A DNA stretch of 63,870 nt, the filler included, from Craspedostauros australis (lineage: Eukaryota), in assembly GCA_030167865.1 (NCBI GenBank). It is 11 parts of 11 records of this genome, joined end to end, with 100 filler letters (N's around TTAATTAATTAA, not from the genome) between each part and the next. Parts side by side here need not be neighbours in the genome. Positions count along the whole stretch, not along the records: positions 20,159 to 24,903 come from JALAGF010002080.1; 10 more parts are not named here. One strand, given 5' to 3'. Positions 1-63,870 of the stretch are shown one piece after another (position 1 is the stretch's first letter; each line of letters begins with the position of its first letter). The position numbers and the translations under genes are program-made. The notes under the pieces were generated by a model. That model ran no database searches, was not told the DNA's origin, and saw nothing but the letters and a program-made list of their open reading frames with translations.

Positions 1-838
1 ACTGCGAATGCAGATGCCTTCCCACGCATCAGTTTCTGTTGACAAAAGGGAGATCACTTGACAATGGTGCGGATGCACATACCGTCAAACATGATTTGCT
101 TCTTTTGTATGTATGCCTCATGTGGTCTTGGAACTGAACTCCGCAAAGGAAGAACATCCATGTCTTTGTTGGTGCAAACTCTTGGGTGAGATCCTGTTTT
201 GCGGCGGGGATGCGCTGAGTGTTGGAAGTCCAAATCTGGTAAGCACAAGTGTGAGGACAAATGAAGGATCATCCCTTTTGATTTGAAGCCATACGGAATG
301 AACGAGAGCCTTGGACTTGCGTGACAAACAAGTGGTCGATGATCAATATACGGAGGCGAATCGTCGTGCAGAAGGCATAACCTATGTATCCCAACCAGCA
401 CAACAGATAACACAGAACTGATGGGTGACTGGAGGCACTCTTTGAACACAGAAGTAGCAAACATAGGCAGGAAAGCTTGCAAGGAGAATGGTAGGTTCAC
501 AACAGCAAGGAGGACGACGGAGCCTGATAAGAACACATCTAACTCCTTTCCTCCTCTACGCAAGCAGGAGAGTATGCAAGAGGCAATGAATGCGATTTAC
601 AACACATAGCATCACTAGTGTATACATTGCAACATTGAGAGAGTTGTTTCGATACTATTGTTGCTGGATGTGGAGCACAGATAAGATTTGCATCCATCAG
701 TACAAAACAACACGGTAAAACACACAGTATTTGTCCAAAAGCACAGGCGACAAATGACGACATTGAACGTTTTTTTTCTGCGAGTGTTCGAGTGAGTCAG
801 ATCCTGTTTTGCTCCGTGTTAAATCTCCACGTTAAGTT

Positions 839-927
839 ATTTTTTGCATCCTGACGCAACAAATTGAGAATCTCCGGGTGACTTGCGTCAGGATGCAAAA
901 AATGGGCGTTTTTGCACCCTGACGCAA
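839..927. repeat. Perfect 21-bp inverted repeat plus a third direct copy; probable DNA-transposon subterminal repeats
   Basis: attttttgcatcctgacgcaa (839-859) is the exact reverse complement of ttgcgtcaggatgcaaaaaat (883-903). A third copy, tttttgcaccctgacgcaa (909-927), has one mismatch. The adjacent 1-770 region holds only broken ORFs. Confidence 0.75.
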
Positions 928-988
928 AAAAATTTCTCCATGGATATTATTATGCGTACTCTACTCTCTAGTAATTTCCTGACTCGAT

Positions 989-3900
989 TCAATCTCGTGG
1001 CCAACCACCATGATCAAACATGGGGATGTTGGCGAACAGCTCATCGTCTGCCTTGATGAGCCCACTGCTGACGGCTTGGCTGCAAATGCGCACGAGCCGC
1101 CGCTCGATGCTGGAGGGAGAGGGGAATGATTCCGCATGGTTGCTCACCCATGAGTTGATGTCGTCCGAAGGACAGGAGTCAATGATGACGGACGGTACGC
1201 AGTTGTTGTCACCGACGAAGGAGGACTCGATATGATCAACGATGTTCTTGTGGTGAAACGCCCCGCCTTGGTCCCGGCCATCCCGGTCGGAGACCAGCGC
1301 GAAGATTCCGCGAGTGGTGGTATGGAGAAGCAACGCTGCATCATGAAGCGTCGGATCCCACCACGCCGGAAGTCCATGCATGGAGTCGGGAACGTCCGGT
1401 TGTTCAGCCAGCTTCAATACGTCATCAAGCGAGCTCGCGGCATCGAAGATGCCGTGGATTGACTTGGACATCCGCACCCGCCTCAACAATACGTACGAAT
1501 TGCGAACGGCCTCGATGGAGTGACCGCCCAAAGACAGACACGGGTCAGGCAGGGGGCATTGGGGATGAGTGTCGTATTCAGGATACAGGCTGATGCCCAC
1601 TCCTGTTAGATATTCTCCCCGACTGCCTCGAGTTTGGACAGTCTGGTTGCTGTTCCCAACCAGGCACAACCTGAGACATTGAGGAAGCAAGTAGGTTTTC
1701 GCGTATCTCATCATCTCGTCGCCAGATGGGATCAATTCGCTGCCAGTTCCCGGACCCAGCCTCGCAATGACGGCGGAACGAAAGTTCTCCCATGAGAAAC
1801 GTCCAACATCGCCAGCTGCATCATATGCGCCAGTGCGCCTCTTCAAATGCGCGCGAAGAGAATTCAACAAGCCTGTGGAAATGGCTTGTCTGTCAATGCC
1901 ATCGCGGCTGCCACCCTCATCCGAGTCTTCACGTCCACGTTCACGTTCACCTTCATGCCCCTCACCATCGCCATGGTGGGTGCCAGCATTGTTCCCTGGG
2001 GTGTATGGCCAGCCGTAGCACAGCAACGCAGCGCAAATGCTTGCTCGCAGACGAGCATTCTGTGCAAAGATGGTTGGGACATCCATCGTTCCGTTCTTGA
2101 AGCTGCCATCGCCACTGCCACTGCCACTCGCAATGTCCGTGCTTTCGTCTTCGCTCTGTTCCTTGGCAACCGGCACCAACGAGGTGTCGATTCCACGTTT
2201 CGTCGCATTGTGCGATGGGCTCGACCTATTGCTGTCGGTTGCGACAGCTTTCCAACTTTCCACGATATCAATGGTGTGACCGTCAGTGTAGGCCAACGCA
2301 CCGATGGCATACCTGGTGAGGTTCATCGGCACTCCCACTCCACGGTGGAATCTTGGAGCATCGGCGCCATACGCAATCTGGTGCAATTCTGCACTTGCTG
2401 CGCCGTTGGTGAAGTCACTGCCATCATTCAAGCTTCGATGATTCGTCGCGCATTGTGATCCGCTGAAACCAATGCCATGCTTGGCATCCAATTGCTCCAT
2501 GTACGCATTTCCCACGTTTGGGCCGTGCAGACTCATGACTGTCGCTGTCCAAATCTCCCGATGCACGGCAATGGATGCCTTCAACTTCTCATTAGATGTG
2601 ACATGTGTCACGAGACCACGCTCTTCTCGATTGCTTTGTTTGCGGTCGTGATGAAGCCGCCCTTCAATGGCTGATACGACGTCGGCAAGCCGAAGATCGA
2701 GCAATCGTCCGTCGGGCATCATCAAATCGATTCTCTGGCTCGGAGCTGTTGTTGCTGCTGCCGCTCCTGCACTTGCTGCCTTCGGATGTCCTTCCGCGCG
2801 TTTCTTCGTCGAGGATTGCGACGTTGGCATATCAGGTTTCATTTTCTTTCGTGCGGCCGTTTGTTGCCTGCTGCTGTCCGTCCCTTTTGATGTCGAATTG
2901 CGCTGGCCCAGATCGATTGCGCTCCCAGTGTTGCCGCCGACCCCATCAGCTCCGGCTCCTTGACAGCCAATTTTGACGATCTGCTCTCTCAATTTTCTCA
3001 GGGTGACGAAATCGGACCAGTTCTGCTTGCGCGTGCCAGCAGCAACAGTCGTAGTCGCGGCAGCAGGGAGAGGAGAAGGCGGAACCTTCGTACTGGAAGA
3101 CGCCACCGTGGCCGGGGCCGATGAAGGAACTGACGTTGCCGTTCCACCTTTTTCACGCAGCGCAACTGCATTCTTTTCGCGCTCCGCAGACGAAGCCGCC
3201 GCAGCAGCCACCGCGGCATGAATTTCCTGCTGTGCCTTTGCCTTGGCATTCACGAGAGCGTTATCGAACACATGCTTGATGGATGTAGTGATCGACGAGA
3301 GGTTCAGATGAGCCTGTCTGCAGCATGCATCTTGAGTTAGGCACGTCGTGGCTCTGGATTGGAATGGTAACGAAGTATCATGCATCATCGCATCGTAGTT
3401 GCCCAGGCCGTGCACAAAAGTGCCGACCACTATGCCAATATCGCAGCCTCTGTCCCACCAGCAAACTGGAGGAGGATCCTGGACTGTCTTTGGGACATGG
3501 AGGGCCAGGGCGAGAATGAGCTCTTCCGTGGTGACGAGCCTGATCTTGAGGTCGATGTCCAAAGAGCTGACCTCACTGATGGGGCAGCCGCGCTTTCCAA
3601 GCTCTTCGTACCCGAAGGACCCAAGTATGTCGTCAAGCACAATGTTGATGATGTGGTGTATGCGCGTGAGGATGAATATCCGGCGCAAGATGCGCAGGCC
3701 TGCACCTCCTCGCATTGTTTGCAGTAGGGATGGATCTGTGAGAACTGCGGGGAGTCGCAGTGTCTTGCGGCCTCCGTCGACTTCCTCGAACAGTTGCAAA
3801 GCTGTTGAAACCGCATTCGCAATCCAAACTCTTTCGACTGGATCCGATCCACCGATGGTTCGAAGCAAGAGTTCTTGATCAGGTTGCGTTGGAGACGCAT

Positions 3901-6900
3901 GGAGTTTCGTCAGTAACGACACTCCGACCTGCAGAGATACATGATAGAAGTCTGAACAGCGAAGGAAGGAATGTTGCATGCGTTCCGTCCGACCGAATGT
4001 ATATGTGCGTGTGCATGACTCGATGGTACGAGCACGCGGGAAGATCCAAATTGGGGAAGGATAACAAAGGGTGAGAGAACCATGACAGACCTTTGTCACA
4101 CTGCACCATCACTATCATATCATCGTTATCGCCACCGATAGCACCACCAGCATTGTACCCATTTCTATCGATCGACTCGAATCTATCGACTGAGTCCATT
4201 TCGGCATGTGCGTACTCGTACTGGTACTGTCGGTATGGTATGGCGAATCCACGAAAGACGGCATCCTTTGATCGAAAGACTTACATGATCTCAAAAACAC
4301 TTCGATGTCTTGAATGGGGACGCTTGTGAGGCTGGATTCGTGTCGGATCTTACAGAAACGGGAGAAACCGAACCTCAGAAAGGCTGCCGTCACTCGGTGA
4401 AACTGGGGCAACTCCCATGCCTGCCTGAATCTCTCCGTGGCTGGGTTTTCATTCTTGGCTCTGCGCATCATGCGTTTGCGATCCATGGATTTCTTGGGCT
4501 TCTTTTGTTTCGCATCCTTGCTGATCTTCTTCTTCGGGGTGGATCCTAGTTGGCTTGTCTTCTCACCTGACATCGCTCTTTGCAGCGACTCTGTATCCGA
4601 GCTCTTCTGTGCTTGTCTGAGAATGCCTTTCTGTCCCTGCTTGTGCGCCAATTTCTGCGCTTTCTTGGCCATCTCCGCACTGCGAAGTTCCTCCCTCTCC
4701 CGTTTCTTCTTGTTCTTTGCATCCTGCTTCTTTTGCAACTTCTCAAGCCGAAGTTGTTCCTTCTCTTCCTTCTCTTGCTGCTTCAGGAAAGCGATCTTAT
4801 CCTGCTTCCTTTGCTCTATCTCGACGTACTCGGCATACGGGTCGAACTGCTGGACTTGCTTTCTGCTGCGTTTGACGCCGTCATCAAGCATCTGAGCGAC
4901 GTCCTCGGGAGTCTCAACAGGCGCATCGAAGCCGACAGCCTTGGACCAAAAGTCTGGATCGTCCAAGTCGACATCCTTCTCACCGTCTCGCGTGTCAGCA
5001 ACGAAGCTTGCTTTGCTGAAGCTTCCCAATCCTGAACTACCCATGCCACCACCTTGCTGGGCTCCATAGACGATCTTCTTGGAGCTCTTGGCAAGGAGTT
5101 GGTCGATGTTCGATTCCATGAATTTCTCCGCGTCCTTGTCATCATCATCCCGGAACACGTCGTACGCCCCCCTCTTGAGCAACTCGTCGATCTCCTTCGC
5201 CTGTGCTTCCTTCTCGCTCTTCGCTTTCGGCTTGCTCCCATCACCCTGATCATTCTGCTCTCTGCTCTGCGACAGGACGGCTCGTTCCAGACCGAGCTTC
5301 ATGCTTGTGCAATGGAACATGTGCATTTCATAGGTTTTGGCGGTGAGAAGGCGATACACACGAACGGCTCTGGTTTGCCCGATTCGGTGAGCTCGGGCCA
5401 TCGCTTGGAGATCATTTTGTGGGTTCCAGTCGCTGTCGAAGATGATGACAATATCGGCCGCTGTCAAGTTCAACCCAAGCCCTCCCGCCCGAGTGCTTAG
5501 CAACATGACGAAGCGTTTGCAAGTCTTCCTCGTGAATCGGTCGACGGCCGCGGCTCTCGCCGAAGACGAGGTGGATCCGTCCAGCCGCTCGTAGCGGTAC
5601 TTCATTATCTTCAGCAGCTCTTCCAACAGGTTGAGCACCCGCACCATCTGGCTGAAGATCAGCACCTTGTGCCCGTTTTGGAACAGTTTCGGGAGGAGCT
5701 TGGACATGAGGACCATCTTACCGGACGACTTGATCAGCTGCTCGCCGAAGAGCTTCACGTAATCAACAGGCTGGGACGCAGCGTCTTCAGGTTTCTGCGA
5801 TGCCTGAAGGGCCGTTGCCGCATCGGCCAGGATCCGTTCCTCCGCCCCTCGAACCAAGTAGGGGTGATTGCAGCATTTGCGGAGCTCCATCATGACGTTC
5901 ATGAGACTCGGAGCATTGCTCGGTTTGGAACCCTTGAAGAGGAAGCCGGTGTTCCTTTCGTAGATGGCCTTGTAGTACTTCTTCTGGATGGGCGTCAACG
6001 TGACTTCCAGGATGGTTTCCTCCTTCGGTGGCAGCGACTTCTCGACATCTTCCTTCACGCGACGCAACAAGTACGGCTTCAGCAAGGAATGGAGCTCACC
6101 CACCTGCTCCGCATCTCGAAGTTCCCCGAACTTCTCCAAAAAGTCTTCCTTGGACCTGAATGCTTCCCGATCGGCAAAATGCAAGAGTGCCCACAGCTCT
6201 TCTGTCGCATTCGCCAACGGTGTGCCAGTGAGCAAAAGGCAGAAATCGCGAGGAACCGATGACAACTCATCGAAGAGCTTTGACTTTGAGTTCTTCAGCC
6301 GGTGGGCTTCGTCGACGATGAGTGCACGCCAACGTATACTTGAGATCGTTGCGATATCTTTGAGCACGACCTCGTATGTTGTGATCATGATGTGGAACTT
6401 CGTGACGTGCTGTCGCCGTAGCTTTGTCGAGCGTTCTTTGGACACGTATGGCGGCATGTAGTGAAACTCATGTTCGGCCAGGAATGCTCTTGCATCTGCG
6501 GAACCGTGGTACAGAAGGATGTTAAGATCTGGCGCCCAAGATGTGGCTTCGGACTTCCATTGCCCGATGAGTGATAACGGAGCAACGACGAGGAACGGTC
6601 CGCGAAGACCCAGCATCGGGTTGTCCTGCAGCTGCTTCAGGAAGCATAGTGACTGGATCGTTTTCCCCAAACCCATTTCATCCGCCAGGATGCATGAGCG
6701 GTGATTCCACCAATTGAAGAGCAGCCAGTTCACTCCTTCAAGCTGATAACTCCTCAGCCGGAACCCTTCGCCTTCGTCCTGCCGGTGGACCAACTTGGCC
6801 TCTCCGTTGCTGTCCTTCTCCATCATGCCACGGGGACGCTCTGATATTCCAAACCTGGGTGATTCCTTAATCTTGCGGAAATCTCGAATGCTCGGATGCG

Positions 6901-8983
6901 CTTTGTTAACAGCGCGCTGGATTATCTCCGCTGGGGGCGGCTGCTGTCGAACCCAGAAATTCTCAGCCTCGTCCACCCCATCTCGCTTGATGTCTCTCCA
7001 GTACTCCCATGTTACCTCCGCGTACGGGAGGCCTTTCCATTTGACGATGTATCGCACGTTATCCTCCGGATCCCACGCAACCCCCTTGTGGATGCTGAGT
7101 AAGTTGCGGTGAGAATTCCACTTGTCGATGTCTTTCGAATGGGTCTCGACGAGATCGCCCTTGTCGCTCTCGCTCTTGCCATCAATGATACTGCTGCTGC
7201 TGTTGCTGTCGTTGTTGGCGTTGCTATCGCTATTCTCGTCGCCGTTGTCTGGATGCGGCTCCGTTGGGGCCTCGGAGATCTCCCCGTCTTTGCTTTGGGC
7301 TGGGCTAGAGCTCGACAAATCCTGCGGTTGGCCCTCGCTTTGTTCCGTTTCCAGATTTGCGGTTCTCTGTTTCGCAAAGATCGTTACATCCATATCGGTT
7401 TCGTCGCAAGACATTATGCGTTCAACTTCCAAATGTGTTGGTGAAAAATATTCCGAAGCATGATCGCTTTCGTCAATGGGGTCACCTGGTGGTATCCCAG
7501 CTTCATTCTTCGTTAGTTGCTTGTCATAACCCGGATGGGCTGTCGATAGGACCGCCCGTTCCTCTCTGGTCACCTTCTTCCAGTCCTTTCCGAGCGCGAT
7601 CTCCTGAGCTTGCGCAAAGCGTCTCAGCTTTTGTCGGGCTGTGTTGTTGGACTGGTCGAACTTGATGAGATCTGTGCTTCTTTCCCAACAAGCATGGAGA
7701 TGTGAACGCCCTCGCCATTTGACCAGATACACCTCTTCGAGGTTGTTGGCGTCACCTTGGTCTGCGACAGGCTTGATTCGGAACTTTGGTCGGCCGTTCG
7801 TGTCTTCGAACTCTTTTGCGCATGCCAAAAGCAAGACGATCGGGCACTTCGTAGGATTGAGTCTGGAGATCTCAATCCGTACCGACGGGTCGTTCCACAC
7901 CATTGGATGCGCGATGGCATTGTACTGCAGCCGATGCGCCTCAGCGGCATCGATGGTTGGAGACGAGGTTGGTGGATCGGCATGATCTCCCGGGATATTC
8001 TCTGGTATCCATTCGAGTTCAGTGACAACCCTGCAGTTCCACGCCAATGGCTTTTCCATGACGAAGATGTGGTTGAAGCATTCTCTGGAGTGCCACAAAG
8101 TCGTCAGCATGCCGAGGGGCGGACTATCCAGCGTTGCATTCGAGACGAGTGCTGTTGCCATCTGCTTTGACTTTGGCTGGCCAGCGGATCCAGAAGACCC
8201 CGCCATCCAAGCTTGATCGCCACCGGCATCGTCCGACTGGGCGCTCCCATCGCCATTTCCGTGCTGCTGACGATCGTCGGAGGAGCCAACCTCATGAGTG
8301 GAACCGATGCTGCTGCGGTTCGCTCGGGCAGAATTCGACCGGGCGAGCTTCAGAGTCTTTCTTTTCTTGAGTGACTTGGATTTGGCTGGTTCTCCAAAGT
8401 CGTCTTCATCGTCTTCGGACGAATCCGTGAGGAAGTCGTCCGAGTCAGTCTCCTGGGTCTCCTGGTAGATGGGCCGTTGTCTCTCCGAAATTCTGCCAGA
8501 CGCTCGCGACTTGTTGCGGCCCCAGTCAATGTACAGGCCTTTTAACGACAACCGTACAACGAAGGGCTGCTCTGACAGCACGCTCACAACAGAATGCTTC
8601 CGCTTTGCAGGGGTTTGCGTCGGCATCATCGCGGCTGCATTTGGCGGTGGGTGGGTCGGCGGGAGTGATGGTTTGCGCGGGATCGACATCGACATTGACG
8701 ATCCGCCTGTCGCATTTTCCTTGGTGGTTGGAACTGCGGATGTCTGCATCTTCGTCGGAATTGTCAGAGTGATGCTCGGGGGCCGACGCTGCGATGCTGA
8801 CGTTGATGTAGCCGCTGGATGTCGCGGAATCTTCATCGACACCGCATCGCCCGAAGCTCGTCGGTCTGCGCCGGGCGGCGGCGGTCTGGACCGTTGTTTC
8901 TTGGGAATGGCTCCCATCATGAAGGATGTTGCCGGCTTGTCGTGCGCATCCTTGTCGGTGTCTTTGTCTCTGTTGGGATTCAT
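989..8983 (-). CDS. CHD-family (CHD6-9/Kismet-like) chromodomain SNF2 helicase, 2 exons (8983-4285, 3951-989)
   Basis: Two chromodomains (YLVKWRGRSHLHACWE, YIVKWKGLPYAEVTWE). SNF2 motifs LADEMGLGKT, IVDEAH, LLTGTP, MELRKCCNHPYL, STRAGGLGLNL, DSDWNPQNDLQAMARAHRIGQ. C-terminal LPAWWD..HDAALL. A GTAAG...CAG intron at 4284-3952 joins the two long ORFs in frame (FLRSY|FYHVSLQ). Confidence 0.92.
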
Positions 8984-9987
8984 GGTTGCGAGACGCCACG
9001 AAGAGAGGGGCAACTGCCGCTCTCAGCACGCACTTGTGGTGACCGGCAGAGGTTGGTGCTTTGTGGTATCTGTACGAGCTACGGGTCCAATACGGACATA
9101 GAAGTACGAGTACGACTGTGTGTGCTACGACCTATGTATCGCAGTAGGTATGTCGGTGGACTTCGAATAGGATGATGTGCTGGGCTGGGTGCATTCAGCG
9201 CGACCTCCGAACAACTGTGTGTGGCATTCGTATACAGCAGTATGGAGCGGCTGTTGCGATGGTGCTCTTCGCTGATCTGGTGCTACAGGACGAGCACGCG
9301 AAATCGCATTGATGCGGCAGTGCGATTGTGAGCGGTGCCTCGGGTTGCCTCCGTTTGTGCTGGCTGCCATCCTTTGCTGTGGTCGCTGCAGGCTTCGCAG
9401 TGGAAACTGTACCGTGGCTCTCGTAGCCGATCTTGTTCCGCCATTGTCGCAATCCGGAAACCACACATCTCTGTGTTTGCGTGTTTGTGCCTTTGAGGGT
9501 TTCGATTGTTGCGCTTGTGGTCGGGAATCATTAATCCCGCTAAATTAATTGTATATTTGATGGATGTCGCACCTCCCATTGGTTTTGTTTTGGTTGTGTC
9601 TGTGTTTGTCGTTGTTCGTTGTTCGTTGTTGGTTGGGGCCTCACAGAGGCCGCCAAGGCATAATCATTGCTCTGCATCTACTACGACTACTCCAGCATAT
9701 GCAATAGAATGTATAATATCTTTGTACCACACTATTCCATGATGAAGTATTGCACCACGCAAAAAGTCCATGCTGTGATGCTGGTGCGCTGATGGTTTCG
9801 AATGCACAGGTTGTGCTAATATCATCGTCGCTTGTCGCTTGTCGCGATCATCATCTCTCCAGAGAGTACGACACTTGCCTTCGTTGCACCTGGTCCTTGG
9901 AATGAAAGAATAATCGCAGATTGACGAACATGTGCCCACTCTACTCTCATGGTACTCGTACGAGTATATACTCCATGATGCTCCGTC

Positions 9988-11971
9988 CTACGTTGGAGCT
10001 CGCGTGGATGACGGGAAGAGGTCATCGATACATCGGAAACCGCAACCTTCTTCAAATGCGTAGCACTGCTGTTTCGATTCTTCGATCTGCAGCACTCCGT
10101 CGGAAGAACATGGAAAGACGGGCGAGCACTGTTTCATGGTTCGTGCTCGCGCCTTGCGATACTCAACCAAGGCTTTTGCAAAGATTTCTCTGCCCAGCCG
10201 ATCAATCGTCTTTTCCAGCGATGCGTTAGCAGCAGCGTGAAAAATGTAGTCCCCGTAGTGCTCCGCCCAAAATGAGTCGGACTTGGTAAAGTTCTCGACG
10301 GCCGGGATGGGTTGGTACGATTGTATCTTCACGCAAGCGGCTGACTTCCTTCTTCCATTCTGTTGCTTCTTCCTGAACCCGTAGATGCCGGAGATTTTCG
10401 ACGAGAATGCAATAATGTCGGTCGTGTCGAGTCCAAGCACTAACTGCAAGGCAACCAGTGATTCGTCCATGCGCTCGACAGTCCCGATGAAGTCGTAGCT
10501 CTCCACCACACGTTTCACACGTTCCTGCAATCCCAGCGGATCGATGATATTCGCAGGTTGCGACGGATGCCACGCGCTCGACTCATCGCTGACCTGGATC
10601 ATGGCGTATTGGAGCTGGAAGCCACCGCGACCCTCAGACGTCCCACCGTAGTGTAAATCCTTATTCTGCATCACCGACATCACAGAGCCAGGATCGGCAA
10701 GCATGTCGGGAGTCGTAGCAAATTGAGAGGCCGCCCTTGAGAGAGACCGAGAAAGCGGATCGCGAACAAGCGTCCAAAGGAAGCTGAGCGGGTCGCGCCT
10801 GCGATAATAAAAGCCGGGGACGTTGCCGTCATGCCTGATGCAAGACTGTGTGAAATTGTGCCTCTTGGCGAAGTTGACGGCGATTCGTTTGTTGATCCCA
10901 GCCAGTGTCCTGCCATGTCCGTTTCATGTTTCATGTTTTGTGTGCGGTATCGGTGCGTGCGTGAGTGGATGTTGGCCCATTTACCAGTGCCGGTTTGTTG
11001 CGTTAGTGTCACGATTTGCTTGCGTAGAGTATGTGCGTTTGCATGTTCATTGGCATTCGCTGAGTGGCACCACGAACCCCCTACGGGTGGAGACACAAGT
11101 ATCTATAGGGACGTGCGAATTACAGTGCATCATCATGTGCGTTCTGTTTCTCTAGTTGCCACTTCCTGCGACAGCTGCAAAGTCGTCGGCTGCATTACTT
11201 CTCCTGCAAACCAAAACTCTGACAAAACTTACGTGGATGCTGCGCGAGGAATCTTCAAGTAGCACAGTCCCATGGGTCTGACCCATCAAATCGTAGGATA
11301 ATCGAATGGGTATAGTTTGTGGTGCACAAGCTCAACGACGAGCGTGACGTATGGGGGCGAGAGGTGTCAGCATCAATGCGGTAACGTAATCGCGCTCAGC
11401 TTCCTCCTCCTACTTTGCTGCACTGAAGAAGATTTCAGACCACCAAGGGTGGCGACTGGCTGCGGCTGCGATTGCGATGAACCCACACACAATGAAAACG
11501 ATTGAAGGTACGCATTCTGTCACTCACACCCGACATCTCACATCCCACACCCCATCATATCACCACGCTGTTCTGGGTTCACCTCTGTACGAGTAGAATA
11601 GCGAAAGTGCTCTGTCGGAACAACAACATCGAAGTCTTCCGATTGTCTGCGCAACTGAATGCACCGTCAACTCCTCAAGAGTATGAATCTGCCACTCACT
11701 CTCCCTTGTTTTGCTCGTATTTGAGTGAAGCATCGATGCACCATTTTTTGTAGCTGACCTCCGGAAATGATCTTGATAGGTCCATGCCGACATGCTCCAA
11801 GTGCTGTTGGCGCATCTGCACGATGGCAGGCACCTTCTCCATTGTTGTTGACGGACCGTTTGATCCCGAAGACGAACCGCCAGGGTTGCTGAGGAAGATA
11901 TTCGAGAAGACAAGGGAGATCGCAAGGATGCACGCCGCCGTGGTCCTGATGCACTCTTTGCAGCGTATCAT
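9988..11971 (-). CDS. Multi-exon membrane-anchored sulfotransferase-like protein (Gal-3-O-sulfotransferase-like); exon structure approximate
   Basis: N-terminal hydrophobic anchor (ORF 11696-11971). PAPS-binding-like LCYLKIPRAAST..LAG split by an intron near 11232, then LWTLVRDP and YDFIGTVERMDESLVALQLVLGL in the last exon. Confidence 0.7.
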
Positions 11972-12753
11972 TTTGATGGTGCTGGCTGCAGCGCGAGGTG
12001 ATCCCGATGATCCATCAACAACGAATTGACATCAGCTCTCTTGGGATGAAGGGGGTTGCATCGAGCGGGGGTGTACATCCAAACAACTCTCCTCTCTGTC
12101 TCTATCTCTTTGCCATATATTAGTATGTGTATGGTATGTTGCATGCCTCCGATGCATTTGTGGATTCAGGCTGGAGCCGCAACCGCAACCACAATGGCGT
12201 CACACGCCAGAGGAGACAGAGGTGTCCATTGTGCTCATCGTGCTTCTCCATGCAGACGTGTTCGCAGCTACCCCACAATGCATGGGGGGAGAACGACAAA
12301 CCGAGAAGCGAAATGTCTGGATCTTTCATCGGTCATTTCGACTTGACACCAAACAACCACGAATAGTCTAGAGAATAGTCTAGAATACTCGAATGAACTC
12401 GATGACGAGCACGGAGAAGTGGTTGCGGAATCCTCTCCACGTTCGATGTACTCCTCCAGGTGCGGTACTCTGTCTGCCTCTCTCTCTCTCTCTCTCTCTT
12501 GAGAGTGTTCTTGCTGGTTTAGTTTGTACATGGAAGCAAGAACGCCAGATAGTACCATCCTCACAACGTGCCAAGTGCTCTTCCTGTGTGGGGTGGATTC
12601 AATCTGACCTGCGCCTTGGTCGAACACCCCAAATCTCCAGAGCACCAAGAGTCATCATGGAGTGGCGTCAGGAGGGAAGACTTATTTGAGTATAATACGT
12701 ACGAGTATGTACAAAGTAAGGACGCTGCTCAAGATGATTGATTTGGCACCTGC

Positions 12754-15700
12754 TCACTGCTTCCAGGCAGCGGGGACCATTTCGTCGGGTATCCCAATCT
12801 CCCTTCGAAATGCTACCGACATGTGCATGTCGGTGGAATATGGCACATCCGCAAAACTGATTGCGCTCCGAGGAACGTCTTCGATAACATAATCCTCTTC
12901 GCCCTCGTATTTGTCCCATCGATCTTTTGCCATCTTGGTGATGCGCACCTCGTACAGCATGCCGTCGCCTTCATATTCCACGCGATCCACAACGTTGCAA
13001 GGATACCCATAATCGTTGAGCGAATCCCATTTCATCTTGTCCATGTGGTCCTCCCAAGTTTCATCGTCCAGCAATCTGTAATGACACCTGAGTTGCAGAT
13101 TTTCTGGGTAGGGATCGAAGAAACATTCGTCTTCGGTTCTCAGCGGCACGTCGTACATGATTCTGTTCCATTCATATGCACTGACGTAGCGTTCAGCCAT
13201 GGTATCCACACGTCCACCCCAAGCTTCTTGGTGTGCCAGCCACGCCGCTTCCCATTCGTCTCCATAGTCCAAGAAGAGCTCTTCGCCGTCCTGTATGTCT
13301 CTCGTGGCCACGTAATCAAATCCCAACCTTGACCTGACCTCCTTTGCCATTTCGTTCGGTCTGAAGCTGAGCCACTCGTCACGTTGATTGGATGTCCCAT
13401 CCTCGGCCCATCGTATCTGGACATTTGCAAGGGTCTTATTGTGATTGATGTAATTGATCCCGACTCCGTACGGGCATAGCAGAACCGAGGATTCTCGATG
13501 ACCGAAGCAGTAGTTCAAAAGAAGCTGGTGCCGAGTTGATTCATCGCTTTGTTGCTGCCCGTCCTGCTCATTCAGCCCAACTTGCTGCTGGGTCATCATC
13601 AGTAGCTCTCGTTTCGGATAGTGGTGTAACTGCGTTCCCCATGGTGGACAAAATAAGTGCATGGATACATGCGCACAATCACAGAAATATGTACATCAGG
13701 GATGGAGTGAGGAGAGGTACATTCCGTCTGGGATGCATCATCGATCAATCGAGCACGTGCAATATGCAACATCGGCGCAGCAAGTAGTCGTGGTAGCCAA
13801 CTCGCTCTCTCTCTCTCTCTCTCTCTCAAGAGCACGAGTACGAGTACGAGTACACCATGGTGCTCCACGTATGCCCATTGGTACGAGTACGAGTGCACTT
13901 GTATTTCGAGAACAAGGAGTCACGAACAGTACGCGTACCATGCAAATACGTACCGGCGATCCCGTGATAACTGTGCCCTTCGGCAGATTCCTTTTTGCGA
14001 AAGCTCCCCGCCCTGCATCCGGGATGGTAGAATCCTTGGGGATGATATGATCCACGCACTTTGCATTCTCGTTCAACCATTCGATGGAGCGTGTCGCAGC
14101 TGGTTGATGAGTGGCGCCGATATCCTTCTCTACCGCCAAGAGACCCTCTTCGAAGGTGGGCGGGATTGCATTCGCGGTTCGTGTCTTCCAGATCTTACGA
14201 AAATCCAAGAGCAAAGAGTACAGATTGGCAAGTACTGGCTGCTCGTGCATGGAATGCTTGTCTGCAATTTCTCCAAATGCATTTACCACACTCTGTGCGA
14301 CGCGATAGTTGGGTGGCAGAGGGATGTGGCTGAAGTGCTCACGGGATCGGAACCTGTTGTCGTCGCCGTAATGATCGTCGGTGATATGGAGAAATCGACG
14401 CAGGATACCGAGTAAGAGTGCATTCCATCTCCGCAGGTTGTGGTGGAGGGCCACAATTGGTGAGTCATAGCAGAGTGGCATGCACGAAGTACGATGATCG
14501 CAGCATGAGACGGCCGCTGCTCCAACGCCACGTCGGCCCAAGCACGAATAGGACACAGCCCACCAACCACTTAGAGATGCAAGGAAAGGGTCACCACCAA
14601 CACCAACACCAACACCAACACCAGCAGTAGCGGCAAAATAGTTGGGACATCGCAGCCCCTGTTACAAGAAGACACCACTCCGAACTCACCAGCTTTCGCC
14701 ATAGGACTTGAACAGTTCGCCTCCGACGGGAACATCTCGTATAACCCGCGTTGTTCCATTGGTGTACGGTGATATAGCACCAGCACCAGGACTTGTCGAT
14801 CGATGAATGCTCCCGACATCGTACTCCGGAATCGCCTTCGCGACGTTGAGGAGTGCCATGTTGCAATTCTGTAGGACCAAGAGATGTGAGAAGATAGCAA
14901 TTTTGCATCATGGAGGTTCCGCATGGCAATTGCAGCGCATGAGAATTCTAGAGATCCATCCGTCCACTACGCCAATTATTGCGGTCTTGGTAGCGGGTTC
15001 TCGCCGTCCGGCACGGCGCAATCCAATTCAGTTCCAACGCATAAACATATAGAGTCGAGTATTGCCTATCCTCCTCCGCCGCAACAACATGTTTCTCAAC
15101 GTCTTCGTACCCGAACTTACAACGACACAGTCCAAGCCAGGGCATAATGCCTCAATGTCCCCAGTGGCACTTTCCATCTTCATCCCCATGACTTCTCCTG
15201 CGCGGTTGCCATTCGGGGCGACGCGTCAGTGTTGGCATCATGCAGATCGTATCAGTGCGTGGTCGGAAAGTGGAACAGATATGCGAGTGAATGACCGGGT
15301 GAGTGTTGGCGGCGTACTGTCGCGTACGCAAGTTGAATCTGCATTGCTTCACCAACATGACAATGCAATCGAGCAAGCCTGCGTGCGCTATCCCATGACT
15401 CCACGAGTAGTCTCCCGTCGAACGGGAACGCCCAAGCCCGGATGAAAAGCTGCATCGTGCTCTACTCTACATTGGTGTGCCGCGCATGAATAGCATATAA
15501 TTGCGTCTATGAGGATAAATGCAGCACTCCATGCACCGGTGTCAGCCGTGCCATTGAAGCCATCCTCTTCTGCAGCCGTCCTCGTTCTTCGTTCAGGCAA
15601 TTGTACCATACTCCACCAGTCTGGACTCGTACATGGTGGTACTTGTGCATGCTTGTGCATACTCGGACGTACCTCCCCACACGTAGTCCTCGAATGGGTT

Positions 15701-16060
15701 GAACCGAGGATGCTGGTTGTGTGTCGAATAGTCCACGATGGGAATGCAGACGTCGCCGTGGCCAACTTCGTCGCCAATCTTCAGGTCGATCCCTGTGAAT
15801 ATTCCCAACCCAGCGCCTGGGATCGTCGACTCTCCGATGTACATCCCGCACTCCAGTGGCTCTGGCTGCTGAGGATGAGCAAAGGCTTGAGCCGCCTGCT
15901 GTACCATCAGCCATAGCATCACCAGTCCCATCGATTCGGAACCGTGCCCATGCTTCTGCGGGTGATCTCGTCGCTTCGCTCGAATCGACATGGTGTCGTT
16001 TGTGCAGGTCCGATGAGCTGAGCGATGGGATCGTGCACGGACCCTTTCTGGACGAGCCAT
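12754..16060 (-). CDS. Multi-exon tandem SET-domain protein with signal-peptide-like N-terminus; start uncertain
   Basis: First SET half: ECGMYIGESTIPGAGLGIFTG ... VIRDVPVGGELFKSYGESW. Second SET half: DSTIPDAGRGAFAKRNLPKG ... LLNYCFGH..LLCPYGVGINYINH ... YVATRDIQDGEELFLDYG. Hydrophobic MGLVMLWLMVQQAAQA precedes the first domain. Confidence 0.8.
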
Positions 16061-17017
16061 GGTTTCAGCGAAGCCGCACTGCCGCCTGCAACCGCAACGC
16101 TTCTCCAGAGTGTAACTGCAGAGAATCCCTCAACCATCCACTGCACCCGTGCAGAGTATAGTATGAGTCTGCTTGCTATCTCGCTATCTCGCTAGGTATC
16201 TCTTTCCCACTTGAAGCCTTTGGTGGTGGATAATGATGGCGAGGATGGCGAGGGAGATGTTGGAGAAGTTCATCAACCGGTCGATCGATTTGCGTCCACA
16301 AAAGAGAACAACAGATTTCGGCCCTTGGAGGTTGCCGTATAGTTGGATATCACACCGAAAACTTCGGTATGCTCAAGAACCTGACGTATGCACGACAGAC
16401 GACCAATGTCGACCTGAAGTCTACCCAAGGTTAGACTTCTGAACATGTAGTCTCGAGTTTGATTAGCACAAAAGTGTACATCGTACTTAGGCACGCACTC
16501 GGTTGCACTGCTCCACGTTAAAATCATACTTCCATCGCATGTTCCTCCTCCGTAAAATCACCTGAACTTCTTATTTTTGAGTGTACTGGATGGCAAAGAA
16601 CATCGATGGCCTCCTTCTCATTGCTACATTCACACTTCTTGCACCGGTTGACATCGTTGAGTGGAATAACAAATAGGCCAATGATTGTGAGATGCCTGCT
16701 TCAAGGTTGGCTATTCGTCGAAAACAAGTAATCGAGACATCTATGCGAATCATGGTATCGATAGCATTGAAGATGTTTGCAATCAGAGTTCTATCTTCGA
16801 ACGCTGGACATGTAAGGCACCACCCGGATCGGTCAGCATTGACCATGGTATTGAAGCTACTACACATATGGAACAACTTGAGCTGCATTCGCTCTCTGAC
16901 ATTTGACAACTGAGCTGTTTCGAATGTTTGTCACGGATATTCTCTGCACGTTTTCTCTTTGTTGCCACGCGGACGAGAGACCAGACTCTCCATACTACAT
17001 ACAATGGAGAAGGGGTG

Positions 17018-17117
17018 NNNNNNNNNNNNNNNNNNNNNNNNNNNNNNNNNNNNNNNNNNNNTTAATTAATTAANNNNNNNNNNNNNNNNNNNNNNNNNNN
17101 NNNNNNNNNNNNNNNNN
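17018..17117. other. Assembly linker (N-run with TTAATTAATTAA); also at ~20059, 24904, 30225, 32923, 34375, 35511, 46679, 61026 and 62731
   Basis: Near-identical ~100-nt spacers containing a six-frame stop linker. Confidence 0.97.
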
Positions 17118-17118
17118 G

Positions 17119-18120
17119 TAATGAAATAGCAAACAGACGACTATCAACCAACACCATCTTCCACGATCGTAGGTTACCGTGAGCGGAACTTGCCAACAAA
17201 AGTTCGTTGTACTCTGGAGGCATCGGCCTCTCGTGCGGCGCCAATGTTCCTGCCCATGATGTGTCATTCACTTCATTGTCGCCAAACAGTCCTACGTCTC
17301 CATTCACCACGTTTGGTTTCCGTTTGCGGTTTGAGCTCCACCGTGCTTGCCTGTAGATGTCTACCACCAGCGCCCCCTACTGTACTGCTTGTATGCACTG
17401 GCCCATGGAAGTACTCACACTTCTGGATTCTCCGCGCACTGGCAGTTCATGGCTGTCACCACCAGTTGTCCCAGTACATGACCTATTTGCTTGCAGGTGA
17501 GGATCCCAAAACATGGATGACAACAAGCAAAAGAGACAGAGATACGACAAAGAAATTGCGCTATACATTGCAGGAAGAGGATACAAGTAACAAAATAAAT
17601 CACCCACTGATTAACCGCTCCTTATCTACGGTTGCATCGATGACGCTTTTTCCACCTCCTTTCAACTTTGCGTGGCACGCGAAGGGGGCACGGACTCGGG
17701 TCTGTTGCGTTCCTTATTTTTGTGCTGACGCCTGCGTTGACCGCCCCTGTGCAGTCAGGAAGCTATTGGCCACAGCCACCTTCATCTGCTTGTACAATGG
17801 CCCACCAGCAACAGGTCACCTGTAGTATGGCTGCTGCCTACTCCATCCATACCGCCAGCCATGGGTTGGTGGGGTACTTCAGCATCCATTTCCGCATGCC
17901 TTGCACTCCTTGTTGCGCGATTTGGCGCCGACTGTTGGCCTTGCAGGTCCAAAAGTGTTCCACGGTTTCTTCGTGGCCGCAGCCAGGGCACACGTGGGAC
18001 AGACAGGGACCCCACTGGCGCATGTGCCTCCCAAATGCAGCCTCGCCTGCCACCAATGTACAGTCATCGTGGCCTTCGTTCGTCCCAGACCTCCGATTTT
18101 CCTATCCACCGCCGTCCACT
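17119..18120 (-). mobile_element. Degenerate non-LTR retrotransposon (LINE) 3'-region remnant
   Basis: GRHMRQWG..VCPGCGHEETVEHFWTC...MRKWMLKYPTNPWL resembles the C-terminal CCHC zinc finger of LINE RT proteins. Frames are broken by stops and shifts. Confidence 0.5.
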
Positions 18121-19604
18121 CTGATAAAACGATAATGAAAACGAGGTGAACTTACTGGACGCCGAAGGGTGATCAATCCGTGGTAGTGCAGTAGGTTGTT
18201 GAGTTTGAGAGTGAGAGTGTGTCTTAGTCTTTAAAGCTGTACGAATCCAAATGAGACTTTCAAAAGGATTGTGAGCATGTGATGTGTAGCATCCATTATA
18301 GTTGGATCGGCAACATCTCTATTAGTAGTAACATGGTGGAGCGTTGAGTCTCCGTACGTGCAATCATCGCGATGTCGATGTTGCCATTTCCGAGAGGAGA
18401 CATCAATTTCGTGACGGTCGGAGAGAGAGTTTGTTGTGTGAGAGTCTGTGTCAGGTGGAGAAACAGAGGATTTATGAGGTTGTTCTGCTGTTGTGGAGAA
18501 GGCAGACACAGCTGTGCCAGACTGACGTCGGCCAGACTATGACATGTTGTTCACCCTCTTCCGATCAATTTGGGGGAACAAGGTTCATCCAACGGTTTGA
18601 CCCGGTTGTCCGTTCAGGACAGGTCATGTCACGCCCATAAGTGGCGTGGGATGGCACGATCGCCCAAACCCAAATTCAGCGGACATGCGACATCGTCTTA
18701 AGTAGAGCACGATTCGAGGGTGGGACCCCATCCCACCGACATCGAGTCACGCTTCAATCCCGCTCAAACTCTGAGTAGTTGGTCATTTGACTAACACGAC
18801 TAAATCTTAACACGACTAATAGGAATACTAGTTTGAGCTAATAGTTAGTTTGAGTAGTGCGGCTCTGCACTGACCTTCAGAGGTTCAGTGCTGAGGGCGG
18901 ACGGGTCCTCTCTTTCTCTCTTTCTCCACTATGTCATCGTAGTCGTTCTACGTTCGAGTACTAAGCCTTGACACCTTGATTGAGGTTGAGATCGAGAACA
19001 CAGGTTGTCAGGCCAAGGGAATTGATGCAGGATTCCCTGCATGTGTTGAAGCAAGGAAGATCTCTTGGCTATTGTCGTGCAGGGTTGTCAGCTTGTATAG
19101 CTGACAACGGAATTCAGGTTGACTGCATCGCAATAGTTCAGGAGAGCAAATAGTTCCCAGGGTGTCTTGATCCCATTGACTTCGGATAGTATTTGAGTCA
19201 GTGGTGATTCATGAATGAGTGTGGGAGAAGGAGGGAAAAGAGTGAGTAAAAAGTAGTCCGTTCTTTAGATGAATTTCAACTACCAGGGTGTTCCCATGAC
19301 GAATGGGAAGATCGTGATCTGATCGATTGAACCGATCTGTGTGATGCTTACGACTCGGCGATGTCTAAGGCATCGAAACTATCAGTGGATGACAACGTGC
19401 CTTTGTGCACGAACATGGGGTACTCGGTGGTGCATGCATGTCTATGATGAATCTGCGATGAATGCAAGATGGATGCCTGCTAGACCAATGGATAGACCCA
19501 TGGAGGTCTCAGGAGGAGATTGAACTTTGCAATTGAGAGCAATGAAGAGCTCACAGTTCAGAGAAGTAGATTCTAACAAACGATTAGCTTTCTACTATCA
19601 CACC

Positions 19605-19621
19605 ACCCCGGATTTCCAACA
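19605..19621 (+). mobile_element. 3' end of an LTR (solo or 3' LTR) of the same copia family as 20159-24903; 5' boundary not determined
   Basis: accccggatttccaaca matches 17/17 the reverse complement of 24887-24903 and ends in the canonical LTR ...CA. The upstream ~1.4 kb lacks real ORFs. Confidence 0.65.
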
Positions 19622-20158
19622 AACAGAACTGTAACAATCACTACCATCACCTACAGTTGCAAGAATATCCATGAGCGGAACTTGCCAACATGTATTACGT
19701 GAGCTGTGCGCTGCGCACCGCGAAACGCACAGCCAACACCTATTTGAGGACCACATGGTCGTTGCATGAATCGCAATGGCGTCATAAGGTGAGAATGATG
19801 GTGCACCATGACAAAGAGGAGCAATGATCCAATGGGTGTGAAGGAAGTAGAGTCGCACAGCAGAGAAGCATCTGGCCAATAGATGGCGAACAATGATGAC
19901 ACTATAGTGGAGTCTACAATAGTACTGCATTGCACAATCGCACTCTACTGGAGTCAACGCCGCGCACTTCTCTCCCTGTTAGAACGTAATCGTAGATGGG
20001 TTTGAAGATACCGCACCGAGAACGTAGAGTGATCAAGTCGTTGTTGTTGGTGAGGAGANNNNNNNNNNNNNNNNNNNNNNNNNNNNNNNNNNNNNNNNNN
20101 NNTTAATTAATTAANNNNNNNNNNNNNNNNNNNNNNNNNNNNNNNNNNNNNNNNNNNN

Positions 20159-23100
20159 CCGATTCCGAATTAGCAGGCATGGGTCCACCTTGCTCTGCCG
20201 GAAGCCAAGCTTGATCAGGATGTCCACAAGCTTTTTGTTCCATTGCCTCGCGCTCTGTACCAGCCCGTAGATGGTCTTTTTCAGCAGCAGGCATTCATCC
20301 GGTTCGTGTTCCATTCCTTTGGGACACTGCATGTAGATCTCCTCTTCGAGTTCTCCATGTAGGAAAGCAGTTTCAAAGTCGATGATGATGCTGTCGGTCT
20401 TCAACAGCATCTTCATAGTGAGCATCACACGGTATGTTGCATCATGGATCACGGGCGCATGGTGAGCGGAGAAATCCACTCCAGCAATCTGCGAGTATCC
20501 ACAAGCAACCAACCTGGCTCGAAAGACGCCGTTCCTCTTCTCCTTGAAGACCCACTTCGTCTTCACACATCGCCGATCCCTTGGCATCTCGTTCTTCTTG
20601 ATCTTCTGCCAGACTCCTCGTCTTGTCATATCGTAGAACTCTTTGTTGATGGCCTCCCGCCATTTCTTTCGCTTTGCTGGATCTGCATGATCCCAGCATT
20701 CTTCGAATGTCGTGGGGTCCAGCATCATAGCAGTGTATGCATGCTCGGACATCTCATCCCATTTCTCTCTCTCGACCCTTTGACTTGCCGTAATGAAGTC
20801 ATCCAGTCTCATCCTTCCTTGTGTGGTGTCAATCATCATACTGGCCACATCTCGATTGAACACGGATAGGTTTGTATGGAAGTCCCGTTCTTCAGCGGTT
20901 GCAGGGGTCGTCTCAACTACCTCAGCTGGTTCGTCGTTCCCACTGCTTGACTCTGAGTCGGATTCATATCCTGGCGGGTTATTGTGCGGTGCCAAATCGC
21001 GTAGCATCCGTGACATCCTTGCCACTGGTCTAATGGGAGAGTACTCGAGGTGTTTGCCTTCAGCCACTTGCCTCCGAGTCACTCGTTCTTCGTCCCTTCC
21101 GGATTCATCGTCGTATTCCTCGTCCGATGGTTCGTCCCCTTGGGCAGGTAGCAATTCATCTTGCTCTCGAGTATGGTCTTCAGTATCATCGTAGTCTATG
21201 CCGGACTCTCTACTCTTATCAGCTGATGCGGCCTTCGCTTTCCTCGCGATACCCGTATCACGCTCCCAAGTCACCTTCGTATTACGGAGTGCTGCTCTGG
21301 CATCGAAGTCGTCGTCTTCCAGGTCCACCCACTGTGTCCTGTTGGCATTCTCAATACCCTTGAGTTGCCCATACGACTGGTTCATCCATGTCACGTCTCT
21401 GGTGATCAGGACTCTCGTAGTTGCCAGATTCATCATGCGGTACACACCACTCGCATGAGACTGTCCGTATCCAACGAACATGGCTGGTTTGGATCTATCA
21501 TCCAGTTTCGCCTTGATAGCGCGACTGCCGATGAAAACCATTCCGATCTCCCCAAACACACGCAGTCCTTGCGCGTAGGTTGGGATTTGCCCATTGAGCA
21601 ACAGGCACGCAGGTTCCCTTGATTTAGTCTCGATGATGTTCTCAATCTGCGTTGCATTCCTTGCTGCCTCTGCCCATAGCTTGCCGCGTAGCTGTCTTGG
21701 TAGGTGTGCCTGGTTCAACATTGACCTGACCTTACCATACAGTACCGCGAACTTCCGGTCCACTCTTCCATTCTGCTGTGGCGTTGATGCCGCGGTGTAT
21801 TCGAATGTTGGGGCGAATCCTGCCTTCAACAGTAGTTTCTCCGCGCTGTAATTTTCGCCAGCGTTGTCACATCTGATATTTTTCACTGTCACTTGTTGAT
21901 TGCCCAAGAGCCATTTCAACAACGACATCAGCTTGGATCCGACTTCGCTTTTCTCTTTCACGAAGTAGCTCCAGCAGTAATCACTGTAGTCATCGATGAC
22001 CAGCAGCCAGTATTTTCCGTGACCGAAGCTTGTCGCTTGGACACTCGAGGTATCCATGAAGAGTCGTTCGCCAACTCGCTTCGCTCGTGGTTGAAGAGTT
22101 TTGGTCAGGCCTTTCTGTCTTGCCTTCCCGATTGCGCAATCCTCGCAGGGATTGAGCGTTCCTGTGACGTTCCATCCGTAGTGTCTCGCCGTTCTGGAGA
22201 TCGTGTAAGAGTCAACGTGGCCTAGCATCTTATGCAACTTATTCACATCCATGGGCTTCTTCGTGTCGAATCCGATGTTCGCCATCTCTTCGTCTTTGGG
22301 GACTGGAACCATGTTCACACCCAACACAAACCCACTGTGCGTTGCCATGATCCGGTCAAACCGGATGCGCTGTCCATGCTTCTCCAATGCGATGATGACA
22401 CCTTTGTTACTGATGTCGAACCCGTTCTGGAGTGCTTTACCAATGCTGAGGAGATTCACCCAAAGCTTCGGCACGTACCTCACTCCCTTCAGGATGATGA
22501 TGGCGCTCTTGCCATCCTTTTGCAACACTTTCATGCGTAAATCTCCGACCTTGGTGGCACGCAAGAATTTACCGCTTCCGACCTTCACCGAAAAATTAGA
22601 GAGGCGAACATTAGTCATGCCTTCGTCGTTATTCGTGAGATGGCATGATGCTCCAGTGTCGCCCAACCATGTGTTAGCTTCATGTTGGTCTGGTGCAATA
22701 AGCTTGCGGCTGTTGCTGCTCGCCTCGAGGTCCCCGACCACCATGGCCAAGTCATAGCCTCGAGTAGCCATCGCGATGTGGTCCGCCATCTCCAGTCGGT
22801 GTTGCGGACTCCCCACACGGGGTCCTCTCTTTGGCAATTCGCGACACTCCAATCCATTTCGGACTTCAGTATCTTCCCAGTTGTACATCCACATGAGTCG
22901 CTGAGCTGACATTTTGCTCATTCTTGCGATCAGGTGATTTGGGAGGAGTGGGAGTTGCTTTTCTTCGAGTAGCTCATTAACCATCACGAGCTTGCATGAC
23001 ACATCGAACATTCCGTTGATGCCGATCTGCGTGAGCATGTAGTAGAGCTCACGAGCGCCCATACACTGTGCTCCTGCCTCGATGGTCGCCTTTCTCACGT

Positions 23101-24814
23101 CGTAGCATAGAAGTGCTACATTGAAGCGCACATCGTTCGCCTCCAATACGTTGGATAGGGAGACCCTTAAGGCGTCCTCCACTGATCCGAGTCGACCAAG
23201 GATCTCGCGACGGCGAGCAATCTCGGCTTCAGTGCTCGGTGGGAAAGTGTCATCTCCCCAGATGGTGCGGATTTTGAATGGACTATACTCGGTGCAATCC
23301 GTGCACCATGAGTACATCGCTCCGCGAGTGAGACAGAGTGGGCACCATGCGTCCATTCTGCTTCCCTCACATGCGCGGTCAATCTCTTCACGCAAGAAGC
23401 GATCGATAGGGTTACCAGTGCGAGTCACTGTCGTTCCTCTCCCACGCGTAGTCGGCGCGTCGTCGAAGTCCATTCCAGGCATCGCGATCTCTTCATTGTC
23501 CGCGATGATCTCGTCGATCACGTCGTACTCAATCAGGTCTTCGCCCATGAGCTCGAGGATATCGACCTTGCTGTCGTTGGTTGGCGACTCGACTCTTGCA
23601 GCTGGAGGGAATGTTCCCATGAACTCCACGATATCGTCCTCGTCGTCGCTGTCGATCATGATCTCGTTGTGATCGTTGATTTCGACGAAGTCTCCGTCCG
23701 CGATGATGAGCGCCATATCATCCATCGCGTCGTCGCCATCCATTGCCACATTGGCGCTTTCTGCGTCTTTCATCGCTGCCTTCAGCTTAAAGCACTGAAG
23801 GATCTTGTGCCCTGCCTTTCCGCAGTAGTTGCACTTGCCATCGAACTGCACCTTCTTGAGTCCGCCTTTGGCGTTGGCGTGGTGACCTTGTTTCTTGGCA
23901 CCACCGCCCTTCTTGTTGTTGTTGCCGCCCTTGGCTGGCGCACGACAGTCCGCCTTCTTGTGCCCGTAGGCGCCACAGTTGCGACAGTTTCCCTTGAACT
24001 GACCAACTCCAATTAGTGCGAACTCTTCGCTACCGTTGTTGCCTGCGCGCTTATAACCATGTTTGAGATGGTGGCGGTCGTAGGTGAGGCTCACGGCTTC
24101 GTGGATGTCGCCCACAGTCATCTCTCGTTCCTTTCCTAGGAACTTGAGCTCGAGCAACTTCACATCCATCTCGCACTCGCGGCCGAGTGCGTTGAGGACG
24201 AGCATGTTGAATTGCTCCACATCGACGATCACCTTCAGGTCGATCAGTCGGTTTCGAAGGACCTCCATGTCCGTCAGGAAGAGATCCGGATTCTCTCCCT
24301 TCTTCAGCCGCATCCCNNNNNNNNNNNNNNNNNNNNNNNNNNNNNNNNNNNNNNNNNNNNNNNNNTAGATGCGCTCAAGAGCCACCCAAGCTGCACGAGG
24401 GTCTCCTCCCCCGTTCAGCATGCTCTTGCATCCCCACACCGCCTCGAAGGCAACTTTGCCTTCCTTCGAATCATGGCTGATAGCCAAGGTCAGTTCTTCG
24501 TAGGCGTACTTCGCCATCGCTTCCTTGTACTCGGCCAGGTCCGCAGCGCTCGGCTTGGTGCTTGCCTTGGCGCTCGTCTTGGTGCCGGGTTTGAGCTTGG
24601 TACCTGCCTCGGTCTTGATGGTTGGGACCAGGCTCTCGGTAACCTCAGAAGGAGCTTTCACTTCCACCTCAGAGTAGGCCATCAAGAACATGTCTCNGTA
24701 ACCCTTGCGGTTAGCACGAGAGAGGAACTTGGCCAGCCAGAACTTCCAGTTCTCCTTCTTGCCGTCGAAGTAGACCACCNGGAGGCGGTCGGTTTTGGCG
24801 TTGATGGTACTCAT
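20159..24814 (-). CDS. Copia Gag-Pol polyprotein (3'-truncated at the gap; internal N run)
   Basis: Single open frame of more than 1500 aa from ATG 24814 (MSTINAKTD) with gag, PR, IN and RT motifs. Confidence 0.9.
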
Positions 24815-24903
24815 GATGATGATGGTGGATGATGGCTTGATGGTGCGGGGTGAAACGTAGGATTTCAATCTAAACGTTTCGAAACGTGTTGGAAATCCGG
24901 GGT
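20159..24903 (-). mobile_element. Ty1/copia (CoDi-like) LTR retrotransposon, truncated by gaps at both ends
   Basis: Order on the minus strand: LTR end, gag (FDGKKENWKFW, two CCHC knuckles), protease (WLGDTGASCH), pre-integrase (HKMLGH..CEDC), integrase (FMDTSS, IDDYS, DNAGE, PQQNG), RT (KTKWVFK, FRARLVACGYSQ, DFETAFLHG, KKTIYGLVQSARQW). Integrase precedes RT, as in copia. Confidence 0.95.
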
Positions 24904-25004
24904 NNNNNNNNNNNNNNNNNNNNNNNNNNNNNNNNNNNNNNNNNNNNTTAATTAATTAANNNNNNNNNNNNNNNNNNNNNNNNNNNNNNNNNNNNNNNNN
25001 NNNA

Positions 25005-25292
25005 TGCGAGTCGCGACTCATCGAGGACACCCTTTCGGTGACCAAGCACGCCGTGACCTTCCGCTTCGAGGAGGACTTGACATTCCGTGGTCCATTCTCG
25101 CCCAAGTGCTTCCTGAGCGGAACCGTCGTCATGAAGCGCTGCCCAGTGTCCGGACTGATCAAGTCATACGAGGAGATCTGGGACAAGGATGTGTCAAGCA
25201 TCGTGAAGTCTGCGAAGCTTCAGGGTGGCAACCGCATGACCGACCTCTTCATGGCTCGTCTTCAGTCTTCGGATGACAGCGTCATGGCATAA
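25005..25292 (+). CDS. 3' fragment of an NTF2/SnoaL-like (DUF2358-like) protein
   Basis: FRFEEDLTFRGPFSPKCFLSGTVVMKRCPVSGLIKSYEEIWDKDV resembles the C-terminus of SnoaL-like folds. The 5' end lies in the gap. Confidence 0.4.
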   Translation, partial: CESRLIEDTLSVTKHAVTFRFEEDLTFRGPFSPKCFLSGTVVMKRCPVSGLIKSYEEIWDKDVSSIVKSAKLQGGNRMTDLFMARLQSSDDSVMA

Positions 25293-25645
25293 ACAAATGC
25301 GCTACAACACCACGAGGCTTGCTGTGAATCCTCGCGCATCCTCGTGCACATTTTCGCACATCTCCACACACACACACACAATTTTTCACGCAAGGAAGTG
25401 AATCTCATCACGACCGAGCATCAACACCAATACAGCAACCATACAGCACCCCATACACCATAGAACATAGAATACAATAGAATACATGCAATAGAATACA
25501 ACAAAGAATTCAATACACAATCGACCACTCTACAAACATCATCTTGTACTCGCAGAGCATTGAGCAGTCTACTCTCTGGTTTGATGTCAAATCCACAGCG
25601 ACAAGAAGCGACAACCATCACCAACTCATCCCCAACCAAGTTACC

Positions 25646-27294
25646 ATGGATCCGCTTCAGCTCATCAAGTCGGTGTGTACTCCACCGGACTCCTCATCTT
25701 CTCGATCACCATCGTCTGTGGACTCATCTTCAATGAGCAGACCAAGGTCTCATCCGAGGTCCACCCAGTGGTCGCCGTCGTCATCATAATCGCCGCCCTC
25801 GTCTGGCTCAACATGGTGGAGGGAGGACAGGGGTCCCTCGTCAGTCTCCCACCAGTCGACCGCGACCTCTACGTCGAATCCCACCCAACCGCCCACCAGT
25901 GCACCTCCCTCGCCCACAAGGGTGACAACCTCGACCGCCACCTCATGGGACGTCAGTTCATGGTCCTCCTCATGGTCTTCACCATCAACCAGTGCGGTGC
26001 CCCGCTCGCCGATGCCGAAGTCTTCGGACTCCCAGACATCATCATCCAGATCTTCCTCGGATCCGGAGCCGCCATGATCCTCATGACTGCCCAAGCCGGA
26101 CAGCTCAACTCCCAAGTCAATGCCTCCCTCTGCATGCTTGACTACATCATCAACTTCTTCGCCGTCTTCACCCTCTATGTTGCCCTTGCCATCGACTTCT
26201 CTAGACTTCTGCATTCGTGCTACCTCGTCCAGATGTTCTTCGTCTGAGCCTCCGGCAAGGAAATCGAGCCGAAGGAACCACCACGTGACGGTGCCCAGAA
26301 CCTCTTCTACTGGGGCTGCATCCTCATCTCCCTCGCCATCCTGTGCTACGCCATGGTCGTCACCCTGATTGCTCTCTTCGATGGAAAGACCACCATGTGG
26401 GCCGGAGTACCAAACGGAGTCGCCGTCATCCTCTTCTTCCTCTTCATGTCCATCGTCGGTATGCTCGAGGGTATGCAGATCGCCTTCTTCGCCGTCGCCA
26501 AGCTTCCAAAGGAGGACCGTGGAGACCACCCAATGGCCCGCAAGACCTGCGAGCTCCTCTTCCGCGGTGACGGACGCAACCTTCCAGGATTCATGATCGG
26601 GCATCAGATCTGCGTCATCATGTGCTTCTTCATCATCGCCCGTGTCACCACCCTCGATGTCGAGGTCGGAACTGGCGAGAACATCTTCAGAGTCTCCGAC
26701 AGCACCCAGGAATTCTTCAACACCAGACTTCTCGGAGCCCTCATCACCACCATCATCGCCTCCATCACATGGCAGCTGGTCGCATCCGTCTTCCCCATCG
26801 CCTTCCTCTCCAACCCAATCGTCTACATCTTCCTCCAGTTCTGTCTGTTGTTGGAAGCCACCGGCATCTGCTCCGGAGCCTGGGTCCTTGCCTCCGTCCA
26901 CAAGGCCGTCTCTGGCTTCCAGCTGGATGAGGTGTACATCGGCATCCCAGAGGAGCGCGCCGCCAGCATGAAGACAGACCACAAGAGCAACCGCAACCTG
27001 CACCTTGGAACCAATGTGCTTGTCGGCGAGGCCGGTTCAACCGCCGTCCCACGCGAGTACCCCGAACTCCAGAAGGCTCACGCTGCACAGAATGAGCCGT
27101 ACTCCGTCCGCCGCGAGCGCATCCTGTCGAACATCAAGGGACTCCGCGAGGAGATCAACGCCTGCAGCAACGAGGATGCCGCCGTCTTCGAGTCTGCCCT
27201 TCGCATGGAGACTGCTGCCATGAACAAGCTGAACCAGGAGGAGGGGAACGACAGTGCCGCCGAGAGTGACGAGGAGATGGGTGTGCAGAGGTAA
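25646..27294 (+). pseudogene. SIT: Silicon transporter (SIT) pseudogene or disrupted allele
   Basis: SIT motifs EGGQG, MGRQ, CMLD, EGMQ, IG(R>H)Q, about 10 TM helices and a C-terminal coiled coil. Disrupted by a 2-nt frameshift (gtgtgtac) at ~25675 and an in-frame TGA at 26245-26247. Confidence 0.9.
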
Positions 27295-27731
27295 GCACGT
27301 TGACACTTGGTGCATTGAGGTGCAACTACATCGCGCCGTACCAATCCATCAACACACCCTCACATCCACACATACATCACGCCGTCATCGGTATCTTTGA
27401 GATTCATCGCGAATCTCAGACCACGGCGCCGCTTGTTTCCAAGAGAGGAAAAGCGCAATCGCATGCCATACACGGAATCCGCCACAACACATCGCAACAC
27501 AGTACAATGCATGGGTTAGACAGAGGTGCCATGAACTTGCAACACGAAGTGACGTTGAGCACACAAAAGCATACCATCTTCTCATAGTGCAATATGTGTT
27601 GTTCACTGAACATTAATAGTAACACGACTGATTTACATCAGCGATGGATGTGAAGCACTTGACAGCTGCGAAGCGAGATTCCATTGACGGGTGGGTGGTT
27701 GGTTCTTGTCCAATTTGAATCCATGCTCTCT

Positions 27732-29906
27732 TCAAGCAAGAGTGGTCACGTAGTCGACAACATCAGTGTGGCCCCATTTTTCCGCAATGTCCAGCGCAGT
27801 GTCGCCATCGATATTCTTGATGCTGATGTCTGCGTTGCACGATTCCACCAAGTACTTGACGACCTCCAATCTACCATTCCAACTTGCCCGCCAAAGTGGT
27901 GTACTGCCATTCTTGTTTTGAATGTCGATTTCTGCGTTGCCTTGTTCAACTAAATACTTCACGACCTCCAAGTTGCCATGAATGCTCGCAAGGTGCAGTG
28001 GAGTGCTGCCATACTTGCTGGTTTTGATGTTGATATCGACCTTGCCTTGTTCAACCAACGACTTCACAACATCGAGATGACCATCAGCACTGGCGCGATG
28101 GAGGATGGTGGAGCCATCCTCGTCTTTCACGTTCAAATCGACATTGGGTGTTCCGATGAGATACTTGACAATGTCGACGTGATTGTTATGATATGCCTTG
28201 AAGATTGGAGTCTCGTGTTTGTCGTTCTCAGCGTTGATATTGGCCTTGCCGGATTCAACCAGCCACTTCACAACATCGAGATGGCCATTGCCACTTGCGA
28301 GATGGAGCACGGTGTTGCCATCCTCGTGTCGGGAGTTGGGATGCATGCTTGGTGTTCCGATGAGATACTCGACAACGTCGAAGTGGCTGTTGCGATATGC
28401 CTTGTAGAGTGGAGTCTCGCACTCATGATTCTCAGCGTTGATGTTGGCTTCGCCTTGTTCAACCAGCCACTTCACAACATCCAGATACCCATTCTGACAT
28501 GCGAGATGAAGCACGGTGTTGCCATCCTCGTGTCGGAAGTTGGGATATATGCTTGGTGTTCCGATGAGGTACTTGACAATGTCGAAGTGACTGTGACAAT
28601 ATCCCACATAGAGCGGAGTCTCGCACTCATGATTCTCAGCATTGATGTTGGCTTCGCCTGATTCCAGCAAATGCTTCACAACATCGAGATGCCCATGCGC
28701 GGCTGCAAGATGGAGTGCAGTATTGCCAGCCTTGTTCTCGGCGCTGACTTTGATGATCGCTTTGCCTGAGTCCACCAAAGGCTTCACCACATCCAGACGA
28801 CCTTCAGCACTTGCGCAGTGAAGGGCAGTGTTGCCGTCGTTATTCTTGGCGTTGCCATCCACCTTCAGATCGTCTGACTGTATCAAGTACTCCACCACAT
28901 CCAAATGACCTCCAGCACTTTCGCAGTGAAGCAACGTGTCGCCATTCTCGTCTTTGGCATTGATGTCCACCTGACCTGACTCCACCAACCATCTCACAAC
29001 ATCCAGATGACCTTTGGAATATGCAGACTGAAGAGCCGTGCCGCCAGCTTCATTCTCAACATGAACATCTGCCTTGCACGACTTCACCAGATACTCTGCA
29101 ACATCCATATGCCCATTTCTGTAAGCAACATGAAGCGCGGTATCGCCGTCATTGTTCTGGACGTCGATGGCCACAGTACGAGCCTCCATCACATACTTCA
29201 AGATATCAAGATGACCCTTCAGACACGCATTGTGGATCGCAGTATTGCCAAATTCATCTTGAACATTGATTTCCACTCCACATGATCCAACGAGGTACTC
29301 CACAACATCCAAGCGTCCATGAAGACATGCGGCATGGAGGGCATTCTCACCCTTCTCATCTTGCACGAGAGCGCTTGCAGAATATGACTCGATCAGAGTC
29401 TTCACGATGGCCACATGACCCTCGGTACATGCGTCGTGGAGTGCTACCTTGCCGAAGTTGTCCTGGAGGTTAACATCTGCAGCATGCGACCCGGATAGGT
29501 ATTCCACGACATCAAGGTTGCCCTGTGCGCATGCATAGTGTAGCGCAGTCTCTCCATCCATGGATTGGGCATTGACGTCTGCTCCGCATGACTCCATCAA
29601 CTGTTGGATCGTTTCAAGCTGGCCGTTGGAGCATGCGAGGTGGAGCGAAGTCTTGTCGCGGTCATCCTTGATCGTGTCGATGAAGGTTTGTGGAAATGCT
29701 GTCTTCCATGCGGTGAGGATGTCCACATCTCCTTGTTCTGCGGCGCGCAGAAGATCCTGGTCGGTGACGGTCGGGTTGGATGCATCACCAGGGGTCGACT
29801 TGAGCGAAAGGAGAGATGACCATTTTGCGGTTTGTGTTGACGAAGCCCGGAGGTTGCGCAATGGTGAGGTGGACAGTATAGCGAGTCGTGGAAGGATGAA
29901 GACCAT
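27732..29906 (-). CDS. Ankyrin-repeat protein (roughly 19 repeats)
   Basis: Continuous G.TALH.A...G.LDVV.YLV repeats. The likely start MVFILPRLAILSTSPLR (29906) is followed by an S/R-rich leader. Confidence 0.9.
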   Translation of the reverse strand: MVFILPRLAILSTSPLRNLRASSTQTAKWSSLLSLKSTPGDASNPTVTDQDLLRAAEQGDVDILTAWKTAFPQTFIDTIKDDRDKTSLHLACSNGQLETIQQLMESCGADVNAQSMDGETALHYACAQGNLDVVEYLSGSHAADVNLQDNFGKVALHDACTEGHVAIVKTLIESYSASALVQDEKGENALHAACLHGRLDVVEYLVGSCGVEINVQDEFGNTAIHNACLKGHLDILKYVMEARTVAIDVQNNDGDTALHVAYRNGHMDVAEYLVKSCKADVHVENEAGGTALQSAYSKGHLDVVRWLVESGQVDINAKDENGDTLLHCESAGGHLDVVEYLIQSDDLKVDGNAKNNDGNTALHCASAEGRLDVVKPLVDSGKAIIKVSAENKAGNTALHLAAAHGHLDVVKHLLESGEANINAENHECETPLYVGYCHSHFDIVKYLIGTPSIYPNFRHEDGNTVLHLACQNGYLDVVKWLVEQGEANINAENHECETPLYKAYRNSHFDVVEYLIGTPSMHPNSRHEDGNTVLHLASGNGHLDVVKWLVESGKANINAENDKHETPIFKAYHNNHVDIVKYLIGTPNVDLNVKDEDGSTILHRASADGHLDVVKSLVEQGKVDINIKTSKYGSTPLHLASIHGNLEVVKYLVEQGNAEIDIQNKNGSTPLWRASWNGRLEVVKYLVESCNADISIKNIDGDTALDIAEKWGHTDVVDYVTTLA
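28070..28740 (-). repeat. ~3 tandem 204-bp units (two ankyrin repeats each) inside the ankyrin gene
   Basis: ttccgatgag recurs at 28151, 28355 and 28559 (period 204), with near-identical 68-aa peptide units. Confidence 0.85.
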
Positions 29907-30387
29907 GATGGAGCTGGCGTGTTTCGAGATGGAACGGCTTGTTGCTGAGATCAGATCAATGCGACGGTTTTTTCGATGTGATTTGAATGATTGTTTGGCT
30001 GGTCGTAGTCGCTTGATCGCATCTCTGTTTGCCTTTATGAGGCTGGTGGTCTGTTTCATGGTCATTGCTGGTGGTATCCCGTGCTCCGTTTCACCCAGCG
30101 TGCATGGCATTCCGTTGATGACTGTTTCACGATGTTTTTCGTTTCACATTGTTACCGTGATGTCGCTGTGATCACCCGATCTACTTTGGCATCAACGTGA
30201 ACATCAGCTTGAGCATTGGCTTGANNNNNNNNNNNNNNNNNNNNNNNNNNNNNNNNNNNNNNNNNNNNTTAATTAATTAANNNNNNNNNNNNNNNNNNNN
30301 NNNNNNNNNNNNNNNNNNNNNNNNGGCAACCACGGTGCAAACAACAATGACAACGATAATGACAGCAGAACCAGCGCAGATGGATTC

Positions 30388-31886
30388 ATGGGCTTCATTC
30401 CCTTGTTGGAAAAGCTCGTCATCTGCTGGAGCATAGTCATGGTGATCCTCTTGACATCCGTGTTGTCCTACGGACTGTTCGATATCGTTGTGATGCCATC
30501 CCACGACATCACGATGCCACTCTACTTCGATTCCACTGAGATGTCCATCCATCCAACTGAACATCATCTCGTGCAACAATGGTGGCTGGNGCAGCAGCAG
30601 AAACAGATGCGAGTGCGGATGAGGGAGGACGGAAAGCACCAAATGGAGAAAGAGGGGTTACAAGAATGCAAACAATATGAGACAGATATAGCCATCATGA
30701 CAGCAGCAACAGCAGCAGCAGCAGCAACAGCGAGAGCAGTCATGAAGCTGGCGTCGAGTCGCAACAGGAGACAGTCTCCCACTCATCACCACCACCATCG
30801 CATGGGCAAGCTCAAGCCCAAGCACAACCTCAGATGCCACCGCAGAACCAAATACCCAATCTTTCCGTCGATCAGCGGCGTGCCTTGCAACGATCGCCTT
30901 GAGCAACTGCCGATCTTTTCACCAAGCGCACGCAATGGGAACCATACCTTGACGGTCATCACCCCAAACCACGATCTCGCTCCGAGTTGAAGGCAAACCA
31001 ACCGTACGCCATCGAAATCGCGCTGGAACTTCCAGAATCGCTGACCAACCGAGAGTTAGGCATCTTTGGCGTGCACGTGACATTGCAATCCGCAAATGGA
31101 ACGGCCCTTGCAATATCTGTGCGATTCACGCAACACCCGCACGAAAGTGACTGGATATCGCTGATTCGAAAATGGACACTACTGGTGCCACATCTCGTCG
31201 GTGCTATCCTAGAAAATCGAACCACCGTGATCCCGTCGTATCATTACGTCATGGAACGAAATCAGCATCCGTTATGGTCCATCACTGTTCGGTTAGTGAG
31301 TAGAACTACAAGGCGGCGGCGAACACAACGCGCGAGCTCTCCAGCAGCGTCGACAGAATGGACACCGTCTCATGATGACGATCTCTACAATGACGATGTG
31401 CAAGTCAGCACAGCGCACGTCCGTACTGGAAGAGAGCTGAAGCCGTACCAGTACGTTCTGAAGCACTGATTCTTAACGTGTGCGATGATTGGCATCAGCG
31501 CCATCTTCGTATTCCAATCCACCTCTGTAATCCTGCTGATGTATCTGTGGGAACGCCGACGGCAAGGTCTTGAAGAAAGAGCCAGCGATGCTTCGCTCCA
31601 ACTGGAACTGGATGAGTCGTTAGATTTTCACGACGGCAACAATGGTGGGGTCGGGGAACATGATGACACTGATGATGGACCCTGGTTGAGCACCTTGGTG
31701 GATGGGGCGCAGGCGCCGCCACAGTCGCAGGCGAATGCCGTAGTCAGTGAGGATTCCAACGGCGCCAATGGCCAAAACACCGACGGTGATTCGACCAGTC
31801 CCGATGTCGACCCCGATATCCACTCCGATGCTAACGCTGAGACCTCCCCTCGAAGCGAGTCTCCAACAATCATCGTGGATGAATAG
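30388..31886 (+). pseudogene. Seipin-like (lipid droplet biogenesis) gene, disrupted
   Basis: TM1 followed by PLYFD. Lumenal domain LKANQPYAIEIALELPESLTNRELGIFGVHVTL...HESDWISLIRK, then TM2 and an acidic tail. Frameshift near 30680 and in-frame TGAs at ~30900 and 31467. Confidence 0.75.
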
Positions 31887-33789
31887 ACCTATTGTTGGAT
31901 GTTGGATGTTGGATCGTTGGGAAGACTTCGCTGTGGGCAGCGACGGGAGATGCATGGTTCGAAATTCGCCATCGGAGAACATCACACTTTGTGCTCGCAC
32001 CATGAGTCGCCCACCCGACCATGCTCCGCCGCGTGCAAACTCTACTCTGGTCCACTTGAGCGTGCGCCATCCCATCCTCATGCTGAATCAAGGTGAGAAC
32101 GCGCGTTTCATCGATGGATCACTTTTTGTCGGAATGCCAACGAATCTTTCGCAGTTTGGGCACGGTCAGAGACATGAGGAACATGGAAAGCGTTGCCTGT
32201 GGTGCATGAACGGCAGAACAACCTCCGCAACTTGGGACAAGAACGGCAATTTCAGTGGCGATGGCTTGATCATCTCCACAACAAGCAAGATCGCCTCGCA
32301 CTGGTGAAGTGTCATGTGTGCATACCACATGGTACGATACCGTCGAGATATCGATATCTTTTGGCGCACGCCCCAAAGCAGTCGAAGACGTGCGAGCGTC
32401 TGACGACGCGCTTGTACTCCTGCTATTTCGGTACGTGCGCACGTTCCGCTACAGATAGATATCGCGAAGTTGATGATGCGAGACCATGAATCTGGTGTCC
32501 AACCATGCGAAAGCGCGAGCATCACCAAAAGATGAAAACGTGGGATCTGTTTTCCCGTCTATCTCTTCTGCTCATGCGTGCAGATGAATGGTTGATGAGT
32601 GACGATTGCGTTTGACTTCTCTATTGCGGTATGTGGATATGCAACGCGATGACTAACATTAGTGATTCCGTTTCCATCTGACCAACAGACCAAGTCTCTG
32701 GTCCTCTATTCCATATGTATTAGATATGATACATACTAAATCATACTCCTGCATCAAGAATGCTTCTTTTGAGAAATGGGCTTGGTTGATTTGCTTGATT
32801 TCGATGGTGCTCGCCTTCTCCGTTTCTTCGTTGCAGGCGGCAGTCTCTCATCTCTCCTTGCCCGAGCGAGATCCATCTCGCGCTTCTTGCGAAAGCCATG
32901 CGCGGCCTTGTCCCGTGCTTCCNNNNNNNNNNNNNNNNNNNNNNNNNNNNNNNNNNNNNNNNNNNNTTAATTAATTAANNNNNNNNNNNNNNNNNNNNNN
33001 NNNNNNNNNNNNNNNNNNNNNNATTGGGCTGCTACTCCTTGAGTCTGCTGCTATCAATGTTGCACAAAGATGGATGAGAGTGACACCCAGTGCATAGTGA
33101 TGTGGAGAGTGACGATTGGTGGTTGGTCATCAGGCCACCTCGCATTGTGGTGATTTTTTTGCCGTGCGATACTGCTGGTGGATTCCTCGCGCACTACCCT
33201 GCAAGCAACTCTCACTGATGGGAATCAAACGCATCACATCATCAAGAAGGTACATGGCTTGGGTCAGGAACGATACTCGATCGTCCCTGGTGGGATTTTG
33301 ATGAGTTCAATATAACAGTAGTACAAGCCAACAAACCAGAAGACAAGGACTTGTTCTGCCAACCAAGAAGACAGTGCGCTTTGTGGACCACCGCAGCAAA
33401 GTGTGACGAGAACGAACAACACCAACACACCGCCGTCGCGAGGAAATCCCATCTCCACACCCGCGACAATGCGGGACTCAGAGATGATCGATTGCTCTCG
33501 TGAACCAACTCGGCATTCTTGTCCTAGTCGTATGAGTCGAACATCTCGAATCGCGTTCCATCACGTGTGGCGAACTGGCAACTGGTAGTTTCTTGTCATT
33601 TGTGAACAGACTCCGACACAAAAAACGTGATTTTCTCTATTTCCGACAACTCCCAGTGGTGGAGGATACAGGATGGGCAGAAATGATGGACATGGAAAGG
33701 CGCAACTTGTGAGATGAAGATTGAATGCAGACTTTTCAATGATCGATCTTTCCATGCATGACATCGCGGAGACACAAAGCAAGATCACT

Positions 33790-34374
33790 TACGCTGTTGT
33801 ATTTGCGATTCTTGTACGGCCCTCTCCAAGCACCCCTCCCACGACCGTAGGAGGTGTGTTGCGTGCGGCTGTCTGCACGTTGCTTTGCCCGGATTGCCTC
33901 GATTTGTGACAATCGTCGTGCATTGGCAATCAGCACGCTGTTCAAATCACGCGCTGGTGGCTTTTTGCTGGCAAGCGACGTGCCTTCTCCACCGTGCTGG
34001 CTGACTTGCGCTGATCCTCCGCCAGTGCCAGCGATGGACGAAGAAAGCGTACTGCTGCTCGCCATACTGGAGACTCGGCTGTGTGTCTCCGATTCATGAG
34101 ATTTCAACACATCGTCTGCGTCGCCATGCCACGTTATGCTTCCCTTCTGAGCGTAGGGGTTGCGGGTAATCGTGGTGTTGGTGGAGGCAGAACTCTGCGT
34201 TACCTGGCGCTGATCGTTCGGGAATGCACCATCATCCTTCATCAGACCAATCCGGCTGTCCCGCATTCCCAAATCGGCCGTCGCGCCTTGGTGTTTCTTG
34301 GCACACCGCTTCATGTGAGCAACACGGTGCTTGATCTGCAGCAGCGACTTGCCACATATGAAGCAGATGCTGTC
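33790..34374 (-). CDS. Partial exon encoding a UBZ-type zinc finger and low-complexity region (possibly SNM1/DCLRE1A-like)
   Basis: CFICGKSLLQIKHRVAHMKRCAKKH (CxxC..HxxxC), ending at a GTAAGT donor near 33790. No convincing downstream exon was found. Confidence 0.4.
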
Positions 34375-34473
34375 NNNNNNNNNNNNNNNNNNNNNNNNNN
34401 NNNNNNNNNNNNNNNNNNTTAATTAATTAANNNNNNNNNNNNNNNNNNNNNNNNNNNNNNNNNNNNNNNNNNN

Positions 34474-35510
34474 NCGATCTGAAGTTCTCGGATAGGATCG
34501 ATCCCATCATGTTCACCCATATTGGTCTCAGCACTCCTTGTGCGACTCCTGGGAACAGACTCACTCCTGCTTCCATCACTGCATCGAAGATGAGTTGCTT
34601 CTGGATCACCAATGCTGTTTCTGTTGCATATGGGACGGTGTCATGACGATGGAGGTAGTTGGACCTGTTGGGATCCTCGATTGGTGGGAAGTCGATGTTC
34701 CCTGGGTAGACGACGCGCTCGTTTGGATTGAAGCTGTCGTCTGGATGATTGCCGTCCTCGGATTCGTCGCTGTCATCCTCGTCGAAGATGCCCGATCTGT
34801 TGTTCCCCGCCGCTGGAGGAGGCGGCGCCGCGGCGTGGCGCGTTTCGCCTTGATTGATGAAGGTTCCCGTTCTCTCGTATCTCCCAGCTTGAGGAGGAGA
34901 CAACTCGTTGCGGTTCGCCTCGTCGTCTTCATCTGCGCCGTCCTCGTCGGCGTCGTCGCCGTCGTCGTCATCGCTCATGGCCTCTTCGATGTCGCTATCG
35001 TTGACCTCGTCCATCTCAGCTTCGTCGCCGTATGAACCGATCAGGTCGTGCGCGTTGAAGCAGCATTCGTAACTTACTTCGCGTCTTGGATCCACCTCGT
35101 GGATGATGGGCTCCTCGTTGAGCCACTCCGGAACGATCTCATCGTCCTGCACTTCGTCGTCACTTCCGACATACTCGAAGTTATCGAAGAAGGAGTCTTC
35201 GATGTAGTCGTCGGACACCAACATGCAGAGCGGCATGTCCTTCGCAGAGAGTACCATCTCGTGTCCGCTCTTGTCGTGTCCTTCCGTAGCCGCGTTGGCT
35301 TGTTCGTTGTTCTTCTTGATCTCGTTGAACTTCTTCTTTCGGCACTCCGCCTCGCGATGTCCGAAGATGCCGCAGTAGTTGCACTTGCCCTTGAAGCCGC
35401 TTCCTTTGTTGCGCTTTCCGTTCATCTTGTTGTTGTTGTTGTTGTTGTTTTTCTTGTTGTTCGATTTCTTGCGTTCTGGGCAATCGGCGGATCTATGGCC
35501 ATACACGCCA
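34474..35510 (-). mobile_element. Second copia (CoDi-like) gag fragment
   Basis: Two CCHC knuckles (GHRSADC; FKGKCNYCGIFGHREAEC), then EQANAA/EMVL motifs and an acidic spacer, as in the element at 20159-24903. Confidence 0.75.
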
Positions 35511-36218
35511 NNNNNNNNNNNNNNNNNNNNNNNNNNNNNNNNNNNNNNNNNNNNTTAATTAATTAANNNNNNNNNNNNNNNNNNNNNNNNNNNNNNNNNN
35601 NNNNNNNNNNCCACCCATCGCATGAGCGCAGGATAGGTGGCTATTCTTCGCGAGAGTGTAGCAACCGGTGTCAATGAAGACAGTTTTGGCGCCTAATCAG
35701 GAAGCGATGTTTCCTCGCGAGGATAGTACGCGATGAAGTGACGAAAAACTTGCAACTGATATATCTTTGGAGGAAGTGAAGGACGAAGACCAATACTACA
35801 TGGGGAGGTAAAGGAGAGGATAATGCGTCTATTGAAAGCAACGGCACGATGATCCGACATCAGCGCGAGGCACAACCTTGTATCAAGTAGAGAGACTCAG
35901 GTGAGCAGCCCAGTCCGAATCAACAACACGTAAAAACGCACAATAATTTTTGGCGCGAGCTTTTGTGCGTTCACGGATCGATGATCATGGCTGTCACGAG
36001 CATTAGTGACTGACTTTAAACACCCAAAGCAACACACAAAGGTATCCTGGACCGCTGACCAACACACCACCCGAAGCAGAATGAAGTGACGAATTCAGCC
36101 ATGCCATTCACTTGAACAATAGACGAAACAGAATTGGATGCGGGTCTTTGGAAGGCCATCGGCCGAGATTGGACCAAGAAGCAATAAATTATTGTACCAG
36201 AACGTCGTAGACTCTACG

Positions 36219-36515
36219 TGGTTACCAATGGTTACCAACGAAAAAATTCCGAAATCANGTCCGTACGTCGTCCGTNTGAAAAAGGCCGATAAAGGGTAAA
36301 AAGAGGCATCGAGATGAACATGAAGCGGAGACCGTTTGCCAACAATGAAGACATCAACAGATAGCTCTCACTCTCCTCTTTCTAATAATGCAAAGATGTC
36401 GGTCAACGGCCATCAACTCATCGAATGGTTGCTTGTGCCGTCGGCGATATGCCAATGGTTACCAATAATTACCAATAATTACCAAAAAACCGGAAATTAG
36501 CCAATAGCCACTAGA
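36219..36515. repeat. TTACCAA-type short repeats near a possible DNA-transposon terminus
   Basis: tggttaccaatggttaccaa at ~36219 and tggttaccaataattaccaataattaccaa at ~36456, ending at ...aatagccactag (TAGTGGCTATT on the minus strand). Confidence 0.4.
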
Positions 36516-36727
36516 GAGAGACACGTGCACTGCGCAGTGGCACGTGTTGCAGTGTTTATCATCCAAAATCAGTGCGAGCATTGTGTGGCATAGCACTATT
36601 GTATGTACTATTGTATGTACTCTAGTATGTATGGCATGCGTAGGACGAGTGTTAGACCAATGTTCGTCATTCGGCCTATTTTTTGTGGATGCACAGGGGA
36701 CTGTGCCATGTTTGTCTCGCGTCTCGT

Positions 36728-39700
36728 TCACAATGCCAGCGAACGCTGCGTTCGTCGCTTGGACGAGCCGCCGCTTCTGGGCGTGGGGGAGATGAGATCG
36801 ATGGGATTCTGGAACAGATCGGGCGTGCTCATGTGCATGAGGGCCTCCTCATTCTCCTGCGGTGAGCGTCGATGGTTGCGACGACTATCGCGCGTGCGTT
36901 TGGGCGATCGCGGAGAACGGGTAATGCTGCTGCTGCTGGCGTTGTGTGCCGAAGGGCTGCGCGTGCTGGAGGCGCGGGTTGATTGTCGCGTGGGGGATTT
37001 GCTGGTGCGGGATTGTGGTGATCGGCGTGTGCTGGATCGTGTGATGCGTCGCGACGGGGATTTGCTGGAGGCGCGGCCGCTCGTGTGGCCACGATCGCTG
37101 CGGCTGCTGCGCGACTTGCGGGAATCCGTTGTGGAGCGCGGTTTGGGTGATTTGCCGGCCTTTTGGGATTCGGAGAACCGATCGACGGAACGGGATCTGC
37201 CCTTGCTGTTGCTCCTGCGCCTGCTGCTGGGTCTGCCCGAGGATCTCGAATTGCGTGAGGATCCGTTGGACTGGCTGGCTGAGGTGCTGCTGGTACCCGA
37301 ATGGTTGCTGCTCATGTCCCTGCGCGAAGCCCGAGATGACGGCCGCATGTCGTTGGCCATCTCAAAGTACTCGTCCGGATCGGATCCCTCGCTGGCACCT
37401 GCCACGGAGCTTTCGGCGCTGGAAGTGCGCGAGACGGATCGTCCGCTGACGGGTTTGCGCCGATCGCTCGACGTGCTGTTGTTGAAGCTGTCGCTGAAGG
37501 AGCCGTTGCGCGCTACGTTGCGCGAGCTGGGTGGTTTGCGCGTGCCCGTGCGGTTCGACGCGGATGATCCGATGCCGGCTGCCTGCACCATGCTGACCAG
37601 ATCCTTGACATCCAGCGAATGGTTGCGATGGACGGTTCTGCTGCTGGGTGGCTTGCGTCGCAGCGATGTTTTGGACGAGTTGCCAGCAGGCGTCAAGGTG
37701 GGCTTGGGATCCAGCTCTTCGAACGAATTGCTTCGCGGCGCTACGCTGGCGCGCACCTTGGGCCGTGGCGAGCTTTGGAGCATGCTCATGCTGCCGCCAC
37801 CGAGGGTCTCCATCGCTGCCATGGACTGCCTGCGCCGGCGTGATGATGATGACGACGCTGACGACGACGGTGGCGGTGCCACGCAGCCCATGGACTCGAG
37901 CGCTTCGTCACTGTCAAACGAGTTGTTGCGCGAGACAGATCTGGAACCCGGGCGGTCACCACGACTGCGGTGTCCCGTGTCAAAGGTGTCACGGGAATGC
38001 GATCGAATGCGCGAGGAGGAGGACGCGCCGTTTGCTCCAGGCGCACCGCTGCCAGAAGCGTTGGCACCACGTCGCACGCTTGCACCGCGGCGCCGTGTGG
38101 CTGGATTGCGAGACGTCGATCTGCCGTTGGCCGTGCGGGAGTCCCGTTTCGAACGCTCTCCGCTGCCCGACAACGATGGTGCGTTTGACGATGCGAGACC
38201 TCCGACGTTGCGGCTGCTGCGTCCACGCGATCGCGACGGGGGGACGAACTCCTTCTCCTCGAGGGCCTCCACGGCCTCACGAAAGGATTGGGTTTTGGTC
38301 ATCAAATTGCGTCGGTTCATGGATCTGCGGTTGTTGCCGGGCGCTGACGATGTTGGCTGTGCTGGTTTCGAGGATGCGGGGCGTGTGGATCCGAGATGAT
38401 TGCTGCTGCTGTTGCCGTCGAAATTGATGCTGCTGTTGCTGCTGTTGCTATTGCTGCTGTGTACGCTGCTGTGTCGGGCGCTGTGCGGCTTCAAATCCTC
38501 CATGTCGACGCTGAGCTTGCCCGAATTGTGCATGTTGGCAGTTTGTTGGCGACGGCTTCTGCTCTTGGTGAAGAGCAACTCGCCATGGCCCTCCAACGCT
38601 TTGAAGGACTCACGGAAGGATTCGCTGCGATTCATGAGGTTGCGACGGCTGATGCGGCCACCGCCGCCTTTTACGGTTGGCAGGTTCCTCTTCTTTTGCT
38701 TTGCCAGGAGGTTCGGTGATTTGATTTTGGAGGCAGAGTCGGATGAGGGTGGCGCAACCACGTCCTGGAACAAGGAGCGCTTGGAGTCCGAGAAGAAGTT
38801 GTTCTTCTCCAGCGAGAATCCCTGAAACATTTTGTTTGCGGTTGCCGTGTTCTGGATGGACGCTGACATGCTGGCCCGTCGATTCGATCTCTTGTTCGCA
38901 GTCGGCGGTGGCCCTGCTGGCGGTGATGGCTGCGCGTCCTGTATCCTCGACAGCCTCTCCCCGGACATGATACTGACGTACTCCTGCATGGCGATGTCCA
39001 TGGTCTCGCGGTACACCCATGCCTTGAAGAAGACGCGTTTGGAGTACTTGGCTTTGATGAAGGCATCTCTCTCATCCAGGTTGGAACGAACGTGCGGTTT
39101 GACGGTGTCGTCAGTCTTTTCTTCGTCGTCTCCGTATTTGCCTTCGAACGCATCATTGACGCGCTTGTTGCCTCCGATTTCCACAGCGATGACTTCCTTT
39201 TCCTTCCCTGTGTTCGTGGTTGTGCGAGATCCATTGGATGCGAGAGTGTGTATAATATTATATGACAGAACGAAGATACAAGCATGGCGTATATATGTAC
39301 GTGTGCATATGTATGGTGTGTGTGAGAGGTTGAGATGGGACGTGGAATATGTATTGTGGGCCGGAGTTGTGCCATACGAATTGAAATTGAGTACAATCGA
39401 GGTTGCAGATGCTGGGAACGAGGCAACTAAACATCTGGAATGTCCAGAGGCGCGTCGTTGCAATTGTGTTTGTCATGCGCATCCATAGCCGCACCCATAC
39501 CCGCACATATACCCGCACATATATGCATTCCTGTATGCATGCTCACTCACAGTCATCCAAAGTAAGACTCCGAACGAAGCAAATATGAACGCCCAGCCGC
39601 CTGTGAGCGCCGGAGCAATGGAAGCAGCAGAATGCCCCAATGGTGCGGCTGTCGGTCGGCGATCCAGGCGGTGGCACAATGAGAGACGCCCACGTCGGCT

Positions 39701-39839
39701 TCTTGTCCCCGCAATCGCAGCAGACCTGGTTTTCCGGCAAATTGGCGACTGACTTGAGCCGTTGCTTCAGCTCCTCCTGCGACGGGTCCTTTCGTGACGT
39801 GGATGATGCGCTGCTCATGGTGATGGTCGTCACTGCCAT
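36728..39839 (-). CDS. ArfGAP-domain protein with long Ser/Arg-rich disordered tail, 2 exons (39839-39551, 39207-36728)
   Basis: ENQVCCDC..KPTWAS...CFHCSGAHRRLGVHICFVRSLTLD. A GTGAG...CAG intron at 39550-39208 restores LDDWKEKEV..GGNKRVN..FIKAKY. Confidence 0.9.
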
Positions 39840-41700
39840 GCTGGATTCTGTTATTTGTTGATGCTGTTATTGATGATGTTGGTGCTGATGTGTCAAATGC
39901 GTCTATTGCGTCTATTGCGTCTATCGCTTCTAGTGCTCAGATTGGTGGCTATGGTGACCAGTCTTGTGCTCTCTGCAGGATTCCCTCTCGCTTGTGATTG
40001 AATGCTCTGCTCTCCTTCTATTCGCACATGCGCTCTATGGTGCGAGCATGTATGGCGGAGAGTCGAAGGGACACGGAAGGCGCCAAGGTTATGGCGAAGT
40101 CAATGCAGCTGTGGATGGATGTTGTGCTGATGCCCTGCTTCAGGAGATTGGTCGCAACCGATTTCGAAGCGTTGTGTTGCCGATTTGCGGGAGTGACGCC
40201 AAGGAGAGACACCTCTTGGCCGGCGTCTGTTGGCTCCGTGTCAGTCAGCTGCTTTGTTGTTGTTGTTGGTGGTGGTGTTGGCGTTGGTTTCGTATCTCTC
40301 ACACCACTCTCCGTTCCTGCTTTTGTGCACAATCTGGTGACTATTTATTCGTTGGCTTCGATCGGTGCCTCTCTCGCTTTGTTGTGGCACTTGATGTCGG
40401 TGTGCTTTCTCGTGACTGGGAGGGACGAAATGACATTGCACCGCATCAACATCGAGTCACAAGGATACCGAAAAAGAGAGGAATCCGCAGAACACCAGGA
40501 ATGGCAGGCGCATGACCCAAGAAACAGCCTTGTTCTCTTCGTCCGTCCACAACAATCGTTCGCCTACGACTGGATCGACTGATGTAACATGGCGCTGTAT
40601 CATTGTTCGTTAACACAAATTGTCCGTTAAAGTTGAAAGGAAGTTGAAGACACGACAAGAGTCACGTGTTGTGGTGTCACAAGGACATCATTTTGCACGA
40701 CTCTGTCTGCATCCAACACAAACACTCCCAGCGCGCATTCTTCTGACCGATTCCAAGTTCGTTATCTCCACTGGTTGCGATCACCACCACCACCAACAAC
40801 AACACGGCGAAGATACAATGCTGTGTTGCGATGCCAACGGCGCTCAGGGCCACGGAAATGCCTTGACACATCGCAGTTGCGTATCGGACTCTATCTCTCT
40901 TCCCCCACCTTTTGGTGGTCGTGTGCGCACCTTGTTGGCACCACATTTAGCCTCGCGACGGTTGCATGCGCGTTACGTTCGTCATGTGCGAATATATATG
41001 CGATCTGCTTCAACCAGTTGAATCTTGGAATGTCCACCACCTCCTCATTGGTCTCTGCGTGTGGTTGGTCATGCAATGTCGTTGCTTCTCACATCTTCGA
41101 GGAGCAGACAGGCTTTGTCATGGGGTCGACTGTTCCACATGTGTGAACTGGTAGGAAAGCTGCCACACTGCCGCCGCCACCAACACTGCTGGCGTACCAA
41201 CTTCTCGCTGATCCCCCTCGCCACCACTTCACGAGTACCCAACAACAGCAGCAGAGGCTGGGATCTTGGAAGTTGGAGGATGTAAAAGATCGCAGACGAC
41301 GCACCAAACTGCAAGACATCTCACCACATGCTGGGAGAATGAAGAACACTGCCGCGTGGCCATGATGCGATCACAATTGCTCGTACCGCAACCAATGCGT
41401 CTCCGATCAATGCGTGTTCACTCTCGTCGAATTCGTGACAGCGGCAATAGAATAGAACCTCCATCTTGTGACGTATTGTATCATTATTCCAAGCATCGTG
41501 CCATGAGCAGAAGACATCAGCCGCATCAAACAAACAAGCCCCATGCTTTGAACCAACAGCAGGTGCCCGATGCCTAATCGCAACGCCATGCGCTCTCTTT
41601 GCGAGCTATGCCTAGCCAATATCTATGGTAGTACAATACAAATGCCAGCATCTCTGCGGAAAGCCACGTTCGGGCAGTTTGTCGAAGCGGCGCCTCCGAA

Positions 41701-42693
41701 TCAACCACTCTTGCGCTGAATCTCCAACGCATTGCGTTCCACGATGATTTCCTGCATCGTCAATGCATCCAACGATTGCATCTCCGCATCCGCCAATTCA
41801 AAATCCAAGATATCTCTGTTTTCTTGCATACGAGAGACCGTCGCCGTCTTGGCAATCACAATCAGATTCTTTTGGTATCCCCACCGCAGCACAACCTGCG
41901 CCGGCGTCTTGGAGTGCCTGCGTGCCAGCTTCAGCACGATGTTGCCATGATCATCGCCGGCATTATCGTCAGCATCGTCCCATCCCTGTCCACGATGCAA
42001 TGCCTTGCTCGCGGCGACGCACATGCCGTGCTTCGTTTGGAAGTACTCGATGGTTTCAGGACGGTACATGAATGGCGATACCTCCATCTGATTGACGATT
42101 GGCTGCGAAGGAATGCTGCTCGATGGCGCCTGCTGTCCATCTGCTACTACTTTCACATCAGCATGGATATGCGGCAGCAGCTCCTCGTAGTCGGCGATGT
42201 GAAAGTTACTCAATCCAATGTTCCGTATCTTCCTGGCATCCTCCAGCTGCATTTGACGCAGCTCCTTGTATGTGTCCACGAAGACTTGCGGCACGGGCCA
42301 ATGGATGTAGAACAGATCCCAGTACGGCTGCGCCGTCGTCGCTGTGCCATCGTCCGAGTCGCCACCCAACCGCCGCAGACTGTCGTCGACACTGCGGCGC
42401 ACAGCCGCGCGGCCCTGCCGCTGCACGTCGTTCCACACCTTGCTGGTGAGGAAGAATTCGGATCGCGCGATGCCGCATTGCGCGATGGCCTGTCCCAGAA
42501 TGGCTTCGTTGCCGTAGATTGTGGCGCAGTCAAAGTGCCGATACCCAGCGCGGATGGCCTGCAGGACCAGCGCCTTGCCATTTTCGTCATTCGGGATCTT
42601 GTAGAGGCCAAAGGCGAGATGTGGGATGCGGACAGCTGGCGCCGACGTTGGTGCGATGCAAGGATCGGAGATGGATGATTTGGATGATGCCAT
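41701..42693 (-). CDS. Aldo-keto reductase
   Basis: GYRHFDCATIYGNE, LTSKVW, DLFYIHWP, IGLSNF, VNQMEVSP, TPAQVVLRW, RMQENRDILDFEL. Confidence 0.9.
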   Translation of the reverse strand: MASSKSSISDPCIAPTSAPAVRIPHLAFGLYKIPNDENGKALVLQAIRAGYRHFDCATIYGNEAILGQAIAQCGIARSEFFLTSKVWNDVQRQGRAAVRRSVDDSLRRLGGDSDDGTATTAQPYWDLFYIHWPVPQVFVDTYKELRQMQLEDARKIRNIGLSNFHIADYEELLPHIHADVKVVADGQQAPSSSIPSQPIVNQMEVSPFMYRPETIEYFQTKHGMCVAASKALHRGQGWDDADDNAGDDHGNIVLKLARRHSKTPAQVVLRWGYQKNLIVIAKTATVSRMQENRDILDFELADAEMQSLDALTMQEIIVERNALEIQRKSG

Positions 42694-44169
42694 GTTGAAT
42701 GTGGCGGGTTGAGTATTAGTTGAATGTGCGGAATTGTGGAGTGGCATGGCATTCTGTTACACTCCTGCGAGCATTCACGGAGATGGAGATGGAGCTGGTT
42801 CTGCGAGTGTGATGGATCCAACATGGAGTTCGCACCTGCAAGCGACGACAAGAGCGCACATCACGTCATCCCATCAACACAAACGATGGAAGCTACGGCG
42901 TATTTTTAATCTTTGTAGTTTGCACATCTGGGTATCTCCAAAACCACACCAAGGTACCATTCAGGACCATGTCAGTGATCTCTCTCTCTCTTTGGAGCCA
43001 GAGATATGGACGAGATACGAGGAAGACACGCAAAGAACTCGTCCCGAGACAAAGACATTCGAGCAAGGTACTCCGCCATACTACTACTCTTCCCACTGTT
43101 CGATCACACAACGTTTCGCGGGATCGCATGCATCTCTTTGCTGACCATGACACCCGCGCGGATCGCTTCGCTGTCACGAGGAAACACGATCAGACCAATT
43201 CCAAGAGTGACCAGCTGTGCCAAAGTGTTGGTGCCAATGATCTTCCGACCTGTTGCTGCTCCATCTCGCCTCTGCGTCACCATGCAATCTTCGCCTCTTC
43301 TCCCTCCACGTGCCACGAAGTGCATGGTATGGGCCCGTCCATCGTAATTCGAGCTGCGAGTACAAATACGAGCACGAGTACGAGCACGAGTACGAGCACG
43401 AGTAGTATACATTTCGGTTTACCTTGGCGGACAAGCACTCGATCCGCACAAGCCAAAAAAGTGTTCTGTGGTCACCAAAAGGAAGCACAAAGGGTGATGG
43501 GATTGGACCAGCGTCCAATTACCCGTAGCATGCATACCAACGCTTCCACATTCAATGCCGGGAAAGATGCGAGGATGTTGTAATCCCTGATGTTAGAGTT
43601 TTTGGCCGCTGCACCATTTGGAACCTGCGTCACTGTGACCCTTCATAGGATGTTTTGGTGCATCGAAACTTATGATCTCGGCGGCATCAAAAACCAAGAG
43701 GTTGTTCGAATGCCCGAAGCGACAGTTTCTCTCAATTGCGGGATAACAGTTCGGTCGTTTCCCAAGCAAAAACCGCTATGATCCTTCTGCCTCGCCTCCT
43801 CTTGTTGACACCGATGTTCCACAGAGTGCACCAATGCATAATATAATAGAATGGTCGCAAGAAGACTTTGCCCCCAAATCATCTTGGTCACAAGTTAGTT
43901 TTTTGCTTGCATTCAGGAGAACTTGCTGTCATCGTACAAGCACAGTGACCAAGTTGGGGTCGGGAGACCATGTAAAAGCATTGCAGTATTACATGATGGA
44001 GCAGAGTACCATCCGCAGAAGCAACGTTCTCCATCATGTACTTGTGCCTTCACTTGCGGCCATGCCAACAATACTCCACGGCAAAGAATCGGATCACATC
44101 CATTCCACATCTGCTCATAAAACCAACATCCACAGTTCAAAAACAACACTACCAACACAACGACCAACC

Positions 44170-45558
44170 ATGAGATTCTCACGCACTGTCGCGCTCCTTG
44201 GCCTCGCCTCCGTGGCAAGCGCCGAGCTGCCAACACTCCCCGACGACTTCGTCCGAGGACTCGTGGTATCGCAGCCAGGCACCGCCGAGGTCTGCCCGCT
44301 GGACTACCATCTCTACAGACAAGATGGAGAAACATCTCCAGCGGCCCCGCCGATCACCATCACCAAGCAAGACACGACGACTGTCGAGTTCTCCGTCAAG
44401 AATCTGTGGGCGCCAAGCGGCGTCAACTCCATCTACGTCGAGTACACCATAGATAATCTGGGATCCACCACGTGCGTCGAGGAGAAGAAGTTCGATGAGT
44501 TTGATACCATCGACCTCAAGGCATATTGCCTGTACTCCGAGCCCATCTCCATTGTCAATGTCTATGTGGCCGATCCTGAGGTCACAGGAGATGCCAAAAT
44601 CCCCGAGTGCTGTCACGGCGGTCGGAACCGGCTGCCCATGAACACTGTGATGTACACTTATGTACTGCAGTGCGAACCGACCTGCGATGACGAAGAACCC
44701 GAATGCGTCGAGAAAGTGCTGGACTTCAACGACCTGCCGGAGTACTCCTACGTCTACGATGAGTACTGGCACAGTCTCGGTGTCACGATCACCGCACGTT
44801 CCAACACCAACGACATCGCCGTCAGTCACACACCCTTGCCGGACTCGAACTTCCCCACCGGATCAGCCTGGCAGGATCGCTACGGCTTCACCGAGGGCAA
44901 CCCCAACACATTCACCGGTGACGTGTGGGATCAATCGCTGCACAAGCGAGCTGGTGGCGCCGCACGTGTGTTCAATACGCTGAAGCCCGACGAGGCTCGT
45001 GGCAACCCCAAGTGCGAACCAGGTAACCAAGACGATGGCGACCACGATTTGGGATCGCCAAACGAGTCTTGCCCAGGGGGAACTCCAGGACTTCTCATCA
45101 ACGGGCCCGGAACTGGTGGTGGAGGAGCACCGGGCACTCCACACCCCAACTGCCCAAGCGAACTCCTTGGCAACGTCCTCATCGTCCAGGAAGGTGCAAA
45201 GTCGTGTCCTGATGATACTGCCTCCGGAGGAACGATCACGTTCGATTTCAACCCCAACATCGCGGGTACAGTCGAATTCACTTCCATCTCGATCCTGGAC
45301 ATCGACGATGGCGCCAACCCAACTGTCTACGTTTGGACCCAATCCGAAGACCTCTCTGCATCCCCAGCGACGCCAGGCCTTGATGCCCCCAACGTGGGAG
45401 ACAACGGACTCTGGATTGCCGATATGGACTTCCCAGCTGGTATTAAGCGCATCAAGGTGGAGTATCCTGGATCAGGATCTCTTGCTGAGATCCGGTACAA
45501 GCCGTCCAAGTGCGTGGACAAGGCTGACATGTTGCCCGAGAAGCAAACGACTGCCTAG
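44170..45558 (+). CDS. Secreted two-domain protein (Cys-rich N-domain and DLGSPN-motif domain), function unknown
   Basis: Signal peptide MRFSRTVALLGLASVASA, intronless 462-aa ORF, PECC..YVLQCEPTC domain, then DGDHDLGSPN..GPG.GGGG..NC..LGNVLIVQE..PDD..GGTITFDF. Confidence 0.8.
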   Translation: MRFSRTVALLGLASVASAELPTLPDDFVRGLVVSQPGTAEVCPLDYHLYRQDGETSPAAPPITITKQDTTTVEFSVKNLWAPSGVNSIYVEYTIDNLGSTTCVEEKKFDEFDTIDLKAYCLYSEPISIVNVYVADPEVTGDAKIPECCHGGRNRLPMNTVMYTYVLQCEPTCDDEEPECVEKVLDFNDLPEYSYVYDEYWHSLGVTITARSNTNDIAVSHTPLPDSNFPTGSAWQDRYGFTEGNPNTFTGDVWDQSLHKRAGGAARVFNTLKPDEARGNPKCEPGNQDDGDHDLGSPNESCPGGTPGLLINGPGTGGGGAPGTPHPNCPSELLGNVLIVQEGAKSCPDDTASGGTITFDFNPNIAGTVEFTSISILDIDDGANPTVYVWTQSEDLSASPATPGLDAPNVGDNGLWIADMDFPAGIKRIKVEYPGSGSLAEIRYKPSKCVDKADMLPEKQTTA

Positions 45559-47908
45559 AGAGAGATAGCGTTTGGAATCGTAGCTTAGGAGGATGAAATC
45601 CAAGACAGCAAGTAGCGTCGTAGGATGGTATAGGCGACTCACAGAATTCTCCAGTATTTAACTTTAGTATGCTCTTCACAATTAGACGCTCGTCGAGTGC
45701 ACGAGTACAAACATCGCAGACACTTTTGGTCGCAGTTGACGACTGCGCGAATTGGGATCGGTTCCGAACCGGTGCTGCATTCGGATGGACCGAAGAGAAC
45801 ATCGGTGATGGGACTACGAGCTACGAGTATGGTATGTACAGCACAGTATCTTTGTCAGGATAATTCAGCGATAATGACTGTTCTCGATAGTCTAGGAAGA
45901 CCAATCTCCGCCTGGCAGTTCCACATGCCACATCATTGGACCTCAACAACACAGCTCATCAAGGACACACTAGAGGTTGTGCACAAACCTCTGACGATAC
46001 TGTCAACACCCAAACAGACAATATGCAAACAGACAATTTGACGGCATTTGCAAACAGACATACTTCAAGACGGACCTAGAAAGGAAGAACAATGAACTAC
46101 ATTTCCCTGCAGATCCCCCGTACGAGTAGTCGTATGTCAGAGCGAGAGCCAACTCGCCCAGGTATGCGTGCATCTCAAGGAACGCTGATCAACATAGAAC
46201 TTGCCTCATGCTTCCTCCCACGCTGACACACGAAGAGGTACGCGTCTGCTCGGTGTGTTGCTGCCTCGTCTTGCGCCATCTTGAAACCATCGCGAGGGAC
46301 ATGCGCGTACCACACTCGTACTACCTCCAGGTCGCAGTTGATGCACTCACGATAACACTAGTTGTGGAGTTTTGACCCCTTGTTGCCACTGGTTTGCTCG
46401 CTTTTGGGAGAATCGGCGATTGGATATTTAGAGCTATTTCGTGTTTGCTCTCGCTGATCCGTCTTCTACGTCACAGGGAACGGATTCCACGTCATGAAAA
46501 ACGAGTCACAACAGAGGAAGAGACATGGTGTGACTCTTCCTCCACAAGACAAGATGATGACTGCGCGCGGCGACAACAGAATGTGCCAGGCCAGGACAGC
46601 CAACAGCAGCCTGCATTGACCGATCTCACGATGGAAACCAACAAAATCCAATGGCCTCAGAATTCGACGAAGGGCATTNNNNNNNNNNNNNNNNNNNNNN
46701 NNNNNNNNNNNNNNNNNNNNNNTTAATTAATTAANNNNNNNNNNNNNNNNNNNNNNNNNNNNNNNNNNNNNNNNNNNNACGAGAGCCATCGGTAAATTTC
46801 AAATTTGAATTTCAAACGTTCACATTTATCAGTAGTCGAAATTGCGTAGATCGTTGCCATGAAACACGAGTAACGTTAGTGGGGGTTACGCGAGCCAATA
46901 TTTAAAATGTACTCTCTCGCTTTGGATTGATGATGACTAAAGGGGTTCCATCATTGCTTCTTCTCCAGCTTACTCACTGCCATCCAGAAGACTACATATA
47001 CTTCAATACTTCCTAAATGATTTCTTTCAAAGACTTGGGACGATTTCTTCGACGAGGGTTGAATTGAACGAATGAGATCGAACACATGTGAACAAGGACA
47101 TTCGCCACAGTACAACACGGCGTTGCACGAGACTGAGGATGTCAACCCCATTCTCCATCATTGCCTCACTCTTTCAGAAGCTTTAAGGCTCGACTATCCC
47201 CTCTCCATTCGAAGTACCGCCTTCACTATCATAATCCTGTGCGCAATGAATCGAGAATGAGCAGGGGAAGAGCAGTTGGGACAGCTTCACACGTTGACAC
47301 CGCGAGTTGATCATGTTGCGAGCACCCACAAATTTTGTCGTCTGCCCGTCTGTGCGGCAATTGGCATCATGTTTTGCCTTCGACCCACCAAAAACCGATT
47401 CTCGAACTCGTGAACAAACCAAAAAGCCAGGAGATAGTCCCAAACTCGAGAAAAACAACACGACAGATCGTGGGCTCCATTAGAGGTAGCCTGCCCAACT
47501 TCATCACCTCATAACTATAAAGATAAGATCCCCCTGGAACTGATATCTCGGATTATGAATCTAAGTATGTTAAAGTGTATGTGCGCCAAGTTTCATCTGA
47601 ATCGAAGGACCAAAATCAAAGAATCCTGGAGGGACCGCACCGCTATTGACTCACACGGGTCATATATACTAGAGTGTGCTCGTGTTGTGTGTGTTCTGCG
47701 TTGAAGAGACCTAAACGATGGATAACATAATGGGTGGAAGCCTTTGATTGTGATCGCAGTTTGGCTTGCTGGTCTGCAAATGCGCGCGTGCCTCCATCAA
47801 TGGGTTGTTGCATGCACAACACGTTGGCAGCGACGCGCGTAGTTCATCTTGTGACCATCTCACATTTGATTTTTGCGTGCAGCAACTGTCTGCTTGTTTG
47901 CGACACGC

Positions 47909-49369
47909 TTACTCGGAACCTTCAAAGAGGTTGGAGTTGATGAGCAAGGACGATCCGAGCAAGAGCCCCTTGAGCTCCTTGGTGGAGTCCTCTGGGAAGC
48001 TCAATTCGTAGGACTGGGATTCGTTGTAGACATCGCTGAAGGTCTCCTTTGGAATCTTGGCGATGCGGCCGATGAATGGCGCGTCGCCGGCCGTGTCGTA
48101 GGCATCCGCCGAGTACACCCTCCATGGGACGAGGTGGCATCCGTGCGGGCAGCAGTTGCCCTCGACGCAGCAGTTCACGCAGGAGCCTCCGCAGCAGGTG
48201 GCCGGGTGGACGATGTAGACGGTCTCGTCGTCGTCATCGTACACCTTGAATTGCGGGACGCTGCATGTGTGGAAGATGTGGAAGTGGGTTGAGGTGCGTG
48301 AAGACGTACGTAACATTGAAAAGGAAGGGAAGGAAAAGGATCGAAAGTAGAGGAGGAGGAGGGGTATGAATGATGGAGCAGGTGAGATGTTGAACATATG
48401 GAGCACATCTGTTGGCAAACGCGGCAAAGCCTGGAGCCAACAAGCGTATCGAGCAGCACATTACACTTCCACACACATTGTACCCAACGGAGCAAACGCA
48501 ATGCAACCACAACAACGATACATAAGAACAGCAAGAACAATAGCAGGAAGAGCAACTCACCAGCACCAGAACGTCTCACGGACTTCTCCCAAATCTTCAT
48601 CACCGCTGGAGATGGTGGCCTCCTGACGACAGCAGATCTTGCAAGGCGCCAGCGGCAGGCGGTACGGGCGTTCGATGTCGATGATCTCGACCTCCCTGGT
48701 GTTGGAGTTCTCCTGGACGGTCATGTCCCACGCATGGATGGTCGGACAGCACACGCGGCAGCACAGACTGTACTCCTCCCTTGACATGGCGATCCGCTTT
48801 TCTCGCACGATGTAGTCGAACTCCGACTTGTGATTGCAGCAGCACATCTCCTGTATGCACCCGCGGCGCGACTGCCGCACCTCCATGCGCTCCACGCCTT
48901 CGAGCTTGCGCAGCGACGATGGCAGCTCGCCGTCCTCGTAGAGCTTGATCTGCCCGTCGTTCTCGTCGCCGCGCTCCATCTTGTTGGCGACCGCGAGGTC
49001 GTTGGGCGTGGTGTTGGTCAACGCCAAGGTCGGCGTGGAGCCGCTGCCGGGGCCGGTCAGGCGGTATTGGTCGTCCGGTGCAGGCAGGGCCATGTTGTTC
49101 GCGCTGCTGCCGCTCTGGCTGTCGCCCGACGCCAGTCTGTACTGTCCGCTGCTTGCGTTTTGGTCGTCGACGGAGGTCAGCCTGTTCTCGCTGTCGCTGG
49201 TGTTCGCGAGGGCCTGGCTGCTCCCTCCGGTCAGCCTTCCGCTGCCGCTGCCACGGCTGTTGCGTCCAGAGGATCCGCTCCCGCTGTGGCCGCTCACCAT
49301 CATTGCGCCATTGTCGTCGGTCGCGACCAGTTGGTTCTGGTCTCCGGAGGCTGACAATCTGTACGACAT
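47909..49369 (-). CDS. Phospholipid scramblase-like Cys-rich protein, 2 exons (49369-48561, 48260-47909)
   Basis: EVRQSRRGCIQE..CCRVCC..IERPYR..CKICCRQE..LGEVRETFWC|CVPQFKV..YELSFP..KGLLLGSSLLIN, joined by an in-frame GTGAG...CAG intron. Confidence 0.75.
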
Positions 49370-50495
49370 CTTGCGGTTCTTGCGGTTCTTGCGATTCTTG
49401 CCTTCGCTTCGTTCTGCTCTGTTGGTATCGGTACTGACACTGACACAGGTGGTATGGAGCTATGGTCTTGCTATGGTCTTGCTGTGGTCTTGTTGTATTG
49501 GTGCGTCTCTGCCTTCGTTGTGAATGCTTGACGCCCAACTCTGCGACTACGGCTATGCTGAGCGGCAGTGACAGTGACAGTGACAGCGACAGCGGCGGTG
49601 GTGGTGATGGTGACGATGAAGGGCGCTATGGGTATTCCTGTACCGGTCTGATGTGTGTGTGTTTCTCCGTACAGATCCTCACCCATGGAGGTGCCTGCCT
49701 TGCACGAGGAGTGCTTCGCGGTTTGCTTTCCGGGTTGATTTGCAATCGTCCGAATTGCGTCCACAAGCGGAACCTTTGTCACGCTTTCTGCGCAACAGCC
49801 AATTCTGGCCTAAATTGCTTCCGAGTGGGTTTGTCGCTGCGACACATCACACTGTTGGCAGTCGTATGTGTCGTGTCAAGAACGACGAGACAGTCACATG
49901 AACGGACACAATTTTGTGCACAACACGAACGAACGTCAACGCCAAATCGCGGAAGACAAGAAAGAATGGTCATCCTGATTTGCAACCACGGGGTTGCTAT
50001 GATGTCACACACGACACAAGATGTGACCCCGATCTCCCTGCAACTATCTACACTCATTTTGTTAGTATTCCCAATGTATCAGACCAACCAAGATAACCAA
50101 ATAATAGAACAAGCACAATGTAGTCGAGTGTAATACTCTCTAAAGAATCTGAAAGAACTGTGCTCCTGTTCCTGTCTGATGGATCTGAACTGCTCTTCGC
50201 GATATGCACTATGATTGGCGATAGCAGAAAGGAACAATCTCCTGTAATTCTTAGCGACCTTTCAAAATCCATTTCTTCCTGTCTCTTCGTCTCTTCCATC
50301 CGTGCATCCACCCGTCGCACCTCGTTCTTTCGTCTGTACTGTTCCCCCATGATCCTCCTCTATGTGCTCCAAAGTCAGCATCGTGCTCCGTCGTTAGAGA
50401 GCAATCTTGACACAATCCGCCGCAGCTGGATTTTGCTCCGCTCGGATTGATTGTCGTTACCTGCTATCAACAGACTCCGCAATGCTGAACTCTCA

Positions 50496-52134
50496 TTAAG
50501 CTTGCTTCATTGATTTGTGCGTCTTGACTGGAACGCTATACCTCTTCAAAAAGAACTGCAGAAACAGGATGAGGTAGCTCCCGTACATGATCAACGCAGC
50601 GGCGTTGTTGTCGCTCGTGAGGAAGCATGCGCCGGAGTATTTCGGCACCATGATGAAGCCGAGCGCCGTGGTGATCACGCCCACGATCATCTGCGAGATC
50701 TGGGCCACCGTGATCCAGATGCTGTTGAACCATTTCGGCTTGCATTTCACGGCCATGAGGAAGTAGTAAAAGTACATCAGCGCGTGCACGGCGTAGTTCA
50801 TGACGACGAAGATCAGACCGGCCGGTGCCTTTGTGACGAATGCGTGCCAACAGTACAGCAGCACGGAGACGTGGTGGTACCAGTGCAAGAAGATCAAGGG
50901 CTTCTTGTGGACCACGATGAAGAACGTGTCGATCAGCTCACTGATGCATGGAAGAGTGGGGAGGGGGACGAGGATGAGGAGGGGAATTGTAGAAACGTAC
51001 AAAAGGTGATGCTCGACATCTCGATGATCTTCTTCGTTCAACGGTCATGCAGTATCCATGCGAAACCATCGCTCCGCGCCAAACGAATACTCTTCGCAAC
51101 ATTGCACACTGTGCACTGCACGCTGCACAATGTCCCATTCAATATCAATCCAATACACCTGCCCACATGGCACCATCACCTTCACACAAGGCAGGAACGT
51201 ACGGAATCTTTGATAAACAAAAGAGCTGCACCCACAGCCCCGTAGACCCCGAGCCGAAGCTGGATTCCGGATCGAAGCAGAGATTGTCGGCGATGGTGTA
51301 GTGCAGGATGTTGTGCAGCAGCTGCGGCGATGTACGAAGAAACCCCAAGAACGAGAAGGTGCTGAGCCCCAAATTCCACAACGCCATCGTTCTTCTCCAA
51401 TTCCATGCTGTGCGTTCCCGAAAGAACTGCCTGCCCATGGTGCAGCCGACGCCGTACAGCAGGATCGCGAGGATGGGCACCCACGGGTTGTTCACCATCC
51501 AGTCTCGGGCGATGACCGGATCATAATTCATTTCCGTTCTGGTGGTGGAAGAGCAAGGAGCAAGGAGGGTGGACGATAGCAAGATTAGACAACGCAAGAA
51601 TTGCATCGAGCATAATGTATGGCACCTCATCACTCCACGAGGAGTACGATACAAAGCAGATGAAAGCAGAGTCGAGTGTAGAGTGGCGCAGAGTGGAGGA
51701 TGCCATCCGTTGAGTGTATCGCGATGTGATCCAGTATCACCTCGTCCGATGCCAATAGGAATGGAATTCGCTTGGATGCCAATGGCATCGTACCATATCG
51801 CGTCGCATCCACACAATCTGGACGCGACCATTTGCGTGGCGATGTTGCCCTCTGCAATCCTCCCAACGGCCACTTCTCCAGCTGGTCAATCGCGGCTCCG
51901 CTCCTCCACGTTCGCTTGTGTCTCCACCACCAACGGCGCAAGTCGCTGACAGACAGCACGAATGCACCCATGTGCGAGTGTGCATTCGTGCGCATTGGTA
52001 TGGTGGCGAACACACCTCGTGTAGAACCGCCCGAGCGTATTCGGATACAAGCATGGCAGCTGCTCAAAGCTGACTCCAGCTCCATTCTGTTGAACGCATT
52101 GTCCCTCGACACCGCCGACAGGAAACCAAGCCAT
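50496..52134 (-). CDS. GNS1/SUR4 (ELO) fatty acid elongase, ELOVL6-like, 3 exons (52134-52016, 51538-51203, 50940-50496)
   Basis: LWNLGLSTFS, GLWVQLFCLSKIP|ELIDTFF, FLHWYHH, MNYAVHALMYFYY, TVAQISQM, MYGSYL. GT-AG introns are in frame. Confidence 0.92.
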
Positions 52135-52797
52135 TGCCAATCAACAATCAACAATTGAGAATGGAATGGAATGGATTTGTGTTGTGGTGCGTTGCGTTTC
52201 GCTGTGGATGATCAACGGCATCGGCATCAACAGCAACCGACGACCTGTTGTGCACGAGCTCGTGCCTCCACTTCTCACACACAACAGTCGACGTACTCTC
52301 TGATTCGTGGCACGTCGGATACAGACAGTGAGAAGTACGGCGTGGCAGGAATGGAATGGAACCAAGAACGAACCAAACAAAACGGTGTTGCACGAAGAGA
52401 AGAAACTGCCACGTCACATGACGTCACACACGATCGACAATGTGGGGGTCATTCGTGTTGACGACGTTGGTCTTTTGAATCCTGTCTTGTACTTGATTCA
52501 CGAATAAATCCAAGATCGGGCCTACATGAGTCTCTGCAACACGTTTTTGGCTTCGGTCGCAAACCAAACCAAACTTCAACAACACCACATGCCAACGAAG
52601 AAGAAAGGAAACCGCCATGGCGGTTGCGATTGTGATTGCCATGACGATCACGCATTCATGTTCATGTCCGTCTCACAAATCGAACGGACGCAACGGATTG
52701 TGTGACACTTGCACGAGCAGAGCACTGGAATAGATCTGGATCCACACTGACCCACAAACACACGCACAAGCAGAAGCACAAACTGAAGCCGATCAAG

Positions 52798-54353
52798 ATG
52801 AACTCCTCTGTCGGCATGTTCGCCGTGATTCTGGTGAATCTTTGGATGGGATCTTACTCCTTCTCGTCACTGCACATGTCCGTCGGAAACGGCAAGGTCA
52901 ACGTCGTCGCGGGCGCCACCGGCTACATCGGCAAGTCCGTGGTGCGAGAGAGTGTGCGACAGGGATACAAGACAATCGCGTTGGTGCGCAGCAAGGACAA
53001 GGTCGAATCCAACAAGGGCAAGGCCCTGTACGGTCAATTCTTTGACGGCGCGCAGATCGTGGAATGCGACGTTTGCGATCCGGCGCAGCTGACGAAGGTG
53101 AGCAATGCAATGTGGCGCACGTGGCTGTGTGGTGGGATGCCAACCAAGCTGTCCGTGTTGACCGGTGTGTCATGTTTGGCATGACCGTCGTGGTGGACGA
53201 TATCTCTTTGCAAAGTGGAGACCGTGATTGTGATTGTATTGGTGATTGTGGTTTGACTCACCCATTGTTTCTCTGGTCTCTTCATTCATTCCATACTCCT
53301 CTCATTGTGAATGCCGTCAATCATTCTCGAACGCTTTGCTCTTGTGGAATTCATGTGGTCATGATGGTCTCGAAATCAAATTGATGAATCAACCACGATG
53401 CTCTTCGCTACGTGCATACGAATGGATTCTTCATCGATGATCGGTTCGATGTTGCTCCTCGGCTCTATTTTCGATTCTGTACGTACGCCATGAACAACAA
53501 CGACGACGACGATAACGACAACCATGACAAATCATATGATTTGATAATGACAATGCACGAAAAGGCTCTGGAAGGAATCAAGAGCGAATCAGGCAAGATC
53601 GAATCTGTCATCTCCTGCCTCGCCTCGCGATCCGGCATCAAGAAGGATGCGTACGCCATCGATTACCAGGCCACCAAGAACTGCCTCGACGCCGGCATGG
53701 CCAACGACGCACGTCACTTCGTCCTGCTCAGCGCATTCTGCGTCAAGAATCCATGGTTGCAGTTCCAGCAGGCCAAGCTCAAATTCGAGTCCGATCTCGA
53801 AGCGCAGGACAAGATGACGTACAGCATCGTGCGACCCACCGCGTTCTTCAAATCCGTGTCGGGACAGCTCGAAGTTGTGCAGCAGGGTGCCCCATTTGTC
53901 ATGTTCGGCGACGGCGAGGTGACACGTTGCAACCCCATCGCCGAGGCCGATCTCGCCACCTACCTCATCGATTGCATCGCCGACAAGTCGCGCGAGAACG
54001 CCATTCTGAACCTCGGCGGTCCCGATGAACCGCTGACCATGAAGACGCAGGGTGAGATGCTGTTTCAGTCCGTGGGCAAGGAGCCCAACTTCTTCTTCGC
54101 ACCGCTGTGGTTGTTCGATGCCATCATTGATAGTTTGCAGTGGGTGGCCGATACGTTCAGCAGCGAGAAGTTCGAGAATGCTGCCGAGTTGGGCCGCATT
54201 GGCAAGTACTACGCCGTCGAGGATATGCTGACGACGGAGCCATCGGAGAAGTTCGGAACCATCACCTTGCAGGAGCATTACGACCGCATCGCTGTGGAAG
54301 GTCAGGAGTACGATCCATACACCACCATGTTCGCCAAGGCACCAAAGGACTAA
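52798..54353 (+). CDS. DVR: Divinyl (proto)chlorophyllide a 8-vinyl reductase (NADPH-type), plastid-targeted, 2 exons (52798-53097, 53565-54353)
   Basis: Signal peptide plus F-motif. [89 protein letters not shown]. Confidence 0.9.
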
Positions 54354-55033
54354 GCATTAGAGCAGAGTACTCAAACACTCGAGCGTATTATAGTCTGTAG
54401 TAATATGCTGCAACGCGATGTACGTCGAAGATCCAAGCCGCAGGACTATGAGAATGTCAGCGCAAGGCGCATCTTTGCCACCGTACGTATGACAATACTC
54501 TGCGAACCCATGATGTTTGTGTGCTTGAATTCGGAAGCGCTGACACATGAACATGTCAGACAACTCAGGTTGACAGCGGTCGTGATTTCGGCATTCATTC
54601 CTTGAGCAGACTTGTTTGCACTCAACATGAAGTATTGTTTGAATATTTGTTTGCTTTTTATAGTTTCGTTTATTGCGTTGTGGTAGAATGGTTGGTAAGG
54701 TGGATATGTTTGTGTTGAGCGACGACAGAGTTGCACGCATGGGTGCATTCTGGTGGAAAGAAATGTTCTCGCAGAACAATCTCGCTCATAGTATTTGGCG
54801 GTGTGCTTGGCTGGTTGCGGTACCATGCAGTACGGATGTAGCTGGCCTGAATGGATGTGCTGCGATAGCTGCACTATTTGGAGGACTGTCTCCTTCGATG
54901 CATTCCCATTGCAGAAGGCAATCGTAGTAGTTGCTGTTGTTAGTGTTGGTGCAAACAGAATGGAGAGGTCAAGACGTCTGAATTACGATGTCAAACCGAA
55001 TGTTTCCCGTTCACGTCCATACGGAACTGCTGC

Positions 55034-55768
55034 TTAGAACTGGTTTGGATCTGGGAGGTTGGTGAGAACGATTCCGGCGACGACGGCAAAGGCAGCAAGA
55101 CCACCTCCGGCAATCAGTGCTGACGACATGTTCTCCTCGCTGCTCTTTGTGGAGATCTCCATCTTTGGCTCGATGGCCCAGACGTTGGACTTTCCGTCCT
55201 GATCGACGGAGACACCACGTTCCTGGAATCCCTCAGCGAGTGGTCGGTTATCCTCCTCTGGCTCGGACATGAGGCGGGTCTGCAGGGCGACATTTGGCTG
55301 TGGGGCTGTTGGTGTGTGAATGGTTGTGGCAGGTTGTTTCGGAAGAGAAGAAATTGGAAATGAGGATGGTGCAATGGGATCGTTAGCATGCAATGTATGA
55401 AGGGGATGTCATTCATGATCAGGTCAACATGTAACGATACGATGGTGCGCAGTTTGGCACCATCCATGAAAGCGAGAAGGTGGCGACGATGGACGGTCTG
55501 TTGCTGAAGTGTTATCCAAGCACCACCCCATCATCCACCGATGATGTTGTGCTGACTCATGCATCAGCATCTTGCTCATTTCCATCGTGCGGATGTCGCT
55601 CGATGATGGTCCTGATCAAGATGATCATGGCCATGACGCTGACGACCACGATATTTCAGAAGATAACGACGACGACGGCGACTGCGCTGACGATGGTACC
55701 CATGGAAGGGACGTACCGAAGGCGTTGGCAGCGGCAACGGTGGCGATGAGGACGATAAGGCGGTTCAT
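55034..55768 (-). CDS. Small plastid-targeted single-TM protein, Psb34/Ssl1498-like, 2 exons (55768-55717, 55305-55034)
   Basis: Splicing gives MNRLIVLIATVAAANA-FAPQP (ASAFAP motif). Mature part: VDQDGKSNVWAIEPKM followed by the TM ALIAGGGLAAFAVVAGIVL. Confidence 0.7.
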
Positions 55769-56794
55769 GTTGGCGTTTTGGGATGGGATGGGATTGGAAT
55801 TGGACGAGAGTGGTTGATTTGTGGGAATGCGGGAAGTTGATGTCGTTTTTGAAGTTTTGTGACTGTTGTTGGAATCCATGAAACCGATTGCGCGGTTCTT
55901 GTTTCACTGTTCGCACTCGCACAGTAGTCTGTTGCACATGAGTCACACACTCAGCAACAACCAAACCCATGGCGTGTCTGCGTTGGTTGGCATCGGCGTT
56001 GTCACTCGCCATCGTCATCGTCGTCATTCATCATCGAAGTCTGCATCATCGTTTGTGCGCACTGTTCTTGGTTGATGTGACATGACATCGACCGACGTCC
56101 AAATCACCAAAACAATTCCAACAACCACGTCATGCCACAACACGTTTTGGTATCCCATAATTCGGGTTGGCTCCAATCGATCGAGTCGCACATGAGAAGC
56201 GCTGAGAAAGTGTTTTGTCATTGGTTGGTATGTGATCCAGTGGTTCCATTCGTGGCACGAACAAAACGCGGGCCGCCAAATTTTTTGAAATTGCGGTTGT
56301 GTCTCTTCGTTCCCGTTGTTGCTTTGGGTTGCCGTTGGTCGTCATTTCTGTTGGAGTGGTTTGTTCGTTCCTTCCTTCCTCCTCTTCATCGTTGGTTTGA
56401 TCGGGATCCCTTCCATTCGCATTCGAGAGCGACGCTTGTCAAACTAGTGCCATAGGTCGTTCTCCACATACCTTGGGTCGTTGGAGAAGAGAAAGAGAGG
56501 AAAGCAGCCGAGCGATCAAAGACTCAACCAAGGAAGTAGGGAAAGAAGGAGTTGCATCCAGAGTTGACCCAGCACTCGCGCTTGCACGAATAGAAGAGTC
56601 GTACAAAAAGGGCGCCATCTTGCGATCGAAGCGAAGGTCCTTGCAAGTGGCGAAGTGGCAACAGAGGCAGAGACCAAGATAACAACGAACGTGATACCAA
56701 CAGCAACATCCATCCATCGTCGGTGTCATACCATACTGACATACGTCTCGGCAATCGCACACCAGCAGCAGCAATATCACACACACAGAGCACC

Positions 56795-58351
56795 ATGTCG
56801 GCGACAGCAGCAGACCAATGCGTGGGAGTCAACGGAGATGGCGTTTCGTATCTCGAATTCAGCTGTCTTTACCCGCAGATAGAGTCGCTCTACTTCAGGT
56901 GAGTATGCCATACTCTCAACACCATCGCGTCGCATTCGTCTCATGATCACAGGAGTGCAATGAGCGCAATGAGCACAATGAGCGCAATGAGCGATGCAAA
57001 GTCACAAGAGACGATGGAAGGAAATGCGTTCATTGCTGGCCGTGTTCCATCGAAGGCGTTGCTTGCGCCCCCTTTGTTTCCCCCTTCGCATCGTCCACAA
57101 CCATGGGAATGTCATTGTGAACGGCAATGGCAATGAACACGGAGGTGCACTCTGAGTGCATTGCATTCAATGCACAGTGCATTACATTGCCGAGGGATGA
57201 TCGTCACAACGTGGCATATTCGTGGACTACTTGCACGAACTTGCACCAATTATTGTTCTCCGACATGCTTTCCCATGAAAATTCAAGCTCACCAGTTGCT
57301 CCCGCTCAACACCACTCAATGTCACTCACAAACTTTCGCACCTCGCAAACAGCTTTGAGAAGTACTACGATCCATGCCCAATGCTGGCATGGATGCGGGG
57401 GCATTCCATCCTCCCGATAGGCGCCGTGTCCGCCTACTTCTTTCTCATCTTTGCGGGACAGGCACTCATGAAGAATCGCGAACCGTGGAACTGGAGAAAA
57501 TCCATGGCCGTTTGGAATCTCTGTCTGTCCCTCTTCTCCTGGATCGGCATGTTCCGAACGGCGCCGCAGCTCATCCACAGCCTCACCACCATGAGCATCC
57601 GGGACAACTTCTGCAAAGATCCAAGGGAAACGTACGGATCGGGGTCGTCCGGACTGTGGGTGCAGCTCTTCATCCTTTCCAAATTCCCGTGAGTTATCAC
57701 CATCATCGTTGTTGCAATGCATCGTGTTCAAGCATGTGTCAGATCTGAACAGCGGCATTGCCGTTCCATGCTTCCATGCGACCACCACCGTCATCTTGCT
57801 CACAACTTGTGTGTCCTATCACGCATGTGCCTTCATCTCTCTTGAATTTTTATACCTCATCATTCAATTCTCCTTTCGCAACACGACGCAATGCAATGCA
57901 ACACAGTGAGCTCGTGGATACCTTTTTCATTGTCATTCACAAGAAGCCATTGATCTTCTTGCACTGGTACCATCACATCACAGTCTTGTTGTACTGCTGG
58001 CATTCGTACGTGACGACGTCCCCACCGGGGATTTTCTTCGTCGTCATGAACTACAGCGTCCACGCCTCCATGTACGGCTACTACTTCCTCATGGCCGCCA
58101 AGCTGCGGCCAAAATGGTTCAACCCCATCATCATCACCGCCTTCCAAATCTCACAAATGGTCGTCGGTGTCATCGTCACCGTCATGGGATTCTACTACTA
58201 CTCCGTGGATTCGGAATGCGAGATCGAAAAAGAGAACAACATCGCCGCATTCATCATGTACGGAAGCTACCTCTTCCTCTTCATGCAGTTCTTCATCGGA
58301 CGCTACTTCAAGCCAAAGGTTACCATCTCCAAAAACAAGAAGGCAGCGTAA
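56795..58351 (+). CDS. GNS1/SUR4 (ELO) fatty acid elongase, ELOVL6-like paralog, 3 exons (56795-56898, 57353-57688, 57907-58351)
   Basis: GLWVQLFILSKFP|ELVDTFF, FLHWYHH, MNYSVHASMYGYY, TAFQISQM and a C-terminal KKAA ER-retrieval motif. Introns are in frame. Confidence 0.92.
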
Positions 58352-58696
58352 TTCTGTTGATGCGCATCCATGCCTCACTCATTCACTTGTGCGGCTACGA
58401 GTTCAGTGCCTTCGGGAGAGTTCAAACGTGGACTCTCCGGCGAGATTGACAGTGGGCGTGAAAGCAAGCGGCGGTCGCGATTTGAAGAGAATGGAAGCTC
58501 AACGAGCAGAAGTACTCGCACAGTCAAGTGATTGGCACGATGAATGAGACCTCACTGGTTCGACCGCGCATACTACTATACAATAATCGAATGCTACACG
58601 CAAACAGCAATAAATTTGTTTTTAATGTAAACTGTTCTCTTGCATGTACAATACTATCTATGCATTGACGGGCACTGTGCTTGGCCTAGCACCGCG

Positions 58697-60286
58697 CTAC
58701 AGATCGCGCCGAGCCTTCTTGGGCCGTCTTATCAGCACGAGGATCGCCACCATCGATCCGACGAAGAATATGGAAGCGAAGATATGGTTCGACGCGTGGA
58801 ACCGTTCGTTGAACTTGTCAGATTCGTAGTGGCTGCGGAATGCCTGATAGCTGTTGGCCGGATAGTTCTGCCGCATCTCCTTCTCCAACGACTTGCGTGC
58901 CTCCGCCTGCTCCCGCTTCAAATCGCGCAATCGATCGGCCATCTCTCGTTCGGCCTTGGCATGATCCACGGGTGCCGCAGGGACGCGTTTCTTCTTGGTC
59001 GGTCGCTTCTTCTGCGGATACTTCGTGTGGGGGTGCTTGCGCTTGAAATCTTCTTCGTTTGGATTCTTCATGTCCATGATGTCGATCAACTCCTTCATCA
59101 TCTCGGCCTGATTGGCCTGTTCTTTCTTATAGTACTTTTCCGCCTCTTTGCGCGCTTCCTTGGCCTTTTGTTTTGCTTCTTGTTTTGCTGCTTCCTCTGC
59201 TTGTCTCGCCTCCTTCTGTTTTTCCTTTTGTCGAGCTTTCTCTTCCTCCTTCTCCTGTTTCTTCTTCTGTCGTCGTTCTTCTTGTTCTTGTTGCTTCTTT
59301 TGTCGTTCTGCTTCCTCCTCCTCCGCTTTCTTTTGTTGCTGCTCCGCCTCTTTCTGCTGCTGCTGTTGTTGCTGCTGCTGCTGTTCTGTGAATTCGTCGA
59401 CATGAACTTTCGTTTGATCAGCTTGCTGCTCTGCCGCTGCTTGTTCCTGCGACTTTTCCTCTTGTTGCCGCTGTTGCTGTTCCTGCTCTTCTTGTTGCTG
59501 CGCTTCTTCTTGTGCTTGCGCCTCCTCCGGTTGCTTTGGATCCTGGTCAGCAGTCACTTGATCGCCGCCACCGCCGCTAGCGGCAGCAGCATCGTTCACC
59601 GCGGCATCAATAGCGGCAGCATCAACAGCGGCGGCAGCTGCAGCCGAACTATCACCACCGTCGCTTCCGCCGCCTGCCGCAGTTTCGCCACCTTCCGGTT
59701 CCAAGACGAGCTGCGGTGTCAAACGCACCGCTTCATGCCCAGTCGCCCAACCGGCCAGAAGCTTGACGGTCTTCGTCATGTCGTTGATCTTGAGATCGAC
59801 CACCCCGCCTTGCGTCAACCGCCCCGCCACACGGCGGTTGCCTTCACAACCCACGGCACCGCCACCCGTGAACTCGGCCTCACCTTCCACGATGCTGATG
59901 ACGAACTGCAAATCTTCGTGGAATTCATCCTTGCTGTACGGATTGACGAATGCCACTTGCATCGTCTCGGCGCTGTAATGATACGGCGACGCCAAGTGGT
60001 TGTCACCCTCCTGCACGCCGAGGAAGAATTTGGGGAAATCCGACTCTTCCGCAGGCGTCATGGGGAAGTTCATCACGACCTCGATCGGATCCAACTCGAT
60101 CATGCAACCCGACCGCGTCGTCACCATGTTGTTGGCGAAGCCCAGCACCGTTCCGTCATGGTTCGTGCTTGCCGTCGCGCAGATGAAGATCAGCAGCGAG
60201 AAGAGCCATGACAGCGGATCATTTCTTCCTGCTGGTCGCCCTCCTTCTTTTGCCGATGTCCAGCCAGTCATCTTCATTCTGCCCAT
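58697..60286 (-). CDS. Membrane-anchored protein: Reeler-like N-domain, Q/E/K coiled coil, C-terminal TM
   Basis: Hydrophobic leader WLFSLLIFICATA, GCMIELD..VVMN, GCEGNRRVAG, LLAGWATGHEAVRLT, a long charged helix, and TM IFASIFFVGSMVAILVLI followed by RRPKK. Confidence 0.65.
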   Translation of the reverse strand: MGRMKMTGWTSAKEGGRPAGRNDPLSWLFSLLIFICATASTNHDGTVLGFANNMVTTRSGCMIELDPIEVVMNFPMTPAEESDFPKFFLGVQEGDNHLASPYHYSAETMQVAFVNPYSKDEFHEDLQFVISIVEGEAEFTGGGAVGCEGNRRVAGRLTQGGVVDLKINDMTKTVKLLAGWATGHEAVRLTPQLVLEPEGGETAAGGGSDGGDSSAAAAAAVDAAAIDAAVNDAAAASGGGGDQVTADQDPKQPEEAQAQEEAQQQEEQEQQQRQQEEKSQEQAAAEQQADQTKVHVDEFTEQQQQQQQQQQKEAEQQQKKAEEEEAERQKKQQEQEERRQKKKQEKEEEKARQKEKQKEARQAEEAAKQEAKQKAKEARKEAEKYYKKEQANQAEMMKELIDIMDMKNPNEEDFKRKHPHTKYPQKKRPTKKKRVPAAPVDHAKAEREMADRLRDLKREQAEARKSLEKEMRQNYPANSYQAFRSHYESDKFNERFHASNHIFASIFFVGSMVAILVLIRRPKKARRDL

Positions 60287-61125
60287 GCCGCACGGCTTGA
60301 ATCGCTCCCTCGAGGCAATGCAATGCAATGCAAAGCAAAGCAGGGCAACTGAATTGAGCAGTACTGCGCAGAGAAGAGCGCAAGTATGGAGAGAGTCTCA
60401 GACAGTGCTACGTCCAGGTGTGGCGATCGTAGTTCGTACAATGCATGCGGTCGGCTTCTCTTTGCTCCTTCGACCCTTCTCTCTTCGTTGCTCTTTGTGC
60501 GCCTCCCTTTGTGGCCAAGAGAATCGACGCAGTTGCGCAACACGATCCTTCCTTTCTTGGATCCGTTGGTTCGTGTTTCGATACAACAGGACTGGATATG
60601 GTAAATCACGAATGTCAGTCATGTGTCAACTATTGGAATCTGGGCTGATGGTAACGACTGTGGATGATCAGTGTGTGTGCTAACTGTGTTGTGTAGGGAT
60701 TATGAGGCATACCTTGCTACTTTTGTTGTGTTTCGCTTTGTTCTGTTCCATCAGCGTTCGTGCACGTTTTCGATGTTTGCCTTCTCGTTTCTCTTTGCTG
60801 TTGCGTCTTGATCGCTGCTGTGTGGTCGTCGTATCTTTTGTGTTTCCGATTCATGCGATCGTAGCTCCATGTCTCCGGTTCGTGCGGTCGTGGCTCCAAT
60901 ACGCCCCTTTATAACCTCACTTGTCAATGGGCACGTGAGGGTGTAATCCAGACACAGGGCAACTCACGTGTGCTTCTTTCAGCATGGGTAGTAGGCTCAG
61001 CTGGTTGTGGATCGTCCGGACAGTANNNNNNNNNNNNNNNNNNNNNNNNNNNNNNNNNNNNNNNNNNNNTTAATTAATTAANNNNNNNNNNNNNNNNNNN
61101 NNNNNNNNNNNNNNNNNNNNNNNNN

Positions 61126-61300
61126 ATCTTGCACTGGACCGCTGGTTGTCGCAGTGCCGATGATGCCGTTCGACGGCGCTTGAGGAGTTTTGTTGTGTTT
61201 CTCCATTGTTGTGTTGTTGTGTTGCGTTTGGTGTTCTCAAACAGTTTTTGCTGTTGGGGGCCATGGAGATTAACCACAATTCTACCGAATGTGCCCATCA
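61126..61300 (+). repeat. Diverged dispersed repeat, second copy at ~63552-63715
   Basis: cactggaccgctggttg..tgccgttcgacggc..ccattgttgtgttgttg aligns with cattggactgctggttg..tgccgttggacggc..ccattgtcatgttgttg. Confidence 0.65.
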
Positions 61301-61697
61301 ATGAGAACACTTTACGAGTCCCGAATTGCGCCTCCATTCCACAACAACAAAACTGACCTCACAAAGTGCACAACGGAAACATTGCGCATCTGGGACGACC
61401 TGCTGTTGATTCTCTGCTGCTTGTAGCCATTGCTTTTACAACAATGTAGAATGACTGTGACCCTCCACATCGGAGAGAGCGGACGACACTGCACAATGTG
61501 TCTGTCCTCCAATGTTGCCCATGCCCCCTGTGATGCGCTGCGCCGTGCTGTGCTTCGAGGGCTGATGATGCGGTGCGCTGCGTTGCTGTCTTCGTGTTTC
61601 TGGTGTGTGTTGCGACGCGCCTTTCAACTCAACTGCAGCCTCCATCAACACAATACACATCATCCTCCATTCACTGTGATCTTCAGCTCGCAAGCAT

Positions 61698-62730
61698 GAT
61701 GCTCGCTGGTGACTGTGTGAAGGTGTCATCCCACACGGACTCACGTGGCAGGGGTCATGACCTCGGTGTGTGCCATGTCCAGTCGCTGATGAAGCTGACT
61801 GTTGAAGGTGCTACGATCAAACGTGATGGGCCTCTCGCACCAGGAGAGGTGGAGATGGTCATGGTGACCCCAGTGATGTCCAGAGGGCACATGTACATCG
61901 TTCGTGAGGATCTGTGCGCACCACACAGCCTCGCTACCTTCGCACGGACTCCAAACGCTGGTGGCCTTGCTAAGCCTTCCCTCCTTTCTCCTCAGCATCG
62001 CTCTGTCGCTGTTGCGCGTATCAACAACAAGGCTGAGCCCCCAACACCATCCCCCACTACCACNGAATCGCAAGAAGCCAAAATCGCAGCTTTTCTCGAG
62101 GTCTCGCGGCAGCAGAAGGCAACAGCAATCGCCCGTCTCAACAAGCAGATGAAGAGAGGCGCGAAACCAAAAGGATGGTTGCGAAAGGATGGAGGGCGTA
62201 GCAACACTAACACCACCAATAGCAAGAAACAACTTGATGCGCAAGAAAAGCACAACTACGTCGTTCTCTACTTCAATTTGGGTGGGATCCCAGCCAACAC
62301 GAAATTGATCGCCCACGCTTGGGATATTGGTGCCACCACTGTTGCAAGCAACATCAAGAAATTTCAACAGAACAACCTGGAACGGAAGAAGCACAGCGAC
62401 GCGGGCAACACCATCTTCACCTGCCCCAAGAAGCAACAGCAATACTTCACGCCGCGTGCCATCTTCGCAAAGCAAATGCGGCTTAAACATCCAAGACAAC
62501 GGTTGACAACTGATGACATCTCTGATGCCTTTGACCATGCTTCGCCTGAAGAGCTGGCATCCGCGAAATCCCTGTCTGATTCGTGGTTGGAGCGTGGTCC
62601 CTTCCTGCAAGTTGAGCTCCAGGATGTGTTGCGACGATGCAATGGTGCAATCTCGTGGGACGATGTTGCACGCGAACTAGCAGGAAACGGCAACGTCCAA
62701 TGCGTCTGCAAAGACACCATCCGAACATAC
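61698..62730 (+). mobile_element. N-terminal part of a putative DNA-transposon (Tc1/mariner-IS630-like) transposase, truncated by the gap
   Basis: HTH-like IAHAWDIGATTVASNIKK followed by RKKHSDAG..IF, and a second HTH ISWDDVARELAG..VCKDTIR. The upstream sequence is repeated at 63552-63700. The catalytic domain is not visible. Confidence 0.45.
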
Positions 62731-62884
62731 NNNNNNNNNNNNNNNNNNNNNNNNNNNNNNNNNNNNNNNNNNNNTTAATTAATTAANNNNNNNNNNNNNN
62801 NNNNNNNNNNNNNNNNNNNNNNNNNNNNNNCCCAAAGTGTCCCTGCAGTGAAAAAGAACGTTGTCAAAAAACCGATTGCAATCC

Positions 62885-62918
62885 GGATGCGGTATGGATA
62901 CGGATCCATACCGCGTCC
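62885..62918. repeat. 15-bp hairpin with 4-nt loop
   Basis: ggatgcggtatggat-acgg-atccataccgcgtcc, with one G:T wobble. Confidence 0.75.
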
Positions 62919-63870
62919 TTACGATCCTTGCAGCCCATCCACATGGTCCTCGTGCATTCTCACACTCCCTGGAGACACGCTGAAGCATCCAGAATGGGCT
63001 GGGAATGTGTGCACCCAAAGATACAGCTCCATTTGGTGATGCCATTGGTTTTTGGGGGGCACCCACCAACAACGACCATTCGTCGGATATGGTAGGATGC
63101 CGCCTCTTGTAGGCCGTCTCCGCGGCGCAAACTTCGCGAGGTGAATCTTCCATTGATTTCGCACGCATCTTGTATGGGTGGCTTGGCAATTGTGTGAGTT
63201 GGCGGTGGTGCCCTCCACAGCCAAAGCCACATGATGGAAACCCCCACGACACACCGCGAAAATTGTTTGCCCTCCACCTTTTCCTCCGCGCGGACGGCTT
63301 CCCAGTCCTCCCCGAGCCTGAAACTTCGTGGGTATCTTGGTTGTGGCCTCCCGGAGCCATCCTGCGAATCCATAGGCGTTGGCGTGGGCTGTGGATGGAG
63401 TACACTGGCCATATGCAGCGAGGCAATCTGGTGCGAAATTGTGACGTTTGATCTGGGGACTGCGACGGCCCCAAATCAAGCACACTCGCGGCCCCCTCTC
63501 GTCCACCCACCAACGGTTGCATTGCGGTGACGGTGATGCGATTGGATTTGTCATTGGACTGCTGGTTGGTGCGGCGCATTGATTGCCGTTGGACGGCCAT
63601 TGTGGCGTTTTTTGGTGTTTTGCCATTGTCATGTTGTTGGTTTTTGGAGTTTGGCACTCTCAACCAGTCGGACATACTGGGGGATAAGGTAATTGCAAAC
63701 ACCTAACCAAATGCACGAAAGAAGCATGACACAAAACACTTCCGGAGTACCAATGCAACTTGACCATTCTGTCACGACGAAACGTCGCTGATGCTGCTTC
63801 ACATCGTGCTGTGATTGGTGGCTCATGACGCAGCAGCCAGTCTGGTGACGTAGATGACGGATCAGACAAG

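What the first reader, a model, noticed from the sequence alone, without database searches (positions are those of the whole stretch)
22680..23775. Copia polyprotein carries a ~360-aa cargo module between Gag knuckles and protease
Seen: typical copia elements have only a short linker here. This element has an acidic spacer, a CxxC-x10-CxxC ribbon (WCPLCLTRGAMYSWCTDC, ~23295-23350) and a predicted all-helical domain (ALLCYDVRKATIEAGAQ..LYYMLTQIGI..LVMVNELLEEKQLPLL, ~22890-23130), all in frame. Inference: an accessory protein encoded inside Gag-Pol, for example an anti-silencing, targeting or particle-associated factor. I do not recognise it as a named family.
Basis: partly seen in the sequence, partly recalled or inferred. 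Interest (0 to 1): 0.75.

Follow-up and report, generated by a model that had tools for sequence, protein, structure and literature searches.

The report
SAM-like cargo domain in diatom retrotransposons
A diatom jumping gene carries, between its RNA-packing part and its protease, an unnamed folded domain (a zinc finger plus a small five-helix bundle) that is kept by selection, is shared by a whole branch of related elements, and is probably cut out as a separate accessory protein.

Summary
Confirmed, and broader than reported. The 374-aa stretch between the second Gag knuckle and the protease is in frame. It holds an acidic spacer, a four-Cys finger (CxxC-x9-CxxC, not x10) and a helical domain. 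It is under purifying selection (dN/dS 0.08-0.21). The 225-aa core gives 154 matches in this genome, down to about 30% identity, and 40 of 40 fetched loci are copia elements. AlphaFold folds it (pLDDT 74.5). Its last 90 residues resemble SAM/NusA-AR/HhH five-helix bundles, but only weakly (Z 5.2 or less), with no Pfam family. A second copia clade in this genome and 11 of 120 outside relatives carry a related bundle in the same slot, all on one branch of the protease-integrase tree; the relatives' median linker is 69 aa. A motif like the one at the protease/integrase junction flanks the domain, suggesting proteolytic release. Best reading: a lineage-specific, dispensable accessory adaptor that binds a host protein, analogous to the Sirevirus Gag extension (45%). 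No function is shown; nothing points specifically to anti-silencing. The scan earlier noted different inserts in this slot in other genomes.

The parts
20160..24814 (-). Single Gag-Pol open frame of a Ty1/copia element, cut by assembly gaps (RT end, RNase H and LTRs not in the window)
   Evidence: Pfam zf-CCHC, Pol_BBD, rve, SH3_retrovirus, RVT_2 in copia order
23945..23986 (-). CCHC zinc knuckle 1 (residues 277-290)
   Evidence: PF00098 E 0.0076, below the curated cut-off
23792..23833 (-). CCHC zinc knuckle 2 (residues 328-341)
23699..23761 (-). Two junction-type motifs after the nucleocapsid (residues 352 and 366); candidate protease sites
   Evidence: kept in 11 of 11 aligned clade members; cleavage inferred
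23450..23752 (-). Acidic spacer (residues 355-455), variable in length among relatives
   Evidence: 33 D/E, 2 K/R in 101 aa; dN/dS 0.06-0.34; alignment
23471..23491 (-). Junction-type motif just before the folded domain (residue 442); candidate protease site
   Evidence: a like motif in 7 of 11 aligned members, absent in 4
23294..23347 (-). Four-Cys finger CxxC-x9-CxxC (residues 490-507), probable zinc site
   Evidence: three Cys invariant and one at least 90% conserved in 27 sequences; like motif in 5 outside relatives; metal binding inferred
23147..23419 (-). N-terminal half of the folded domain: helix, Cys finger, two helices (residues 466-556)
   Evidence: AlphaFold model, block pLDDT 60-90; barely tested on its own by the fold searches
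22874..23146 (-). Five-helix bundle, SAM/NusA-AR/HhH-like (residues 557-647); the part shared with the second clade and with outside relatives
   Evidence: Z up to 5.2; profile match to outside family, probability 91.7
22733..22753 (-). Junction-type motif between the domain and the protease (residue 688); candidate protease site
   Evidence: kept in 11 of 11 aligned members
22418..22669 (-). Aspartic protease domain
   Evidence: PF22936 E 6.8e-15
22268..22288 (-). Same motif at the protease/integrase junction (residue 843), where a cut is required
   Evidence: enriched at this junction in outside relatives
21380..22078 (-). Integrase core and SH3-like domain
   Evidence: PF00665 E 0.0094 (below cut-off), PF25597 E 1.9e-10
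20165..20590 (-). Reverse transcriptase, cut by the gap
   Evidence: PF07727 E 6.4e-31

Best explanation
The insert encodes a lineage-specific accessory protein. SHOWN: it is in frame, under purifying selection, predicted to fold, confined to one branch of copia elements, and absent or replaced by other modules in close relatives. INFERRED: the element's protease cuts at the junction-type motifs on both sides and releases a zinc finger plus five-helix protein of about 245 aa in the particle. INFERRED, least certain: the SAM-like bundle is a protein-binding surface that engages a host protein (transport, retrosome assembly or a restriction factor), so the slot works as an exchangeable host-interaction bay, like the Sirevirus Gag extension.
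For: Selection: dN/dS 0.08-0.21. Fold: pLDDT 74.5, pTM 0.76. 21 of the top 50 structural rows have SAM in the title. The second clade's independent model shares 11 of 50 top chains. Dispensable in the lineage: median linker 69 aa, short-linker and other-module elements nested among carriers. Faster evolution than core parts: against L007-L010, identity is 59-66% in the insert, 78-85% in N-terminal Gag and 91-95% in the protease. Between close copies the bundle alone has pN 0.21-0.23 against 0.05-0.07 upstream in the insert and 0.00-0.03 in the protease. Junction motif: 6 of 6 matches in the window frame lie between domains; in outside relatives 9 matches in 2,402 residues at the protease/integrase junction against 4 in 67,420 residues of protease, integrase and RT. 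Net charge of the bundle is zero or negative in 24 of 27 members, which suits protein rather than nucleic-acid binding.
Against: No partner, expression or cleavage was observed. All fold matches are below the tool's threshold for helical bundles (Z 5.2 and 5.8 at best). The motif pattern was read off these same sequences. It had 0 matches in 1,360 residues at the pre-RT junction of outside relatives, one match inside RT in L021 and L022, and the site just before the domain is missing in 4 of 11 members. No window had pN above pS, so there is no sign of an arms race. The link to the outside family falls to probability 2.8 when its four closest members are left out.
Confidence: 0.45

Rival explanations
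1. Cis-acting assembly module: the SAM-like bundle self-associates or binds Gag, brings Gag-Pol molecules together and times protease dimerisation, like a retroviral transframe region.
For: It sits directly before the protease in all carriers examined. Many of the top structural rows are SAM oligomerisation domains. Never seen outside a copia element in 40 of 40 loci.
Against: Most relatives replicate with a 35-90 aa linker, and unrelated modules occupy the slot among close relatives. Sequence turnover is high for a core assembly function.
Confidence: 0.25
2. Nucleic-acid or chromatin-binding factor (anti-silencing or integration targeting), using the Cys finger and an HhH/alphaCTD-like bundle.
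For: Structural rows include Rad51 N-terminal, polymerase X, DisA and HRDC domains. The Cys finger is conserved. The N-terminal half is zero or positive in charge in 22 of 27 members.
Against: The bundle is neutral to acidic. No conserved Gly-x-Gly hairpin is visible in the joint alignment (motif recalled). The second clade has no such Cys finger before its bundle. Copia targeting domains that I read of sit on the integrase (CoDi-A chromodomain, PMC2774666 passage).
Confidence: 0.18
3. A captured or ancestral domain kept only because it must fold harmlessly inside an essential polyprotein; a spacer without its own function.
For: Any sequence inside the frame is selected against stops. Several relatives hold only long acidic spacers here.
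Against: 19 invariant columns at 32-44% identity, including Cys, Trp, Ser-Leu-Ser-Asn and Arg positions. dN/dS of 0.09-0.19 in the helical part against five subfamily-B loci with measurable dS (0.33 in a sixth, partial one). The fold is kept across deep branches.
Confidence: 0.08

Closest known systems
CoDi-type Ty1/copia elements of diatoms, most like CoDi6 (Maumus et al. 2009, PMC2806351; passages and section 18 read)
   Same: Copia domain order, diatom host (a silicon-transporter gene is next door), tandem CCHC knuckles as reported for CoDi6.2-6.5.
   Different: The passages read describe no domain between knuckles and protease. No CoDi reference was placed in my trees, so the CoDi group is not established.
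Sirevirus extended Gag (as described in PMC2829016, passages read; the primary paper by Havecker et al. 2005 was not read)
   Same: A copia lineage whose Gag region is about twice the usual size, with extra protein downstream of a central CCHC knuckle; reported to bind host Light Chain 8 proteins.
   Different: Plant-specific, and a predicted coiled coil. Here the extra part is a globular Cys finger plus five-helix bundle flanked by junction motifs. No sequence comparison with Sirevirus Gag was run.
SAM / NusA acidic repeat / RNA polymerase alphaCTD / Rad51-N five-helix fold
   Same: Model residues 94-182 align over 60-77 residues at rmsd 2.0-3.4 with SAMSN1 SAM (Z 4.8), AF1548 (Z 4.6), NusA (Z 3.9-4.0). 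The second clade's model gives NusA Z 5.1-5.5 and polymerase X Z 5.4.
   Different: No Pfam or PDB sequence match to these families. All Z below 6. The top row in both wide searches is a mitoribosomal protein.
Burro gypsy-like elements of planarians (PMC6431247, passage read)
   Same: Extra domains carried in frame between gag and pol.
   Different: Gypsy superfamily; the cargo there is BCL2-like and env-like, not a Cys finger plus five-helix bundle.

Membership tests
Ty1/copia LTR retrotransposon | Domain order Gag-PR-IN-RT(-RH) | tested here: met
   for the window up to RT; full frames of 1,746 and 1,982 aa in L021 and L022 run on past RT.
Ty1/copia LTR retrotransposon | Flanking long terminal repeats | tested here: met
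   Not in the window (gaps). Terminal direct repeats about 7 kb apart in 3 of 5 carrier loci tested: 98-99% (L022), 100% (L061), 90-95% (L031).
CoDi6 group | Tandem CCHC fingers in Gag | tested here: met
   Two knuckles; feature from PMC2806351 section 18.
CoDi6 group | RT clusters with CoDi6 references | not testable with these tools
   No named CoDi sequences were available; the outside relatives carry no accession or organism.
SAM domain | Match to a SAM family profile | tested here: not met
   No SAM family among Pfam hits for 27, 10 and 19 members.
SAM domain | Five-helix SAM fold | tested here: inconclusive
   21 of 50 rows titled SAM, Z 3.1-4.4; best SAM Z 4.8, rmsd 3.4, 77 aligned; below the tool's stated threshold.
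SAM domain | Head-to-tail self-association | not tested
Helix-hairpin-helix / alphaCTD-like DNA-binding domain | Fold | tested here: inconclusive
   Z 3-5.5 to NusA, Rad51-N, polymerase X, DisA.
Helix-hairpin-helix / alphaCTD-like DNA-binding domain | Conserved Gly-x-Gly hairpin and basic DNA-facing surface (recalled) | tested here: not met
   No such conserved columns in the 19-row alignment; net charge zero or negative in 24 of 27.
Sirevirus Gag extension | Coiled coil downstream of the CCHC knuckle, plant host | tested here: not met
   The model is globular, with helices of 19 residues or fewer; host is a diatom by the neighbouring silicon transporter.
Sirevirus Gag extension | Binds Light Chain 8 proteins | not testable with these tools
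   Needs a binding assay.
Four-cysteine zinc finger | Four conserved Cys in two CxxC pairs | tested here: met
   spacing x9. Like motifs: 6 in 12,171 linker residues against 0 in 79,214 other residues of outside relatives. Metal binding itself not tested.

The most novel reading that the evidence does not exclude
The nucleocapsid-protease slot of this algal copia lineage is a modular cargo bay bounded by protease sites. Its oldest cargo is a previously unnamed SAM-like domain family, released as a free accessory protein that acts on the host (counter-defence or targeting), with distinct alleles exchanged among copies: a retrovirus-style accessory protein hidden inside a copia polyprotein.
Probability: 0.3. 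Interest if true: 0.78.

Novelty: new variant of a known kind. Interest (0 to 1): 0.56.

Why it matters
Copia elements are usually described as structurally uniform, with extra genes as separate frames (PMC6317226 passages, for plants). An unnamed, selected domain family inside the polyprotein of a whole lineage, at a slot that other relatives fill with other modules, gives a concrete handle on how retrotransposons of diatoms deal with their host. The domain is small, predicted to fold on its own and can be expressed, so partner, fold and cleavage are directly testable. It also supplies a new profile for annotating these elements.

Tried and rejected
Searches without a useful hit: Pfam on the insert and alignments (best E 0.018-0.13); PDB sequences with three profiles (best were designed repeat proteins and ribosomal eS17, E 0.004-0.2, rejected); ESM Atlas (best 0.76 and 0.81); Foldseek against PDB and viral models (no E below 0.001); the word-indexed protein search with the domain (0 of 1,365 candidates) and with the second clade's alignment (0 of 8,000); the 1.84-billion representative search (1 hit, a lysine-rich repeat protein, rejected); metagenome contigs (0 of 31 and 0 of 594 pattern matches confirmed). 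These blanks reflect divergence, since relatives were found through the protease-integrase region. An outside domain as query found nothing in this genome, so a host gene source was not found with that query. Direct profile comparison of the two own-genome clades was weak (probability 2.8 and 15.6). No RNA holder listed. The bootstrap tree did not finish; supports are SH-aLRT only. Rejected: assembly artefact (colinear in many contigs); conserved internal TGA as recoding (in the 5 such loci fetched, 4 have several stops and a deletion from the domain to the integrase end, and the fifth has several stops too); the 234-aa antisense frame (length 165-275 aa among copies; taken as a shadow frame). 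Literature: 'diatom, LTR retrotransposon, polyprotein, unknown domain' gave 0 papers; 'sterile alpha motif, retrotransposon, gag' gave 55, of which the 20 listed showed no such element by title or abstract start; 'additional domain, between gag and, protease' gave 1. The library lacks most subscription journals, and Repbase and GyDB could not be searched.
Full report
Observation. The window holds one long minus-strand frame (ATG 24814 to the gap near 20160) with Pfam matches to the zinc knuckle, copia protease, integrase, SH3-like and RT domains in copia order. A silicon-transporter gene lies beside it, so the host is taken to be a diatom. Between the second knuckle (ends at residue 341) and the protease motif (716) lie 374 residues with no Pfam family (best E 0.13). 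The Cys spacing is CxxC-x9-CxxC.

Selection and spread in the genome. A DNA search gave 51 matches, in a near group (90-96% identity) and a second subfamily (about 70-73%). Pairwise dN/dS over residues 347-711 is 0.13-0.21 against 4 near copies and 0.08-0.18 against 10 second-subfamily loci, where dS is close to saturation; the protease gives 0.00-0.04. The 225-aa core as a protein query gave 154 matches from 150 scored candidates of 165 (not copy numbers), many at 33-45% identity in long open frames. I fetched 40 of these loci, chosen mostly for long frames and diversity; 40 of 40 have gag or pol sequence on the same strand. An alignment of 27 domains has 19 invariant columns, among them three of the four Cys. 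Terminal repeats of 98-100% identity in two carrier loci show recent activity (3 of 5 loci tested had such repeats).

Fold. AlphaFold with that alignment gave mean pLDDT 74.5 and pTM 0.76, confident over about residues 466-645 and poor in the tail. Foldseek found nothing significant. The wide structural search aligned model residues 94-182 to small five-helix domains: 21 of 50 rows have SAM in the title, others are NusA, Rad51-N, polymerase X and DisA, with Z 3.0-4.9 (best 5.2). By the tool's own calibration this may be only a common arrangement. The N-terminal half with the Cys finger was barely tested on its own.

A second clade in the same genome. As a control I fetched 20 loci of other protease hits. 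One has a 41-aa linker; most belong to a second clade whose knuckle-protease interval is 362-413 aa. Its domain gives at least 150 matches in the genome, folds at pLDDT 81.6 into five helices, and its top structural rows are again NusA (Z 5.1-5.5) and polymerase X (Z 5.4), after a mitoribosomal chain (Z 5.8). 11 of the 50 top chains are the same in both searches. Direct profile comparison of the two clades is weak (probability 2.8-15.6). This clade has no CxxC-x9-CxxC finger before its bundle.

Outside relatives. Domain-only searches of the public collections failed, so I retrieved relatives through the protease-integrase region: 279 hits, best 120 listed, 35-50% identity, all without organism names. 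Of the 102 with both landmarks, the median linker is 69 aa and 21 are 200 aa or longer; at least two lengths are mis-measured because of extra or missed knuckles. An iterated profile seeded with three outside linkers gathered 11 of 120 at E below 0.01, all upstream of the protease; the best of 240 reversed decoys scored 0.67 in the last round and 0.012 in the first; own-genome loci reached only E 0.016. The profile of 10 of these matches the window clade's bundle at probability 91.7 (score 37.7; reversed 18.1; best of 30 column shuffles 14.0) and the second clade's at 61.9 (28.5; 9.3; 12.5). The seeds had first been noticed with the window clade's profile, and without the four closest members the match to the window clade fell to probability 2.8, while that to the second clade stayed at 52. 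Three more proteins (P0007, P0083, P0085) look alike by eye but do not pass. A like Cys motif occurs 6 times in 5 outside linkers and 0 times in 79,214 other residues.

Tree. On protease-integrase trees of 44 chosen rows, all 18 carriers and candidates fall in one 26-row branch (SH-aLRT 91-92, not starred) that also holds 8 non-carriers. The two own-genome clades with P0007 and P0085 form a 7-row branch at 99. The label needs 4-5 changes against a shuffled mean of 14.1. On a 132-row FastTree it needed 2 changes against a shuffled minimum of 9 for 12 carriers among 105 labelled rows. Relatedness alone clusters labels, so this shows confinement to a lineage, not a single origin. Non-carriers in and near the branch hold short linkers, acidic spacers, a basic module, or a Trp/Tyr-rich module.

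Candidate cleavage. A short motif (acidic residue, x, Ala, two mostly hydrophobic residues) recurs as conserved islands in the otherwise poorly alignable spacer. In the window frame its 6 matches are at residues 352, 366, 442, 688, 843 (protease/integrase) and 1357 (before RT). The pattern was derived from these sequences, so the shuffle test is biased. Out of sample it has 9 matches in 2,402 residues at the protease/integrase junction, 25 in 12,171 in knuckle-protease intervals, 4 in 67,420 inside protease, integrase and RT, and 0 in 1,360 just before RT. One match lies inside RT in L021 and L022. The mapped Ty1 sites (PMC6952103 passages) are loosely similar. Cleavage is inferred, not shown.

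Rate pattern. Against L007-L010 the insert is 59-66% identical, against 78-85% for N-terminal Gag and 91-95% for the protease. Within the second subfamily two versions of the bundle coexist: pN 0.21-0.23 and pS 0.47-0.57 in the bundle, against pN 0.05-0.07 and pS 0.29-0.39 upstream in the insert (4 pairs, not independent). This fits old alleles swapped by recombination or local relaxation; pN stays below pS.

Mechanism. A part that is conserved where present, dispensable in close relatives, replaceable by unrelated modules, faster evolving than core enzymes and flanked by junction motifs behaves like an accessory protein. Its weak SAM-like fold and neutral-to-acidic charge point to protein binding. 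I put a released adaptor for a host protein at 0.45, a cis-acting assembly or protease-timing module at 0.25, a nucleic-acid or chromatin factor at 0.18 and a passive spacer at 0.08.

Comparison and novelty. The element is an ordinary Ty1/copia, probably CoDi6-like by its tandem knuckles (PMC2806351, passages and section 18; supplement unavailable, and it may list domains). The closest functional analogue is the Sirevirus Gag extension (PMC2829016 passages). Membership in the SAM or HhH families is not met by sequence and inconclusive by fold. The paper searches (listings, plus passages of seven papers) showed no description of this domain, within a library that lacks most subscription journals. 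Two unchecked notes of this scan describe other inserts in the same slot in other genomes; a sequence look-up found no look-alike. Verdict: a real, unnamed accessory domain family of one copia lineage; new variant of a known kind; interest 0.56.

Noticed in passing
window 25585-27294 (+): Silicon-transporter gene split by one in-frame TGA at 26245-26247: the two parts match PF03842 positions 11-200 and 204-510. Pseudogene, allele or sequencing error.
   Followed up: partly
window 27732-30143 (-): 803-aa frame of many ankyrin repeats with three recent 204-nt internal duplications.
   Followed up: no
window 4115-9022 (-): 1,635-aa SNF2 helicase with chromodomains, CHD-type remodeller; the adjoining 1,039-aa frame 989-4108 has no Pfam hit.
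   Followed up: no
window 36728-39472 (-): 914-aa frame without a Pfam hit in a GC-rich stretch, overlapped by a 601-aa frame on the other strand.
   Followed up: no
window 50655-58192: Two inverted repeat pairs (289 nt at 73%, 61 nt at 72%) about 6.4-7 kb apart, probably inverted paralogous genes.
   Followed up: no
L051-L055 (e.g. L052:3323-4054): A multi-copy derivative that keeps a stop-ridden copy of the domain and has lost the stretch from the domain's end to the integrase end; several copies share the same stops.
   Followed up: partly
P0027, P0038, P0040, P0060 (linkers): A different, Trp/Tyr-rich conserved module in the same knuckle-protease slot in another branch.
   Followed up: no
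P0025, P0036, P0053, P0121 (linkers): A very basic module, in two cases with an extra knuckle, in the same slot, nested among carriers of the five-helix domain.
   Followed up: partly
window element against L007 (C341): Synonymous divergence is uneven along the element: pS 0.23-0.27 in Gag, 0.5-0.9 across insert and protease, 0.2-0.5 in the later integrase; suggests recombination between subfamilies.
   Followed up: partly
L061:829-7014, L067, L074: The second clade has an extra 100-150-aa low-complexity extension before Gag and frames up to 2,062 aa.
   Followed up: no

Follow-up and report, generated by a model that had tools for sequence, protein, structure and literature searches.

A covarying palindrome at the primer-binding-site position of a Ty1/copia retrotransposon, probably of a diatom, and of its metagenome relatives

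What primes minus-strand DNA synthesis in an LTR retrotransposon in which the LTR is followed by a palindrome and TGG is absent? To our knowledge, textbook schemes for LTR elements all start minus-strand DNA from a host tRNA, and Tf1, which uses its own 5' end, is the one proven exception. The question is raised by one junction in the window, by which we mean the whole stretch of 63,870 bases that was analysed. The window consists of 11 contigs joined by N44-TTAATTAATTAA-N44 linkers and is not one molecule. The contig at 1-17017 encodes a CHD-type helicase with 72-77% identity to homologues of raphid pennate diatoms, namely those of Cylindrotheca, a Bacillariaceae MAG, Fistulifera and Epithemia.

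The element in question, the host of which is probably a diatom, is a single open frame that is truncated at the left end of its own contig and holds one 49-N run and two single Ns. The frame encodes two CCHC knuckles in gag, a DTGAS protease, an integrase with the H-H-C-C finger and the D,D,E residues, and then the first ~190 residues of a copia-type RT; by comparison with relatives, some 350 residues are lacking from RT and RNase H. Pfam detected RVT_2 (6e-31), Pol_BBD and SH3_retrovirus in the frame, and the same domains were found in the relatives. By its gag-protease-integrase-RT order and its RVT_2 domain the element belongs to Ty1/copia (Pseudoviridae), which agrees with the assignment to copia in an earlier note on this DNA. 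A protein cluster search with the element returned generic Copia clusters only.

On the minus strand the junction between the LTR and the leader reads ...ACCCCGGATTTCCAACA|CGTTTCGAAACGTTTAGATTGAAATCC, and a longer reading upstream of gag gives ...ACCCCGGATTTCCAACA|CGTTTCGAAACGTTTAGATTGAAATCCTACGTTTCACCCC... (Table 1). The earlier note had described a sequence without TGG after the LTR end, a perfect 14-bp palindrome at the junction and a GGATTTC/GAAATCC stem around it; our reading of the minus strand agrees on the first point, and the palindrome and the two complementary arms were found at the same positions.

Table 1. Positions in the window of the element, its LTR/leader junction and the features around it
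Feature	Position	Strand	Remark
Second copy of the 17-mer	19605..19621	+	Neighbouring contig; orientation opposite to the element; terminus of a different LTR copy
Ty1/copia gag-protease-integrase-RT (N-terminal part), single open frame	20159..24814	-	
Likely gag start codon	24812..24814	-	60 nt downstream of the palindrome
ACGTTTC, repeats the 5' half of the palindrome and complements its 3' half	24852..24858	-	~16 nt downstream
Leader arm of the stem, GAAATCC (element strand)	24860..24866	-	Pairs with the U5 arm
Second, overlapping 8-nt palindrome AAACGTTT	24872..24879	.	
14-bp perfect palindrome ACGTTTCGAAACGT	24874..24887	.	Core plus final A of the LTR and next T
12-nt palindromic core CGTTTCGAAACG	24875..24886	-	Primer-binding-site position; abuts ACA of the LTR
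Last 17 nt of the 5' LTR (U5 end, ...GGATTTCCAACA)	24887..24903	-	Contig stops here
U5 arm of the stem, GGATTTC (element strand)	24892..24898	-	Encloses the palindrome
Artificial contig joint N44-TTAATTAATTAA-N44	24904..25003	.	No biology

The window junction on its own says little. Six palindromes of at least 14 bp are present in the window, against 3.1 +/- 1.6 in shuffles, and the palindrome taken by itself is thus within chance and weak evidence. The 89-nt fold of the junction has a z of -2.05. The duplex of U5 and leader has a z of -2.5 (-2.51), with 4 of 100 shuffles equally good, and 14 of 37 non-cognate leaders are no worse than the cognate one in pairing with the 17-nt U5 of the window; the 7-bp stem, taken singly, is also weak evidence. 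Rfam gave chance-level matches only on 24700-24903.

Because the contig ends at 24903, just 17 nt of the 5' LTR are available. No 3' LTR of the element is present on the contig, where pol is cut by the contig end, and no LTR repeat was detected within the window by self-BLAST. In the earlier note, the LTR end was defined by a 17/17 match between these 17 nt and a second copy on the neighbouring contig. This 17-mer has exactly two occurrences in the window, where the expectation, allowing up to three mismatches, is 0.11, and the match stops precisely at ACA|CG. In the relatives, the LTRs are 160-590 nt long, have the form TGT...ACA, carry terminal inverted repeats of about 8-13 nt and are preceded by the purine tract AGGAAGGG; the U5 end motif TTTC(C/T)AACA is common to them and the window element. 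On the element strand, the second copy of the 17-mer is preceded by GTTACAGTTCTGTT, as against AGGAAGGG in the relatives, and the 437 nt beside it (19622-20058) encode no pol C-terminus. Since both the purine tract and the pol C-terminus are missing, this copy is the terminus of another LTR; as the 3' LTR of the element itself it was rejected, lying moreover on another contig. It may be an LTR end on the plus strand or an LTR start on the minus strand, and both orientations are possible in view of the length of the terminal inverted repeats in the relatives; neither a partner terminus nor a target-site duplication was found for it. Independent support for an LTR end at ACA|CG comes from three relatives (L003, L044 and L073), in which both LTR copies end with ...ACA, the 12-nt palindrome stands directly after the 5' copy only, and the 3' copies run into unrelated DNA. 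Thus, the LTR end proposed earlier holds, by the match and by these three elements, while the matching copy is not the 3' LTR of the element.

An exact 20-mer scan of a collection of genome contigs found no copy of the same family, a protein scan of this collection yielded no confirmed relative, and a look-up of public sequencing runs for 20159-24316, RNA included, gave none. Relatives were obtained with a profile built from the polyprotein together with 15 homologues, which gave 79 metagenome loci with 33-59% protein identity, many of them assemblies collapsed on the LTR. The denominator for the palindrome was chosen independently of it, as tblastn matches to the gag N-terminus with at least 150 nt upstream, and comprised 47 assessable gag starts from 44 metagenome loci. 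Since gag sets the denominator, the palindromic centres are not a by-product of the palindrome search. CA followed by a perfect palindrome of 10-12 nt was found within 600 nt upstream of 43 of the 47 gag starts; these 47 junctions are related to each other, and the sequence counts overstate the number of independent events. Among the four exceptions, one is cut by the start of its contig inside the palindrome, and the other three carry one or two G-to-A changes at CpG. The earlier note had made its reading depend on conservation of the palindrome among copies of the family, and the palindrome is indeed kept, in relatives as distant as 33-59% identity.

The palindromes of these junctions are not one sequence. 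There are 16 variants, none of them a CHSeq1 sequence of the fungal elements discussed below. The variant of the window, CGTTTCGAAACG, is shared with five loci, and further variants include CGTTTATAAACG, CGCTAATTAGCG, CGCTTCGAAGCG, CGTTTGCAAACG, CGATAATTATCG, TACCAATTGGTA, TAATAATTATTA and the 10-mer CGTTTAAACG. The core is 12 nt long, or 10 nt in one subclade, and mostly has the form CG....CG. On the contig of L073, one element is nested in the RNase H region of another, and the palindromes of the two differ.

Thirty-five distinct junctions could be placed in a gapless alignment. Of the 210 core cells, all 210 hold a Watson-Crick pair, G-U was absent from every assessable site, and compensatory changes on both sides were found at all six core pairs. 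The covariation score was 0.608, against 0.161 in shuffles, and was reached by none of 500; when the partner was slid by 1-3 columns, pairing fell to 31-42% of cells. The outer A-T pair is present in only 18 of the 35 junctions, which leaves 12 nt as the conserved unit. In a quick maximum-likelihood tree built from the RT segment (49 rows, 187 columns), at least 18 switches of palindrome type occur. Two well-supported sisters, L019 and L036, have palindromes two pair changes apart, and the nearest relative of the window element, L001, has the identical palindrome at 65% RT identity.

The feature is therefore a clade-wide, covarying, self-complementary substitute for the primer site, and we have little doubt that a self-complementary element is under selection at the primer-binding-site position. 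A chance palindrome without function would suit the window, in which such palindromes are about twice as many as the roughly three expected, but it is contradicted by the position, conservation and covariation of the palindrome across the relatives, and we give it practically no credence.

In LTR elements, the 3' end of the primer sets the U5 boundary, so the sequence that abuts ACA is the priming site. A primer complementary to the palindrome has the palindrome's own sequence. With 16 variants and at least 18 switches, the site changes in a way that no conserved host RNA can match. The metazoan-GalEa PBS motif was absent from all 79 loci, and scans of the window and of 30 of the 79 fetched loci detected no tRNA gene. 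The missing TGG start, the 16 self-complementary variants and the absent motif speak indirectly against a tRNA-primed element. Priming by half-tRNA(iMet) is used by Drosophila copia and yeast Ty5. Within Ty1/copia, the accessible text of one paper describes it also for Osser, Bryco and Gymco-II (PMC6317226). Such elements are like ours in being copia-type and in having a site that lacks a TGG start and abuts the LTR; they differ in that the site matches an internal part of a conserved host tRNA, from which neither a self-palindrome nor self-covariation is expected.

The transcript could also prime itself in cis, its first bases at the start of R folding back onto the site. Such self-priming is established for Tf1 and, in the available part of the same source, predicted for the TAR lineage of plant Ty1/copia elements (PMC6317226). 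In our relatives, however, none of 34 usable LTRs contains a complement of at least 10 nt to the palindrome plus 8 nt (L034 was left out of the comparisons of LTR termini and LTR complements). The best complement, 9 nt at the LTR start of L002, was equalled in 4 of 200 shuffles, and the remaining LTRs had complements of 8 nt or less or none, which is the chance level. The Tf1-type fold-back raised in the earlier note is thus unsupported in the relatives, and we regard it as highly improbable.

Whether the palindrome acts as a hairpin or as a duplex of two molecules can be approached from its centre. In a hairpin, the central four bases form the loop and are free to vary. The central pairs 22-25 and 23-24 are unpaired in none of 70 cells, with two and four pair types, and the six central tetranucleotides, TCGA, AATT, TTAA, TATA, ATAT and TGCA, are all palindromic. 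Since the central pairs are always complementary, what is constrained is either the pairing of one copy of the site with another or a symmetric site in double-stranded DNA. The energies point the same way: isolated 12-mers form hairpins of 0 to -2.6 kcal/mol, with 4 of the 16 variants having no fold at all, as against -7.0 to -20.7 kcal/mol for the homodimers of the variants.

An intramolecular hairpin like the Conserved Hairpin Site of fungi, recognised by RT or serving as a snap-back primer, nevertheless has some points to its credit. The MFE fold of the window places a 5-bp hairpin inside the stem of U5 and leader, RNAalifold on 24 junctions of 112 nt retains just the four outer pairs of the palindrome, with covariation, and the downstream ACGTTTC of the window is able to pair with the 3' half of the palindrome. 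The would-be loop is self-complementary throughout, however, the isolated folds are as poor as stated, and a downstream partner of at least 7 nt exists in just 3 of the 43 junctions. Judging from these sequence comparisons, we favour an intermolecular duplex over a hairpin, which seems to us improbable as the form under selection.

The other possibility left by the central pairs is a double-stranded DNA site for a dimeric protein, of the element or of the host, or some other signal at the DNA level. The ends of the palindrome are mostly CpG and the pairing is strictly Watson-Crick; the missing G-U is unusual for a helix purely at the RNA level, and we counted it against the self-priming reading that we prefer below. 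It fits a constraint on DNA, and it fits a homoduplex as well, in which each substitution hits two pairs; this would explain both the absent G-U and the near-absence of mismatches. A protein site should keep its letters, whereas here every pair changes and the symmetry stays. Moreover, a second palindrome of four related loci, TGGGTACCTA, is symmetric only when G-U is counted, which points to RNA, and it is not obvious why a DNA-level signal would keep to one position at the U5 boundary. We consider a DNA site very unlikely.

The palindrome lies in a context of its own. In all 43 junctions, the duplex of U5 and leader was lower in energy than with shuffled leaders (mean z -2.07; 20 of 43 below -2), and its mean energy was -19.9 kcal/mol for cognate pairs, against -14.7 kcal/mol for non-cognate pairs. 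The longest uninterrupted stem did not separate the two (7.6 bp cognate, 7.1 bp non-cognate), and the flanks align too poorly for RNAalifold to give a consensus helix of U5 and leader. Complementarity of U5 and leader around the palindrome is thus moderately supported as a clade-wide feature. In a retroviral kissing-loop dimer initiation site, the palindrome is displayed in a hairpin loop apart from the primer site; here, the palindrome lies between a complementary U5 and leader, but it occupies the position of the primer site, and no separate primer site was found. The suggestion in the earlier note of tRNA-independent priming or a dimerisation signal is in this way supported in kind, by the 43 of 47 junctions, the covariation and the U5-leader complementarity, though not in the form of a Tf1-type fold-back.

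Dimerisation might be the whole role of the palindrome. Ty1 reportedly has palindromes as well, self-complementary leader sequences able to pair two genomic RNAs. The site would then be a signal for dimerisation or packaging only, as are the dimer initiation sites of retroviruses, and a host RNA such as a tRNA fragment would prime at or near it. Self-complementarity that extends over the full length and takes in the central pairs is in keeping with an intermolecular duplex, and for MMTV and HIV-2 the literature discusses palindromes that lie within the primer site or close to it (PMC8096270). In the available portion of that paper, the viral palindromes are likewise self-complementary leader sequences able to pair two genomic RNAs; there, however, the tRNA primer is retained, the palindromes of the primer site are dictated by the tRNA sequence, and those of MMTV are dispensable for dimerisation (PMC8096270). 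In the present clade, by contrast, the entire site is the palindrome, varying freely and yet symmetric. The LTR boundary puts the 3' end of the primer within a few bases of ACA, hence on the palindrome, where, as argued above, a conserved host RNA cannot track the variants. A conserved non-palindromic block 3' of the palindrome was also looked for in the 35-row alignment, and there is none. A role in dimerisation alone is therefore unlikely in our judgement, although it deserves to be kept in mind.

The reading we prefer is that the palindrome is a priming site that uses the element's own RNA, for which, from the sequence comparisons, we would put the chances at about even. The site is complementary only to itself, so the simplest primer would be the same site on a second genomic RNA. 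What selection would maintain is the ability of two such sites to pair, in the simplest case those on the two genomic RNAs of one particle. This may imply the following course of events: The two genomic RNAs would pair across 12 bp, with the stem of U5 and leader presenting the palindromic site. A cut in the partner RNA, where the 12-bp duplex ends on its 3' side, would give a 3'-OH, and this 3'-OH would be extended through U5 and R of the other RNA, so that minus-strand DNA is started. The result would be tRNA-independent self-priming in trans, in which dimerisation and priming are merged. Such a model requires that an RNA-RNA duplex be cut and that one partner stay uncut as the template through the site.

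Parts of this model have precedents in the Tf1/sushi group. As far as the accessible texts go, Tf1 and Tf2 prime with their own RNA through a duplex of about 11-12 nt after U5, and in Tf1 a cut in an RNA-RNA duplex is needed and U5 structure flanks the site (PMC6317226, PMC6934838). The site of Tf1, as there described, is no palindrome and complements the opening bases of the transcript, whereas ours is complementary to itself only and belongs to an element with copia-type domain order. A second palindrome of at least 8 nt, after or overlapping the first, was found in 16 of the 43 junctions, against 5.5% of random segments; we counted this second palindrome against self-priming in trans.

A palindrome in place of a primer site has one prior report, on fungal GalEa elements, which offers no mechanism in its available text (Donnart et al. 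2017, PMC5445492). As described there, the LTRs of these Copia elements end with ...ACA and no PBS follows. The Conserved Hairpin Site begins with the 9-bp CHSeq1, which is palindromic together with the last A of the LTR, is CTGATCAGT or CTAATTAGT in 85% of families, and has variants that differ at paired positions, the 3rd and 6th bases. CHSeq2, the inverse complement of CHSeq1 apart from a conserved A/A mismatch, lies 12-41 bp downstream. The authors, in the same text, report no Tf1-type complement and no fitting model, and leave the mechanism open (PMC5445492).

The likeness to our elements lies in the palindrome directly after the LTR, inclusive of its final A, in variants at paired positions and in the lack of a Tf1-type complement. 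In the window, the palindrome does include the final A of the LTR; in the clade, the core is present at 43 of 47 junctions and the A...T pair in 18 of 35. The differences, again with respect to the accessible text, are several. The 9-nt CTGATCAGT or CTAATTAGT of the fungi stands against a core of 12 or 10 nt here, and none of our 16 variants matches it. A counterpart of CHSeq2, as a downstream complement of at least 7 nt, is confined to the three junctions mentioned above, including that of the window (7 nt, ~16 nt downstream); in its place, a second and different palindrome is frequent (16 of 43). The hosts of the fungal elements are Pezizomycotina, whereas a diatom is the probable host here and the relatives were recovered from metagenomes. 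The present clade thus shares the first arm of the GalEa site in principle, not its sequence, its length or its second arm. The fungal hairpin site may itself be a version of the same mechanism in trans.

The CoDi elements are alike in being Copia elements of diatoms, with related marine metagenome sequences, and the available text of their description (Maumus et al. 2009, PMC2806351) mentions no primer site, tRNA, palindrome or hairpin. In the literature covered, most subscription journals lying outside it, we found no description of a palindromic primer site in Copia elements of diatoms or other algae. What is new here is the presence of the feature in relatives from aquatic metagenomes (43 of 47 junctions) and in an element of probable diatom origin, its maintenance across many compensatory changes, and the constraint on the central pairs, which favours pairing of two molecules over a hairpin. 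LTR annotation tools that require a match to a tRNA would miss or misjudge such elements in algal genomes.

In conclusion, we tentatively propose, with somewhat less confidence than in the use of the element's own RNA as such, that a large clade of Copia elements in diatoms and other protists may follow a third mode of priming, next to tRNA priming and Tf1-type fold-back, in which two paired genomic RNAs, one of them cut at the duplex edge, would be able to prime on each other and dimerisation would be the same event as priming. If this is true, breaking the symmetry of the palindrome would abolish transposition, any new palindrome would restore it, and two half-complementary partners would rescue each other.

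The window is a pseudomolecule in which 11 contigs are strung together by linkers, each of the form N44-TTAATTAATTAA-N44, at 17018-17117, 20059-20158, 24904-25003 and seven further joints. Since the contigs are linker-joined, their neighbouring position is no evidence of linkage. The helicase (Table) shares 72-77% identity with its CHD-type counterparts in raphid pennate diatoms, which are therefore the probable host group, as judged from this protein sequence. Other repeats in the window are tandem repeats of 68-80% identity (27825-29013) within the ankyrin-repeat ORF at 27732-30110, and a 400-nt inverted repeat of 70% identity (50551-50943 and 57904-58293) with 7 kb between its arms.

Table. 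Coordinates of features in the window
Feature	Position	Strand	Remark
CHD-type chromodomain helicase, 1632 aa, intron-free	4115-9013	-	identity to raphid pennate diatom proteins
Further (second) Copia gag fragment, zinc-knuckle region	35144-35509	-	end of short contig
22-nt direct repeat CC(G/A)TGAGCGGAACTTGCCAACA	17177-17198 and 19669-19690	+	

In the polyprotein of the Ty1/copia element, the gag knuckles are separated from the protease by ~370 residues (about 360-730; 22680-23790, minus strand). This stretch, which includes a Cys-rich segment, gave no Pfam match and is poorly conserved across relatives.

The contig at 17118-20058 contains units of ~68 nt that start with AACAGA and end in a copy of the 22-nt repeat. 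One unit begins immediately past the 17-mer ending at 19621, which is a copy of the last 17 LTR nucleotides of the element. The ...GCCAACA ends resemble the termini of LTRs from a related family, and the contig is possibly a patchwork of LTR pieces.

In the clade of metagenome relatives, the polypurine tract AGGAAGGG is almost invariant and lies immediately 5' of the LTR start TGT(T/C) (L002, L004, L006, L011, L012, L016, L019, L024, L025, L028-L030, L036, L045, L049, L053, L071, L078 and other loci). One subclade has GGGAGGG, followed by an LTR beginning TATTGG.

The palindromes directly after the 5' LTR are imperfect only in L041:150-300, L038:6900-7010 and L034:2957-3460. The deviations are G-to-A changes at the terminal CpGs, the pattern that methyl-CpG decay would be expected to leave in inactive copies. 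At L073:4690-5672, one clade member is nested in the RNase H region of another, and the two carry differing palindromes, CGTTTGCAAACG and TACTTCGAAGTA. In L014, L015, L021 and L026, a second element, TGGGTACCTA, lies just 3' of the first palindrome and is self-complementary only when G-U pairs are counted. This dependence on G-U pairing hints slightly at a role of the second palindrome at the level of RNA.
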